From contig CAWBMP010000002.1 in NCBI GenBank assembly GCA_963790025.1, positions 416,001-480,000 of the forward strand: a DNA stretch of 64,000 nt, in the 5' to 3' direction. This document shows, one piece after another, positions 1 to 64,000 of this stretch. A model generated the notes under the pieces. That model did not search any database. It worked only from the letters and a program-made list of their open reading frames with translations, and was not told where the DNA came from. Source of the DNA: Nitrospirota bacterium. Lineage in GTDB: Bacteria > Nitrospirota > Thermodesulfovibrionia > Thermodesulfovibrionales > Dissulfurispiraceae. Made by a program: the position numbers and the translations under genes. Position 1 is the stretch's first letter; each line of letters starts with the position of its first letter.

Positions 1-699
1 GCCACGGGCGCAGTTGATTATTTTTACGCCTTTTTTCATTTTGGCTATCGTATCTTTATCAATCAAATTAAGGGTATCTTTATTTTTAGGTACATGCATC
101 GTAATAAAATCGCATGATTTCCATATGTCATCAAGCGATGCGGCATAATGAGCACAAGCCTTTTCCACAATTTCTTTGCCGACAAACGGATCATATACTA
201 AAACTTTCATGCCCATTGCATTGGCAGTACAAGATACCCTGCTCCCGATTTTCCCAAAGCCGATTACACCTAATGTTTTGTTAAAAATTTCTTTGCCCGT
301 CAGGCTGGATCTTTCCCATTTGCCTGATTTAATCGAAGCGTCAGCAGCGGGGATGTGCCTCGTCATGGCCAGCATCATGGCCACAGTATGTTCAGCAGCT
401 GCGACAGTATTGCCTTCAGGAGAGTTAATTACAATAATTCCTTTGTCTGTAGCCGCGTCAATATCGACATTGTCTACACCAACGCCAGCTCTGCCGATTA
501 CCTTCAGCCTGTCGGCGGCTGCAATAATATCTTCGGTAATTTTTGAAGAACTTCTGATCATTAAAGCATCGTAATCTTTAATGATCGTCTTAAGCTCTTC
601 AGCGCTGAGAACCGGCTTATAATCAACTTCACAGGTTTCCTCCAAAATTTTCACGGCAATTTCATTAATCTTGTCTGTAACCAATACTTTGTAGCCCAT
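1..699 (-). CDS. serA: D-3-phosphoglycerate dehydrogenase, 5' part (continues off the window edge)
   Basis: Manual translation MGYKVLVTDKINE...IGRAGVGVDNVD...NTVAAAEH...LGVIGFGKIG...INCARG; GGAGG upstream of ATG at 699. Confidence 0.92.
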   Translation of the reverse strand, partial: MGYKVLVTDKINEIAVKILEETCEVDYKPVLSAEELKTIIKDYDALMIRSSSKITEDIIAAADRLKVIGRAGVGVDNVDIDAATDKGIIVINSPEGNTVAAAEHTVAMMLAMTRHIPAADASIKSGKWERSSLTGKEIFNKTLGVIGFGKIGSRVSCTANAMGMKVLVYDPFVGKEIVEKACAHYAASLDDIWKSCDFITMHVPKNKDTLNLIDKDTIAKMKKGVKIINCARG

Positions 700-796
700 A
701 TTTTTCTACCTCCGGGATACCCCTAAAACGCCCTTTGTCATCCGGGCTCGTTCGGATATACTAAATAATTATTATTACAGCAATGTTAAGATGAGA

Positions 797-2251
797 TTAA
801 CGTTTGGTTAAATCGCCGTCATTCCACCAGCCGCCGCCAAGGGCCACAAAGAGGGCAACGGTGTCCTGAAGGCGCTGGGCCAATGCCTGGAGATAACCTA
901 TCTTGGCCTGAGAATATTGAGCATCTGCAATAAGCATTTGCAAATAGCCGACCGTTCCTGACTGGTAATTTGCCTGCAGTAATCGCATCGTTTCCTCAGC
1001 AGTGCTCAGCGCTTCCGACTGGGATTTCACGGCATCCGCGTCATTTTCCAGTGCCCGCAGGGTGTCGGCAACCTGTTCAAAAGCGCTGAGGACGGTCTGA
1101 CGATAGTTGGCCAGAGATTGATTGTAGGCTTCAATCGCCGCTTCCCGCCTGAACCACAAGGTCCCGCCATGGAAAATTGGAGTAACGACACCTCCTCCCA
1201 GATTCCAGATACCGCTCGAATTTTTGACAAGGTTGCCTAGCGAATTGTTACTCCATCCGTAAGCGCCGCTCAATGTGAAGTCCGGAAACATCGCGGCAGT
1301 GGCCACCCCGATATTGGCGCTCGCACTATGCAGTTGCGCTTCGGCAGCAAGGACATCTGGACGCTGGCGCACCAGATCCGAAGGTAGTGACAGCGGCAGG
1401 TTGCCGGGAAGAGTGATGTCAGCCAAATCTATTTGCGGCAGTGTCCCTTCTGCAGGTAGATGACCCGTGAGGGTGGCAAGCAAGTGATCGGCCTGGCTGA
1501 GTTTTTGTCTCAGAGGCGGGAGAGTCGATTCAGAGGCGGCAAGCTGGCTGCGGAGGCTGAGCACATTTGAATAAGGAACAGTTCCAGCTTGAGCCTGAGT
1601 TTCGGTAATCCCGACCTGTTCCTTCTCGAAACCGATAACTTGGTCAGTAGCTTTCACCTGTTCACGGTAGGCCGCCCGGGCAATAATGGTGTTGACTATA
1701 TTGCCGGACAGAGCAAGATAAGTACCCAGAAACGCATACCGTTGAAAGTCCGCCTGGGCTTCCAAGCTTTCCACTGTACGGTGTTCGCCTCCAAACACAT
1801 CGAGTGTGTAACTGACAGTCGCCTGCAGCGTGTAGAGATTAAAGATGCTGCTCTTGGGGCTGCCGCCGAATCGGGCGAGAGAGGACTTCTGTCGCGATGC
1901 ATCAAACCCGGCATCAACCTGTGGGAGAAAGACGCCGTAACCAGCCCTGAGGTTGTCCTGACTCTGGAGCAAACTTGCCTGCGCCGCCTGCAGGGTTGGA
2001 TTATTGACAATTGCATCTTTAATCACAGTTTCTATCCCGGAGGAGTTAAAAAAGCGCCACCAGTCTGCGGCGATTTTGGCGCCTTGTTCAAAGTGCTGGG
2101 CCTGACCGCCTGCAGGAATTGTCTCGGCAGGCTCTGCACCATTTGTGTAGTGTTCAACCTGCGGCGGTTCGGGACGGACAAAGTCCGGCCCCACAGCACA
2201 TCCGGCTAAAGACAGGCAAAGGCAGATGTAAAGACAAAGGAAACTTTTCAT
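797..2251 (-). CDS. Outer-membrane efflux lipoprotein (NodT/TolC family)
   Basis: Lipobox LAGC then AVGPDF; WWxxF, RQRPDV and C-terminal LFVALGGGW motifs. Confidence 0.93.
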   Translation of the reverse strand: MKSFLCLYICLCLSLAGCAVGPDFVRPEPPQVEHYTNGAEPAETIPAGGQAQHFEQGAKIAADWWRFFNSSGIETVIKDAIVNNPTLQAAQASLLQSQDNLRAGYGVFLPQVDAGFDASRQKSSLARFGGSPKSSIFNLYTLQATVSYTLDVFGGEHRTVESLEAQADFQRYAFLGTYLALSGNIVNTIIARAAYREQVKATDQVIGFEKEQVGITETQAQAGTVPYSNVLSLRSQLAASESTLPPLRQKLSQADHLLATLTGHLPAEGTLPQIDLADITLPGNLPLSLPSDLVRQRPDVLAAEAQLHSASANIGVATAAMFPDFTLSGAYGWSNNSLGNLVKNSSGIWNLGGGVVTPIFHGGTLWFRREAAIEAYNQSLANYRQTVLSAFEQVADTLRALENDADAVKSQSEALSTAEETMRLLQANYQSGTVGYLQMLIADAQYSQAKIGYLQALAQRLQDTVALFVALGGGWWNDGDLTKR

Positions 2252-3333
2252 TTCTCTCCAATATAAACATCCACGAGCTGCCCGGGATAAAGGTTGATAT
2301 TCCTTGGTTTCTCGAACCTGAATATTACAGGCAACACCCGCACATCCACCCTTTCAGTCCTTTGATTGGACAATTCAACTTTAGGCGATACATATGGCTG
2401 TATCCGAACGTATTCCAGAGGAATGCTGATATTAGTACCCCGTATGAACAATTGCGCATGCATTTGTGACGTGCCCGGCAGTCTGTGTACAAGAATCTCA
2501 TCAATATAGCATCTGACCCCGATATAGTTTTGCGGTCCTCCCATAACAATGACGGGATCGGCACCCTGCGTATAAGTATCATATGCGCCTTGCTGGGAAA
2601 TGTAGCTGCCGACCGCAGCATTTACGGATAGAACCACGCCATCTGCCGGAGCCTTTATGGCGTACTTTTCCAGCAGTGCACTTGAAGCCATGTAGGCTTT
2701 TATCAGCGCATTGTACTGGTTTTCCTGATTTCTTATATCATAAATCCAGGCCCCTGCTTTTGTAAGTTCGTACTGCTTCCGCGCGACTTCGAGATTTGCT
2801 CTAGCAGTTTTGACTGCATTTTCCGCATTATCCAAATCATTTTTGCTCACCGATTTGGGATTCAGTTCGTAAGATTTCCTTAATTTGTCCAACTGGTCCT
2901 GCGAGGTCTTGAGGCCTGCGTCGGCAAACTCCACCTGGGCCACTGCAATTTCAAGGGTTTCTTTTCTTGGTTGGGCCTTCAATTCTTCCAGAAGGGCCTT
3001 GGCAGCTTCGGCTTGTGACTTGAGCTGCTCAGCGGTCGCCCTTTGTACGGAATCATCCATCAGCAGCAGCGGAGTTCCCTGATGCACGCTATCCCCTTCA
3101 GCTACAGGAATTTTTACTACGGTTCCCGGAACTTCAGGGTATATGTTGATATTAGCTCCATGCGTCTGGTAGCTTTCAACAATACCGTTGGCATAGATAC
3201 CCTTTGCATAGGGATTCGAGGCCGGACTGAACACCGGGGGCAGCGGCTTTTTTTCGATGCCGTATATGTATGCGCTCACCAAAGCGACGAAAACACCTAT
3301 AATTGAAAGAGAGAATAATATCTTATTCCTCAC
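2248..3333 (-). CDS. HlyD-family periplasmic adaptor
   Basis: N-terminal TM, lipoyl-like halves (GTVVKIPVAEGDSV; IKAPADGVV), coiled coil, ERVDVRVL. Confidence 0.88.
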   Translation of the reverse strand: MRNKILFSLSIIGVFVALVSAYIYGIEKKPLPPVFSPASNPYAKGIYANGIVESYQTHGANINIYPEVPGTVVKIPVAEGDSVHQGTPLLLMDDSVQRATAEQLKSQAEAAKALLEELKAQPRKETLEIAVAQVEFADAGLKTSQDQLDKLRKSYELNPKSVSKNDLDNAENAVKTARANLEVARKQYELTKAGAWIYDIRNQENQYNALIKAYMASSALLEKYAIKAPADGVVLSVNAAVGSYISQQGAYDTYTQGADPVIVMGGPQNYIGVRCYIDEILVHRLPGTSQMHAQLFIRGTNISIPLEYVRIQPYVSPKVELSNQRTERVDVRVLPVIFRFEKPRNINLYPGQLVDVYIGEK

Positions 3334-4027
3334 GCAATCCTCCTTTTACGATTCCTGTTATCCTGCCGTCAGCCATCTTCATTATCCTGTCCGCATATTC
3401 GAATATCCTGCTATCATGCGTAACAATTATAATGCACCGGTTCTCGTTCAGTATATTTTTTTTTACAAAATCCACAATTCTTCTTCCTGTTTCGCCATCC
3501 AGGGACGCGGTAGGCTCGTCGAAAATCAGGATATCGGGACTGCTGGCTATTGCCCTTGCGATTGCCACCCGTTGCTGCTCCCCACCGCTTAATTTGACCG
3601 GGGGAAGCTGCGCCCGGTCCTTTATCCCCACTATTTCCAGATACTTCATGGCGATGTTTATGGATTCATTCCAGTCCATCCTTTTTAAAATCAGGGGAAT
3701 CGCTGCGTTTTCCACCGTTGTCAGTTTTGGAAAGAGGTGATAATCCTGAAACACGAATCCCACCTTATTCAATCTGAAATCGGCGATCTGGTCGCCGGTA
3801 AAACTCCAGATGTCTTCATCATCCACAATTACAGTCCCCGAATTCGGTCTGAGGATGCCCGATATGATGCTCAACAACGTCGTTTTCCCGCTCCCGGATG
3901 GGCCTTCTATATAAAGCATTTCTCCAAAATAGGCTTCAAAACTGACGTCCCTCACCGCGTAAGTTTTGGCTTCTCCTTCGCCAAACCATTTGACCAGTTC
4001 TTTTGCGCTCACTGCCAGTCTGGGCAT
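3323..4027 (-). CDS. ABC transporter ATP-binding protein (MacB/LolD/DevA-like)
   Basis: GPSGSGKT, GFVFQ, LSGGEQQRVAIARA, DEPT, VTHD. Confidence 0.95.
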   Translation of the reverse strand: MPRLAVSAKELVKWFGEGEAKTYAVRDVSFEAYFGEMLYIEGPSGSGKTTLLSIISGILRPNSGTVIVDDEDIWSFTGDQIADFRLNKVGFVFQDYHLFPKLTTVENAAIPLILKRMDWNESINIAMKYLEIVGIKDRAQLPPVKLSGGEQQRVAIARAIASSPDILIFDEPTASLDGETGRRIVDFVKKNILNENRCIIIVTHDSRIFEYADRIMKMADGRITGIVKGGLREE

Positions 4028-4028
4028 A

Positions 4029-5165
4029 TTAACCTCTGAAGATATCGAAAGGCTCTATTTTGATCACTTTTCTCACTCCGATATAACTCGAAATCGCAGC
4101 TATTATCAGTACCATCACAAAAGCAAATGCGAGGCTTGTATAAGCTATCATGGCCGCATAGCTCGGCAACCTGAATTTAGCCAGGGCTATTACAAGGGAG
4201 GCCAGTCCAACTCCCATTCCATAACCAGTGAGTGCAGTAAAAGTCGCCTGGAACAATATCATATAAATAAGTTCCGATCCTTTGGCGCCTATCGCCTTTA
4301 AGGCCCCGAATTTTTCAAGGTTCTCAAGTATGAAGGTATAGAAGGTCTGCCCGCTGATTGACAACCCTACAATAAAACTTATTACAGTCATTATCAGCAC
4401 GTTCATGCCGAGACCTGTCTGGTATTTATAATAAGTCGAAATTTTCCGGATAAATTGATCCTTTGTGAGGGCTTGATAGCCGAGCGCTTTTATCTGCTGT
4501 TGAATGTAGGGTACAGCCGCGATGCTCTTCGGTTCTATAAGGATATATGAAATAGTGAACCTCATCGAAGGAATATACTGAATCGCCCTATTGTACGTGG
4601 TATACAGAGTGGGGGTCCCAAACAGGGAGCCGACACTGACCCGTGCTATTCCGACAATAACACCCCTGTGGTCGTTTATCTCAAATTCAGTTCCTAGCCC
4701 GGGGTTCCCCAGTTTGGGATATTCCGAATCCTTGACCACAATAAATGAATTTTCGGCATAGATGTCCTCGATGTGTCCCTGAAGCAGGCCCGGTCTGCCA
4801 AACAGACTTGCATCATCCAGCCCTATGACAGTTACTGCCTGATAATCGCCGCTCCGAAGTTTCACAAGGCCTGCACCGGAATACAAAGGCACAGCATATT
4901 TGACTCCGTTGATGCTCCGTACCGCGTCCAGTACATAATCCGGCATCGGGATGCTGTTAGCCGGAGTATTTACTGCAGGGTCCATTACCCACACCTTGGC
5001 CCCTACATTAACGACTGTGGCTGATGCCCTGTGCAATATACCTGCGAACATCGATGTCATCATAACCATCAAAAAGACAGCAAAGGTTATTCCGACAAGC
5101 AGTGCCGCGAATTTCCCTCTGTCGTTTACGAGCAGTTTATATGCAATTTTGAGGATTCCCTTCAT
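4029..5165 (-). CDS. ABC permease (FtsX/DevC-like)
   Basis: N-terminal TM, periplasmic domain, FGALKAIGA, three C-terminal TMs. Confidence 0.9.
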   Translation of the reverse strand: MKGILKIAYKLLVNDRGKFAALLVGITFAVFLMVMMTSMFAGILHRASATVVNVGAKVWVMDPAVNTPANSIPMPDYVLDAVRSINGVKYAVPLYSGAGLVKLRSGDYQAVTVIGLDDASLFGRPGLLQGHIEDIYAENSFIVVKDSEYPKLGNPGLGTEFEINDHRGVIVGIARVSVGSLFGTPTLYTTYNRAIQYIPSMRFTISYILIEPKSIAAVPYIQQQIKALGYQALTKDQFIRKISTYYKYQTGLGMNVLIMTVISFIVGLSISGQTFYTFILENLEKFGALKAIGAKGSELIYMILFQATFTALTGYGMGVGLASLVIALAKFRLPSYAAMIAYTSLAFAFVMVLIIAAISSYIGVRKVIKIEPFDIFRG

Positions 5166-5247
5166 ACGGCTTCACCCCTCTGCATCACGTGCTCATCTGC
5201 AAATACAAGCTTACAACATAGTGGAAATAAAAAACACAGTGCTATTA

Positions 5248-6699
5248 TTATTTTTTCTCGAGGACGGCATTTGCCGGTACGTATTCCCAACCGCCCCCCA
5301 GGGCCTTGTAAAGGGCGATGAGATCAATTATGATGTTGCGCTCGCTTTGAACCAATGCGTCTTCCGAGGCGTAAAGTGAGCGCTGGGCATCGAGCACATT
5401 CAAAAAAGGAATTTGGCCTTCGGTGTAAAGCTGGAGCGACAAGTCCACGGCCTTGCGGTTGGCTGCTACGGCATCTCTAAGAGATTTGCGGTGTTCCTGT
5501 TCCTTTGCAAACGCAATTAGCGCATTTTCGACATCCTGAAATGCTGTCAGGACTGTTTTCTGGTATGTGATGAACGATTGGTCGCGCAGCGCTTCCTGCA
5601 AGCGAACGTTGGACACAATAGCGCCCCCCTGGAAAACCGGCCAATTCAGTGATGGGCCGAAAGAGAACGAACGGTTAGCATCGCTCCACCATGTGTGAAG
5701 CAGGTTGCTATGCCAGTTCACAGTGCCGGTCAGCGAAAAAGAAGGAAAGAGCTGCGCAACGGCAACACCGATTTCGGCTGTGGCGGCATGGAGTTGCGCT
5801 TCGGCTTCACGGATGTCAGGCCGGCGGCGCAGCAATTCTGACGGAAGCCCGGCAGGGATTTTAGCGGGGACCACTGGCAGACTGCCTGTGAGCGATAATT
5901 TCTCAAGCAAATCGGCAGGTGGCCGCGCTAGCAGCACGCTCAAAGAATAAATGGATTGCTGAGCTGCTGTTTCAAAGACCGGGATTTGAGACTCCGTGGT
6001 AGCAACGTTAGAGTCGGCGTTGGCAACATCGAGCGCACTGTCGAAGCCCACACTGAATAGTTTACGGGTAATTTCAGCTGTGTGCTGCTGGGCTTTAAGG
6101 TTATCTTGCGCAGTCACTATCTCCTGTTGGTAACCGCGTAGTTGAATATAATCAAGCGCTACTTCGGCAATGAGGCTGACCTGCACATCCCGGATGTTTT
6201 CGACAGCGGTCTGGATGTTGGCGTTGGCCGATTCTATATTGCGGCGAATGCCGCCGAACAGATCAAGTTCCCACACAGCATCCACTCCTGACTGGTAAAG
6301 GTCCTGCTGTTGATTATCAGGAGTGATCCCGGCCGTGTGGATCCTCTGGTAACTTCCGGCGGCGATAACGGACGGCCACAAGCCTCCTATTGCGATACCA
6401 CTCAAGGCGCGCGCCTGGCGCAACCGGGCCCCAGCGATCTGCAAGTCGAGGTTCGCCTTCACCGCTTCCCCGACTAGTTCGTTCAGTATTGGATCGTTGA
6501 ACTGACACCACCACTGAGTGAGTTCAGCCGGCAGCGCAGTGGCCACTGATGGTTCATTCGGTATCTTCGACACGCCCGCCCACGCAGCGGGGGCTGCCAT
6601 CTGCGGCGGACGAAACTCCGGACCCACCATGCAACCGCTGATTATAAGCAAGGACAAACCGGCGGCAATCAGGACTGGAAGAGAAGCTGTCTTACTCAT
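5248..6699 (-). CDS. Outer-membrane efflux lipoprotein (NodT/TolC family)
   Basis: Probable start MSKTAS overlapping the upstream stop; lipobox ISGC, WELDLFG, RRRPDI, LYKALGGGW. Confidence 0.92.
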   Translation of the reverse strand: MSKTASLPVLIAAGLSLLIISGCMVGPEFRPPQMAAPAAWAGVSKIPNEPSVATALPAELTQWWCQFNDPILNELVGEAVKANLDLQIAGARLRQARALSGIAIGGLWPSVIAAGSYQRIHTAGITPDNQQQDLYQSGVDAVWELDLFGGIRRNIESANANIQTAVENIRDVQVSLIAEVALDYIQLRGYQQEIVTAQDNLKAQQHTAEITRKLFSVGFDSALDVANADSNVATTESQIPVFETAAQQSIYSLSVLLARPPADLLEKLSLTGSLPVVPAKIPAGLPSELLRRRPDIREAEAQLHAATAEIGVAVAQLFPSFSLTGTVNWHSNLLHTWWSDANRSFSFGPSLNWPVFQGGAIVSNVRLQEALRDQSFITYQKTVLTAFQDVENALIAFAKEQEHRKSLRDAVAANRKAVDLSLQLYTEGQIPFLNVLDAQRSLYASEDALVQSERNIIIDLIALYKALGGGWEYVPANAVLEKK

Positions 6700-8065
6700 A
6701 TCTGAGCGCATCGATTGGATCGAGCCGGGATGCCTTCCATGCCGGATAAAAACCAAAGACGACCCCCACAACAGCCGATACGACCACTGAAACCACGATG
6801 GCGCCCACCGAGGCCGCTGTCGGCCAGTGCAGTACCTTCGTTACAATATACGAAGCGGTGCGGCCCAGTATGATCCCCATAGTGCCGCCGAGCAGGCACA
6901 GCACTATAGCTTCCGTCAAAAACTGACGCAGTATGTCTGCCGGCTCTGCGCCCACTGCCATGCGCAGGCCGATCTCCCGCGTCCGTTCCGTGACCGAGAC
7001 GAGCATAATGTTCATGATCCCAATACCTCCGACAACCAGCGAAATCATCGCAACACATAACAGGAGCTTGGTTATCAACTCAGTCGTCGAACTCATCGCC
7101 TTGGTAATCTCGGTCATGTCGCGTATAGTGAAATCGCTCGGATCGCCCGGCAAAAGGTGATGGCGCTCCCTGAGCAGCACGGTCATTTCCTGCATGGCCG
7201 AAGGTATCTGTATCGCTGACTGGGCGGCGGTCAATATCTGGTCCACGTTAGTGAACCGGATAGGCTGTGGGGTGTCAGCCTGCTCTGTAGCCGACGCAAC
7301 CGGGTAGAGGTTCTGAGCGAGATTAGGATATACCTGACTCAATGAAATGGCTTCGTTGCCGCTTGAAGTATTTGTATTGCTCTGATTGCCGGCAGAAAGA
7401 GAAGTAGCTACCACACGGTATTTGATGGTTGTCCATGGCGCCAGCAGGATATCATCCTGGTCCATGCCCATCATGTTTGCTCCCTTCGGGCGTAATACTC
7501 CAATGACCTTGAAGGCCACATTCCGTATCCGGATTTCCTTGCCTATGGGAAATTCTCCGCCGAACAACTGTCTTACGATAGTCTGGCCTATCAAACACAC
7601 CTTGTTTACATTCAGGACATCATGATCGCTGAAAGATTCACCGCTATCAAGATCGGTCCAATCCCTGACCTCCAGAAATTGAGGAGTAGTGCCATAGAGG
7701 TAAGTCGGAACGTAGTTGCGGTTGCCGAATACCAGCTGGGTGCGGGCGCGCACTATCGGCGCAACGTTGCGGACAGCAGGACACTCTTTGATTATCGCAT
7801 CGGCGTCCTGCGGTGTGAGGGTCATCATGCTGCCGATCCCCATATTGATGCCGCTTGCAGTTGCCGCTCCTGGAACGATGACAAGGGTGTTGGCGCCCAT
7901 GCTGGCCATGGTTTTCTGGATTGCAATAGTCGCGCCGTGGCCGATCTCCATCATAGTGATCACCGCCGCAACTCCGATCACGATGCCCAAAGTTGTGAGC
8001 AGTGTCCTCATGACGTTGCGGCGCAGAGCATTTAAAGCCGTTTTCAGGATACCGTACCAGTTCAT
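6692..8065 (-). CDS. MacB-type ABC permease
   Basis: LTTLGIVIGVAAV, VGGIGIMNIMLVSVTERTREIGLRMAVGA, ASRLDPIDALRYE. Confidence 0.95.
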   Translation of the reverse strand: MNWYGILKTALNALRRNVMRTLLTTLGIVIGVAAVITMMEIGHGATIAIQKTMASMGANTLVIVPGAATASGINMGIGSMMTLTPQDADAIIKECPAVRNVAPIVRARTQLVFGNRNYVPTYLYGTTPQFLEVRDWTDLDSGESFSDHDVLNVNKVCLIGQTIVRQLFGGEFPIGKEIRIRNVAFKVIGVLRPKGANMMGMDQDDILLAPWTTIKYRVVATSLSAGNQSNTNTSSGNEAISLSQVYPNLAQNLYPVASATEQADTPQPIRFTNVDQILTAAQSAIQIPSAMQEMTVLLRERHHLLPGDPSDFTIRDMTEITKAMSSTTELITKLLLCVAMISLVVGGIGIMNIMLVSVTERTREIGLRMAVGAEPADILRQFLTEAIVLCLLGGTMGIILGRTASYIVTKVLHWPTAASVGAIVVSVVVSAVVGVVFGFYPAWKASRLDPIDALRYE

Positions 8066-8772
8066 ACTGCATCCCTAGACTTGCATATATCGGAACTTTT
8101 TTCTATGTGGCCATCCTTGATATTAACGATCCGCCTCGCATGCTGCGCCACGCCGGGATCGTGGGTAACAAGTATGATAGTGATGCCCTCTTCAGTATTG
8201 AGCTGCCGGAACATCACGAGGAGTTCCTCATTGGTGCGCGAGTCGAGGTTGCCTGTCGGCTCATCGGCCAGGAGTACCTGCGGATGGTTGATCAGAGACC
8301 GTGCTATCGCCACGCGCTGCTGTTGGCCGCCCGAAAGCTGTGATGGGAGATGTTCCAGGCGATCAGCCAAACCCACTTTGTCCAACAGTTCAGCAGCTCG
8401 TTGCTTCTTTTGGCTCTCACTGAGGTCCTCTTTTGTATAGAGCAGAGGCATCATTACATTCTCCAGCGCGGATGTGCGCGGCAGCAGGTTGAAGGTTTGG
8501 AAAACGAAACCGATCATACGGTTTCGCAGTCTTGCCTGCTCCGTTGCATTGAGCCTGGAAACCTCCCTGTCGTCGAACCAGTACTCCCCTGCAGTCGGAC
8601 GATCCAGGCAACCGATAATGTTCATAAGCGTGCTTTTGCCGGAACCGCTCGAGCCCATCAGGGCCACGAATTCGCCGCGAGATACACTGAGCGTCACGCC
8701 CATAAGCACCGGAAGATCAACTTCGCCAAGACGGTAAGTCTTACGAATATCGCGCAATTCGATCAAATCCAT
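8062..8772 (-). CDS. MacB-type ABC ATP-binding protein
   Basis: GSSGSGKSTLMNIIGCLD, LSGGQQQRVAIAR, DEPTGNLD; start taken at MDLIEL. Confidence 0.95.
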   Translation of the reverse strand: MDLIELRDIRKTYRLGEVDLPVLMGVTLSVSRGEFVALMGSSGSGKSTLMNIIGCLDRPTAGEYWFDDREVSRLNATEQARLRNRMIGFVFQTFNLLPRTSALENVMMPLLYTKEDLSESQKKQRAAELLDKVGLADRLEHLPSQLSGGQQQRVAIARSLINHPQVLLADEPTGNLDSRTNEELLVMFRQLNTEEGITIILVTHDPGVAQHARRIVNIKDGHIEKSSDICKSRDAV

Positions 8773-8844
8773 GTCACAGCAACTCCACAATATGTATTAG
8801 CCTTAATTGCCCGGGCAATTCCATGATTCTCATAGTTCCATTTC

Positions 8845-10179
8845 TTAGGGCCGTCCCCGGCCGACCTGGGGTGTGAAAGGACTTCGTTCTGCACCGGGAC
8901 CGGCTTTGACTTCGGGAGCAGCTTCGCCGACAACGGCCTGCAACCCCTCGGACAGGTCCCTGTCTTCGACTTCCGTTACTACTCCATCAGTCAAACCAAC
9001 CTTCACATGGATAGGCCGGACAAATTTACCTTGCTCGACCCAGATTGTACCCCGGGCTTGCATAGCGCCGCCTGCGCCATGTCCTTCCCCTTTGCCCAAA
9101 CCTGATGCCGCTGCCTGGACATGCGATTTTCTACGGGCTTCCGGTGATATCTGGTTTGGTAAGGGGGACCAGCGCAGTGCCGCATTCGGGACCACCAGCA
9201 CCCCATGACGGCGGCCAACCATAAAATGGGCGTTGGCGGTCAGGTATGGCAACAGTTTGCCGTCGTCATTGTCTGTGTTGACCTCAATAGTATATGTTAC
9301 TACGTTCTGCACCATCGTCGCGTTAAGGCGGATTTTACCGACTTCTCCGTGAAAAACCCGGTTGGGAAATGCATCTACAGTGAATGTAACCGGCTGGCCT
9401 TTTGAAATGCTGCCGATATCGGCTTCATTAACAGACACCCAAACCTGGATGTGCTTCAAGTCTTTCGCGATAAGGAACAGGCTCGTGGCACTCATACTCG
9501 ACACAACGGTCTGACCGATATTTACCTGCCGGTCAACAATCACACCCTTGACCGGCGACTTGATGGTACAGTAACCGAGATTCACCTGTGCGCTGTCAAG
9601 GTTGGCCTTTGCTTGCGCTACTGCTGCCTTCGTCTGCTCCACTGCTGCATGGGCAGCTGCCAGGTTGGCTTTGGCAACTTCAAAATTTGCCCGGTACTGG
9701 TCATAAGCGCTTTTAGCCAATGCATCGGATGGCCCGAGCTTCTGAGCCCTGTCCCAGTCTTGCCCGGCCTGCAGCAACTTGGCTTCCATCTGGAGAACAT
9801 TGGCGTCAGCGGTGATCTTGTTGGCCATTGCCTGCTGCAATTGGGCCTTGGCAGCTTCTACGGCAGCCGCATAAAGTGAATCGTCGATCCTAGCCAGCAC
9901 AGTGCCTGCTTCAACAGGCGAACGGTAATTGATCATGCTCCCGAATTTGTCTTTGCCGAAGCTGCTGATGATCCCCGAAACCTGGGCGCCGACATCCACG
10001 ACTACCTCCGGCTCCACTGTGCCTGTTGCGCTGATCGTAGCTTCAAGGTCTCCACGTTTGATCTCAGCGGTGCGGAACATCGGTCCTTTACTCCCGCTGG
10101 AGCGAAGCCACCAAAAACAGCCAATAACTATAGACAGGCCGATAACTACAAGTATTGTCATGCCAACTTTTCGTTTCAT
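8845..10179 (-). CDS. MacA-like efflux periplasmic adaptor, copy 2
   Basis: SATGTVEP, VGAQVSG, IKSPVKGVIVDR, VNEADIG, NVVTY, VPNAALR. Confidence 0.93.
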   Translation of the reverse strand: MKRKVGMTILVVIGLSIVIGCFWWLRSSGSKGPMFRTAEIKRGDLEATISATGTVEPEVVVDVGAQVSGIISSFGKDKFGSMINYRSPVEAGTVLARIDDSLYAAAVEAAKAQLQQAMANKITADANVLQMEAKLLQAGQDWDRAQKLGPSDALAKSAYDQYRANFEVAKANLAAAHAAVEQTKAAVAQAKANLDSAQVNLGYCTIKSPVKGVIVDRQVNIGQTVVSSMSATSLFLIAKDLKHIQVWVSVNEADIGSISKGQPVTFTVDAFPNRVFHGEVGKIRLNATMVQNVVTYTIEVNTDNDDGKLLPYLTANAHFMVGRRHGVLVVPNAALRWSPLPNQISPEARRKSHVQAAASGLGKGEGHGAGGAMQARGTIWVEQGKFVRPIHVKVGLTDGVVTEVEDRDLSEGLQAVVGEAAPEVKAGPGAERSPFTPQVGRGRP

Positions 10180-10261
10180 CTTAACTCCAGTCGTTATGGA
10201 CAGTCTAAAAGTTACAGTTGTTAACCTTTAGCTTTTTCCAATGCTCAATTAAGAGAGTATC

Positions 10262-11533
10262 TTAAGGTGCAGCTTCGCCGACGACGGCTTGCAAACCCTC
10301 GGACAGGTCCTTGCCTTTGACTTCCGTTACTACTCCGTCAGTAAGACCAATATTGACATGGATAGGCTTGACAAATTTGCCCTGTTCGATCCAGATGGTC
10401 CCCCGCCGGGCTTGCGTCGCTCCTCCGGAGCCATGCCCTCCGTTACTGTCCGAATCTGATATTCCTGTCTGAGAGCGGGATTTTCTCCGGGCTTCCGGTG
10501 CGATTTGATCTGGCAAGGGAGACCAGCGCAGCGCCGCATTCGGGACCACCAGCACTCCCTCACGGCGGCCAACCTGAAAATTGGCTTTGGCGGTCATGTA
10601 TGGCAACAGCTTGCCGTCGGCATTGTTTGTGTTAACCTCGACAGTATATGTTACTACATTCTGCGTCATAGTCGCGTTGAACCGGGTTTGGCCGACTTCT
10701 CCGTGAAAAACGCGGTTGGGAAATGCATCTACTGTCAATGTTACAGGCTGACCTTCTGAAATGCTGCCTACATCAGATTCATTAACAGAAGCCCAAACCT
10801 GGACTTGTTTCAAGTCCTTCGCAATGAGGAACAGGCTCGTGGCACTCATACTCGACACAACGGTCTGACCGATATTTACCCGTCGGTCAACAATCACACC
10901 CTTGACAGGCGACTTAATTGTACAATAACCGAGATTCACCTGCGCGCTGCCGAGGTTGGCCTTTGCTTGCAATACTGCCGCCTTTGTCTGTTCCACAGCT
11001 GATTCAGCTGCTGCCAGGTTGGCTTTGGCAACCTCGAAATTTGCCCTGTACTGGTCGTAAGCGCTTTTAGACAATGCATCGGATGGCCCGAGCCTCTGGG
11101 CCCTGTCCCAGTCCTGCCGGGCCTGCAGTAACAAGGCTTCCATCTGAAGGATATTGGCATCGGCAGCGATCTTGTTGGCCATTGCCTGCTTCAGTTGTGC
11201 CTTAGAAGCTTCTACGGCAGCAGCATAAAGTGAATCGTCTATTCTCGCAAGTACAGTGCCCGGTTCAACAGGCGAACTGTAATTGATCATATTTCCGTAT
11301 TTGTCTTTGCCGAAGCTGCTGATCATCCCAGAAACCTGGGAGCCGACATCCACTACTACCTCCGGCTCCACTGTACCTGTTGCGCTGATTGTAGCTTCAA
11401 GGTCGCCACGTTTAATCACCACGGTACGGAATATCGGCCCTTTGCTCCCGCTGGCGCGAAGCCAAAAAATGCCGCCGCCGATGATAAACAAGCAAAAAAC
11501 TACCAGTATTGTTATTCCAACTTTTCGTTTCAC
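10262..11533 (-). CDS. MacA-like efflux periplasmic adaptor, copy 1 (tandem paralog; GTG 11533 or ATG 11551 start)
   Basis: Collinear and highly similar to 8845..10179 but lacks its last 22 residues. Confidence 0.9.
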   Translation of the reverse strand: MKRKVGITILVVFCLFIIGGGIFWLRASGSKGPIFRTVVIKRGDLEATISATGTVEPEVVVDVGSQVSGMISSFGKDKYGNMINYSSPVEPGTVLARIDDSLYAAAVEASKAQLKQAMANKIAADANILQMEALLLQARQDWDRAQRLGPSDALSKSAYDQYRANFEVAKANLAAAESAVEQTKAAVLQAKANLGSAQVNLGYCTIKSPVKGVIVDRRVNIGQTVVSSMSATSLFLIAKDLKQVQVWASVNESDVGSISEGQPVTLTVDAFPNRVFHGEVGQTRFNATMTQNVVTYTVEVNTNNADGKLLPYMTAKANFQVGRREGVLVVPNAALRWSPLPDQIAPEARRKSRSQTGISDSDSNGGHGSGGATQARRGTIWIEQGKFVKPIHVNIGLTDGVVTEVKGKDLSEGLQAVVGEAAP

Positions 11534-11832
11534 CCTTAATTGAGTCGTCATGGACAATCCAAAGGTTACAAGTGATATATAATATATAAAAAATACGTGG
11601 TCAAATTCATTATTGTGCCTCTCACCTTTTTACAGAATCAAGGCAGGAAATTTTTTCCGGGCGATAAACGAGAAGAGGAAAACATTGCCTGACTATCACT
11701 TGAACCCTTACAAAAACTTGCCTTTCATTACTGGACAGTTAATGATCTTTTACAGTTTAAAGATATTTCCGACATCTGATAATTAAAGGAAGTTTTCTGT
11801 TTTATTCCTCAAATCCTTCCATTCCCGTGATT

Positions 11833-11849
11833 CCGGCACACAAGTTGCA
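11833..11849 (+). promoter_or_regulatory. Sigma-54 (-24/-12) promoter candidate
   Basis: CCGGCACACAAGTTGCA: GG-N10-GC matching TGGCAC-N5-TTGC, about 45 nt before the ATG at 11894. Confidence 0.7.
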
Positions 11850-11893
11850 AAGATTGCATAGACATTTTTGATCAAAAAGGAGGTGAAAAGCAA

Positions 11894-12529
11894 ATGACGA
11901 TTCAATCAATCAGCACTCTCTATCAGAATCAGAACACAATGCAGACAGATTTCAAGAATTTTCGCAAAAACTTAAATGCCCTTCAGAGTGCGTTAAATTC
12001 AGGGAACCAGGACCAGGTTACGTTGTCTGAGACCGCTTTATCTGCAGCAATAACACAACTCCAGGGCAACTTTTCTACGCAGTCGGCCGGAGGCGGCAAT
12101 TCTGCCCAGGGCACGGGTAACACCGGTATGCAAAGTTTCCAGACCGACCTGCAGGCCCTCCAGACAGCTCTGAATTCAGCTGCCTCAGGCACTACGTCTA
12201 CGCCGTCCACTTCTGCGACAACCTCTACAACTCTGCAAAACTCTGTGGGCATTGCGTTGAACCAAGTTAAAAGCGACCTCTTCAGTATTAAGGAACATCG
12301 CCACCATCACCATCATGTGGGGGGTGGCAACTCCGGCAGTAACGCTTCCGGGGGTACCGGTTCTGCCTCGTCAAGCAGTGACACTAATAGCGACGATCTA
12401 ATGTTACAACTCCTTGGCATGTTGAATAGTAACACAAGCAGCGCCTCCGGCAATAACACTACTTCTCTGGCTGCACTCTTTGGCATGGTAAATAGCGGAA
12501 GCACTAACGGCATCAGCATTAAGACATAA
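11894..12529 (+). CDS. Hypothetical S/T/N/Q/G-rich protein with His tract
   Basis: AGGAGG RBS; HRHHHHH; repeated 'F..(D/N)L.ALQ.ALNS' helix; downstream hairpin. Confidence 0.85.
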   Translation: MTIQSISTLYQNQNTMQTDFKNFRKNLNALQSALNSGNQDQVTLSETALSAAITQLQGNFSTQSAGGGNSAQGTGNTGMQSFQTDLQALQTALNSAASGTTSTPSTSATTSTTLQNSVGIALNQVKSDLFSIKEHRHHHHHVGGGNSGSNASGGTGSASSSSDTNSDDLMLQLLGMLNSNTSSASGNNTTSLAALFGMVNSGSTNGISIKT

Positions 12530-12545
12530 GATTGCAGGACACTAG

Positions 12546-12577
12546 AAGAAGGAAGAGCAGGGGAACTCTTCCTTCTT
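12546..12577 (+). terminator. Stem-loop after the His-tract gene
   Basis: AAGAAGGAAGAG / CTCTTCCTTCTT perfect 12-bp arms. Confidence 0.6.
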
Positions 12578-12706
12578 ACTCCTTTTCTCGTGTAACCATA
12601 TTGCCTTTTTGATCGACTTAGTAAGACAAGTAGAAGTTGCGATAGGCTGCAACAAATATATTGAAGAACGGAAAGCTCTTTATTTTAATTTGTTTGCTGG
12701 AGGTGC

Positions 12707-12904
12707 ATGATGACTTGTCGGTATTTCAATGAGGATTATGCCGGTTTTTGCGGAGCAACAGCATCTTTACATATCCCCAGTATCAGTGATATGGAACAGC
12801 TCTGTTTTAAAAATTTTCAAAGCTGCCCTATATATAATGAATTTGAAGAAGACCACAGACCTGTTGCCGGCAAAATTTGTAATCAGGCGCTATTTCAGTC
12901 CTGA
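12707..12904 (+). CDS. Small Cys-containing hypothetical protein
   Basis: GGAGG RBS; C-x10-C...C-x6-CP pattern. Confidence 0.7.
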   Translation: MMTCRYFNEDYAGFCGATASLHIPSISDMEQLCFKNFQSCPIYNEFEEDHRPVAGKICNQALFQS

Positions 12905-12948
12905 GTTTTTTATAATTTCCGTTGACATTCGCAACCTATAGTTCGCTG

Positions 12949-14385
12949 TCAATTCGTTACCCGCGTTCTGTAAGTAAGTCTGGTCTCCCCGTCTTTGGAC
13001 ACCGGTATAGTGAATTCGACAGTATGGGCGTCGATTTTTTTGGGCACGTGTGATGCTGTCAGGATTGTCCAATCTCCAGGAATCGGCTCTATTACTTTAA
13101 CGGAAACGTCCCCCGCCCCGTGATTCCTCAAAGTTATCTCGAAACTGCTTTCATTCATAAAGCGGGAGATTTTGTTCCAATCCATCTGTTTCCTTTCTGC
13201 TGTGACATCAAACGCATCTCCGGTTTTTATGCTCAGTTTTTCTTTCTTAGGTGTATGGTCAACAGTGTTTTCTCCGACAAGCTGAGCGCTGCCGTCCCTG
13301 TCGTTTTTAAATACCCTTACCACTCCCTTGGGCAGTGGAATGCCGGGCCCGTTCTTTTCAGTATTCATTAGTTCAAGGTATACACCGACTTTCTGTGGCA
13401 GCGGGGCATCATATTTATTCATGAAATAAGAGGATTCACCCTTTAGCACAAGCTCTTTCTTTACAGATATATTGCGGGCATTCAAGAAAGCAATCTGCTT
13501 TATCTCGTTATCCTTTATCTGAATCGGACCGTCAAGCGTATAGATGTGATACTCTGAAAAACTCTCTTCTTTAACAGGTGATTCCCCATCAGCGACAGCC
13601 ATCAGAGGCATAATCTTGCCCGGTCCGTGTTCGCTCACTCTGCTTATATCTCCTGCCACAAGTTTTACGCGGGCATTTTTAAAGCCAATACCGCTTTGGT
13701 TATTGATAGTCACCCATCCCGTGAGGTCTGCCTTGTTGTCGGCTTCGTTGAGGGTGAGCGTATAATCCGCCTTCCAATCTATCCCTTCGGTAATATAGGC
13801 GGCCTCGATCCTCTGCGTCTGGACCGAGTTTTTTAGCAGCCAAAGAAGAGAAGGTTTAGAGACAACATCATCGGGCAGTTTCGGAAAGATAATCCTACCG
13901 GGATGATTAAAGGTGATCTCATCGCCCATTTTAAATACGGGACCATTATTGTTTGAGAGGAGTAGAGCAGTGACTATCTCTTCCTTGCCTGTGTAAGGGT
14001 CTTTCGACGAGAGCCTGACCTCCTTGCCTACGAATTTATCGAGCAATTTTTTGGGGCTTATAAGGTCATATTCGTAACGCTGCTCAAGCAACTGCATGCT
14101 GTCCGGCTTTACAGGAGAACTTACGCGAACACTTGATGGTATGATTTTAGTCGCTATGTCAGTGAATAGCACCTCCTGAACGCCAGCCCCCAGCAAAATA
14201 TTGCGCTGGTCTTTGACCAGCCCTATCCCGGAATTATAAACTGTGAGATACACCTCTATCTGCTGTCCCTGGTCCGACCGGACGATCTCGCCAAGACAGA
14301 CACTATTGAGAACGCAGGACACGCTAAACAAAATAGATACGATTAAAATGACTCCCTTACCCTTCACAGAAACCTCCTTTGTCAT
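12949..14385 (-). CDS. DUF4139-family secreted protein
   Basis: Signal-like N-terminus; LTVYN..GLVKDQR, EQRYEYDL, SKPSLLW, WKADY, GIPLPKGVVRVF. Confidence 0.85.
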   Translation of the reverse strand: MTKEVSVKGKGVILIVSILFSVSCVLNSVCLGEIVRSDQGQQIEVYLTVYNSGIGLVKDQRNILLGAGVQEVLFTDIATKIIPSSVRVSSPVKPDSMQLLEQRYEYDLISPKKLLDKFVGKEVRLSSKDPYTGKEEIVTALLLSNNNGPVFKMGDEITFNHPGRIIFPKLPDDVVSKPSLLWLLKNSVQTQRIEAAYITEGIDWKADYTLTLNEADNKADLTGWVTINNQSGIGFKNARVKLVAGDISRVSEHGPGKIMPLMAVADGESPVKEESFSEYHIYTLDGPIQIKDNEIKQIAFLNARNISVKKELVLKGESSYFMNKYDAPLPQKVGVYLELMNTEKNGPGIPLPKGVVRVFKNDRDGSAQLVGENTVDHTPKKEKLSIKTGDAFDVTAERKQMDWNKISRFMNESSFEITLRNHGAGDVSVKVIEPIPGDWTILTASHVPKKIDAHTVEFTIPVSKDGETRLTYRTRVTN

Positions 14386-14738
14386 GCCACGGCAGGCTCA
14401 ATACCGATTTTCTCAATTAATCCATTCAGTAAACCAAACAATAAAGTATCAATAACATGTTGATACATTGTGCATAAAAGGATGAACAAACCCGCCCCTT
14501 TTCCCTGATGGTCAATAGTTTAGTGCCTTTGAAACCAGCTAAAGATTAACGTCTGAGTCGGATATTTGCTTACATTTCGGGCGGAAGCCATACAAAAAGT
14601 TATCAACATTTGTTAATAAAGCGTTGATAACTTTTTAGTATAAATAAATTTAAATTAGCGGGACTGACTTTCATATTTAACTGCCTGTATGTAACCGCAT
14701 TGAGAACAGAAATTCCGGCATCTGCAGGAACAGCCGGA

Positions 14739-16070
14739 CTACTCGATTTTTCCGAGTATTTTTATGAATGTTTTTAAAAACTTATGGTCGTAATTTTCCG
14801 TTTCTTTAGCTATAACAGAAAGGGCAAAATAAGGCGCCAATGCAGGCTTGAAAGGCCGCTGCGTTGTCAGAGCATCGAAGCAGTCCGCAATTGCGGTGAT
14901 CCGTCCAAAGGTTTCGATATCATTGCCGGATAGTTGGTACGGATATCCCTTGCCGGACAATTTTTCGTGGTGCTGTAATACGGCTGGGAAGGATTCTTCG
15001 GGGAATTCCTTGAAACAACGCAGAATTCTCTCTCCTTCAAAAACATGGTTCCTGAGTATGTGATATTCGGCGTGATTAAGCTTTCCCTGCTTGTGCAGAA
15101 TCTCTGGAGGAATAAGGCTCTTGCCGATGTCATGGAGAATTGCTCCTATCCCCAGCTTTTCCACAAGATCTCTTTTCAGGTCCAGGGCAATGCCCAGGCT
15201 CACAGAAAGGACTGCCACATTCACCGAATGCGTATAGGTGTAATAGTCACACCCCTTCAGCGAGAGAAGCCCGTAAACGGCATCTCTGTTTTCCATTATA
15301 CTGTCAATCATTTCATTTATCGAGTCTTTCAGTTCCCGTATCTTCTCTTCACCTGCAGGGTAATTAAGAATATCTCCGGTAAGTATTTCTGCTTTTTCTT
15401 TTGTCTCCATCTTCTTTACGCGTGTAACGCCCACATGACTGTCGAAAAATTCGCTCAATACAACTTTAGCCTTTTCCTTTATGGTTGTAAGTTTTATCCT
15501 GCACTTGTCATCTGAGGGAATAGTTGGTGAAGTTGAAAGTAAATTGAGATATTCATAATACAGCGGAATATCCGCTCTCTTTATAACGACATCGCCTGTT
15601 ACTGTTTGTACTCTTTCATCTATCGGCGCAGGCTGTTCGACAGTAGCCTCGACAAGCGGAGAAAATTCGTGGTTATCAAACGAATAGAGACCAAAGCATA
15701 GCTCTACTCCCGGAATGAGAAATGTCCTGTCTATTTGATGATACTGGTCTTTGTAAAACGAATACTCCCTGAACATGGCAGGGTCATCGCAAATAGAACC
15801 CTTTTGTGGTTTTTTTACGGAAAAGAATGCTTTGTTATCGTCAATATCTTTTGTTCTGACATAAACTTCTGATATGCCCTGCTCTTTCAGATCGTCCTTT
15901 ACAGCAGCGGTAATCAGCATCCCCTCTCTGAAGAGGGGTCTGATAATACTGAAATCCTTAATGAAAACATCAAAAGGCAAATTCTTGCCTTCAGTTAGCT
16001 TTTCCACATCAACTACGGTATGGTACTCAAACGAGGACTTTATGTTCACTCGCTTTTTCGACGTAAACAT
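14739..16070 (-). CDS. HD-GYP domain protein (c-di-GMP phosphodiesterase-like)
   Basis: YTYTHSVNV, LHDIGK, HHEKLSGKGYP, IADCFDALTTQRPFK; GGAGG upstream of MFTSKK. Confidence 0.92.
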   Translation of the reverse strand: MFTSKKRVNIKSSFEYHTVVDVEKLTEGKNLPFDVFIKDFSIIRPLFREGMLITAAVKDDLKEQGISEVYVRTKDIDDNKAFFSVKKPQKGSICDDPAMFREYSFYKDQYHQIDRTFLIPGVELCFGLYSFDNHEFSPLVEATVEQPAPIDERVQTVTGDVVIKRADIPLYYEYLNLLSTSPTIPSDDKCRIKLTTIKEKAKVVLSEFFDSHVGVTRVKKMETKEKAEILTGDILNYPAGEEKIRELKDSINEMIDSIMENRDAVYGLLSLKGCDYYTYTHSVNVAVLSVSLGIALDLKRDLVEKLGIGAILHDIGKSLIPPEILHKQGKLNHAEYHILRNHVFEGERILRCFKEFPEESFPAVLQHHEKLSGKGYPYQLSGNDIETFGRITAIADCFDALTTQRPFKPALAPYFALSVIAKETENYDHKFLKTFIKILGKIE

Positions 16071-16300
16071 ATGCGACTTCCCCTCCCGAGCCACTTTGCT
16101 AAGCCGTTTGCCACAAATTAATGGCATTAGAAATACTATGATTAATAATACATCTTTAATCTTATTTTTGTCATCTCCTGTTGACAACACTCCTGTTGTT
16201 AACATCCCGATTATCCGGGACCATTATTTTGAGTGAAATTTGACTTTTATATGATATCTGTTAGAATTCTCTTATAATTTCTATTTGAAAAGGAGGCATT

Positions 16301-16879
16301 ATGTCGTATACCGCAAAGGATTATGGAAAGCTCATAGGCATGGAAGGCTTCAGCGAAACATTGCTCAAGAACCACTTTACACTCTACCAGGGTTATGTCA
16401 CAAACACTAACAAAGTCCTTGATTCGCTGTCGGCGATGATAAAAGAGGAGAAAGGAGGCACGCCCGAGTTTGCAGAGATGAAGAGAAGGCTCGGCTGGGA
16501 ATTCAACGGTATGAGACTCCACGAATACTACTTTGAGAACCTCGGCGGCAAGGGCGGCATACAGAAAGACGGCAAGCTCACCGCAAAGCTTGCTGAGGAT
16601 TTCGGAAGCTATGAAGCGTGGGAGAAGCACTTCAGAGCGACCGGCGCCATGAGAGGTATAGGATGGGTTGCACTTTATCAGGATACTTCAAACGGCAAGC
16701 TTATCAATTTCTGGATAAATGAGCATGATACGGGACACCCGGCGGGGGGCAACCCGATATTGATAATGGATGTGTTTGAGCATGCCTTCATGACCGATTA
16801 TGGTCTCAAGAGGGTCGATTATATCGAGGCATTCTTCAAAAATATCGATTGGAAAACAGTGGAAGGACGACTTAAATAA
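16301..16879 (+). CDS. Fe/Mn superoxide dismutase family protein (atypical, ChrC-like N-terminus)
   Basis: NHFTLYQGYV, GMRLHEYYF, GIGWVAL, MDVFEHAF; AGGAGG RBS. Confidence 0.92.
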   Translation: MSYTAKDYGKLIGMEGFSETLLKNHFTLYQGYVTNTNKVLDSLSAMIKEEKGGTPEFAEMKRRLGWEFNGMRLHEYYFENLGGKGGIQKDGKLTAKLAEDFGSYEAWEKHFRATGAMRGIGWVALYQDTSNGKLINFWINEHDTGHPAGGNPILIMDVFEHAFMTDYGLKRVDYIEAFFKNIDWKTVEGRLK

Positions 16880-16999
16880 AAAGAAACCACAGAGGCACAG
16901 AGACACAGAGAAAAAGTCAGGTTAAAATAATTCCTGTAAAAATCTTTTTTATATATTATTTCTCCGTGTCAGTGCCTCTGTGGTCAGGATTTTGACACT

Positions 17000-17113
17000 A
17001 TGCAAAAAGAAAGTTTTTCCAGAAAGATAGCTTTCCTGAGGGCTGGATGGTGGATAATTCATTTTATCGGTATATCAATTGTGTATACATTGGGGCATCT
17101 TCTCTGGAGGTAA
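17000..17113 (+). CDS. 37-aa single-TM peptide, PsbE (cytochrome b559 alpha)-like; absent from the ORF track
   Basis: MQKESFSRKIAFLRAGWWIIHFIGISIVYTLGHLLWR*; AGGA 10 nt upstream; paralogous to the next ORF. Confidence 0.75.
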   Translation: MQKESFSRKIAFLRAGWWIIHFIGISIVYTLGHLLWR

Positions 17114-17114
17114 T

Positions 17115-17219
17115 ATGCTGAAGTATTTTATGCGGTTCAAACCCGGCTGGTGGATTCTCCACATTCTCGCGATAGGGCTGACTTTTTATCTTGGCCATAT
17201 GGCAAGATTTTCGTCTTAG
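17115..17219 (+). CDS. 34-aa single-TM peptide, PsbF (cytochrome b559 beta)-like; absent from the ORF track
   Basis: MLKYFMRFKPGWWILHILAIGLTFYLGHMARFSS*; GGAGG at 17106-17110; ATG one base after the previous stop. Confidence 0.8.
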   Translation: MLKYFMRFKPGWWILHILAIGLTFYLGHMARFSS

Positions 17220-17228
17220 GGTTTGCGC

Positions 17229-17630
17229 ATGACTAAAAAAGTATTGCTGGTTGCCTTGTTTCTCATAGCATTGTCGGGGTTGATGCTTCATTGGCGCATC
17301 CATAGCTTCATGGTGCACGACAAAGTGCACCCTGAGGTTCTGGTTTTCGACGGTACCCGCTTCCTCTCTTTTATATTTCCGCTTATTGATGTTATTGTAG
17401 TAACGATACTCTTCATGTCGAGGAAGACTGCTGTTTATGGCTATCTTCTTAACGGGTTAATAGTAATTTACGGAACGGTTTTTATGGCCCATTTCAGTAT
17501 TGCCGAAATGATCACAAAATCTCTGCCCCTCGACTCGCTGCTGGTGAAATCGACACTGCCGGATATCATGGTGGCATGGGTTGATTTTTTGATTGGCAAA
17601 GCACTTTACGACCTGCACATGAAAGGTTGA
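17229..17630 (+). CDS. Hypothetical multi-pass membrane protein with intramembrane His
   Basis: About 4 hydrophobic segments; LMLHWRIH, FMAHFS; tight operon spacing. Confidence 0.85.
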   Translation: MTKKVLLVALFLIALSGLMLHWRIHSFMVHDKVHPEVLVFDGTRFLSFIFPLIDVIVVTILFMSRKTAVYGYLLNGLIVIYGTVFMAHFSIAEMITKSLPLDSLLVKSTLPDIMVAWVDFLIGKALYDLHMKG

Positions 17631-17634
17631 TATA

Positions 17635-18081
17635 ATGCCGCACGCGGGTTTGATGAATGCTTATGAACTTGGTCCCGAAGCAGCAGCCCTGCAGCAGGCA
17701 AAGCTTCACATAAGGGGTGGAAGGCGCAGATTGACACAGGGAAAGATCGCTGAAGGCATAGTTACGCTCTACGATGCCCTGAGCAGTGCAATGCAGTGGT
17801 ATATACTTTCCCCCGCGCGTCGGGCGCTGCTCCGCATTACTGATGATGACGACCTTAACAACGATAGAACCGTTTTTGACATTTTGACCAGCTCAGGAGT
17901 ACTTGACGGAACCTTCGATTACGAAGCTTTTGACCTGGTAGTGGAGCGGGCGCTCCGTGAAAGTCTCCCTGATTATGATTATTCCCCCCTGGTTGAGGGA
18001 ATCGAATCAGTGATGACGCAGCTCCGGGTGATGCCTTTCGATGAAAATTCGCTTCCGCCCGAAGACCCGGCAACATATTAA
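17635..18081 (+). CDS. Hypothetical protein
   Basis: 148-aa ORF 4 nt after the previous stop. Confidence 0.8.
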   Translation: MPHAGLMNAYELGPEAAALQQAKLHIRGGRRRLTQGKIAEGIVTLYDALSSAMQWYILSPARRALLRITDDDDLNNDRTVFDILTSSGVLDGTFDYEAFDLVVERALRESLPDYDYSPLVEGIESVMTQLRVMPFDENSLPPEDPATY

Positions 18082-18176
18082 AAAAGGTAAAGGTATAGAC
18101 AGAGGTAGAGTAAAAAAACATATTTTTTTATCTTTACCTATATCTTCACCTTTGCCTGTCTTTAAAGGGGGAGAGA

Positions 18177-18596
18177 ATGATTTTTACCGAGGACTTTGAC
18201 GACCAGTTGAGAAGTCTGGGCAGGGAATTCCTGATTGCCGATATTCAGTATGTGAACAGCTTGACTTCGTGGACAAAAAAGAATAACGCATCGCTGAGCG
18301 AGCCCGCACAGCCCATGAAACTTATCACAGGCGCCAATAACCAGCTTGTGATGATTGTGCAAAAAGAGATAAGTGATGAGGCGGTTGAAGGCATTATCAA
18401 CGCGCTGAGTGTGAGGTGGGCGGTCAGCGATGTTGTTACGGATATCAACAAACGGCTTAACAGCCCCGAGAAAAAGCTGGCCTGGTACTTTCTGAAAGAA
18501 TATGCCAGGACAAAAGAAGACCTCGTCGGAGACGACCTGCTTGAAGATCGGTGGACCATCAATAAGATGGAGAAATTGGGATTTTTCAGAAAATGA
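18177..18596 (+). CDS. Hypothetical protein
   Basis: GGGGAG RBS; ATGA overlap with the next gene. Confidence 0.8.
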   Translation: MIFTEDFDDQLRSLGREFLIADIQYVNSLTSWTKKNNASLSEPAQPMKLITGANNQLVMIVQKEISDEAVEGIINALSVRWAVSDVVTDINKRLNSPEKKLAWYFLKEYARTKEDLVGDDLLEDRWTINKMEKLGFFRK

Positions 18597-20551
18597 ACAG
18601 ACTCGCTAAAGAGAGGTCTCCCTATCTTGCCCATGCAGCCGGTCAGAAGATAGACTGGCATCCATGGTCTGAAGAAGCATTTGAAAAAGCGCGCCGCGAG
18701 GACAAACCGGTTTTCCTGAGTTCTGGCGCCATATGGTGCCACTGGTGTCATGTGATGGCAAAGGAATGTTTTTTTGATGACGAGATTGCCGCTCTGCTCA
18801 ACGAAAATTTTGTGAGTATAAAGCTTGACAGGGATGAGCGGCCTGACATTGACAGGCGCTACCAGCATGCAGTAACTGCAATGGGAGCTGCAGGAGGATG
18901 GCCGCTCAGCGTGTTTCTTACGGCCGAAAAAAAGCCTTTTTTCGGGGGCACCTATTTCCCGCCTGATGACAGTTACGGAAGGCCGGGGTTTAAAAAAGTA
19001 CTCAGGGAAATTAGCAAAGCATACAAGTCGGACAGGCGGGAAGTCGAGCGCTACACAGAGCAGCTGATGGATTTCATCAAGCCGAAGCCCGCTATATGGG
19101 GCGACATAAACAGAACACTGCTTGACGGCGTGCAGCCAGCTATGCTGTCGCAATTTGACGCTCAGAACGGCGGGTTCGGCACTGCCCCAAAATTTCCCAT
19201 GCCAGGTGCAATATCATTCCTGCTTTACCAGCATTTTTTTACGGGCAGCGAGTCAAGCGGTTATTCTGCAATAAAAACGCTTGAGGCCATGGCAAAAGGC
19301 GGGTTCCATGATCAGCTCAAGGGCGGATTCCACCGGTACTCTGTTGATGAAGGCTGGATTGTTCCCCACTTCGAGAAGATGGCCGATGATAACGCATGGC
19401 TTCTGAGAAATTATGCCGATGCCTGGTCCATCTTCGGCAACGACTATTTCAAAGAGGTCGCACTGGGAATTATCAGCTTTACCAGGGATGTCCTGTCCGA
19501 CAAAGAGGGAGGGTTTTATGCGAGCCAGGATGCTGATGTTACCCCTGATGACGAGGGAGGATATTTCACCTGGACAGAAGATGATTTCAAAAGTGTGCTG
19601 AACGATGAAGAATTCCCGGTGCTTTCCCTGCATCTGCTCCACGACCGGGGGAGCATGCACCACGACAGTACAAAGCATGTTCTTTTTGTTGCCACAGAAA
19701 GCGACGCTATCGCGCAGGAGCTCAAAATGGATGCAGGCCTGCCTGATCACCTTATCAGGCAGGGCAAAGCCAAGCTGCTTCAGGCACGGCAAAAGCGGGA
19801 GGAGCCCTTTATCGATACAACAATCTACACCTCCTTAAACGGAATGCTGATAACATCGTATCTCAGGGCTTACCGGGCCTTTAAAGATATCGCCATAAAG
19901 GATTTTGCACTCAAAAGTCTATGGAGAATACTGGAAATCAGTTTTGCAGAAAAAGAACTGCTCCATACCTATGGGATAAAAGCGCTGCTGGACGATTACG
20001 TATATTTAATCGAGGCGCTTGTTGCAGCCTATGAAGTTTCCGGCAACAGAGAATTCCTTGGCACGGCCGATGCACTAATGGAAAAATGCCTGGACAGATT
20101 CTGGGACAAGAATGGAGGCGGCTTTTTCGATACCGATACCGAGGTCCTCGGTCTAAGATTGAAGGGGATTGAAGACATCCCTCATCCATCGGCCAATGCT
20201 GCCGCAATAATGCTGCTGATCAAATTGTTTTACGCAACAGACAAATCAATGTATCGCCGGTATGCGGAGATTGCACTTGCGGCATTTTCACAAAAAGTGA
20301 GCGAGTTAGGTATCCATGCAGGACATTATTTCTGCTCGCTTGATTCTCATTTTCGTATGATACGGTTGACAGTGGAAGCCCGCCCGGAGAGCAGGCTCGG
20401 CAATATGGCTGTCTCCCTATTTGCCCCATATATAAGCATTGTTTACTCCAAAGACAACAACCGTATTGTCCCGTGTATGGGCGGTTCATGTTATGAGCCG
20501 GTAGAAGATGAAGAACAGTTAAAGGAATTTATCCGCTCAACCAGGAAATGA
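18593..20551 (+). CDS. YyaL/SSP411-like thioredoxin-domain protein (DUF255)
   Basis: NRLAKERSPYL, WCHWCHVM, DRDERPDID, GGWPL, VPHFEKM. Confidence 0.95.
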   Translation: MNRLAKERSPYLAHAAGQKIDWHPWSEEAFEKARREDKPVFLSSGAIWCHWCHVMAKECFFDDEIAALLNENFVSIKLDRDERPDIDRRYQHAVTAMGAAGGWPLSVFLTAEKKPFFGGTYFPPDDSYGRPGFKKVLREISKAYKSDRREVERYTEQLMDFIKPKPAIWGDINRTLLDGVQPAMLSQFDAQNGGFGTAPKFPMPGAISFLLYQHFFTGSESSGYSAIKTLEAMAKGGFHDQLKGGFHRYSVDEGWIVPHFEKMADDNAWLLRNYADAWSIFGNDYFKEVALGIISFTRDVLSDKEGGFYASQDADVTPDDEGGYFTWTEDDFKSVLNDEEFPVLSLHLLHDRGSMHHDSTKHVLFVATESDAIAQELKMDAGLPDHLIRQGKAKLLQARQKREEPFIDTTIYTSLNGMLITSYLRAYRAFKDIAIKDFALKSLWRILEISFAEKELLHTYGIKALLDDYVYLIEALVAAYEVSGNREFLGTADALMEKCLDRFWDKNGGGFFDTDTEVLGLRLKGIEDIPHPSANAAAIMLLIKLFYATDKSMYRRYAEIALAAFSQKVSELGIHAGHYFCSLDSHFRMIRLTVEARPESRLGNMAVSLFAPYISIVYSKDNNRIVPCMGGSCYEPVEDEEQLKEFIRSTRK

Positions 20552-20918
20552 CTAATAAATGGGACGGTTCTATTTTTCTTCACCCCCCCAGGGAAAATTG
20601 CATATTATTGTACATGACTCGCAAGAATTTCAATAACATTTAGACCCTAGTTTACACTTCGCGGAGGGAAACGCATCAAATCTTTCTTGTCTTTTTCGAA
20701 CCCACCACATCGATTAATTAAAATGATCATTGCAAGGAAAATTTCGAAAGTGTAAGATTGTTAATCCAAACAATTTAAGGTTTAAATGTGTCGGCCACTG
20801 CCTAAAGAAACAAATAGTGGCAACTATAGCTTAGGGCTTTTCTTAGATTTCTCGCTTGTCAAGGAATATGCCGCTGCTCCTGTAGGTGAATTGGCATAAG
20901 AAGTGCCGATATGATAAA

Positions 20919-23156
20919 TCATCCTTTCGGGCCCATATCACTCCATTTTTTAAGTTTTTCAAGTAATTGGGCCTGATTAAACGGCTTGGGAAGGTAATCA
21001 TCCATTCCGGCTTTTAGACAATTTTCTTTATCGTTTTCCATCGCAAGGGCTGTCAGCGCTATTATCGGCACATGGACCGGTATTACATCATGATTCAGTG
21101 ATTCCACGTTCTTTAGCTTTTGTCTTTCCCTTATTGTTCTTGTCGCTTCAAAGCCGTCCATATCAGGCATCTGACAATCCATAAGCACGATGTCATACTG
21201 TCCGGCTAACACTGCACCTACGGCCTCCCTGCCGTTATTAGCCAGATCAACACTGCAGCCCATACTCTCCAGCATGGCTGCTCCAATTGCTTGATTGACA
21301 ATATTGTCCTCCACAAGCAGGACTTTTAGGTTTGATTTTAAAGACTGGGAAAGCGGTTTCATTATAGTTTCAGGTTGCATAGACTTGCCATCATATACCG
21401 GTGATAACTTCATCATTGTTAATATGCTCTTATACAGATAGGATTGCCTCACCGGCTTGCTTAGAACGCACTGGATCCCTGCCTTGCGAGCCTCTTCATC
21501 ATCAATATAAGGGCCGGCTAAAGAAAGCAGCATAAGCCTTAATTCCTTGAAAACAGGATCGGCTTTAATGTTATTCGCCAACTCCAAACCGTCCATTTCA
21601 GGCATTAACATATCGAGTATGACAAGGTCATAAGGATCATTCTGCATTATTGAACCCTGAAGCAGCTCCAGAGACTTGCGCCCGTTTTCAGCGTTGTCGG
21701 CCCTCATACCCCAACTGCTGATCTGGTTCTGCAGTATATTTCTGTTAGTAGCGTTGTCATCAACTATAAGCACCCTCTTGTCTTTTAGTATTTCTTCGGG
21801 GACCAGTGACGCAATTGTTTGGGGTGTTCTTTTCTTCAAGCGAACTGTAAACCAGAAGGTTGCCCCCTTACCGGGAACGCTCTCGACTCCTATCTCTCCG
21901 CCCATTAATTCAGCAACTTGTTTTGATATGGACAATCCCAGACCGGTGCCTTCATATGCCCTGGTGCTAGATGCATCCGCCTGGGAAAAGGGACGGAATA
22001 TAAATTTCATATATTCAGGGGCAATACCAATACCAGTGTCTTTAATCTCTGTACGTATCAGGGCAGTGCCATTTATGTCCTCCGCTTTCTCCATGCTAAT
22101 AAGTATTTCACCTTTGGGGGTGAACTTGATTGCATTGCCAATCAGGTTAATCAATATCTGCTGCAGACGCGCAGGGTCTCCTGAGACTGTTGCAGGCATA
22201 TCGCTGCTTATGTTGCACATAAGCTCCAGCCCCTTGGAATGTGCTCGTGCGGCAAACATTTCGACTGTGTTTTCTACTGTCTCGTACAGGTCAAAGGGGA
22301 CATCCCCGATCTCAAGCTTGCCTGCCTCTATCTTTGATAAATCAAGTATGTCATTGATTACATTGAGCAGGGAATCTGCTGAAAGCTGTATTGCTTCGGC
22401 AAATTTCCGCTGCTTTTCAGTCAACCCGGAGTTCAGGAGCAGATCGGTCATACCTATAACGCCGTTCATAGGTGTGCGTATCTCATGGCTCATGTTTGCA
22501 AGGAATAACGATTTAGCGGCATTTGCCTTTTCAGCCAGTTCCCTCGCCGCCTTAAGTTCCTGTGTACGCTTTTCCACCTCCTGCTCAAGAAAAACCGTAT
22601 TTTCACGCAACAAGGAATTCAGGATGAAACTCTCGATGTAGTAAGCTGCATTTCTGAGAATTATAGAGAGAATCAGCAAAAATGGGTCAGCAGCTGCAAC
22701 ATCACTTTCTTTTATCAAGCCTATAAACATTCCCCTGATTCTTGCAATTGTTGACACAACGTGCATTACAAGCGTAAAGCCTGATAGCAATGAAGGCACC
22801 ATTATAGGTCTGTTCTGGTTCAATGCCCAGGCAAAAGTGCCATCCAATATTTTATTGTCGACTTCCTTCTGCAGAATCCCCCGATCCGTTGCAGGATCAC
22901 AATCTGTCATAACAAAACTGTTATCTGATTCGTCTATGTACAAAAACGCCATACTGTTAAATGAAAAGATGCGCTTCAACTGATCACGTACAGCAGAAAA
23001 TATTTCCCTGACATCGCTTTTTTGGCTTATATGTGCCTGAAAATCACCGCTTGACGCCAGCATGTCAAGAGAGTCAAGCAGCCTTCTGTCAATGGCCTCA
23101 AGATATCTGCAACGTTGTTCTAAATATTCCGTTTCTTTTCTATTTGAATTCTTCAT
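20919..23156 (-). CDS. Hybrid sensor histidine kinase with two receiver domains
   Basis: [36 protein letters not shown], two REC domains ([20 protein letters not shown]). Confidence 0.95.
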
Positions 23157-24023
23157 TCATTTTCCCATGTTATGTCCCAGCAAGTGCAGTGCCTCATTGA
23201 AATGTCTTTCAGCCTGGTCAAAGATAGATGATATAAGGCTCGTCGGTAAATCAAGCATCTCCCAGGCCCTAGTATTCATGGGAGGCACGTATGTATCCCC
23301 ACTTCTCCCGAATTGCATGGCATGGGTCATAAACTCTGCAATATGAACAATTGCGGCCCCTGTCGGAAAATGTTTCGCTCGCAAAGGATAATGGTGGCAG
23401 GCGACAATTTCCCTTAGACTTAAGGGAATCTTCCATTCATCCAGCAGAACATCACCCATCTCAGCATGATCAAAACCAATAGCCCTCCGCTCGCCCTCAA
23501 AGAGAAGTTCACTGTGCTCCCTGCAGTTCAGAACAACTTCTCTGAACATTTTAGGAATTTTAATACAGATAATAAGACGGCCTATATCATGCATTATGCC
23601 GGCCACAAAAAATCGTTCCACATTCGGTTCCCTTTTATAAATTGCTATTATCCTGGCAATCACACCGCAGCCTATACTGTGGCGCCAAAACGCCTCTATC
23701 GTAATAAGGTCTTCAGGAATTCCCTTAAACAACTCCATAACCGACGTAGCGAGTACAAGGTCAAGAATCTGCTGTGTTCCTATGATTGTAACAGCTTTTG
23801 TAATTGTCTCAACTCTTGATGGAAATGAAAAGAATGCACTATTCGCCAGTCTGAGTATGCGGGCCGTCAGACCCTGATCTTCGCTTATTATCTTTCCCAT
23901 GTCGAGAACCGAACTGCATGGATTATTGATAACCTCATTCAGCTTTAAGTAAACAAATGGGGGGGTAGAAAGCTGAAGATCGTCTATTATTAAATCATGG
24001 GGGGTTTTTTTATCCAAGGACAA
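23157..24023 (-). CDS. HDOD domain protein
   Basis: DQGLTARILRLANS, FWRHS, GIMHDIG, DHAEMG...W. Confidence 0.92.
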   Translation of the reverse strand: MSLDKKTPHDLIIDDLQLSTPPFVYLKLNEVINNPCSSVLDMGKIISEDQGLTARILRLANSAFFSFPSRVETITKAVTIIGTQQILDLVLATSVMELFKGIPEDLITIEAFWRHSIGCGVIARIIAIYKREPNVERFFVAGIMHDIGRLIICIKIPKMFREVVLNCREHSELLFEGERRAIGFDHAEMGDVLLDEWKIPLSLREIVACHHYPLRAKHFPTGAAIVHIAEFMTHAMQFGRSGDTYVPPMNTRAWEMLDLPTSLISSIFDQAERHFNEALHLLGHNMGK

Positions 24024-24360
24024 CTCCCTCGGCTAACATGCGGGCTCTTCTCACAACGCTGAGACGGAACATTTCTCTTACTGCATGATTACCCATGTCG
24101 GTGTGGAGGAATGCGATGCCCATTTCTTCCTCAGCCCTTTTAATAAGAAGGGGATTTATCTCTTCACTTACGGCCGGCTCGTCTTGATTCGGTGCTGCTC
24201 CTTGCACATCTACTTCAGTAACACCCCATGCCCTGAAAACGATAATGTGCTTTTCGGAAATATCTCTACCTGAAGGAAGTAAAAGACGTCCATTGATGTC
24301 CTTGACATCGCTCTCCAATTTCATTCCAGGCTTCAAAAACTCTATACCGACTTTGCCCAT
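24010..24360 (-). CDS. Hypothetical protein resembling the N-terminal module of HD-GYP/HDOD proteins
   Basis: LKPGMKLESDV...GRLLL; overlaps the HDOD start. Confidence 0.8.
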   Translation of the reverse strand: MGKVGIEFLKPGMKLESDVKDINGRLLLPSGRDISEKHIIVFRAWGVTEVDVQGAAPNQDEPAVSEEINPLLIKRAEEEMGIAFLHTDMGNHAVREMFRLSVVRRARMLAEGVVLG

Positions 24361-24449
24361 AAGTTATTACCCGTTTTCAGCAATTATAGCACCGTTTGGA
24401 ATAGCTGCACAATCGGTGTGCAACGGAACGGCTGTCCCAGACAAGACTG

Positions 24450-24724
24450 TCATGCCAAACCACGTATAAAGCGTTCTTCGTCCTTTTTACTCAGAATTTT
24501 CAGAACCACCGTTCTGCCCGGTTCAACTATATAAAACACCCGATATGTGTCTACCCTGGGCCGATAATAATCCAATTTCTTCCCTCTGATCTTTTTGATC
24601 GGTTTTCCTCTGGAGAATGGGTTTCCCCTGAGTATCTGCAATGCCCGAACAATCTTCCGGCAAACAGCGTCGCTGAAATCGTCAAGGTCTTTAACGGCTC
24701 AGGGTGAAAGGACTACCTGAACAT
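24450..24724 (-). pseudogene. RelE/ParE-type toxin pseudogene
   Basis: One frame reads VQVVLSP*AVKDLDDFSDAVCRKIVRALQILRGNPF...YRPRVDTYRVFY; internal TGA at 24699-24701; no in-frame start at the expected position. Confidence 0.75.
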
Positions 24725-25762
24725 TACAACTGCCAGCGCAAAGATGCCGTAAATTACTCCTCCCAAAAGCATGGCAACAGGTGAGACTTTCTTTCCTAAA
24801 TGAATGTTTGCGATGACTATCAAAGCGGAGATTAGCGCCAGTGCAGCAGACAGCAGCGCCAGGCCCGAAATCGTCCAGTCGGTAAAAAGCAGTCCCACCG
24901 AGACGGGAAAGGTTGCTTGAAAAACCATGGCTCCCGTGATATTTCCCACGGCAAGAGTGTCTCTGCCTTTCAGCGTCCATGTTATGCTATTGAATTTTTC
25001 GGGCAATTCAGTGGCAATAGGCGCGACCAGCAGGGCAAACAACAGAGGACTCATTCCCCATGAGAGTGAAAGTTTTTCAAGACTTCCGACAAATATATGA
25101 GCGCCGCCCACCATGATAACAAGCGAGGCGGTTATCTGAAAGCAAATGAGTAATAATGACGTGTTTTTGTATGGTTCCGGCCTCGCTGGTCCGAGTTCCA
25201 TGCCCGCAAACCGCCTGAAGTCTGCAAACAGCTTTTCAAAATGCAATTGTTCGGCATGGAGGATATCAGCGCTTTCCGCCTTGAATGTAGAGTACACATA
25301 CAGCACATATCCGCCGGCAAGCAAAGCTGCTATCAGGATATGACTGTGGGGGACTATGAAGGGCAAGAAGATAGCTGCGCCGTACATGACAACGAAAAAG
25401 ATAAGGTCCCGTTTAGTGGAACCAGGTTCGATATAGAGGGCGAATTTCCTTTTTTTTCTTAGCTTGCCGATCAATACTGTCAGTCCTACAACAAAAAAAG
25501 CAAGTGTTGCAAGCATGAAAGGTGCGCCGAGTATCGCTCCGACCCCTATCTTCCTTGCAGTATCGCCGCCGTGCAGCAGAATGGCGACAAGGGGGAGTAT
25601 GGTCTCGGGTAAGGCAGTGCCGATTGCCGCAAGTATACTTCCGACAACTGCCTGGGACAACGATAGCCGCCTGCCGAACGATTCGATGCCGTTAGTGAAG
25701 AATTCGGCACTGAACAGTATCATGAAGAGACTGAAAATGAGAAACAGAATAGGTTGTATCAT
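24713..25762 (-). CDS. Sodium:calcium antiporter (CaCA family)
   Basis: Two alpha repeats, GTALPE and ATELPE...GNITGA; multi-TM. Confidence 0.9.
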   Translation of the reverse strand: MIQPILFLIFSLFMILFSAEFFTNGIESFGRRLSLSQAVVGSILAAIGTALPETILPLVAILLHGGDTARKIGVGAILGAPFMLATLAFFVVGLTVLIGKLRKKRKFALYIEPGSTKRDLIFFVVMYGAAIFLPFIVPHSHILIAALLAGGYVLYVYSTFKAESADILHAEQLHFEKLFADFRRFAGMELGPARPEPYKNTSLLLICFQITASLVIMVGGAHIFVGSLEKLSLSWGMSPLLFALLVAPIATELPEKFNSITWTLKGRDTLAVGNITGAMVFQATFPVSVGLLFTDWTISGLALLSAALALISALIVIANIHLGKKVSPVAMLLGGVIYGIFALAVVMFR

Positions 25763-26641
25763 TTAACGGACAAGCATCACAGGGCAAGGCGAAGATTTAA
25801 TCAGTGCTTCGGCAATGCTTCCGAGCAGAACACCCTTTGTGGAAGAAACACCCTGTGCCCCGATGACCATCAACTCTGCTTTTTTCTCCACAGCAAGCTC
25901 GTTGATGGCTTTATAAGGGACTCCTGTCCGGACAATGCGCTCTGCTCCTTCACATAAGTCCGACAGGGAGCATATCGATTTCTCCGCCTCCTGAACTGCG
26001 TGATTTCTATAGTTCCGTTTTTCCTCTTCGCTTAAATTCCTCAGCCTGTCGAAACTTTTTTCCAGTTTAAGGCTTGAGAGTATATGGGCGACTGTTAGTG
26101 CAGAAGAATTTTTTCCCGATAAAAAGCGCGCAAACTCAAGAGCCTTTCCCGAGTGATCGGAAAAATCAACTGCACACAAAATATTTTTTATAGCGACTGA
26201 ACCCAGTGCGGCGCTGTCCGCTTTCTGTCCCCTCACAACCAGCACGGGAATGGCCAAGGATTTAACGAGCCGCTCCGAACTGCTGGTCTGTATCAGATGA
26301 GATTTGTGCACGAGTACGAGGGCGGCAACCGAAAGTTCGCATATTGTCTTGCTGAATGTTTCTACAAGCCTGCCGACTCCAATCCTGCCGGTTGCGGTTA
26401 CACCGTATGCCTTCAGGCTATCAGCCCATTTCTTCAGCTCTGCACCACTCGCATCCTCTTCCTGTTCAATATAAGGCAGAAGGTAGGCGGGGGGAGTAAG
26501 TGCGTAATCCATTGCATTGAGCATTGTGATCTCACCGTCCCCATCCGCGAGGGCTTGTGACAACCATAACGCATAAGATAGGACTTTTTCTGTATCGGCT
26601 CCAAAATCGACTGCGGCGAGTATTGTCTTTTTAGTATCCAT
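25763..26641 (-). CDS. Universal stress protein (tandem USP domains)
   Basis: ILAAVDF, ILCAVDFSDHS, LLGSIAEALIKSSPCPVMLVR. Confidence 0.92.
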   Translation of the reverse strand: MDTKKTILAAVDFGADTEKVLSYALWLSQALADGDGEITMLNAMDYALTPPAYLLPYIEQEEDASGAELKKWADSLKAYGVTATGRIGVGRLVETFSKTICELSVAALVLVHKSHLIQTSSSERLVKSLAIPVLVVRGQKADSAALGSVAIKNILCAVDFSDHSGKALEFARFLSGKNSSALTVAHILSSLKLEKSFDRLRNLSEEEKRNYRNHAVQEAEKSICSLSDLCEGAERIVRTGVPYKAINELAVEKKAELMVIGAQGVSSTKGVLLGSIAEALIKSSPCPVMLVR

Positions 26642-26823
26642 TTAAAAGATACTATACACTACCTGCTTTGATAAAAAAAGATAGCAAGTACCCAGTAGTA
26701 AGTAGTAAGTGGAAAAGATTGGCAGGAAGAAATAGGTAGTAAGTACAGGCAAACATTAGTAGCAAGTATTTTGATTCTATTCTTTCCCTTTGTCACTTGC
26801 TACTGGCTACTTAGTACTGTTTC

Positions 26824-27180
26824 TCAGACGTATTGAATGGCAACTTCATAGATAATAGCTGAGTGGTCGGCAGAAGGGCCGCCTTCACAACCGAGTTCTC
26901 CCTTTGATAACTCTCTGTGGTTTCCAATCATCCCGGTTAGAATCTCTGTGAAATCAAACCCGCCTTCAACACAGTCTTTGCTCAGACATTCTATGGTAAA
27001 AAAAGCATAGCTACTGGGGAAAAAATTAACAGTCCGGGGCATTGCCTGCTTTATACCTCTTTGACTGTATAACATGCTGATAGCGATGCTTGCAACCTCA
27101 GGGAAGAGCGCAGAGACTAAACCGGCATCAATTCTCTGTTGTCTTCTTTCCGCCCTTGCCGCGCTCTTTTTGTTAAACAT
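26824..27180 (-). CDS. Hypothetical protein with C-x4-C...C...H motif
   Basis: GGAGG RBS; ECLSKDCVEGGFD, LGCEG, DHS. Confidence 0.8.
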   Translation of the reverse strand: MFNKKSAARAERRQQRIDAGLVSALFPEVASIAISMLYSQRGIKQAMPRTVNFFPSSYAFFTIECLSKDCVEGGFDFTEILTGMIGNHRELSKGELGCEGGPSADHSAIIYEVAIQYV

Positions 27181-27195
27181 GGTCCTCCCGAAATG

Positions 27196-27226
27196 AAAAG
27201 GCCCCCTCCAAAAGGAAAGGGCCTTT
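27196..27226 (-). terminator. Intrinsic terminator-like hairpin after csp
   Basis: AAAGGCCC...GGGCCTTT inverted repeat. Confidence 0.55.
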
Positions 27227-27235
27227 CCCGATTAA

Positions 27236-27436
27236 CTACATTTTAACAACGTTGATTGCCTTTGGGCCTTTTGGTCCATTTTCGGTGTCAAAACTGACTG
27301 GGTCGCCTTCGGCTATGGTCTTGAAGCCGTTGCTCTGAATCGAAGAGTAGTGGACAAATACATCGCCGCCGTCTTCGCTTGTTATAAAGCCAAAGCCCTT
27401 GGCTTCGTTGAACCACTTTACTGTTCCATTAGTCAT
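27236..27436 (-). CDS. Cold-shock protein
   Basis: [22 protein letters not shown]. Confidence 0.97.
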
Positions 27437-27722
27437 AGTCTTCCCCTCCTTACATAAAGATTAAAGGATCAGAATTAACGTTTTACCAAAATAAAAAAGC
27501 CACGAATCTAAAAGTCTCCGTGGCTATATCTCATTTGCGTTCTAAACAAGCTCTGAAACTTCTGTAATTATAATGGCACAAAGGAGAATAAAAAAGCAAC
27601 TTATCCAATGTCTGGGCACAAATAAAAAGAGGTGGGGACATAATCTCTCCACCTCTTATCTATCTAATAGGTCGCCGAAATTAAATGGAACAAATATTTA
27701 AAACTGCTCCGTTTGCTACTTG

Positions 27723-27995
27723 TTACTTAACAGCATCTTTCAGCGTTTTCCCGGCAGTAAATTTCGGGATTTTCGCTGCAGGTATCTTGATCTCCGCTCC
27801 CGTCCTCGGATTACGTCCCTTTCTGGCCTTTCTTTTAACAACTGAAAAAGTTCCAAAACCAACGAGTGTAACTTTTTGCCCTTTTTTGAGGGCGAATTTA
27901 ACTGCGTCGATAGTTGCATCGAGTGCTTTTCCTGCATCGGTCTTTGAGAGACCTGCGCCCGATGCAATTTTTTCTATAAGATCTGCTTTCGTCAT
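27723..27995 (-). CDS. hup: DNA-binding protein HU
   Basis: [24 protein letters not shown]. Confidence 0.97.
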
Positions 27996-28196
27996 ATCTC
28001 TGATTCCCCCTTTCTCCCGGAAAAAAGTTTATTTTTTTATTATTTCAAGATCGGTATACACAATAACAAGAACGTGCTTATTTGTCAAGGAAAAAAAAGC
28101 AGTGTCAGAGTATCAGAGAGTCAGCGCAAAAAACAAAACTCCAAGACTTTCGCCTATAATCTTAGACACTAAATACTTTGACAATCCGACACTGCT

Positions 28197-30044
28197 TTAG
28201 TGCGCCTTCGCCCAGTTTTTTCCCCATCCGATCTCGACTTTCAGGGGGACTGAAAGATCAAGGGCAGATTCCATTCCGGTCGCGATTAACTCTCTGGTTT
28301 CATCTATCTCATCTTCCGGTACTTCAAAAAGAAGCTCGTCATGTATTTGCAAGAGCATTCTTGCTGAAAGATTTTTAGCTTTCAGTGCATCTGAAACCCG
28401 CACCATCGCTATCTTGATCAAATCGGCGGCAGTGCCCTGAATTGGGGTATTTATAGCAAGCCGGTCTGCCTGCTGCCTGGTCGCGGCATTTGTGCTAGCA
28501 ATTTCAGGCAACGGTCTTATTCTACCCAGAAGTGTTGTGACGAAGCCGTGCTGTTTTGCAGCATTTATTGTACGCTCCATATACCGTTTCACTCCGGCAT
28601 GTCTATTGAAATATTTTTCTATGAAGGCAGCTGCCTCTTTCGGCGCGATAGAGAGCGCTTCGGACAATCCATAGGAACTCATTCCATACGCAATGCCGAA
28701 ATTTACAACTTTGGCCGCCCTCCTCATATCGGCGGTAACAGCATGGAGATGTACTCCGAATATCTCTGAGGCGGTCCTGGCATGAACATCAATGTTATTT
28801 TTAAAAGCATCAATAAGGCTTTCGTCTTCGCTGATGTGCGCCAATATCCGCAATTCAACCTGGGAGTAGTCAGCTGAAACAAGCAAATATCCTTGGTCGG
28901 CAACAAAAATCTCTCTGATTTTAGTTCCCCACTCACCACGGATTGGAATATTCTGAAGATTGGGATCACTGCTGCTCAACCTGCCAGTTGAGGTAACGGT
29001 CTGGTTAAATGAAGTATGGATACGGCCTGTTCTTTCATTAATCAGTTCCGGGAGAGTGTCCGTATAGGTTGTTTTAAGCTTATAGAGCGTTCGGTAATTA
29101 AGGATTTCCCCGGGGAGATCGTGGGTCTTTGCCAGTTCCTCAAGTACGTCCATACCTGTAGAAAAGCCGGTTTTCGTTTTCTTGAGCGGTTTCATCCCGA
29201 GGTCCTCGAAAAGCACTTTGCAGAGCTGGCGCGGGGAGTTTATGTTAAAGGCGCTGCCGGCAAGAGTATATATTTTTGACTGGAGAGCCTCCAGCTCGCG
29301 TTCGAGTTCCTTTGATAATTCCTCGGTACGTTTTTTGTCGATTTTGATTCCGGCCTCTTCCATATCGGTCAGGATATAGATAAGGGGCATCTCGATGTCA
29401 AAGTAGAGGTGTTCGAGCCCTGCATCCTTCAGCTTGCCGAAAAGAATATCTTTCAGTTCCATTGCCAGTTCGGCATCTTCGGCAGCATACCGTGTGGCCT
29501 CCTCAACCGGGACCTCCGCAAAGGATTGCCTTTTACCCAAAACTTCGGCAAAGGGGCGTTTATTGTGCGCGAGGTGTTCACGCGCCACATCTTCGAGGCT
29601 GTGATCGGGTTTATTCGGGTTCAGCAGGTAGGAAGCCACCATGGTATCATAGAGCATCCCTTGCACGTGGATTCCCTCCTGTTTGAGTATAAGAATGTCA
29701 TATTTCAGATTATGTCCTACCTTCGCAATCGCAGGGTCCTCCAGCACCGGCTTTAAAATGACGACGGCCTCCGGGACATTATATGATCCGGAGTAACTGT
29801 CGGCGTGTCTCCCGGAGTGCCTGATAGGAACATAATATGATCTGCCTTTCTCCCTGCAGAGGGCGATCCCTACAATAGTATCACTCATCGGATCTCTGCC
29901 AGTTGCCTCTATGTCAAATGATAATTCTGAAATAGGGGCGGTCTTAGCCCTTTTGGCTTGCAAGCCCCTGCTTTTGGCGGATATACCTTCGACCTCGTGC
30001 TGCGAATCATGCACATTATCTCCAAAGAGCGGGTATTGTTTCAT
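28197..30044 (-). CDS. polA: DNA polymerase I, 3'-5' exonuclease plus polymerase (Klenow-like) part
   Basis: FDIEATG, GHNLKYD, YAAEDA, TGRLSSSDPNLQNIP, ADYSQVELR, LQIHDEL; ATG at 30044 overlaps the upstream TGA. Confidence 0.92.
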   Translation of the reverse strand: MKQYPLFGDNVHDSQHEVEGISAKSRGLQAKRAKTAPISELSFDIEATGRDPMSDTIVGIALCREKGRSYYVPIRHSGRHADSYSGSYNVPEAVVILKPVLEDPAIAKVGHNLKYDILILKQEGIHVQGMLYDTMVASYLLNPNKPDHSLEDVAREHLAHNKRPFAEVLGKRQSFAEVPVEEATRYAAEDAELAMELKDILFGKLKDAGLEHLYFDIEMPLIYILTDMEEAGIKIDKKRTEELSKELERELEALQSKIYTLAGSAFNINSPRQLCKVLFEDLGMKPLKKTKTGFSTGMDVLEELAKTHDLPGEILNYRTLYKLKTTYTDTLPELINERTGRIHTSFNQTVTSTGRLSSSDPNLQNIPIRGEWGTKIREIFVADQGYLLVSADYSQVELRILAHISEDESLIDAFKNNIDVHARTASEIFGVHLHAVTADMRRAAKVVNFGIAYGMSSYGLSEALSIAPKEAAAFIEKYFNRHAGVKRYMERTINAAKQHGFVTTLLGRIRPLPEIASTNAATRQQADRLAINTPIQGTAADLIKIAMVRVSDALKAKNLSARMLLQIHDELLFEVPEDEIDETRELIATGMESALDLSVPLKVEIGWGKNWAKAH

Positions 30045-30964
30045 GAGGCAAGCCCGAGAAATTCCTGGAGCTGTTCCCTGCTGATAATCGTTACATATTC
30101 TCCCCGCGGCGCATGACCTTGCGAGGGAACAAGCTTTATAAGGCTTTTGAATTCCAGTTCTGTAAACAGGGAAAGGAGCGCCGTCCAATCCGGCCCTTTG
30201 ATCATAAGATCGGGCAGATGGGCCTCAACAGGCAGGTCCATATCGATGGTTGCAAGCGACCGGCTCAGCCTGATTTGTTCGACGTTTTCCGTTATTAACT
30301 TTCTCAGGCGCTTGTTTTCGATTTTTTCGGGATGGTCCAGCAGGCTCTCCAGACCTCCCGCCTTCAAAAGAAGAACTTTGGCGGTCTTTTCCCCGATGCC
30401 TTTTACTCCCGGTATATTATCAACAGCATCGCCACCGAGTGCCATGATTTCGGCAATCTTTTCGGGAGGCATCTCAAAGCGATCTCTAATATATTTATCG
30501 TCAATAATTACTTCTTTCATAGGATCGTAAATCTTGATGAAACTATTAACTGCCTGCATCATGTCTTTATCACCGCTAACAATAAACACGCGGGCCTGCT
30601 GTACAGCGGCTTTCCTCGCAAGTGTGCAGATAACATCGTCCGCCTCATAGCCGGGCATTTCGAAAACTGGAATGTTAAAGGCCTTTATCACCTCCTTGAT
30701 CAGCGGGATCTGAATAATCAGATCGCCCGGCGTTTCGGGCCTCTTTGCCTTATAGTGTTCATAGAGCCTGTGGCGTTCAGTCGGTACCGGGGAATCAAAG
30801 ACTATTGCCAAAGCATCAGGTTTCTTCTCCCGAAGTATCTTCAGTACCATGGTAGTGAAACCGTAAACCGCGTTCGTCGGGATGCCTTTTGAGTTGGTAA
30901 GCTTTTTTATGGCATGGAAGGCCCTGTGAAAATAGGAGTTCCCGTCAATCAGGTAAAGGTCCAT
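30041..30964 (-). CDS. polA: DNA polymerase I, 5'-3' exonuclease part (separate ORF)
   Basis: LIDGNSY, PTNAVYGF, GYEADDVI, SGDKD, DNIPGVKGIGEKTA. Confidence 0.92.
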   Translation of the reverse strand: MDLYLIDGNSYFHRAFHAIKKLTNSKGIPTNAVYGFTTMVLKILREKKPDALAIVFDSPVPTERHRLYEHYKAKRPETPGDLIIQIPLIKEVIKAFNIPVFEMPGYEADDVICTLARKAAVQQARVFIVSGDKDMMQAVNSFIKIYDPMKEVIIDDKYIRDRFEMPPEKIAEIMALGGDAVDNIPGVKGIGEKTAKVLLLKAGGLESLLDHPEKIENKRLRKLITENVEQIRLSRSLATIDMDLPVEAHLPDLMIKGPDWTALLSLFTELEFKSLIKLVPSQGHAPRGEYVTIISREQLQEFLGLAS

Positions 30965-31224
30965 CCCTGATTATAAGACGAGGTAGAGACAAAGGTAAAG
31001 GAAAAGAGTCAAAGAAACCTGGATGTTTATGAAACTTGTTTCCTGTGCCTTTACTCCACCTCTACCTATCCTTGTCTTTGCGGAAAGCTCGCGAATATGG
31101 TAGTATACCCGTGGTGATATTGCATTAGTTTTCCCCATAAATAAGGTCCTTATGGTTGCCGGCTATCCGGCCTGTCAGCGTTTTTAAATTTCAACCTACG
31201 TTGAGTAATTTTGAAGAGAGACTA

Positions 31225-32151
31225 ATGGCAAATAAATACTTTGCAGGTGTTGATATAGGCGGTACCAATATCAGGGCTGCCCTCTTCGATTCAGACGGCA
31301 AGGTAGTGACGAAATCAAAGGCGCCTACCAATAAAGACCCTATGCAGGTGCTCTTCGGATTGTTGGAAACAGTATGTGCGCCCAATGCCCGGGACGTTGC
31401 CGGCATAGGTATTGCTGTTGCTGGGCTGATCGACAGATCAAATGGTGTTGTCATGCGGTCGCCGAACATTCCGAAACTGAACGGTGTAAACCTGAAGTCT
31501 GAAATAGGGAACCTCTATAAGACCCGCATCGTTGTCGAAAACGATGCAAATGCCGCTGCTTATGGTGAAAAAATTTCAGGGGCTGGAAAAAATATCCGAA
31601 ACTTTGTTATGTTCACCCTGGGCACCGGCATCGGCGGCGGAATTGTTTTTCATGACAAACTCCTGGACGTTGCTGCCGAGATAGGCCATATGAGCATCAA
31701 TGCCGGAGGCCGGCAATGCCCCTGCGGCAATGTGGGTTGTTTAGAACTATATGCCTCTGCGACCGCGATTATAGGCAATACCGTTGAAGAGCTGGAAAAA
31801 GGCGGCAGCAGCATTCTCAGGGATTTCAACAATGGTAATTTCTACAAACTTATGGCCGAAGATATTTATAACGCTGCACTCGAAGGAGACCCCCTGGCGA
31901 GGAATGTTTTACGCGAGGCAGGCAAAAGCCTCGGCATAGGCATTGCAAATGTCATTAACATCATGGGCCCCGATGCTATAATCCTTACAGGAGGGCTTAT
32001 AGGGGCCTTGAACATTTATATAGAAACCGCAATAAAGGAGGCATCGAAAAGAGCTTTAAAGGAGCTTTATGACAATGTGCAGATAATTGTTTCGACGCTG
32101 GGAGAAGATGCCGGACTCATCGGCGCCGCACATCTGGTTTTAGATGTTTAA
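31225..32151 (+). CDS. ROK-family sugar kinase (glucokinase-like)
   Basis: GVDIGGT, ENDANAAA, LGTGIGGG, EIGH, CPCGNVGCLE. Confidence 0.93.
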   Translation: MANKYFAGVDIGGTNIRAALFDSDGKVVTKSKAPTNKDPMQVLFGLLETVCAPNARDVAGIGIAVAGLIDRSNGVVMRSPNIPKLNGVNLKSEIGNLYKTRIVVENDANAAAYGEKISGAGKNIRNFVMFTLGTGIGGGIVFHDKLLDVAAEIGHMSINAGGRQCPCGNVGCLELYASATAIIGNTVEELEKGGSSILRDFNNGNFYKLMAEDIYNAALEGDPLARNVLREAGKSLGIGIANVINIMGPDAIILTGGLIGALNIYIETAIKEASKRALKELYDNVQIIVSTLGEDAGLIGAAHLVLDV

Positions 32152-32166
32152 TTCTGATTGAGTATC

Positions 32167-33957
32167 ATGCCAAAAAACATCCGCAATTTTACGATAATTG
32201 CACATATTGACCACGGAAAGTCCACCCTTGCCGACAGGCTGCTTGAATTTACCGGGGCCGTGAGTTCCAGAGATATGATGGAGCAGGTGCTCGACACCAT
32301 GGACCTGGAGCGTGAGCGGGGCATTACAATCAAGGCGCATGCGGTCAGACTCGGCTATAAGGCCGATGACGGCAATGAGTATATACTTAATCTTATCGAT
32401 ACTCCGGGACATGTCGATTTTTCATATGAGGTATCAAGGAGTCTCGCCTCGTGCGAGGGAAGTCTGCTGGTTGTGGATGCCACTCAGGGCGTTGAGGCAC
32501 AGACCCTCGCCAATACATATCTTGCCCTCGAACATGATCATGAAATCATTCCTGTAATCAACAAAATTGACCTGCCCGGCGCAGAACCGCAGAGGGTCAA
32601 GGAGCAGATAGAGGAAGCAATAGGAATAGATTGCTCCGAGGCGATCCTCGCCAGCGCAAAAGAGGGTATCGGCACAAAGGAGATACTCGAGGCCATTGTC
32701 AGGAGGGTGCCCCCTCCTAAAGGTACAGCCGAGGCGCCGTTAAAGGCCCTTATCTTCGATTCATGGTTTGATAACTATCAGGGTGTAATCGTGCTTGTCA
32801 GGGTCTTTGACGGAACAGTGCGGCCCGGCATGAAGATGAGACTGATGGCGGGAGCAAAGGAATACGAGATCACTAAAGTCGGCATATTCACGCCCAAAAT
32901 GGAAGATGTGCCTCAACTGTCGGCAGGTGATGTGGGATATATTATTGCGGGCATCAAGACGGTCGGTGATACAAAAATAGGAGATACCATTACTGATGCG
33001 GCCCGCCCTGCAGAAAGCCAACTGCCGGGGTATAAGGAAATCAAACCCATGGTGTTTTCCGGACTCTATCCTGTTGAAAACATTTATTATGAGGAGCTTA
33101 AGAACGCCCTCGAGAAGCTGCGTTTGAACGATTCCTCGTTCAGATTCGAGCCGGAGACCTCTTCAGCACTGGGTTTCGGCTTCCGGTGCGGCTTTCTGGG
33201 ACTCCTGCATATGGAGATCATAAAAGAGCGGCTCGAAAGGGAATTTCAGCTTTCGCTCATCACTACCGCCCCCACGGTCATCTATAAAGTGATGGGGACA
33301 AACGGCGACGATTTTTTTATTGACAACCCAAGCAGTCTTCCGGACCGCTTTGAGAAGATAGAGGAGCCATATGTAAAAGTATCGGTCTTCGTGCCTCAGG
33401 AATACGTAGGCCAGATACTCGAGCTTTGCCAGGAAAAACGCGGAACGCAGACTGAATTCACCTTTATCAGCAAAGACCGTATAATGGTGGTCTATGAGAT
33501 ACCGCTCAATGAGATCCTATGGGATTTCTACGACCGGCTCAAATCGGTTTCGCGCGGCTACGCATCCATGGATTACGAATTCATAGGTTACCGTCCGTCC
33601 AAACTGGTAAAGCTGGATGTTTTGCTTAACGGAGAACCTGTTGACGCCCTCTCCTTGATTGTCCACAGCGATACATCTTATTATAAGGGTCGGCAGCTTG
33701 TGGAAAAGCTGAGACAGGTTATCCCACGGCAAATGTTCGAAATCTCTATACAGGCCGCCATCGGAGGTAAGATAATAGCTCGGGAAAGTGTCAAGGCGAT
33801 GAGAAAAAATGTCCTCGCCAAATGCTACGGAGGCGATATCACAAGAAAAAGAAAACTGATCGAGAAACAAAAAGAGGGTAAAAAGAAAATGAAGCAGATC
33901 GGAAAGGTGGAAATCCCCCAGGAAGCCTTCCTGTCTGTTCTCAAAGTTAAAGAATAG
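32167..33957 (+). CDS. lepA: Elongation factor 4
   Basis: [36 protein letters not shown]. Confidence 0.98.
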
Positions 33958-34032
33958 AAACTGAAAAGATGAAATAGAGAGACACAGAGAGGCGGCACGT
34001 GGGGCCATTTTACCCACTCTTAAGGGCAGGGT

Positions 34033-34059
34033 CCCCGAAAAGTCGAAGACTTTCCGGGG
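34033..34059. repeat. REP-like hairpin
   Basis: CCCCGAAAAGTC-GAA-GACTTTCCGGGG. Confidence 0.5.
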
Positions 34060-34158
34060 TGCTGTTTGAGGGGTCGAAGGGGAGTTATGAAGAGAGGCTA
34101 ATTAAAAAGGTTTTCTCTGTTCCTCTGTGGTTAATTATTAATAAAAAAGGAGAAGAGT

Positions 34159-34764
34159 TTGGAAAAGAAACAGAATAAGGCTTTGGAATATATAAAAGCC
34201 ATCGGCACTGCGCTGGTCCTTGCGCTTATTATAAGGACCTATGTAGTACAGGCCTTCAAGATACCGTCGGGGTCCATGATTCCGACGCTGCTCATAGGTG
34301 ATCATCTCCTGGTGAACAAATTTATATATGGAACACAGGTCCCTTTTAGTGATAAAAAGATCCTGATTATTACTCAGCCAAAGAGAGGCGATATTGTTGT
34401 TTTTAAATATCCTGAAGATTTGAGTAAGGACTTCATCAAAAGGGTCATCGGCGTAGAAGGCGACATCGTCGAGGAGAAGAATAAAGTGGTCTATGTGAAC
34501 GGGAAACCTTTAGTTGAGCCATACACACAGCATACGGATAATTCCATAAACAGCATTGAACCTAGGGACAATTTCGGCCCCTACCTTGTCCCCATGGGCA
34601 AGATTTTCGTCATGGGTGACAACAGGGACCAGAGCTACGACAGCAGGTATTGGGGCTATGTCGATCTTAAGCTTATCAAGGGCAAAGCAATGATAATATA
34701 CTGGTCCTGGGACAGTACAAATAGCTCCCCTCGGTTCAGCAGAATCGGAAGAATAGTAAAATAA
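34159..34764 (+). CDS. lepB: Signal peptidase I
   Basis: IPSGSMIPTL, FIKRVIG, GDNRDQSYDSR; AGGAG before TTG. Confidence 0.96.
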   Translation: MEKKQNKALEYIKAIGTALVLALIIRTYVVQAFKIPSGSMIPTLLIGDHLLVNKFIYGTQVPFSDKKILIITQPKRGDIVVFKYPEDLSKDFIKRVIGVEGDIVEEKNKVVYVNGKPLVEPYTQHTDNSINSIEPRDNFGPYLVPMGKIFVMGDNRDQSYDSRYWGYVDLKLIKGKAMIIYWSWDSTNSSPRFSRIGRIVK

Positions 34765-34873
34765 AAAACAGGCCATAGGCAATAGGCGATGGACGATAGG
34801 AACAGAAAAAAGAATATTTTTGGTGTTATGACCCATAGCCTATTGCCTATAGCCCAGCGCCTTTTATAATTAT

Positions 34874-35509
34874 ATGTTTACCGGATTGATCATGGAAATG
34901 GGTAGCATTGCCGCTCTCGAAAAAAGGGCCGGGAACGCAAGGCTTTCGGTCGGGGCAGGCGATATTGTCCATGATACCTCAATCGGCGACAGCATTGCAG
35001 TCAACGGCATATGCCTTACTGTGACCGCAGTAGATAAAAACATTCTTTTCTTTGATGTTTCCTATGAGACGTTAAATAGCACCAACCTTGAAAGTCTGAA
35101 AAAAGGTGACCGTGTAAACCTGGAACCCTCTTTGAAGCCGAATTCGAAACTGGGCGGTCATTTCGTTACAGGCCATATCGATGGCGCCGGCAAAATACGG
35201 TCAAAGACGGTTTCTGGAAACGCGGTGAGAATTGAAATAGAAGCTTCCACGAACATCTTGAAGTACCTCGTCGAAAAAGGCTCGGTTGCCGTGGACGGCA
35301 TAAGCCTCACCGTAGTTGATGTACTTAAGGATGCCTTCAGCGTGGTTATTATACCCCACACCGCAAAATTGACAACATTGGGCTTTAAGGGAGCAGGCGA
35401 TACTGTTAATCTGGAGCCCGACATTCTTGCCAAATATGTAGAGAAGTTCATCCGTCCCGACAGCGGGTCCTCTCTGCTTTCGGCTCTGAAACAATCAGGA
35501 TTCATGTAA
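34874..35509 (+). CDS. ribE: Riboflavin synthase (alpha chain)
   Basis: MFTGLI, GDSIAVNGICLT, GGHFVTGH. Confidence 0.96.
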   Translation: MFTGLIMEMGSIAALEKRAGNARLSVGAGDIVHDTSIGDSIAVNGICLTVTAVDKNILFFDVSYETLNSTNLESLKKGDRVNLEPSLKPNSKLGGHFVTGHIDGAGKIRSKTVSGNAVRIEIEASTNILKYLVEKGSVAVDGISLTVVDVLKDAFSVVIIPHTAKLTTLGFKGAGDTVNLEPDILAKYVEKFIRPDSGSSLLSALKQSGFM

Positions 35510-35582
35510 AGACAGGCGGTTTCTCTTTCTGTTATAATATCTTTTTCTCTTTGGAAAAGGCGCACGTTACGGAGGTCTCTCA

Positions 35583-36797
35583 GTGGAAAAAGCTAAAATT
35601 AATACGATCGAAGAAGCCCTTGATGATATTTCGAAAGGCAGAATGGTCATCCTCGTGGATGATGAGGACAGGGAAAACGAGGGAGACCTTTGTATGGCTG
35701 CTGAAAAGGTCAGTCCCGATGCCATTAATTTTATGGCAAAGTACGGCAGAGGGCTCATCTGCCTGTCGCTGACCCCCCAAAGAGTCGATGACCTTAAGCT
35801 TCCCATGATGACCGACGACAATACGTCTACCTTCGGTACTGCGTTTACCGTATCCATAGAGGCCAAAAAAGGCGTTACCACGGGGATCTCGGCACATGAC
35901 CGGGCACATACTATCCTCACTGCTATTGACCCCAAGTCCAGGCCGGAAGACATTGCCAGGCCGGGCCACATTTTTCCGTTGAGGGCCAAACGCGGCGGTG
36001 TTTTACAACGGGCCGGACAAACGGAAGGCTCCGTCGACCTTGCAAGGCTCGCAGGACTTAACCCTTCAGGAGTTATCTGCGAGATCATGAACGATGACGG
36101 CAGCATGGCGAGGATGCCGCAACTTTTGGAATTCGCAAAACAGCATAAATTAAAAGTGATAACGGTCAAAGACCTGATCCGGTACAGGATGCGTGCTGAA
36201 CGTTTCGTCAGGAGGATCGCTACGGTCCAGATGCCAACGAAGTACGGCGGCGATTTTACAGCCATTGCCTATGCTAATGACGTTGACAGGAATATTCATA
36301 TAGCGCTGGTCAAGGGAGAAATCAAACATGAGGATAAAGTCCTCGTGAGAGTGCATTCCGAGTGCCTTACCGGTGACGTGTTCGGTTCGAAGCGGTGTGA
36401 CTGCGGCGACCAGTTGCATAAGGCAATGGAAATCATAAAAACAGAGGGCAAGGGAGTTGTCCTTTACATGCGACAGGAAGGCAGGGGAATAGGGCTTGCA
36501 AACAAGCTTCTGGCTTATGAACTCCAGGACAAGGGCCTTGATACGGTCGAAGCCAACCTCAAACTCGGGTTTAAGGCCGACCTGAGAGACTATGGCATCG
36601 GCGCCCAGATACTGGTAGATCTCGGAATTAAGAAAATGCGGCTGATCACGAACAACCCGAAGAAAATCGTGGGACTTGAAGGTTACGGGATTAAGGTTGT
36701 AGAACGGGTGCCGGCTGAAGTCCAGCCGCACGACAAAAACATTATTTATCTGCAGACCAAAAAGAAGAAAATGGGCCACATCCTGGAGAACGTATAA
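35583..36797 (+). CDS. ribBA: DHBP synthase / GTP cyclohydrolase II
   Basis: [32 protein letters not shown]. Confidence 0.97.
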
Positions 36798-36806
36798 AGG
36801 CAAAAG

Positions 36807-36879
36807 CGCGCCTGGGAGGATTCGAACCTCTGGCCCTCAGCTCCGGAGGCTGATGCTCTATCCACTGAGCTACAGGCGC
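36807..36879 (-). tRNA. tRNA-Arg(CCG)
   Basis: Cloverleaf; anticodon loop CTCCGGA. Confidence 0.93.
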
Positions 36880-36956
36880 ATTTAAAGCGCGTAAGAAGTG
36901 AAAAGTAAATGCTAATAAAAAAGAGGTCTTTTACTTTTTACTTTTTACTTGTTTTT

Positions 36957-37033
36957 TGGGGTGGGCGAGGGGACTCGAACCCCCAACGTCTGGATCCACA
37001 ATCCAGTGCTCTAACCATTGAACTACGCCCACC
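36957..37033 (-). tRNA. tRNA-His(GTG)
   Basis: Cloverleaf with extra 5' G and encoded CCA; loop TTGTGGA. Confidence 0.93.
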
Positions 37034-37097
37034 AAAATGCGTACAGCGTTGTGCGCCACACGCTCACTTCCTGATTCTTAGTAGTCGTATATTACAA

Positions 37098-37171
37098 TGC
37101 GCCTGAAGGGATTCGAACCCCTGGCCCTCTGCTTAGAAGGCAGATGCTCTATCCAACTGAGCTACAGGCGC
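37098..37171 (-). tRNA. tRNA-Arg(TCT)
   Basis: Loop CTTCTAA. Confidence 0.93.
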
Positions 37172-37210
37172 AAAAACAAAAGGACCATCGGCCTTTTGCC
37201 TGTTTTTGGT

Positions 37211-37289
<79 letters not shown>

Positions 37290-37576
37290 TAAACATTTAC
37301 TCTACTAAATAGGCGGAATAAAAGTCAATTTTAGAATGTATTATTAAACCAGAGAGAACGCAGAGAAAACCATTGATTAAAAAACAAAACTGAAAGCACC
37401 TTTCAAAGACGTATCCCTCAGTGCAGAGAGAAGCACTCCGAGCACACCAAAAAACTTTTCTTGGTTTCTTTTTACAAGGTACACCTCTGTGTGCTCTGTG
37501 GTTTGCTTTTTTTCATGCCGTTTGCAAAAATGTGATTGACAATAGTAGAATAGTTGCCCTATATTAGTAAGTTAAA

Positions 37577-37649
<73 letters not shown>

Positions 37650-37653
37650 TAAC

Positions 37654-37738
<85 letters not shown>

Positions 37739-37913
37739 GTAAAAACAAGTTAAAAGTAAAAAGTCAAAAGTGAGAAACTGAGAAACAAAGTAATGAAGAA
37801 TTCTTGTAACTTCTTTGTTCTTAACCTTTACTTTTCATTTTTTACTTTTCACTAGCCTTAATGTGTCTGTAGCATAAAATTTTTTTTTGTTTTATAATAT
37901 ACATTTGCTGCTC

Positions 37914-37985
37914 GCGGGAGTAGCTCAGTGGTAGAGCGTCAGCCTTCCAAGCTGAGGGTCGCGGGTTCGAATCCCGTTTCCCGCT
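37914..37985 (+). tRNA. tRNA-Gly(TCC)
   Basis: Loop CTTCCAA. Confidence 0.95.
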
Positions 37986-37987
37986 CT

Positions 37988-38060
37988 GCCCATGTAGCTC
38001 AGTTGGCAGAGCACATCCTTGGTAAGGATGAGGTCACCGGTCCGATTCCGGTCATGGGCT
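37988..38060 (+). tRNA. tRNA-Thr(GGT)
   Basis: Loop TTGGTAA; canonical position before tuf; T-loop reads TCCGATT. Confidence 0.9.
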
Positions 38061-38197
38061 TTCGAGAACAACATACTGCGTACAGGATTCAGCGTTGTAC
38101 GTATGAAATTAAATTTAATATTTTTGACGTTGTAGGCTGAACCGGCAGTAGGTGCCATAAGCACGCAGCACGCTGAACGCGAAATGGAGGAGGAGAT

Positions 38198-39397
<1,200 letters not shown>

Positions 39398-39400
39398 GCC

Positions 39401-39553
39401 ATGCGAGATATAATCCTGTTTCAGTGCACCGAGTGCAAAAATAAGAATTATTCAAATATGAAAAATAAGAAGAATACTACCGAGAAGCTTCAGCTCAAAA
39501 AGTATTGCAGGCATTGCAAAAAGCATAGCATACATAAGGAGACAAAAGCTTAA
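39401..39553 (+). CDS. rpmG: 50S ribosomal protein L33 (Zn-ribbon type)
   Basis: Manual translation [17 protein letters not shown]...[19 protein letters not shown]; synteny. Confidence 0.96.
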
Positions 39554-39630
39554 GAAACGACATGGCGTGCTGCGTTCAGCGTACCGTGTACAAAAACTCA
39601 GAACGCTGAACGCAGCACGCTGTAAGCAGT

Positions 39631-39706
39631 AGGCCAGTAGCTCTAACGGCAGAGCATCGGACTCCAAATCCGAGGGCTGGGGGTTCAAATCCCTCCTGGC
39701 CTGCCA
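39631..39706 (+). tRNA. tRNA-Trp(CCA)
   Basis: Loop CTCCAAA, CCA end; lies between rpmG and secE. Confidence 0.95.
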
Positions 39707-39744
39707 TAAGAAAGCTCATGGCTTATAGCCATTTAGGAGACGAA

Positions 39745-39930
39745 ATGTTTGAGAAGATCAAATTTTTTTTTAAAGACGTGAGAACAGAGGCAAAAAAGGT
39801 TAATTATCCAACCAGGGATGAGCTTGTGGGCTCTACATGGGTTGTTATTACAACGGTGGTAATAGTCTCGATATTTCTGGGGATTGTCGATGTAAGTCTG
39901 TCCAAAATTGTGAAATTGCTCGTAAGGTAA
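39745..39930 (+). CDS. secE: Preprotein translocase SecE
   Basis: EAKKVNYPTRDE plus TM; AGGAG RBS; synteny. Confidence 0.93.
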   Translation: MFEKIKFFFKDVRTEAKKVNYPTRDELVGSTWVVITTVVIVSIFLGIVDVSLSKIVKLLVR

Positions 39931-39938
39931 GGGAGACG

Positions 39939-40463
39939 ATGGGAAAGAGCTGGTACGTTGTGCACACATATTCAGGCTACGAGGAAAAGGTAAAAATTTC
40001 TATAGAAGAAAAGGTCAAGTTAAAAGGACTTGAAGAAAAAATTACCAGGATACTGATTCCCTCTGAAAAAGTTGTGGAACTCAAAGGGAAAAAGAAAAGG
40101 GAGAGCGACAGGAAGTTTTATCCCGGTTATATCCTCGTGGAAATGGAACTGGATGACGATACCTGGCATCTCGTTAAGAATGCTCCACGTGTAACAGGCT
40201 TTGTAGGCGGTGCCAAGCCGGTTCCTCTTCCTGAAGAAGAGGTGGAAGTTATTCTTCAGCAGATCGAAAAAGGACCTGCGCCGATGGTGAAGAGCCAGTA
40301 TGAAAAGGGCGAAAACGTCAGGATTATCGACGGCCCATTCAGCAGCTTTGTCGGCTATGTGGATGAGGTTGATATGGACCACGGGAGGATGCGCGTTATG
40401 GTAAGCATATTCGGGAGGCAGACGCCCGTAGAACTAGCCTTCTCGCAGGTGGAAAAAGCATAA
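39939..40463 (+). CDS. nusG: Transcription factor NusG
   Basis: WYVVHTYSGYE, FYPGY, VSIFGRQTPVEL. Confidence 0.98.
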   Translation: MGKSWYVVHTYSGYEEKVKISIEEKVKLKGLEEKITRILIPSEKVVELKGKKKRESDRKFYPGYILVEMELDDDTWHLVKNAPRVTGFVGGAKPVPLPEEEVEVILQQIEKGPAPMVKSQYEKGENVRIIDGPFSSFVGYVDEVDMDHGRMRVMVSIFGRQTPVELAFSQVEKA

Positions 40464-40586
40464 AAACAGGCAATGGGCTATAGGCAATAGGCGATGGGTC
40501 AAAGAAAAAAAGATTTTGTTGTTCTTGTCTTTGCCTATGGCCTATCGCCTATAGCCTATCACCTGTTTTAAATTTGGAGGTTATAG

Positions 40587-41015
40587 ATGGCCAAGAAAAA
40601 CGTAGTGGCACAGGTTAAGCTTGTGATACCTGCTGGAAAGGCGAACCCGGCACCCCCTGTCGGACCAGCGCTCGGTCCTCACGGTATCAATATTATGGAA
40701 TTCTGTAAGCAGTTCAATGCTCAGACACAGAGCATGGGTGATACACTTATCCCGGCAGTATTAAGCATTTATAATGACAGGTCATTTACGTTTGTGCTTA
40801 AAACGCCTCCGGCATCGGAACTCATCAAGAAGGCTTCGGGCATTGTGAAGGGCTCGGGTGTTCCCAACAAGGACAAGGTCGGCGCCTTGACTAATGCCCA
40901 GGTGGAAGAGATAGCAAAGACAAAATTGCCAGACCTTAATACCACATCTCTTGAGTCTGCAACAAGGACCATCAAAGGTACCGCAAGAAGCATGGGTGTG
41001 GAAATAAAGGATTAA
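40587..41015 (+). CDS. rplK: 50S ribosomal protein L11
   Basis: [19 protein letters not shown]. Confidence 0.99.
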
Positions 41016-41029
41016 GGAGGACCATGTAA

Positions 41030-41719
41030 ATGGGCAAGAAGCTTGACAATGCAGCGAAACAGGTTGATACTATTAAAGAATATACCGTTGAGGAAGCGAT
41101 AACGCTGGTTAAGGAGAATAAAGTTACAAAGTTCGACGAGACAGTTGATATTGCGATAAACCTCGGTGTTGATGCAAAGAAGTCCGATCAGATGGTAAGA
41201 GGAACTGTTGTACTGCCGTACGGAACAGGGAAACCTGTGCGCGTGCTGGTATTTGCAAAGGGAGATAAGGAAAAAGAGGCCAGAGAGGCCGGCGCCGATT
41301 TCGTTGGAGCTGAAGATATGGTTGAAAAGATACAGAAAGGATGGCTCGATTTTGACAAGGCTGTAGCTACCCCGGACTTAATGGGACTGGTCGGCAAACT
41401 TGGCAAGCTGCTTGGACCGAGGGGGCTTATGCCAAATCCTAAACTGGGAACAGTAACGTTTGACATCGGCAAGGCGGTGAAAGAGATTAAGGCAGGCAAG
41501 GTTGAATATAAAGTCGAGAAGGCGGGCATTGTTCATGTAACGGTAGGAAAGGTTTCGTTCGACAGCGAAAAACTTCTTGACAATACGATGGCTGTTCTGA
41601 AATCTGTGATCAAAGCCAAACCTTCTGCATCCAAAGGAAAATATATAAAGAAGGTCACCATGTCTTCCACCATGGGACTCGGAATCAAAGTTGATGTTGC
41701 AGCATTAAAGGTAGGATAA
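41030..41719 (+). CDS. rplA: 50S ribosomal protein L1
   Basis: [23 protein letters not shown]. Confidence 0.99.
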
Positions 41720-41814
41720 AAGCAGGCTTTGCCTGTAAATAAGTGTCGGTGTCAGGGTTTAGTGTCGGTCAAGGATTCCTTTACTGACGCGGACACTGTC
41801 CACTGGCACTATAA

Positions 41815-41880
41815 ATTAGAGTCAGAGACAGTAGGCAGTTATACTTTAATTGGCGTAAGGTCAGCCTACCGAGACACAGT
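41815..41880 (+). promoter_or_regulatory. L10 ribosomal leader candidate
   Basis: AGACAGTAGG...TTAAT...GCCTACCGAG upstream of rplJ, matching the usual L10-leader pattern. Confidence 0.6.
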
Positions 41881-41991
41881 AGAACAATAAGTAAGCAGTG
41901 GACAATAAAAAAGCCGGTCATTGCAATGACTCTTTTTATCATACTGCTTACTCCTTCTATTTGAGCTGGTCTCTGGGAAAGGAGGAAGCTT

Positions 41992-42513
41992 CTGATTACC
42001 AAGGAAAAGAAATCCCAACAAATTGCACAACTGACTGAAAGATTTTCACGTTCCAAGGCCGTTATTTTCACGGAATACAAGGGATTGACAGTAGCCGAGA
42101 TCGCCGAGTTACGCAGGGCGCTGAAAGAAGCCGGGGCAGAGTACAAGATTGCCAAGAATAGTCTTATAAACATAGCCGTGCAAGGGACACCTGTTGAAGC
42201 TGCAAAGAGATTTTTTGTCGGCCCGACCGGTGTTGCCTTCGGTTTTGATGATCCTGTAGCTGCTACAAAAAAAGTCCTCGAGTATTCCGAAAAGAACAAT
42301 AAACTCAAAGTCAAGAGCGGTATTGTCGAGGGAAAGCTCTTCTCGTTTGATGACCTTAAATCCCTCTCGAAGCTGCCGCCGAGAAATATTCTTCTCGGTA
42401 TGATGGCAGGCACATTCCAGGCGCCGATATCGAAACTGGCAGGCGCATTGTATGCTACTGTAGCACAATTTGCCTACGTATTAGACGCGGTAAAGAATAA
42501 AAAAAGTGATTAG
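41992..42513 (+). CDS. rplJ: 50S ribosomal protein L10 (non-canonical CTG start)
   Basis: AGGAGG-N6-CTG ATT ACC AAG; (M)ITKEKKSQQIAQL...EYKGLTV...KNSL. Confidence 0.95.
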   Translation: MITKEKKSQQIAQLTERFSRSKAVIFTEYKGLTVAEIAELRRALKEAGAEYKIAKNSLINIAVQGTPVEAAKRFFVGPTGVAFGFDDPVAATKKVLEYSEKNNKLKVKSGIVEGKLFSFDDLKSLSKLPPRNILLGMMAGTFQAPISKLAGALYATVAQFAYVLDAVKNKKSD

Positions 42514-42565
42514 CGTCAGTGGTTCGTGGCTGACACTTACACTATAAAAAAGGAGGAAGTTTTAG

Positions 42566-42949
42566 ATGGCAGTGACAAAGGATGATGTATTCGGTTTTAT
42601 TGATAATATGACTATTCTTGACATGTCCCAGTTTATCAAGGAATTTGAAGAGCGCTACGGGGTTACCGCAGCTGCCCCGGTTGCGGTTGCAGCAGCTCCC
42701 GGAGCGGCAGCAGGTGCGCCCGCGGCTGCTGAGGAAAAAACAGCCTTTGATGTTATGCTGACTGGGGTTGGCGACAAGAAAATCCAGGTTATCAAGGTCG
42801 TAAGAGAAATCACCAGTCTTGGGCTTAAAGAAGCCAAGGAACTGGTGGATAGCGCACCCAAGCCGGTTAAGACCGGCGTGTCAAAGGAAGAAGCGGAGTC
42901 AATCAAGGCTAAACTCGAGGCAGAAGGGGCTAAAGTAGAAATCAAATAA
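42566..42949 (+). CDS. rplL: 50S ribosomal protein L7/L12
   Basis: Ala-rich hinge, [20 protein letters not shown]. Confidence 0.99.
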
Positions 42950-43048
42950 ATAAATCAGTAGTCAGTGTGAGTGTTTAGTGTCAGTTAAGGAATTCCTTAA
43001 CTGACACTGACACTGTCACTAATCATTAACACCAATTTAAGGAGAGCT

Positions 43049-46000
43049 ATGGCCAATCTTCTGAGAGAAAGAGTAGATTTCGGAAAAGTTCCGTTGGTCC
43101 TGGAAGTCCCGTACCTTGTGGAATTCCAGAAAAGGTCATTTGAGAGGTTCCTGCAGAAGGATGTTGCACCGGAACAACTGACAGATGAAGGGCTTTATTC
43201 GGCGTTTAACAGCGTTTTCCCTATAACCGATTACAACGATACCGCATCAATAGAGTTTATTTCGTATACGCTGAGCGATTCAAAACTGACGCCCCGCGAG
43301 TGCATCCTTAAAGGCCTGAATTATGCGGCGCCGCTGAGGATCAAAGTGAGACTGAACATCTGGGAGAAAGACGATCGCGGAAACAAACGTCTGAAAGAGT
43401 CTCGCGAGCAGGAAGTTTATATAGGGGACATGCCTGTCATGACTGAAACTGGAAGCTTTATCATAAATGGAACCGAGCGGGTAATTGTCAGCCAGCTGCA
43501 TCGCTCCCCGGGCGTTTATTTTGCGCCGGACAAGGGCAAGACACATGCAAGCGGAAGACTTCTATATACAGCGCGTGCAATTCCGGCGAGGGGCTCCTGG
43601 CTGGACTTCGAGTTCGATTCAAAGGATATCCTTTATGTGAGGATCGACCGGCGCAGGAAATTGCCGGCAACGATTGTGCTGAAGGCCCTCGGTCATTCCA
43701 ATGAGGACCTTCTGCGGACATTCTATCCTGTGGAAGAGATAAAAATAAAGGGTAAGGACAATTACACACGAGTTGTCAGCGAGGTGCTTGCCGGTGTGCG
43801 GGCGAAACATAATATCATTGCCCCCAAGACCAATGAAATGATCGTAAAAGAGGCCAGCAAGATCACGAAGGCGGCACTCAAGAAAATGGAAGCTTCGGGA
43901 ATAAAAGAAATCCCTTTGGCGAACAGCGACATAATCGGCAGGGTCACACTCACCGATATTGTCGATCCCTCAACAGGTGAGATTGTTCTCGACGGAAACA
44001 AGGAAATCACGGAAGAGGTCTTCTATAAGGTCCTTACCCTCAAGATAGATACGTTGCATCTGCTTTTCATCGACAACGTAAACTACCTGCCTTCCTTCAG
44101 AGAAACTCTTCTGACAGATAAAGTGGCGAAGCAGGAAGAGGCCCTGAAAGAGATATACCGCAAACTGAGGCCGGGAGAACCCGCGACCGAAGATGCCGCA
44201 CGGGAACTCTTCAACGGTCTGTTTTTCGACCCGAAGCGGTATGACCTTTCGCCTGTAGGCAGGCTGAAAGTCAATGAGAAACTCGGTCTCGATGTGCCCC
44301 TCACCATGAGGGTCCTGACGGACAAAGACATTGTCGAGATCGTGCGCTACCTGCTCAATCTCAGAACTGGAAAAGGGGAAGTCGACGATATCGACCATTT
44401 GGGCAACAGGAGAATACGGGGCATCGGAGAACTCCTGGAAAACCATTTCAGGATAGGGCTTGTCCGCATGGAGCGGGCCATCAAGGAAAAGATGACTCTG
44501 ACCGAACTAGAAAGTGCAATGCCCCATGACCTTATCAACGCGAAACCAGTCATGGCAGCAGTAAAGGAATTTTTCGGTTCGAGCCAGTTGAGCCAGTTTA
44601 TGGACCAGACCAATCCCCTGTCGGAGATAACGCACAAAAGAAGGCTGTCCGCCCTCGGACCCGGGGGACTGACCAGAGAAAGGGCCGGCTTTGAAGTAAG
44701 AGACGTCCACCCTACACACTACGGAAGGATATGTCCAATTGAGACGCCTGAAGGCCCCAACATAGGACTGATTACGTCGCTCGCGTCATATGCAAAGATC
44801 AACGATTTTGGATTCATAGAGGCGCCTTACAGAAAAGTCGAACAGGGCCGTGTGACAAAAGAGATCGTATACTTGTCCGCAATACAAGGTGAGAATTTCA
44901 TAATTGCGGAGGCAACGTCTCACCTTGATAAGAAAGGGAACCTCGTGGGAGGGGCGGTCTCGGCAAGGGTCGGTGGTGACTTTAAAATAGTCTCCCCCGA
45001 AGAGGTCCAGTATATGGACGTTTCGCCGAAGCAGATTGTCAGCGTGTCCGCAGCACTGATTCCTTTCCTCGAAAATGACGACGCAAACAGGGCGCTTATG
45101 GGTTCTAATATGCAGCGCCAGGCCGTCCCGGTATTGAGGCCGGATGCGCCTGTTGTCGGCACAGGCATGGAACACGCCGCAGCAAAAGATTCGGGTTGGC
45201 TTGTGCTGGCAAAACGGGCCGGAATTGTCGAAAGCGTTGATTCCGCCAGGATTGTGGTGCGGGCAACAGAAGAAGGAGCAGTTGACATCCACAATCTTGT
45301 CAAATTCCATCGTTCAAACCAAGGTACCTGCATGAACCAGAAACCGATTGTCAATGTCGGGGACAAAGTTGAGCCCGGAAGTGTGTTGGCTGACGGCCCT
45401 TCAACCGAACTAGGTGAGCTTGCGCTGGGGAAAAATGTGATTGTTGCTTTCATGCCCTGGGGCGGCTACAACTTTGAGGATGCCATGCTGCTCAATGAGA
45501 GACTGGTCAAGGACGATGTATATACCTCTATACATATTGAGGAATTTGAAGCTGAAGCGCGTGATACAAAGCTAGGGCCTGAAGACATCACCAGGGACAT
45601 TCCGAATGTAGGAGAGGAGGCGCTTAAGGACCTCGACGAAAGCGGCATAATCAGAATAGGTGCAGAGGTGAAACCGGGCGATATTCTTGTCGGCAAAGTC
45701 ACGCCTAAAGGCGAAACAATGCTGACCCCAGAGGAAAAACTGCTCCGCGCCATATTCGGTGAAAAAGCTGAGGAGGTCAAGGAAAGCTGCCTCTATGTGC
45801 CTCCAGGCATAGAGGGTGTTATTGTCGATGTAAGGGTCCTTTCCAGAAAAGGAGTTGAAAAGGACAAACGGACAAAGAGCATAGAGGAGGATGACATAAA
45901 TAAGCTGCAGCGCGACCTTGAGGAGGAGATTAAGATCCTCAAGGAGGAGCGTGCAGCAAAAATAAGGAAACTATTGGTCGACCAGAAGCTTGCCGAGGAC

Positions 46001-46990
46001 TTCGTCGATCCCAGGAGCAAAGAACAGATAGGCCAGAAGGGCAAGAAGCTTACAGAAGCGCTGGCCGGCAGGATTAAGGACGACCATCTACTCAGGGTAA
46101 AGATAGATAATGCCGATGTAAGGGCCCAGATAGAGACGTTAAATACTACAAACACCCAGTACATCAAGCACCTTGAAGCCCGATACCAGGAGCGTATTGA
46201 ACGTATCAAGAAAGGAGACGAGCTGTCTCCGGGTGTCAACAAGGTCGTTAAAGTGTATATCGCAATGAAGCGAAAGATACAGGTGGGCGATAAAATGGCT
46301 GGACGCCATGGCAACAAGGGCGTTGTTTCAATGGTGCTGCCCGAAGAGGACATGCCCTATCTTCCGGACGGCACGCCGGTTGATTTCGTCCTGAACCCCC
46401 TTGGTGTTCCTTCGCGTATGAACGTTGGACAGATACTCGAAATTCATCTGGGCTGGGCTGCCAAGACGCTCGGCCTCCATGTATCGACACCTGTCTTTGA
46501 AGGGGCCAAAGAAAGCGAGATCAAGGACCTTCTTAAAAAAGCCGCGCTTCCCACTTCCGGACAGATGATTCTGCACGACGGCAGGACAGGCGAACCCTTC
46601 CAGCGGCCGGTGACAGTGGGGTGCATGTATATGCTTAAGTTGCATCATCTCGTTGCGGACAAGATACATGCCCGGTCCATCGGACCATACTCGCTCGTAA
46701 CGCAGCAGCCTCTGGGCGGAAAGGCCCAGTTCGGCGGGCAGAGGCTCGGTGAAATGGAAGTGTGGGCGCTTGAGGCTTACGGCGCCGCTCATACACTGCA
46801 GGAATTCCTGACAGTGAAGAGCGATGACATCAGCGGAAGGTCGCGCATGTACGAGGCGATTGTGAAAGGTGATCCGATACTGGAACCAGGGATACCTGAG
46901 TCTTTCCACGTATTAATAAAAGAGCTCCAGAGTCTTGGACTTGATGTTGAACTCCTGGAGAAAAAGAAAAAAAGGGAGGAATTAGGTTGA
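43049..46990 (+). CDS. rpoB: RNA polymerase beta subunit
   Basis: [42 protein letters not shown]. Confidence 0.99.
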
Positions 46991-49900
46991 TAGAAGATAT
47001 TTATGCCCTTTTCCAAAAACCGAAGAATCCTAAAGACTTCGATGCAATAAGGATAAAGCTTGCATCTCCCGAGAAGATCAGGGAATGGTCCTATGGAGAA
47101 GTAAAGAAGCCTGAAACCATTAATTATCGCACCTTCAAACCGGAACGCGACGGGCTTTTCTGCGCGAAGATATTCGGCCCTGTAAAAGACTGGGAATGCC
47201 TCTGCGGAAAGTACAAAAGGATGAAACATCGCGGTGTGATTTGCGACAAGTGCGGAGTAGAAGTTATCCAGTCCAAAGTAAGAAGGGAGCGCATGGGGCA
47301 CATAGAGCTGGCTACCCCGGTTGCCCATGTTTGGCTGCTCAGGGGAGTGCCGAGCAGGATCGGCACGCTCCTCGATATGACCATACGGCAGCTAGAAAAG
47401 GTGCTTTATTTTGAAGAATACATTGTTATCGATGCCGGAGATACCCCGTTAAGAGAAAAAGAACTGCTAAGCGAGGATGAGCACAAAAAGAAGCTTTCCG
47501 AATTCGGCAACAGGTTCAAGGCCGGAATGGGGGCCGATGCCATCCGTGAGCTTTTGCGGAAGGTTGATCTTAAAACATTGGCGGTAGAGTTGAAAGAGAA
47601 GATCGATTCAGTATCGTCTCTCGGCGTGAAAAGAAAGCTTTCCAAAAGAATAAAGACAGTGGAAGCTTTCCTGAGATCGGAGAACAAGCCGGATTGGATG
47701 ATCCTCGATATCGTGCCGGTGCTGCCCCCTGATCTTAGGCCTCTTGTTCCTCTGGACGGCGGCCGTTTCGCCACTTCAGACCTCAATGATCTGTACCGGA
47801 GAGTCATCAACAGGAACAACAGGCTTAAAAGGCTCATGGAACTGAAGGCCCCAAGTGTCATCATAAAGAATGAAAAAAGAATGCTCCAGGAGTCCGTGGA
47901 TGCGCTGTTTGATAACAGCAAGCGGGCCAAGGTATTGAAGGCAGGCGGCAAGCGCGCCCTTAAATCACTGAGTGATATGATCAAGGGTAAACAGGGCCGT
48001 TTCAGACAGAACCTGCTCGGGAAGAGGGTCGACTATTCCGGCCGTTCGGTCATTGTAGTCGGTCCTGATCTCAAGATGAACCAATGCGGTCTTCCCAAAC
48101 GCATGGCGCTTGAGCTTTTCAAACCCTTTGTGTTCAATAAGCTGGAAGAGAAAGGCTATGCGACAACGATAAAGCAGGCAAAGAGGCTTGTCGAGAATGA
48201 ACGGCCGGAAGTATGGGATGCCCTTGAGGACGTAATCAGTGAACACCCCGTACTCCTGAACCGCGCGCCTACATTGCACCGCCTCGGAATTCAGGCCTTT
48301 GATCCGGTGCTGGTCGAAGGAAAAGCAATCAAGTTGCATCCCCTCGTCTGCACGGCATTCAATGCCGACTTTGACGGTGACCAGATGGCAGTGCACGTCC
48401 CCTTGTCAGTTGAAGCTCAAATAGAGGCGCGGATATTGATGCTCTCTGTAAATAACCTGCTGTCTCCGGCCAACGGGAAGCCTGTTGTAGTGCCTACCCA
48501 GGACATGGTACTGGGCCTCTATTATCTGACAAAGCAGAGAAAAGGCGCCCGCGGTGAAGGTAAGATTTTTGCCGACACCGAGGATGTCCTAATGACCTAC
48601 GATTCCGGGTTCGTCGACGAGCATGCTGCTGTCAAGGTCAGAATGAACGGCGGCGTTGTCGAAACAACGGTAGGAAGGATTATATTCGGCGAAATACTTC
48701 CCAAGAACATTCCATTTGAAGCAATCAACAAGGAACTGACAAAGAAGGAATTGGGCAAGCTGATCGAGTACATTCATAAGGTATCGGGAAAACGGGAAAC
48801 CGTTGTGTTCCTGAACGAACTCGAGCGTTTGGGATTCAAATATGCGACATATTCCGGCATCTCCATCTGTATCGATGATATGCATGTACCCTCTAAAAAG
48901 GCTGCGCTTATCCGGGAAGCGGAAAATGAAGTTATGGAGGTCCAGCGACAGTATGCCGACGGTCTGATTACCCAGGGTGAACGTTACAACAAAGTCATCG
49001 ATATCTGGGCGAACGTGACTGAGAAGATTGCCGATGAGATGATGAAGGAACTGGGCGCTGAAGAGGGCAAGTCGCTCTCCGAAGAGGAGATAAGAGAGAG
49101 CCGTTCCTTTAACAGCATATTTATGATGGCAGACTCCGGCGCAAGAGGCAGCGCGGCCCAGATACGGCAGCTTGCCGGTATGAGAGGCCTGATGGCAAAA
49201 CCTTCTGGAGAAATTATCGAGACCCCGATTACCGCCAACTTCAGGGAAGGCCTTACACCTCTGCAGTATTTTATCTCGACGCATGGCGCGCGTAAGGGCC
49301 TTGCCGATACTGCTTTGAAAACCGCTAATGCGGGATACCTCACCAGGCGGCTTGTCGATGTAGCCCAGGACGTTATCCTGATAGAGGAAGATTGCGGTAC
49401 GAGGGAAGGCATTACAGTCATACCGCTTATAGAGGGAGGAGAGATCATCCAGTCCCTCGAGGAACGTATTTTCGGAAGAACGCTTGCCGAGACACTCAAA
49501 GACCCGGTGACCAATGACATTATTGCGAATAGAAATGTGGAAATAGACGACGAGTTGGCAAAGAGGATCGTTGATGCCGGCGTCGACCGGGTGAAGATAC
49601 GTTCGGTTCTCACCTGCCATTCAAAGATCGGCGTATGTGGCAAGTGCTACGGGAGAGACCTTGCAAGAGGCGGCAAGATCGAGATTGGTGAGGCGATAGG
49701 CATCATAGCCGCACAATCCATCGGCGAACCCGGCACGCAGCTCACCATGAGGACCTTCCATATCGGTGGAGCAGCAACAAAGGTTATTGAACAAGCTACG
49801 CTGGCGCCGAAGAATTCGGGGTTTGTAAAATTCATCGATGTAAGCGCGGTTAAAAACAAGGAAGGCATTCAAATCGTGCTCAACCGCAATGCCACGATAG

Positions 49901-51096
49901 CCATTGTCGATAAGACCGGACGGGAAAAGGAAAAATACAATCTTGTTTACGGCGCGAGGATATTTGTGGAAGACGGGCAGAAGGTTGAGTCCAGCCAGCG
50001 ACTGGTCGAATGGGACCCTTACTCTACTCCGATCCTGACTGAAATCGGCGGCAGGATAGCACTCGGCGACATCGTTGAAGGCGTGACCTTTAAGGAAGAA
50101 GTGGACGAAACCACCGGTCTGGCCCATAAGGTCGTCATAGACTATCCCGCTCATATGAGACCAAGGATTTCGATAAAAGATGAACACGGTAAGACCGTCA
50201 AGAGCCCCGGTACCAGCAACCCTGCACGGTATCAGCTGCCCGCGGGCGCTCACATGCTGGTGGAAAGAGGAGATCTCATGGCGCCTGGAGATATCCTTGC
50301 CAAGATTCCGAGAGAAACAACAAAAACAAAAGACATCACTGGCGGTCTCCCGCGAGTTGCTGAGCTTTTCGAGGCACGGAAGCCCAAAGAGCAGACGATC
50401 GTCAGTGAAATCGACGGTATTGTCGAGTTCAGGGGCGCGCATAAAGGCATGAGGGTTGTGCTGGTTAAAGGCGGCAGCGAGTCAAGAGAATACCTGATCC
50501 CAAAGGGCAAGCACGTTACTGTCCATGAGGGTGACTGGGTCAAGGCAGGAGAGCCGCTGATGGATGGAGCTGTAAATCCCCACAGCATACTCGACATTCT
50601 CGGTCCCAAGGAACTGCAGAGTTATCTTGTTGACGAAGTTCAAAAGGTATATCGCCTCCAGGGCGTCTCGATCAATGATAAACATATTGAAGTGATTGTA
50701 CGCCAGATGATGAGGAAGATAAGGATCGAAGAACCTGGTGACACGATATTTCTTATTGGTGATGAAGTCGATAGAATGGTATTCGCGGAAGAGAATGAGC
50801 GTGTTAGAGGTGATGGTGGCAGACCTGCCCAGGGCAGGCCGCTGCTTCTCGGTATCACTAAAGCCTCCCTTTCAACGGAAAGCTGGGTATCGGCTGCATC
50901 GTTCCAGGAGACTACAAGGGTCTTGACTGAAGCGGCCCTGAGCGGGCTCGTGGATGAGCTTCGAGGGCTCAAGGAAAACGTCATTATGGGAAGGGTCATC
51001 CCTGCAGGTTCCGGAATGCAGGTATACAGGGACACCTTCATCAAAGGCGATTTCTATTCCATGCAGCTTGAACACGAAGAGGCTGAAGTAGAATAA
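46987..51096 (+). CDS. rpoC: RNA polymerase beta' subunit
   Basis: [13 protein letters not shown]-terminal Zn finger, TQLTMRTFH. Confidence 0.99.
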
Positions 51097-51191
51097 GTCA
51101 GGTAGAGGTAGAGGTAGAGGTGAAGTAAAGTCCTCGTGCTCGTTGTATTAGTTTTTGTCTTTATCTTTACCTTTACCTTTACCTTTCATTT

Positions 51192-51677
51192 ATGGATTCT
51201 CCCCGTTTTATCTGTGATGTAATGCTCGGAAGCCTTGCCAGGTGGCTCAGGCTTTTCGGTTTCGACACGGCATATTTCAGGTCGATCGATGACAACGAGC
51301 TTATCCGCTGCGCCCTGCAACAAGAGAGGATCCTTTTAACCAGAGATACCGGCATCGCAAAACGGAAAAGTATCAAGAAATTCATTCTTTTACTCTCCAA
51401 CGACACCTTCGCACAGTTAAAAGAAGTATTGAAGGCAGGCGAATGGCTAAAGGCGAAAGGCGAAAGGTCCCCACGATGCGCTGTATGCAACGGTGAACTT
51501 GCCGCAGCGGAAAGGGAAGCCGTTGCCGGCCGTATCCCGGAATACGTCTTTCTGAACGCAACGTCTTTTTTAACCTGCCGTGAATGCGGAAAGGTTTACT
51601 GGCGCGGTTCACACAAGAAATCCATCGATGCTCAGTTGCAAAAAATATTAGGAGAGATCATCACTCAAAAACCGTAA
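51192..51677 (+). CDS. Mut7-C RNase-like (PIN plus Zn ribbon) protein
   Basis: CDVMLGSLARWLRLFGFD, LLTRD, RCAVCN, CRECGKVYWRGSH. Confidence 0.92.
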   Translation: MDSPRFICDVMLGSLARWLRLFGFDTAYFRSIDDNELIRCALQQERILLTRDTGIAKRKSIKKFILLLSNDTFAQLKEVLKAGEWLKAKGERSPRCAVCNGELAAAEREAVAGRIPEYVFLNATSFLTCRECGKVYWRGSHKKSIDAQLQKILGEIITQKP

Positions 51678-51918
51678 TTAAGCCCTGTCACTCTACCTTA
51701 GCTTTCTAAGCTGCCACTTCCCTGCAAGGTACATGTCTTGCCAGCCTGTATAGACCTGACCTTTGACTCCCGATCCTTTGAGAACTCTTAGCGTACGATT
51801 TTTTCGTTTCGTGAGGTGCCCTCATATAGCGCTCGGGGTCCCAGATGTAACCATAATGTAAAGCTGGTGTAACCGTAATGCAACTTTCTTCGTCTATTCT
51901 TGAATCAGGAGGACAGAG

Positions 51919-51997
51919 TTCAGACAAAGACAAACCCTTTGCGAAGAGGGGACGGAAGCTGCGGATCTTGAAGGAAGATGGCCGGAGCTGCCGAAAA
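51919..51997 (+). ncRNA. c-di-GMP-I (GEMM-I) riboswitch
   Basis: AAACC-CTTT-GCGA-AGAG-GGGACGGAAGC...GGATCT...AGATGGCCGG.GCTGCCGAA in a 5' UTR. Confidence 0.75.
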
Positions 51998-52085
51998 CAA
52001 ACGGTTGATTCGGCCGTTTGATTTTAACGCAACACATAATGATTTGCTGCATGATGGCAGTAAATCTGAATATGGAGGTAATGCC

Positions 52086-52463
52086 ATGAAAAAAATATAC
52101 ACTATAGCGATTGCCGTGTTTTTAGTATTGTCACTCATAAGTTTCGCTGTTGCCAAAGAAGAGGCGGGCAACTATTGGGGAGAAGTAGCATCGATTGACT
52201 ACCATGCAAAAACTGTGAGTATAAAGGCGTTTTCTCCACTCGTATCGCCTGACGTGACCGGTGGCAGAACCGGAATCACATTCGGAATGGATGAGTCAAC
52301 CGATGTGATCAAGTGCCATACGAGTAAGGATTTAAAGAACATCAAAGTCGGTGACGCGGTCCAAATACGGTATCATGAAAAAAACGAAAAGTATATTGCT
52401 GAATCCATTGCCGTAAGCACGCCGCTCACAGCTTGCAGCGCAACGGAAAAAGCGGGCAATTGA
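52086..52463 (+). CDS. Small secreted OB-fold-like hypothetical protein
   Basis: GGAGG RBS; signal peptide; GEVASID...TVSI, LKNIKVGDAVQIRY. Confidence 0.85.
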   Translation: MKKIYTIAIAVFLVLSLISFAVAKEEAGNYWGEVASIDYHAKTVSIKAFSPLVSPDVTGGRTGITFGMDESTDVIKCHTSKDLKNIKVGDAVQIRYHEKNEKYIAESIAVSTPLTACSATEKAGN

Positions 52464-52475
52464 TGTGTTTGTTTT

Positions 52476-52552
52476 AGCGAGCAGGCTGAGGGGTCACCCC
52501 CTCATGCCTCTCGCACCACCCGGCATAAGGTCCACGTACACTGGCGGTCCCC
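52476..52552 (-). mobile_element. Group II (class C-like) intron remnant, domains V-VI
   Basis: Minus strand GGACCGCCAGTGTACGTGGACCTTATGCCGGGTGGTGCGAGAGG-CATGAGGGGGTGACCCCTCAGCCTGCTCGCT. Confidence 0.75.
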
Positions 52553-52582
52553 AAAGTTAATCTGAATTTATACTGCAGCTTT

Positions 52583-52789
52583 CTAAGCTGCCACTTCCTT
52601 ATCTTTTACAACGCTCTCTAATGAATCAAGTATAAAGTCTTTTGCATCAAGAATTTCAAGCAGAACAGGCTCTCCATCCTTGGAAAAATGGATAATAAAT
52701 TGTCCTTCCTCTTCTGCATAGTCAATGGGCCTGTCGGAGAATTCTATAAGGAGTGCATCAACATCCTTGCTGTATTTAATTTTTCTCAT
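52583..52789 (-). CDS. DUF2283-family protein (putative antitoxin)
   Basis: KIKYSKDVDALLI, DGEPVLLEILDA. Confidence 0.85.
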   Translation of the reverse strand: MRKIKYSKDVDALLIEFSDRPIDYAEEEGQFIIHFSKDGEPVLLEILDAKDFILDSLESVVKDKEVAA

Positions 52790-53036
52790 ATCTATTCCTC
52801 CGTCCGGGATACATGGTTATAACAAGTATTTCGTCTCCTTTATCCTCGCAAACGACACGTAGAACATGGGACTCATTTATGCGTTTTTGAGCTATTCTTC
52901 GTCCTTTATAGCCTGTGTCTGTCCTGTCTGGAAACGTTACGACGTCCTCTATGAAGACTTCTGTTAGTGCTATTCCATGCTTCTTCAAAACTTCGATCTT
53001 TATTTGTGCATGGATCGAGAATTTTATCACTTTCAT
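52776..53036 (-). CDS. DUF4258-family protein (RelE-like putative toxin)
   Basis: FSIHA, LRVV, ILVITMYP; overlaps the DUF2283 gene. Confidence 0.8.
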   Translation of the reverse strand: MKVIKFSIHAQIKIEVLKKHGIALTEVFIEDVVTFPDRTDTGYKGRRIAQKRINESHVLRVVCEDKGDEILVITMYPGRRNRYEKN

Positions 53037-53122
53037 TTCAAATTATAGATTAATCCGGAAACTCATAGCAAGTTCAATGAAATACATTTAGGGGTGGAAT
53101 GGGTGACCCTATGTTAGCAAAT

Positions 53123-53154
53123 AAAAAAGACGGGCCTTGCGGCCCGCCTTTTTT
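53123..53154 (-). terminator. Intrinsic terminator of the porin gene
   Basis: AAAAAAGACGGGCC-TTGC-GGCCCGCCTTTTTT. Confidence 0.8.
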
Positions 53155-53199
53155 GCATCATTTCACGCATTATGCATTACGCATAACACATTTCGACAT

Positions 53200-54708
53200 T
53201 TAGAAGTTGAGGATGATGCCTTCCCTTACTGTGTAAGCATCTTTCGGGCTGGTTCCTGTTCCAACTGCGTGTAATGCCTGCCAGAAGTTTCCTGCCCAGA
53301 GGTAACCGCCCTCGACATAGAGCTTCAGGCCCTTGTCGATCATGTAGCTGATTGTAGCGTCAGCCTCTGTACCGATGTTCCTGCTGTTGGTAGCGCCACC
53401 TTCACTACCGATAGTGTAGTTAAGGCCAGTCGTTCCCTTAACAGTCTTGATATCGTGTGCAGCCTGCAGCTCCATGACCGCTACGTCAACATTCACGTCC
53501 TTCGTCACATCCGCATTACCATCGAGTTTCAGATACATGACGTTTTCAAGACCGCCGTATTGCGCACCGGCTGCATTGACCGTCCGGTAATCATACACAT
53601 AAGAAAAGTGTGGTACCGGGCCCTGGAAGGTTATGAAGGTCCCGTCTTTGTTGTTACTACTGCCGTCATTACCACTGCCATAGGCTGCTTCAAGAGTAAG
53701 CTTAACCGGGTTAAGTTTATAGCCTACGGCTGCTTTTGCGGCATAACCGCGGAAATTTTCATTGCCTGTACCGCCGAGTAAATTATGACCGCCGGAGATA
53801 CCAGTTATCTCTTCCGTCCCTGTCTGCACTTCTCCGTCTACCATCATTGTGAAACCAGAAATGGCGGTATTGGCATGGAGCCCGAAGTTCCACAGATGTA
53901 CATCGGGATCCAAAGTTGCACTTTGAGAGGCAGTTTCGCCCACATTCTGGACGTCGAGATAGGTTGCGTCAAAAGCAATGGCCGTATCCTTACTGGGTTT
54001 ATACTGTGCTATAAATGCATATCCATTGGTCGAATCGCTCAGATTAGTCGACTGATCTCTGAGCTTGAGGTAAACAGCATCAAGTTCGAGTTCCTTGACA
54101 GGGTTTACAAAGGCAACGATACCATCATCGCCGTAATACGAGTGGTCAAGGAATATGCCGTTAGGCAGTATTATGGGCTGATGACCAATCTTGAATCCTG
54201 CATTGACGCCGAGAAGACCGGTGCCCTGGTGCAGTATCCAGGCATTAAGAATGGAGAATCCAGGTTTTAAATTGTTGCCGACCTGGGCTATGGCTGGATA
54301 GCCCTTTGACAGGGTCCTTGGATCCTGAATAACGCCAGTAGCAGAACCCGGCGCCCCAGTAGCAGTGTCGTTGTTTGGAGCACCCCAAACCACACTATCC
54401 GGCGCACCAGTATCTCCTGTGTCGGTCTCAAGCTGAATGAAGCCGGTGGTGTTCGGAGTCACTTTGGCTTCAACGCCGAGTCTCACACGCTGATCAAAAA
54501 AATTGACATCAGGTGCGTTATTGGTAAAAGCCACGTGTCTGAAGTCATATCTTACCCTGATTTCACCGCTCAGCGTGATCGAAGCGGTGCCTTTAGCTAC
54601 TGCAGGTGTTGAGTCATCCGAGGGGATGTCGAGATGAATAGCAAAAGCACTGGCGGCAAAGCCCAGGACAAGCAGCATGCCTAAGAAAATCGCTAGAATT
54701 TTTTTCAC
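53200..54708 (-). CDS. Outer-membrane beta-barrel porin (alginate-export-like)
   Basis: Signal peptide (ASAFA), LSGEIRVRY, DQRVRLGVEA, amphipathic strands, C-terminal Phe. Confidence 0.85.
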   Translation of the reverse strand: MKKILAIFLGMLLVLGFAASAFAIHLDIPSDDSTPAVAKGTASITLSGEIRVRYDFRHVAFTNNAPDVNFFDQRVRLGVEAKVTPNTTGFIQLETDTGDTGAPDSVVWGAPNNDTATGAPGSATGVIQDPRTLSKGYPAIAQVGNNLKPGFSILNAWILHQGTGLLGVNAGFKIGHQPIILPNGIFLDHSYYGDDGIVAFVNPVKELELDAVYLKLRDQSTNLSDSTNGYAFIAQYKPSKDTAIAFDATYLDVQNVGETASQSATLDPDVHLWNFGLHANTAISGFTMMVDGEVQTGTEEITGISGGHNLLGGTGNENFRGYAAKAAVGYKLNPVKLTLEAAYGSGNDGSSNNKDGTFITFQGPVPHFSYVYDYRTVNAAGAQYGGLENVMYLKLDGNADVTKDVNVDVAVMELQAAHDIKTVKGTTGLNYTIGSEGGATNSRNIGTEADATISYMIDKGLKLYVEGGYLWAGNFWQALHAVGTGTSPKDAYTVREGIILNF

Positions 54709-55031
54709 TTCCTAACCTCCTCAGGTTAGTTCAGTATATCCGCCAAAGGCGGATTTGCTTCTTACTGCCTATTTCTTAGTCTCTACTTTTTTTATCAACC
54801 CCCTTTTCTGTCTTGGATTTTGTTTCCGTATACGGAAACAAGCTTTATAAAACTATACACAACAATTAATTTAAAAACAAAAACTACCATATTGTATATA
54901 TTTCACTATAAATAATCAAGTGATAATTTAGTATCTGTCAAGCCGGACAAAAACAAAATACCGGTTTATGGACAGACACTACCGGGCATATCAACGAACG
55001 CAACAATTCTAATCTATTATATATTACAAAA

Positions 55032-55048
55032 AGCAACAATCATGCCAA
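55032..55048 (-). promoter_or_regulatory. Sigma-54 promoter candidate for the porin gene
   Basis: Minus strand TTGGCATGATTGTTGCT (GG-N10-GC). Confidence 0.65.
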
Positions 55049-55309
55049 CTGTAAGTGCCTAAATTAAAGACAAAAAAAGGATAGCTATTTATGCTACAAT
55101 GTGTCCATTATGCCACATTATGTGAAATAATAATACATTATTGTTATATTTATTAAAAATGGCGATGGGCAATAGGCTATGGACTATTCGAAAAGTTCCC
55201 ATCATTAGTCACCTTGTAAATATACACTGCTATATTTTTAGATTTTTGCCATACTTTAAGCTCTTTGAATCCTTCTTTCCCATAGCCTATCGCCTATTGC
55301 CTTGCCTTT

Positions 55310-55885
55310 TTATCGCCTATCGCGTATCACCTTCAGTATCTCTTTAAAACAGGCTGCAGAACGGATATTGTTATATGTAGCGGATGTTTTAATATATCCC
55401 CAGTTGTTATACCCCTTGTCAATGGCCTTTTTCAGCCACTTGCATGCCTCGAAGTCATTGCTGTTAGCAGCATAAAACTCTGCCATACTGTTCAACGCAT
55501 ATATATTGTTCGGGTTGAGCTCAATAGATTTCTTAATGTCACTCAAGGCTTCTTCAAATTTTTGCATTAGCATGAAAACAAAGCCCCTGTTATTATAGGC
55601 CATGCCGTTTTCCGGATTCAGTGCAATAGCCTTATCATAGTCTGAGATGGCATAATCGTAATTGCCTGTCTTATGATATGTATTGCCCCGGTTGATGTAG
55701 CAAATAGCAAAAGAGGGATTAAGTTCGAGGGCCCTGCCGTAATCGGTGATTGCAAAATCATAATCGCCCCGCTGCTGGTATGCATTTCCGCGATTATTGT
55801 ACGCCCTGTAATCCGCCGGGTTAGATTCGATGATCTTGCTGTACTGGGCTATTACATAGTCACTTTTTTCTTTTTTTTTGCTCAC
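55310..55885 (-). CDS. TPR-repeat protein
   Basis: Repeated AYNNRG...AIxDYxxAxxLNP; GTG start with GGAG. Confidence 0.88.
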   Translation of the reverse strand: MSKKKEKSDYVIAQYSKIIESNPADYRAYNNRGNAYQQRGDYDFAITDYGRALELNPSFAICYINRGNTYHKTGNYDYAISDYDKAIALNPENGMAYNNRGFVFMLMQKFEEALSDIKKSIELNPNNIYALNSMAEFYAANSNDFEACKWLKKAIDKGYNNWGYIKTSATYNNIRSAACFKEILKVIRDRR

Positions 55886-55978
55886 AAACTCTCCAAAGAA
55901 ACAGGTAGAGGTAAATGCAGAGGCAGAGATAAAGACACAAGACTTCACCTTTACCTATGCCTTTACCTGTCGTTTATA

Positions 55979-56053
55979 TGGTAGGCGATGTAGGGATTGA
56001 ACCTACGACCTCTTCCGTGTGAAGGAAGCGCTCTCCCACTGAGCTAATCGCCC
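55979..56053 (-). tRNA. tRNA-Val(CAC)
   Basis: Loop TTCACAC, CCA end. Confidence 0.93.
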
Positions 56054-56194
56054 TTTCTGCCTGAAAAGATACCATTTTCTCCCCCCTACCGTCAAATAGA
56101 GCTAAATGCTAGACGAACTTCAATTACTGAGGAACTGTCAAGAGGGTGTTACCCGAGACGGCATCGAAGAAGTTTCATTGTGTATAATACAAAA

Positions 56195-57340
56195 ATGAAG
56201 GCGAAGTGCGCTGACGGTCCGGAGCAAGCCCAATCCTTAAGACACTTTCATTGGCTGGATTCAATTCGTTTTATTGCGGCATTGCTGGTGCTGGTGGGGC
56301 ATGCTCGTTATGAGACTTTTGTTGAATTCGGCGCATTGTCGGCGGCCGATAAGACCCTTTACACAGGGATTGCATATGAATTCAGCAGGCTTGGAGATGA
56401 AGGCCTGGCAATGTTCTTTGTTCTGAGCGGGTTTCTGGTTGGGGGACGTGCTCTTGAGAGAATTGCATCAGGCTCATTTCGACCTGTTGATTTCACGATA
56501 GATAGGTTGGTAAGGATAATGCTGCCTCTTATCCCTGCTCTGGTTTTAACCGCTATTGTTCAGTTAGTGAGGAGTCAAAGTATCAATGTAATGCACTTAT
56601 TGGGTAATTTAATCGGGTTGCAGGGTGTCCTTGTTCCTCCATGTTCACAGAATGAGCCATTATGGACATTATCATACGAATTATGGTTTTACGTCCTTAC
56701 ATGGATTGTCGGTGTCATGGCTATAAACAGACATCATCTGCAGGCAGGCATTATGTTGATTATATTAGCCCTTGTTTTTACCTCTCTAAAATGCGTTTTT
56801 CTGTTTTGTTGGCTGATTGGGGTCTTTTTCTACATTTGCAGGCCGACTAAACATTCCCCGGGCATGATGCTGTGTTCAGTCGGTTTATGCTTATTCAGTA
56901 TTGCTGTCCATCAAATTGCGGAAGATTCTGCCTCGATTTCATTAAGTATAAAGCATTACATGCCATCCCTTGATGCTTCAAGGATTATTCTGTCAGCCAG
57001 TTTGGCGTTTCTTATGCAACAGCTGGTTATTGCTCCTCCAAAGAAAAAGGTGTTGACGAGATTTGATCAAATAGGTACCAGGCTGGCTGCATCATCCTAT
57101 TCCCTTTACATTACCCATTATCCGGTACTCCATCTAATGGTTTATCTTGGGCTGAAAAGGGCCAGCCATGTTAATTTAACAACGATAAGCATATTTTTTG
57201 CTGTCGTGTTATTTTGTTATTTGGTTTCCTGGTTCTTTTACCAGTTTTTTGAGAAGCACACGAATATTGTCAGAAAATTAATAAAGAACGGCGTTAATTC
57301 CTTTATTCAATCTGTTCCGCCTGCTTCAATGAGTTCATGA
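56195..57340 (+). CDS. Acyltransferase family 3 (OafA-like)
   Basis: LDSIRFIAALLVLVGH, FFVLSGF, LWTLSYELWFY, SYSLYITHYP. Confidence 0.9.
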   Translation: MKAKCADGPEQAQSLRHFHWLDSIRFIAALLVLVGHARYETFVEFGALSAADKTLYTGIAYEFSRLGDEGLAMFFVLSGFLVGGRALERIASGSFRPVDFTIDRLVRIMLPLIPALVLTAIVQLVRSQSINVMHLLGNLIGLQGVLVPPCSQNEPLWTLSYELWFYVLTWIVGVMAINRHHLQAGIMLIILALVFTSLKCVFLFCWLIGVFFYICRPTKHSPGMMLCSVGLCLFSIAVHQIAEDSASISLSIKHYMPSLDASRIILSASLAFLMQQLVIAPPKKKVLTRFDQIGTRLAASSYSLYITHYPVLHLMVYLGLKRASHVNLTTISIFFAVVLFCYLVSWFFYQFFEKHTNIVRKLIKNGVNSFIQSVPPASMSS

Positions 57341-57573
57341 GCCCATGCAATTCCCGCCGCCTGCAGCCTGATAACAAAACCATCGATGCCGCCCAGTTTT
57401 CGTGAATCATCCGGTTTATGTCGGCCAGCACCCTTTCAAATATCTGGGGCATAGAATTCTTCTTGCTGAACATGCTGAATAGATAGTGTCAAACATTCAT
57501 GGCTTCCAGTTTTATCAGGGGAAAGCTGTAGAGTCAGTTTTTTTATTTTATGGATAATTGGGCCCACCTAAAG

Positions 57574-58626
57574 TCATATTTTGTATTTTTGTTCAAAGCT
57601 GAAAGAGATAAAATTAAAGAAACGGTGAAGAATGAACGCAAGTGCGACAACTGACAAAATATAAATATATACACTATAACTTTGCTTAATGCCGGCGAGG
57701 GAAAAATAAAGATGATACACTTTCATGTGGATTAAATACATTTCAAGTGATAGTGCACCAATAAATCCAAAAACCTTTGAAGAAACAGACAATTTAAAAA
57801 AGATAATAAGTATCATAATCACGGATAGCATTAGTTTCAATATAGGAAACAATCCATATCCCCATAAATGTAATCTATACAAGACAAAATATGAACCAGA
57901 CACCAATAAAGCGGTGATGGCATAATGTTCAGAGAATAATTTGATTGCTTGTTCCCTGTACATTCCGAAAAAAATCCCCAGAGGGAAGCAAAAGCACGAC
58001 TCATACCACCAACTACCTTTACCAATTTCCTGACATATCACCATATAAACTGTAACAAGTAACACGATTATTAGAGGTGCTTTTTTTATCGCAAAATAAC
58101 GAAATGAACCCCAGAAGAAAAGGTAGAACAAAACAATTGTTATAATAAACCACTGAGTAGTGTCTATCTGTAAATTGATGCCAAGGGCAGATGCAAATAT
58201 GTATGCAAGTGGATAATATTTATGGCAAAAAAAATTCAATGCTAACACTGTAATACTATTTATGATTACAAATGGCAAATAGACTCTTAAAATTCTTTTA
58301 ATTAAAAAGCCTTGGAGATAATTCTGATTCTTCATGAGAGATACGGTGATTCCGTAAGCCGACAAGAAGAAAAAGATGCTAACTGCGTGTCCTCCAACCG
58401 GAATAAAAATGTTCATTAAGGCTGGCTGCTGCATTTGTAGAGCAATATGACTGATTATCACAACCAGAATAAACAGCCCTCTGTATTGATTTGTTGACTG
58501 TGGCGATAGAAAACTAGTATTAAATGTTTTAACATATATCTTAGCTCCATACAGAAATACTAATGGAATCAGAACAAATACAAGTAAGTATAAATATGAA
58601 TTATTGATAAACTGAAGTTTGCCCAC
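57574..58626 (-). CDS. Acyltransferase family 3 (AT-rich; start uncertain)
   Basis: RGLFILVVIISH, FFFLSAYG, WFI, SLEMYLIH. Confidence 0.85.
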   Translation of the reverse strand: MGKLQFINNSYLYLLVFVLIPLVFLYGAKIYVKTFNTSFLSPQSTNQYRGLFILVVIISHIALQMQQPALMNIFIPVGGHAVSIFFFLSAYGITVSLMKNQNYLQGFLIKRILRVYLPFVIINSITVLALNFFCHKYYPLAYIFASALGINLQIDTTQWFIITIVLFYLFFWGSFRYFAIKKAPLIIVLLVTVYMVICQEIGKGSWWYESCFCFPLGIFFGMYREQAIKLFSEHYAITALLVSGSYFVLYRLHLWGYGLFPILKLMLSVIMILIIFFKLSVSSKVFGFIGALSLEMYLIHMKVYHLYFSLAGIKQSYSVYIYILSVVALAFILHRFFNFISFSFEQKYKI

Positions 58627-58889
58627 AGTTATTAATTCTCCCTCCTTAGACCTCACATGTGAGATTATCTCCACCTGTGAATACAAAAAGCAAGAAAAAA
58701 AACAGCTGCAATCAATATTTTCTTGACACTTTTTTTGTCCTAAAGGATGGTCAAATGCAGGAGCGGACTCGTTGAACTGGCAGGCAAGGGCAACGTACTA
58801 TTATTATTCCTGATTCTTGTTCTCATTAACCATTTAACCATTGACCTTTAACCTTTAACCTGATTCATATGATATGATTAACTGGATAT

Positions 58890-60083
58890 ATGGAATTACT
58901 CGATTTCTCTCACATTTCGAAAACTTGTGGATACCTATCACAATATATCCATAAAACTCCGCTGGTCTACTCCAATTCATTCAGTGAAATGTTCGGTGCG
59001 GAGATATACCTTAAATCCGAGAACCTTCAAAAAACAGGCTCTTTCAAGGTCCGGGGGGCATTCAGCAAACTGTCCGGCCTGAATCCTGAAACAAGGGTCA
59101 TTGCTGCTTCGATGGGCAACCACGCTCAGGGGGTAGCATTTGCAGCCAGGCGCCTCGGCATGAAGGCGACAATTATTATGCCATTGCAGGCTTCCCTGAT
59201 AAAGCAGGAGGCGACAAAAGGGTACGGTGCGGAAGTTGTTTTATATGGTGAATCCTTTACAGACGCTCTCAATTATGCACTCTCGCTGAAACAGTATACG
59301 TTCATTCACGCTTTCGATGATGATGCGGTCATAGCCGGCCAGGGCACTGTAGGTATAGAGGTGCTGCATGATCTGCCCGATGCCGATGCCGTGGTTGTTC
59401 CGGTAGGGGGCGGCGGCCTCATTGCAGGTATGGCCATTGCCATAAAATCACTCTCACCCCGCACCGAAGTAATAGGTGTTCAGACTCTCTCTGCATCTTC
59501 TGCGTTCGAGTCATTCCACTCAGGAAAACTTATCGAAGTCCCGATTCAACCGACACTTGCAGATGGCATATCGGTGGGGAAAGTGGGGACCAGGACCTTT
59601 GGGATAATAAAAAAAAATGTCGATGACATGCTTAAGGTAACGGAGGAATCGATTGCCCGGGCAGTCCTCCTATGCATGGAACGGAAGAAGCTTGTAGTTG
59701 AAGGCGCCGGTGCAGTCCCGCTTGCTGCCCTGCTTGAGCACGGCGAACGTTTCAAAGGGAAGAAAATAGTCCTTATGATGAGCGGCGGCAATATCGACTT
59801 CACCGTTATCGACCGCATAATTCACAAAAGCCTCATTTCCAGCGGCAGAATCGGGGTGCTTAAGGTCATTGTCGATGACATGCCGGGCAGGCTTCATCAG
59901 CTGACAGGAATCATCGCCCGACACGGCGGCAATATTCTCAATGTCGTGCATGACAGGCTGGTTCAGGATATTCCTGTCGGGAAAACGCTTGTCATACTGA
60001 CACTTGAGGCAAGGGGTTTCGATCATATCAGAGAGATGACCACTGCAATCAGCGAGGCCGGGTTCAGCCTTTATTCCACATAG
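58890..60083 (+). CDS. ilvA: Threonine ammonia-lyase with C-terminal ACT domain
   Basis: KSENLQKTGSFKVRGA, SMGNHAQG, PVGGGGL, SGGNID. Confidence 0.93.
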   Translation: MELLDFSHISKTCGYLSQYIHKTPLVYSNSFSEMFGAEIYLKSENLQKTGSFKVRGAFSKLSGLNPETRVIAASMGNHAQGVAFAARRLGMKATIIMPLQASLIKQEATKGYGAEVVLYGESFTDALNYALSLKQYTFIHAFDDDAVIAGQGTVGIEVLHDLPDADAVVVPVGGGGLIAGMAIAIKSLSPRTEVIGVQTLSASSAFESFHSGKLIEVPIQPTLADGISVGKVGTRTFGIIKKNVDDMLKVTEESIARAVLLCMERKKLVVEGAGAVPLAALLEHGERFKGKKIVLMMSGGNIDFTVIDRIIHKSLISSGRIGVLKVIVDDMPGRLHQLTGIIARHGGNILNVVHDRLVQDIPVGKTLVILTLEARGFDHIREMTTAISEAGFSLYST

Positions 60084-60145
60084 ATAATTTTAAAATCACG
60101 AGTAACCGGACGCGAGGAAGAAACGTGGTTCAGCAACAAAATAAA

Positions 60146-60179
60146 AAGATCGGGATAAGTATTAACTTATCCCGATCTT
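60146..60179. terminator. Hairpin between convergent genes
   Basis: AAGATCGGGATAAGT / ACTTATCCCGATCTT perfect 15-bp arms. Confidence 0.7.
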
Positions 60180-60258
60180 CCCAAAAATCAAGCTGTTACC
60201 CGGAATATCCTTTCTTAGTTATAGATGTTGGAATTAATTCGTTTCTCTTACTATGACG

Positions 60259-60633
60259 TCATTTAACGGTTTCTTTGCTTTTGTCTTTACTGCCTGCTCC
60301 GCACTTGCAGTCCTTTCCGCAATGCCCGCACTTGCAGTTCTTGCCGTCTGCTCCGCACTTGCAGTCTTTTCCACAATGCTCACACTTGCAGCCCTTGCCG
60401 GCTGCTCCGCACTTGCAGTCCTTTCCGCAATGCCCGCACTTGCAGTTCTTGCCGTCTGCTCCGCACTTGCAGTCTTTTCCGCAATGCTCACACTTGCAGC
60501 CCTTGCTGTCTGTTCCCGATTTTAACTGTTTCGCATTGTCGTCAGCAGCGGATACATCCGTTAGTAAGGAAAAAGCACCTCCAAAAAAGAGCAGGCTTGC
60601 CATCAGGAAAATAACGCCCAATTTCTTTAACAT
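60259..60633 (-). CDS. Secreted Cys-rich repeat protein, metallothionein-like
   Basis: GGAGG RBS; signal peptide; 4 x CKCxHCGKDCKCGA. Confidence 0.85.
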   Translation of the reverse strand: MLKKLGVIFLMASLLFFGGAFSLLTDVSAADDNAKQLKSGTDSKGCKCEHCGKDCKCGADGKNCKCGHCGKDCKCGAAGKGCKCEHCGKDCKCGADGKNCKCGHCGKDCKCGAGSKDKSKETVK

Positions 60634-60750
60634 TCCTTCCTCCTTGCATGTAATCATTTTTGTACTTGAATATTAGCATAATTCTGAGACCCACTACCAG
60701 ACCCACTACCGGATGTTGACAACACTTTTTATCTGTGTTAAATAAAAAGC

Positions 60751-61584
60751 ATGTGGGAATATACTAAAAAAGTTAAAGATTATTTCCTCCATCCGAAAAA
60801 TGTCGGAGAGATAGAAAACCCCGATGCAGTGGGAGAGGTGGGCAGCATCATATGCGGCGATGCCCTCAAACTCACGCTTAAGGTGGACAAAGATACCGGC
60901 AGGATTGTCGATGCCAAATTCCAGACCTTTGGTTGTGCTTCTGCGATAGCAAGTTCATCAGCGCTCACCGAACTGGTTAAAGGCAAGACGCTCGACGAGG
61001 CGCTCAAACTTTCCAACAAGGATATAGCGGATTTTCTAGGCGGCTTGCCCGACGAAAAAATGCACTGTTCTGTAATGGGAAAGGAAGCGCTCGAAGCGGC
61101 CATTGCCGACTACAGGGGTGAAGCCCCTGTCCGTGAAGCGGGAGAGAGGGTCGTCTGCAAGTGTTTTGACGTGACCGAGGATAAGATCAGGAAGGTAGCA
61201 ATGGAGAACCATCTTGCTACGGTTGAGGAGATTACCAATTACACAAAAGCGGGAGGCGGATGCGGCACCTGCACCCCCGATATAGAAGCTATCCTCAGGG
61301 ACATATGGGCGTTGAAACCTCTACCTGAGATGCCCAAAGAAACCAGGAAGCTGACCAATCTCCAGAGGATTGCGCTTATCCAGGACATTATCGAACGGGA
61401 AATACGGCCGCGACTGCAGGCGGACAACGGGGATATAGAGCTTATCGATGTCGATGGCCCAAAAGTAATCGTTGCCCTGCGGGCGATGTGTGTCGGATGC
61501 CCTATGGGCGGGGTTACCGTTAAGGGGATAGAGGAAAAATTACGGGAACTCGTCAGCAGTGATATTGCAGTGGAGGCCCGATAG
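60751..61584 (+). CDS. nifU: Fe-S scaffold NifU (three-domain)
   Basis: CGDAL, FGCASAIAS, KMHCS; VCKCF...GGGCGTC; CVGC NifU-C domain. Confidence 0.95.
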   Translation: MWEYTKKVKDYFLHPKNVGEIENPDAVGEVGSIICGDALKLTLKVDKDTGRIVDAKFQTFGCASAIASSSALTELVKGKTLDEALKLSNKDIADFLGGLPDEKMHCSVMGKEALEAAIADYRGEAPVREAGERVVCKCFDVTEDKIRKVAMENHLATVEEITNYTKAGGGCGTCTPDIEAILRDIWALKPLPEMPKETRKLTNLQRIALIQDIIEREIRPRLQADNGDIELIDVDGPKVIVALRAMCVGCPMGGVTVKGIEEKLRELVSSDIAVEAR

Positions 61585-61588
61585 AAAA

Positions 61589-62773
61589 ATGACCACCATT
61601 TACCTCGACAATAACGCAACAACCGCCGTCGCCCCTGAAGTGCTGGAAACCATGCTTCCTTACTTCAAAGAGCTATACGGCAATGCATCCAGCATGCATA
61701 CCTTCGGAGGGCAGATCGGACCTGTTTTGAGAGCTGCGCGAGAAAAAGTCGCTGCGCTCATCGGCGCAGAGACCAATGAAATTATCTTCACAAGCTGCGG
61801 CACCGAAAGCGACAATACAGCAATAATGAGCGCACTCGAAATAAATCCTCACAGGAAACATATTATCACCACCAGGGTGGAACACCCGGCGGTATATAAT
61901 TTCTGCAAGCATCTTGCCCGCAAGGGTTGCCGCGTTACCTTTCTTCCTGTCGACAACATGGGCAGGCTTCAGATGGACGCCTTCTACAAGGCGCTTGACG
62001 ATGACACTGCCATCGTATCGATAATGTACGCCAACAATGAAACCGGCGTGATCTTTCCCATAGAGGAGATAGGGACAGCTCTCAGAGAGCGGGGCATTCT
62101 TTTTCACACAGATGCGGTCCAGGCGGCTGGTAAAGTCAACCTTGATATGAAAACGCTCCCGGTTGACATGCTTTCGCTTTCAGGACACAAACTGCATGCT
62201 CCTAAAGGCATCGGGGTGCTTTACGTACGAAAAGGGACCCGTTTTTGTCCTTATGTGATAGGAGGACATCAGGAACTCGGCAGAAGGGCCGGGACAGAAA
62301 ATGTCGCTTCGATTTTAGGTCTTGGCAGGGCCTGCGAGCTTGCTATGGAAAACCTTGAAACAGAAAGCACCTATTTGGGCAGGTTGAGAAACAAGCTTGA
62401 GAACTCTCTTCTGGCAACTTGTCCCGACGCAAGGGTCAACGGCGACACCACGCATCGCCTGCCGAATACAACAAACATAAGTTTTGAATTTGTCGAGGGA
62501 GAAGCGATTCTCCTGAGGCTTGACGAATACGGCATTTGTGCCTCATCAGGGTCTGCCTGCACTTCAGGTTCGCTCGAACCCAGTCATGTCCTGATAGCAA
62601 TGGGCGTCCCATTTACCGCGCTGCACGGGTCAATCAGGTTCTCACTCAGCCGCTACAGCAGCGAAGCGGAAATAGATAAAGTCATCGAGGTGCTCCCTCT
62701 CATCATAAAAGAACTGCGGATGCTCTCGCCCTACGGCAGGGGAAAATTGGCGTCCCGGGTATGCAAACCCTAA
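61589..62773 (+). CDS. nifS: Cysteine desulfurase
   Basis: YLDNNATT, HTDAVQ, SGHKLH, SSGSACTSGS. Confidence 0.95.
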   Translation: MTTIYLDNNATTAVAPEVLETMLPYFKELYGNASSMHTFGGQIGPVLRAAREKVAALIGAETNEIIFTSCGTESDNTAIMSALEINPHRKHIITTRVEHPAVYNFCKHLARKGCRVTFLPVDNMGRLQMDAFYKALDDDTAIVSIMYANNETGVIFPIEEIGTALRERGILFHTDAVQAAGKVNLDMKTLPVDMLSLSGHKLHAPKGIGVLYVRKGTRFCPYVIGGHQELGRRAGTENVASILGLGRACELAMENLETESTYLGRLRNKLENSLLATCPDARVNGDTTHRLPNTTNISFEFVEGEAILLRLDEYGICASSGSACTSGSLEPSHVLIAMGVPFTALHGSIRFSLSRYSSEAEIDKVIEVLPLIIKELRMLSPYGRGKLASRVCKP

Positions 62774-62776
62774 AGG

Positions 62777-63811
62777 CTACTTGCTGCCTACTCTTTTGAA
62801 TACGTCATTATAAAAAGCTGCATCGATATTCCAATCCATCTGCAGGCTGTAAACAGTATCCGGGATTTTTAATGTTTTGAGTTTGATCATGTCCTTTTCA
62901 GTTGTCATCAGGAGATCACAATTAAGCGCCCTGCTTAGCCGGTCAAGATGACGGACGTCAGCGGGTGTATAAAAATGATGGTCTCTATACACCTTAAATC
63001 CCGGAAGTCGTACCGGAAGTGACAAAAGAGTCCGCTCGAATGATCCCGGATGCGCTATCCCGCAGAAAGCCAATACTCTTTTGTACCTCAAAGCCTCAAG
63101 CGGAAATTCCGCGTCCACTCTGTTTCTGGCCCCTATCACCCTGTATTCGGAAAAGTAGACCGGCTTCCCCGGCCATGCATGCCTGAGTTCATCGGCCATC
63201 TGTTCATTGCGGTGTCTGGTTATTACAAAAATATCGGCACGCTTCAGCTCACTGAGCGGCTCCCTCAACAGACCGAGAGGGAGCAACTTCCTGTTGCCAA
63301 AAGGATTAAGGCCGTCAATAAGGACAACATCTATGTCACGGTGAAGCCTCCAGTGCTGGAAACCGTCGTCAAGGATAAATATAAAAGGCGCGGAGGCCGC
63401 AAATGAAAAAGATTGAAGGGCGAATATTCCCCCTGCGTATCTGCTCGCAGATTTTATAACAGGCACACCCTTCAACCTTTCCGCCATAAGCACCGGTTCG
63501 TCACCCGCATCTTTAACAGCCTGAATTACGTTGCCGGGGTCTCCCAGGTAATTCCTGACAGGCAGATTCTTAGGCGATACAACACGGGGTCCCTTCACCC
63601 TGCCCTTGTATCCTCTTGTCAGAATTACAGGACTGAAGCCCCTCCTTATGGATTCCTCGGCAACTGCAATGGTGGCCGGAGTCTTTCCGGTACCGCCGAC
63701 AGTAATGTTGCCGATACTGATTACAGGATAAGGGAGCCTTCTCTGAAGCCTTAAGCTGCGCTGTTTTTTAAGTACATAGCCGGTATAATAAAGAAATTCC
63801 AAGGGCGTCAT
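62777..63811 (-). CDS. lpxK: Tetraacyldisaccharide 4'-kinase
   Basis: SIGNITVGGTGKTP, GDEP, LDDGFQH, TTEKD. Confidence 0.96.
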   Translation of the reverse strand: MTPLEFLYYTGYVLKKQRSLRLQRRLPYPVISIGNITVGGTGKTPATIAVAEESIRRGFSPVILTRGYKGRVKGPRVVSPKNLPVRNYLGDPGNVIQAVKDAGDEPVLMAERLKGVPVIKSASRYAGGIFALQSFSFAASAPFIFILDDGFQHWRLHRDIDVVLIDGLNPFGNRKLLPLGLLREPLSELKRADIFVITRHRNEQMADELRHAWPGKPVYFSEYRVIGARNRVDAEFPLEALRYKRVLAFCGIAHPGSFERTLLSLPVRLPGFKVYRDHHFYTPADVRHLDRLSRALNCDLLMTTEKDMIKLKTLKIPDTVYSLQMDWNIDAAFYNDVFKRVGSK

Positions 63812-64000
63812 TTTAAAATCTCCTCTATGATTTCCATTGCCCTTTCGGTAGCGCCGGCGTTTTTTACATAAAGGTCCTTTGCAATGCTGCCCATGTGCCG
63901 TATCTGTTCAGGAGAATCAAGCAATTCTTTCAAAATATTATAAAGCAGCGGCGCTTCCGCCATGACAGCCCCTCCTTTGGAATAGAACTCCCCTATAAAA
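63808..64000 (-). CDS. waaA: Kdo transferase, 3' end (partial)
   Basis: ...KELLDSPEQIRHMG...KNAGATERAMEII; ATGA overlap with lpxK; usual synteny. Confidence 0.75.
   Translation of the reverse strand, partial: FIGEFYSKGGAVMAEAPLLYNILKELLDSPEQIRHMGSIAKDLYVKNAGATERAMEIIEEILK

Follow-up and report, generated by a model that had tools for sequence, protein, structure and literature searches.

As judged from their conservation, two short open reading frames in a 64,000-nucleotide stretch of Nitrospirota DNA (the window) are genuine genes, and in anaerobic bacteria they make up a unit of three genes together with the one that follows. The two reading frames, pep1 and pep2, encode paralogous single-helix membrane peptides, and in sequence their family resembles, weakly yet specifically, the two subunits of cytochrome b559, the PsbE and PsbF proteins of photosystem II. 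The third gene, mem133, encodes a four-helix membrane protein. The peptides may be the first relatives of cytochrome b559 to be recognized outside photosynthesis.

Table 1. Features of the module and its surroundings, in window coordinates.
Feature	Coordinates	Strand	Description
Fe/Mn superoxide dismutase (sod)	16301..16879	+	Pfam Sod_Fe_C, E 1.1e-26; variable neighbor, outside the core
Long palindrome between sod and pep1	16886..16984		RNA fold -41.1 kcal/mol, z -6.4
pep1	17000..17113	+	37-aa single-helix membrane peptide; motif F-L-R-x-G-W-W-x-x-H ... L-G-H-x-L-W-R
pep2	17115..17219	+	34-aa single-helix membrane peptide; motif K-P-G-W-W-x-L-H ... Y-L-G-H
mem133	17229..17630	+	133-aa four-helix membrane protein, constant third gene of the module
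orf148	17635..18081	+	148 aa, 4 nt past mem133; no Pfam or NCBIfam match
orf139	18177..18596	+	139 aa, overlaps the start of the DUF255 gene; no Pfam or NCBIfam match
Thioredoxin-like DUF255 protein	18593..20551	+	652 aa; Pfam Thioredox_DsbH, E 5.9e-69

The first-pass annotation of this DNA had described the two reading frames exactly as we find them, including their lengths and the single base between them. The range it gave, 16986 to 17219, ends correctly at the pep2 stop codon and begins 14 nucleotides too early, upstream of the pep1 start. The pep1 frame opens with ATG at 17000 and closes with TAA at 17111 to 17113, and pep2, which is separated from it by base 17114, runs from ATG at 17115 to TAG at 17217 to 17219. 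Although the listed pep2 frame begins at an upstream TTG, the conserved start is the ATG. The GGAGG previously noted ahead of pep2 is present at positions 17106 to 17110, within the last pep1 codons, and translation of pep2 is probably coupled to that of pep1. Both peptides carry G-W-W-I-x-H, then nine residues, then L-G-H, with the identical spacing that had been reported, and pep1 ends four residues beyond its L-G-H.

Relatives of the module, all from metagenome-assembled genomes, are numerous. A total of 141 matches were found among contigs representing one genome per species, and a search of 1.84 billion proteins returned 92 representative clusters at E ≤ 0.001. Conserved tandem order had been proposed as something to look for in relatives, and the tandem pair was recovered from 77 of the 80 related loci that we examined, which are the best 80 of the 141 genome matches. 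Two in-frame WWxxH motifs on the same strand, 97 to 186 nucleotides apart, occur in 78 of 81 sources, meaning the window and the 80 loci. The resulting 78 pairs (the window plus 77 loci) were thus collected by the motif itself. Exactly 100 nucleotides separate the two motifs in 52 of these pairs, the gap from the pep1 stop to the pep2 start is 1 nucleotide in 50, and pep2 is preceded by a Shine-Dalgarno-like word in 63 and by GGAGG in 39. The three loci with one peptide only (L077, L079, and L080) are also without mem133. By these counts, the tandem arrangement is far beyond chance expectation.

The earlier suggestion that selection acts on the proteins holds, and the selection is purifying. 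The proposed comparison of nonsynonymous and synonymous change was performed as pN/pS, with medians of 0.33 for pep1 and 0.22 for pep2, and in none of the 3003 sequence pairs does pN reach pS for either peptide (mean pS and pN of 0.78 and 0.26 for pep1, and of 0.80 and 0.19 for pep2). When the pep1 DNA was read in its other two frames as a control, the contrast was absent (pS 0.37 and pN 0.37; pS 0.22 and pN 0.42). Among 53 sequences of each peptide, L13, W17, W18, H21, I25, and Y29 are invariant in pep1, as are G11, W12, W13, L15, H16, and G27 in pep2. Close protein relatives number 10 for pep1 and 15 for pep2, and the relatives in public protein sets are unnamed or called “hypothetical protein”. 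In a tree that was built quickly and should be read as such, the two peptides fall on opposite sides of a branch with an SH-aLRT value of 99, which fits a single old duplication. Together, these findings support the view that the peptides are paralogous membrane proteins maintained by selection. Two of the family alignments exclude the fusion proteins P0039, P0072, P0112, and P0114, along with P0087, a repeat protein of 270 aa that we rejected as a spurious match.

The constant partner of the pair, mem133, had been overlooked in the first reading of this DNA. A match was found by tblastn in 77 of the 80 loci, where it adjoins the pair and lies directly downstream of pep2 in every case but one (L072, where it is upstream). 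Three of its histidines, H21, H25, and H88, are nearly invariant and are predicted to reside at the periplasmic face, and D54, N75-G76, D112, and D119 are also conserved. An AlphaFold2 model of mem133 (pLDDT 91, pTM 0.82) has no PDB match at E ≤ 0.001 with Foldseek, nor did a fold search with the model of P0121, a natural fusion discussed below, yield a PDB match at that threshold. Claudins, TARPs, and GPCRs were considered as fold kin of the two models and rejected as generic helix bundles (E 0.26 or worse). No Pfam or NCBIfam family matches mem133 at E ≤ 1 except MauE (0.37) and TCR_zetazeta (0.92), neither of which comes anywhere near its cut-off. In the ESM Atlas, the nearest named clusters, DoxX/DUF6163 and others, score 0.86 or less and were set aside; the clusters are otherwise unnamed. 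A mem133 profile matched 11 PDB sequences, namely 10 CD3-zeta chains (best E 0.044) and one ABC ATPase. We consider the CD3-zeta match to be due to chance and retained it as a control for single-helix comparisons.

The likeness to cytochrome b559 emerged from profile searches (hmmsearch) against 177,635 PDB sequences with a threshold of E ≤ 10. All nine matches to a profile of close pep2 relatives are PsbF (best E 0.16), and both matches to a profile of pep1 relatives are b559 chains, with PsbF best and PsbE at E 2.6. A mixed profile gave 18 matches, again exclusively PsbF (best E 0.047). A profile of all 89 representatives gave 69 matches with a best E of 8.6e-4, and the 60 of these that are listed are all chain E or F of photosystem II, 59 of them named as b559, PsbE, or PsbF and one F chain named “protein Y”. 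Representatives from the distant half of the family, which were picked by rank and independently of any likeness to b559, produced the strongest profile (best E 1.8e-4, 23.9 bits), and all 60 of its listed matches are likewise photosystem II chains E or F. Thus, the best E against b559 falls from 0.16 to 1.8e-4 as the family profile broadens, from a starting range of 0.16 to 0.61 for profiles of the window's close relatives. In the listed alignments, the conserved family histidine aligns with the helix histidine of both PsbF and PsbE, and the best score outside the family in 1.27 million residues of six-frame decoys is 7.2 bits. In the ESM Atlas, the ten best named neighbors of pep2 all belong to the b559 family or clan (scores 0.76 to 0.83), which we take as a lead only.

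Several observations temper this result. The most common weak Pfam match in the family is PF00283 (16 of 89 members, best E 0.001), but the best score among the 89 representatives is 18.9 bits, and no member reaches the b559 gathering score of 30 bits. The window's own peptides have no Pfam match at E ≤ 10, including to PF00284, the lumenal domain of the alpha subunit. Thus, the HMMER comparison that had been suggested supports the b559 link insofar as the listed PDB matches are solely b559, and does not support it at the Pfam cut-off. The more specific assignment of pep1 to PsbE and pep2 to PsbF is not borne out, because both profiles score PsbF best. Furthermore, the likeness spans just 16 to 28 residues of hydrophobic helix, which leaves room for convergence, and the spurious CD3-zeta match indicates that a single-helix E near 0.05 means little. 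Another family, DUF4381 (PF14316), shares a transmembrane helix that starts with P-G-W-W and is weakly matched through this start by 11 of the 89 members (best E 0.0065). We attribute these matches to the shared start. The best score is 17.2 bits against a cut-off of 27.2, only the first part of the 145-position model is matched (to about position 57), and the window peptides are unmatched.

The correspondence with b559 extends to organization. Like the module, b559 is encoded by two adjacent genes with one transmembrane helix each, and each helix carries one histidine near its N-terminal end, a few residues past an aromatic residue. The shared pattern is W, x3, H, x, L, A, [IV], x3, F, [FY], L, G. 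The histidine-bearing end of the helix is predicted to be cytoplasmic here and is stromal in photosystem II (PMC6697814). There are also differences. PsbE has a lumenal C-terminal domain, whereas pep1 and pep2 end just past the helix, and a basic residue precedes the histidine by seven positions here rather than by five. The proline that follows the histidine in b559 occurs in only a few distant family members. The psbL and psbJ genes and the D1 and D2 proteins of photosystem II are absent, and the partner is instead a four-helix protein without a known family. Cytochrome b559 belongs to oxygenic phototrophs, but cyanobacteria are missing from the titles of the 80 loci, which instead list Nitrospirota, Desulfobacterota, and further taxa outside the cyanobacteria. 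The host had been described as an apparent non-phototroph, and indeed a scan of 33 other large open reading frames of the window revealed no photosynthesis domain.

The histidines of the peptides are conserved to different extents. The first histidine, which is part of the WWxxH motif used to collect the 78 pairs, is retained in every one of them and is invariant in 53 of 53 pep1 and 53 of 53 pep2 sequences. The second histidine, that of L-G-H, is kept in 65 of 78 pep1 and 69 of 78 pep2 sequences, is replaced in the other 13 and 9, respectively, and is gone from both peptides in 5 of the 78 pairs. Thus, the conservation of histidine proposed earlier applies to the first position and only in part to the second, and the accompanying suggestion of a di-haem peptide pair is unlikely to reflect the core design. 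Lysine and arginine are on average more abundant on the N-terminal side of pep1 (3.6) than on its C-terminal side (0.8), from which an N-terminus inside the cell is predicted. Two types of natural fusion fit this orientation as well: a rubredoxin-like domain is fused at the N-terminal side of the peptide, and elsewhere a peptide is fused behind the cytoplasmic C-terminus of mem133. The first histidines of the peptides would therefore lie at the face opposite to that of the predicted mem133 histidine cluster.

In three clusters of proteins (P0112/P0117, P0098/P0121, and P0107), mem133 and a peptide are naturally fused. In the model of P0121 the peptide helix has only moderate confidence (block pLDDT 60 to 75), and its packing is thus not settled by the model. 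Two-peptide fusions are represented by P0039, P0072, and their cluster mates; in the absence of a re-entrant loop, such a chain would place its two histidines at opposite membrane faces, unlike a parallel pair. Three further proteins of 70 aa each (P0053, P0122, and P0123), which come from three different sources and are 67 to 69% identical, join a rubredoxin-like domain to a pep1-type WWxxH helix. The Pfam domain RUBY_RBDX (PF21349) lies directly before the helix and scores 44.2, 48.4, and 47.7 bits, respectively, against a cut-off of 26.5, and both Cys-x-x-Cys pairs are present in the alignment of the three. The match of this domain to classical rubredoxin (PF00301) is weak. The window pep1 is without such a domain, and these fusions are known from the three protein clusters, with none within the 80 loci examined.

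A similar association is known for b559. In cyanobacteria, the rubA gene for a membrane-anchored rubredoxin is clustered with psbE-psbF, and RubA has been proposed as the stromal-side reductant of the b559 haem (PMC6697814). RubA, or RBD1, has a cytoplasmic or stromal rubredoxin-type domain followed by a single C-terminal transmembrane helix and is tied to a b559-type pair (PMC6697814). The three fusion proteins have the same layout, and it is by layout that we set them beside RubA. Here the rubredoxin-type partner is fused, and in cyanobacteria its gene shares a cluster with psbE-psbF (PMC6697814). The fused domain also differs from that of RubA in being of the rubredoxin-like type found in rubrerythrin, and the helix to which it is joined is itself of the pep1 type. 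A redox role for the module is supported by these fusions.

The first-pass annotation had arrived at a redox role from the position of the pair after sod. A superoxide dismutase gene does precede the pair, as had been stated, but in the fetched flanks one occurs in just 8 of the 80 loci (upstream in 2, downstream in 6) and thus does not define the system. The palindrome that separates sod from pep1 in the window is probably an inserted element. In two loci (L001 and L002), only about 15 to 20 nucleotides lie between the end of the sod match and the pep1 start, which leaves no space for it, and the spacer matches no Rfam family at the gathering score, giving only sub-threshold look-alikes of hairpins. 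Downstream of mem133, rubrerythrin is the most common named same-strand reading frame to follow directly (8 of 78 sources). The DUF255 protein is a recurrent neighbor (14 of 80 loci), and relatives of orf139 and orf148 occur in 10 and 8 of the 80 loci, respectively, with the latter (found by tblastn) as the next same-strand reading frame past mem133 in 6 sources. At least one gene from a redox and stress set (superoxide dismutase, rubrerythrin, DUF255 thioredoxin-like, pyridine-nucleotide disulphide reductase, DJ-1/PfpI, nitroreductase, and NifU) lies within about 6 kb in 38 of the 80 loci, which together with the position of rubrerythrin favors a redox role; the lack of any such gene in the fetched flanks of the other 42 counts against it.

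Our preferred reading, which we hold tentatively and somewhat short of even confidence, is that the module encodes a three-subunit membrane cytochrome with a b559-type bis-histidine haem at the cytoplasmic face and with rubredoxin-type partners. The products of pep1, pep2, and mem133 would be subunits of one small membrane complex, in which mem133 packs against a pair of peptides whose N-termini both lie in the cytoplasm. The two conserved peptide histidines, one helical turn into the cytoplasmic leaflet, would jointly ligate a single b-type haem in the manner of PsbE and PsbF on the stromal side of photosystem II. At the periplasmic face, the three mem133 histidines would bind a further redox cofactor, which could be a haem or a metal. 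Such a complex would conduct electrons across the membrane or along it, with cytoplasmic proteins of the rubredoxin type (such as rubredoxin and rubrerythrin) as donors or acceptors, in a process serving oxygen and oxidant defense in anaerobic Nitrospirota and Desulfobacterota.

Small di-haem cytochromes b, such as b561/CybB and certain hydrogenase and formate dehydrogenase subunits, are bundles of few helices that carry electrons across the membrane with histidines near both faces. The module is analogous in that its few helices, with conserved histidines predicted near both faces, could do likewise. It differs in that its helices would be split over three polypeptides and in its histidine pattern, to which each peptide contributes one histidine at one face, whereas the opposite face has H-x3-H and a further histidine. 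Neither mem133 nor the peptides match the small di-haem cytochrome b families in Pfam at E ≤ 1, and the models of mem133 and P0121 gave no fold match.

An unlikely alternative is that the module is a metal-handling membrane complex, and not a cytochrome, that binds, senses, or moves iron, copper, zinc, nickel, or manganese. The histidines and aspartates of mem133 and the peptide histidines would then be the ligands, and the b559 likeness would be convergent or due to chance. Sites for metals commonly combine H-x-x-x-H with further histidine or aspartate residues at one face, and mem133 has just such a motif, a third histidine, and conserved aspartates at one membrane face. In addition, haem binding is here a prediction from sequence, the single-helix E-values are modest when set against the spurious control, and NifU-like genes come next after mem133 in 7 sources. 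However, this explanation would have to accommodate peptide histidines at the face opposite to the mem133 cluster, fusions to a rubredoxin-like domain that point to electron transfer, and listed PDB matches that are b559 only and improve with a broader profile. Moreover, no Pfam, NCBIfam, or fold match links the module to transporter or metal-chaperone families.

We judge it rather improbable that the peptides serve mem133 as structural or assembly subunits, comparable to the small subunits of many respiratory complexes. In that case WWxxH would anchor the helix at the interface or donate a hydrogen bond rather than bind a cofactor, and mem133 would carry the function. Tryptophan and histidine at the start of a helix suit the membrane interface, the unrelated DUF4381 begins in the same way with P-G-W-W, and the moderate confidence of the P0121 peptide helix is compatible with this possibility. 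Against it, the histidine is kept in both peptides across the 78 pairs found by motif while adjacent hydrophobic positions vary, and this conservation is above what is expected for a mere anchor. The duplicated, equally spaced design and the rubredoxin-like fusion would also go unexplained.

That the module delivers, stores, or protects haem or porphyrin instead of transferring electrons appears quite improbable. W-W-x-x-H does resemble the tryptophan-rich “WWD” motifs, with flanking histidines, by which cytochrome c maturation proteins handle haem, and on this view it would act in a similar way; likeness to a haem-binding helix pair would suit haem binding for any purpose. Nevertheless, no Pfam match to cytochrome c maturation or haem transport families was obtained, no gene for haem biosynthesis or cytochrome maturation is among the clusters found in at least 5 loci, and the rubredoxin-like fusion suggests redox chemistry. 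Finally, although the frames are short and the window's own peptides match no known family, the notion that they are chance open frames is virtually excluded, being refuted, within the limits of sequence evidence, by the counts for tandem occurrence and for pN below pS, the flat off-frame controls, the 92 representative clusters, the Shine-Dalgarno-like words, and the coupled spacing.

Returning to the b559-type cytochrome as the preferred reading, its implications depend on whether the likeness reflects common descent. Every oxygenic phototroph has cytochrome b559, which is essential for photosystem II biogenesis and whose role is still debated (PMC6697814, PMC11638105). Spontaneous assembly with haem, both in vitro and in vivo, is described for b559 and b6 (PMC5730185). 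No description of a b559 relative outside phototrophs was found in the literature searched. We consider it possible, if somewhat doubtful, that the peptides are true homologs of PsbE and PsbF that survive in strict anaerobes within a rubredoxin-linked membrane module for oxidant defense, and that photosystem II recruited such a pair along with its rubredoxin partner. If so, photosystem II did not invent b559 but took over an older haem peptide pair used in oxygen defense, and the rubA-psbEF cluster would reflect the recruitment of the partner. An ancestral task in oxidant defense would be suggested, there would be an explanation for why b559 serves photoprotection and lies outside the main electron path, and the origin of b559 would become testable. 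Convergence would not alter the fact that the three genes make up a widespread family without a family assignment, two of whose proteins are, at fewer than 40 residues, of the kind that routine annotation tends to overlook. If our reading is correct, the module would add an unrecognized membrane component to the oxygen-defense systems of anaerobes.

The two tandem membrane peptides, pep1 and pep2, are genes, and they belong to what is actually a three-gene unit whose third member, mem133, encodes a four-helix membrane protein. The peptide sequences quoted in the first-pass annotation match the window DNA exactly, and both carry G-W-W-I-x-H, nine residues and then L-G-H, as it stated. Relatives were identified by a word-indexed protein search, for which queries slightly longer than the peptides were taken from the same window DNA because at least 40 residues are needed. 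This search yielded 10 relatives for pep1 and 15 for pep2, all of them short and either unnamed or "hypothetical." A first mixed profile built from these (A1) matched 92 representative proteins (E <= 0.001) among 1.84 billion, the exceptions to their short length being some fusions and a single spurious repeat protein. With one genome scanned per species, 141 relatives were obtained, the best 80 of which were taken for locus analysis. By title, these comprise 53 Nitrospirota-type genomes (Thermodesulfovibrionia, Dissulfurispiraceae and others), 16 Desulfobacterota or "delta," 2 "Proteobacteria," 4 unclassified and 5 from other phyla. The genomes of all relatives are metagenome-assembled and uncultured.

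The window and 77 of the 80 loci (78 of 81 sources) each contain two in-frame WWxxH motifs 97 to 186 nt apart, and the distance is exactly 100 nt in 52 of these 78 pairs. The tandem pair is conserved. Selection on the protein, as had been proposed, is likewise evident, wherein pN is lower than pS in every one of 3003 sequence pairs (mean pS/pN of 0.78/0.26 for pep1 and 0.80/0.19 for pep2); the off-frame control, pep1 DNA read in its other two frames, gives 0.37/0.37 and 0.22/0.42. The single base separating the two ORFs in the window is also the distance from pep1 stop to pep2 start in 50 of 78 pairs, and the ribosome-binding site noted earlier for pep2 recurs as an upstream Shine-Dalgarno-like word in 63 of 78. 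These counts fit translational coupling. In the window, the GGAGG word lies inside the final pep1 codons and is made by TGG AGG, which doubles as the conserved C-terminal W-R of pep1 and the Shine-Dalgarno sequence of pep2, and therefore part of the "LWR" conservation in pep1 may serve pep2 translation. In a quick tree, one branch (SH-aLRT 99) separates pep1 from pep2, which fits a single old duplication. Three distant loci (L077, L079 and L080, labelled Firmicutes, Solirubrobacterales and Brevinematales) lack mem133 and encode only one WWxxH peptide; these may be homodimeric forms.

Features of the window, with positions, strand where assigned, and supporting details
Feature	Position	Strand	Details
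Two tandem MacB-type ABC efflux sets	797-11557	-	parts: outer-membrane factor, HlyD-type adaptor, ABC ATPase, FtsX/MacB permease
Ser/Thr/Gly/Asn/Gln-rich ORF	11894-12529	+	211 aa; run H-R-H-H-H-H-H
Fe/Mn superoxide dismutase (sod)	16301-16879		upstream of pep1; Pfam Sod_Fe_C, E 1.1e-26
Palindrome	16886-16984		99 nt, between sod and pep1; RNA fold -41.1 kcal/mol, z -6.4
pep1	17000-17113	+	37-aa ORF
pep1 W-R codons/pep2 Shine-Dalgarno	17103-17117		TGG AGG
pep2	17115-17219	+	34-aa ORF
mem133	17229-17630		133 aa, directly downstream of pep2; tblastn match in 77/80 loci
Two co-directional ORFs (orf148, orf139)	17635-18596	+	148 and 139 aa; no Pfam or NCBIfam family; orf139 overlaps DUF255 gene start
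DNA polymerase I, two overlapping ORFs	28200-30964	-	5'-3' exonuclease 30044-30964; 3'-5' exonuclease + polymerase 28200-30188; natural split or frameshift
Third copy of 15-nt palindrome arm motif	34116-34130		one mismatch; just upstream of signal peptidase gene

In the matched loci, mem133 lies directly 3' of pep2 except in L072, a Planctomycetia-labelled genome, where it is 5' of pep1 and the order is mem133, pep1, pep2 (L072:5596-6207). Its AlphaFold2 model (pLDDT 91, pTM 0.82) shows four long helices, and its first outer loop contains a short hairpin. In a 53-sequence alignment, N75-G76 and the two His of the L-H-x-R-x-H motif where helix 1 ends (H21 and H25) are invariant, and D54, D112, D119 and H88, the last lying where helix 3 ends, are nearly so. 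Charge counts put both termini and the short loop 2 inside, and therefore H21, H25 and H88 are predicted to be at the outer face. An Atlas search with mem133 returned unnamed clusters only, and its fold has no Foldseek PDB match at E <= 0.001. None of the three proteins matches a family in Pfam (2025) or NCBIfam (2026), at E <= 1 for the two window peptides.

The His of WWxxH (H21 in pep1, H16 in pep2) is present in 53 of 53 sequences of each peptide alignment and in 78 of 78 pairs, these having been retrieved by the WWxxH motif itself. The second His, that of L-G-H, is not invariant: pep1 keeps it in 65 of 78 sequences, with N, A, R, Y, K, Q or V in the others, and pep2 keeps it in 69 of 78, with A, S, Y, R or K in the others. 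Five of the 78 modules lack it in both peptides and retain the mem133 His residues. Lys and Arg are concentrated before the helix (mean K+R of 3.6 in pep1 and 2.6 in pep2, versus 0.8 after the helix in both), and thus both N-termini are expected on the cytoplasmic side, which would set the conserved His roughly one turn deep in the cytoplasmic leaflet.

Natural fusions tie the parts of the module together. A WWxxH peptide is fused to the mem133 C-terminus in P0112/P0117 (168 aa), P0121 (178 aa; fragment P0098) and the fragment P0107, an order that fits an N-in peptide following a cytoplasmic mem133 C-terminus. These proteins resemble the L072-type subfamily, which is marked by a short first loop. 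In three further proteins from different sources (P0053, P0122 and P0123; 70 aa each, 67-69% identical), a pep1-type helix immediately follows a rubredoxin-like domain of the rubrerythrin type. On PF21349, where the cut-off is 26.5, this domain reaches 44-48 bits, and its two Cys-x-x-Cys pairs are both present; Asn replaces the second His in all three. Judged from sequence, the layout would place an iron-sulphur electron carrier in the cytoplasm beside the conserved His, and no other observation hints at function as strongly. Two clusters (P0039/P0118/P0119 and P0072/P0120) join two WWxxH helices through a loop of ~24 residues. If this loop does not cross the membrane, the two His end up at opposite faces, an arrangement at odds with two helices simply running in parallel.

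The peptides exhibit a weak but specific likeness to cytochrome b559 of photosystem II (PSII). Profile searches covered 177,635 distinct PDB sequences (E <= 10). The profile of pep2 and close relatives gave nine matches, all PsbF (best E 0.16), and that of pep1 and close relatives gave two, PsbF and PsbE (best E 0.61; PsbE 2.6). A1 gave 18, all PsbF (best E 0.047). A5, from 89 diverse representatives (best E 8.6e-4, 21.7 bits; PsbE from 0.17), and A9, from the distant half of the representatives (best E 1.8e-4, 23.9 bits), gave 69 each, wherein 60 of the 60 matches listed for each profile are PSII chains E or F; in the A5 list, 59 carry the name b559, PsbE or PsbF, and the remaining one, an F chain, is called "protein Y." Membership of A9 was set by rank among the A1-profile representatives, not by b559 likeness. 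The conserved His is aligned with the b559 helix His in every printed alignment, and the run common to both is W, x3, H, x, L, A, [IV], x3, F, [FY], L, G. In a decoy control covering 1.27 million residues in 20,138 six-frame ORFs, the best non-family score was 7.2 bits. In the reverse test, PF00283, the b559 family, is the Pfam family matched by most members (5 of 26 and 16 of 89; best E 0.001), although none reaches its gathering score (30 bits; best 18.9); DUF4381 is matched by 11 of 89 via a P-G-W-W helix start. An Atlas language-model search with pep2 has b559-bearing clusters among its nearest named neighbours (scores 0.76-0.83), which is a lead only.

The stretch matched to b559 is a single hydrophobic helix. 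As a control for such helices, the mem133 profile matched the CD3-zeta helix at E 0.044 (10 of 11 matches), a likeness that is certainly due to chance. The case for homology rests on the steady rise in significance with profile breadth and on the lack of any other family among the PDB matches listed, and we give remote homology to b559 roughly an even chance. Both profiles score PsbF best, which leaves the proposed assignment of pep1 to PsbE and of pep2 to PsbF unsupported.

The superoxide dismutase (SOD) gene reported upstream of the pair is present, and a redox role had been suggested from it. SOD is not a constant neighbour, being matched by tblastn in 8 of 80 loci; other window neighbours are also inconstant (DUF255 thioredoxin-like protein, 14; orf139, 10; orf148, 8). 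Recurrent ORF clusters across the 80 loci include rubrerythrin and pyridine-nucleotide disulphide oxidoreductase (12 loci each), DJ-1/PfpI and nitroreductase (9 each), and NifU and universal stress protein (7 each). At least one of seven redox/stress families occurs in the fetched flanks of 38 loci and none in 42. Among named same-strand ORFs immediately 3' of mem133, rubrerythrin is the most frequent (8 of 78 sources), and 19 of 78 have no same-strand ORF within 200 nt after mem133. These neighbour counts indicate that the setting leans to oxidant defence, though it is variable and not defined by SOD.

The palindrome between sod and pep1 encloses an AT-rich loop and matches no Rfam family. 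The sod match in L001 and L002, the two closest relatives, stops ~15-20 nt before the pep1 start, leaving no room for the palindrome, which therefore looks like an insertion. It may alternatively be a hairpin with a regulatory or terminator role. The further copy of its arm motif may mark a small repeated element. The window is otherwise ordinary chromosomal DNA carrying rpoB/rpoC, EF-Tu, nusG, L1, polA, riboflavin genes, NifU/NifS and the efflux sets. No photosynthesis genes were found among 33 large window ORFs scanned, consistent with the apparent non-phototroph host described initially.

Searches of a literature from which most subscription journals are missing, and which is thus not proof of absence, found no publication on b559 relatives outside phototrophs and nothing relevant on a rubrerythrin-linked membrane cytochrome or small membrane protein in these organisms. 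Cardona places b559 among the additional subunits separating photosystem II from anoxygenic type II reaction centres (PMC4773611). Another report describes a cyanobacterial membrane-anchored rubredoxin gene, rubA, clustered with ycf48 and psbE-F-L-J, and its eukaryotic orthologue RBD1, which has a stromal rubredoxin domain and one C-terminal helix and was proposed to reduce b559 (PMC6697814). The cyanobacterial cluster parallels the peptide-rubredoxin link proposed here.

We infer that pep1, pep2 and mem133 form one membrane complex. By analogy with b559, two conserved His would ligate a putative b-type haem near the cytoplasmic face, and mem133 would supply a putative second cofactor site at the outer face. 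Electrons may then pass between this complex and cytoplasmic rubredoxin-type proteins, within oxidant defence.
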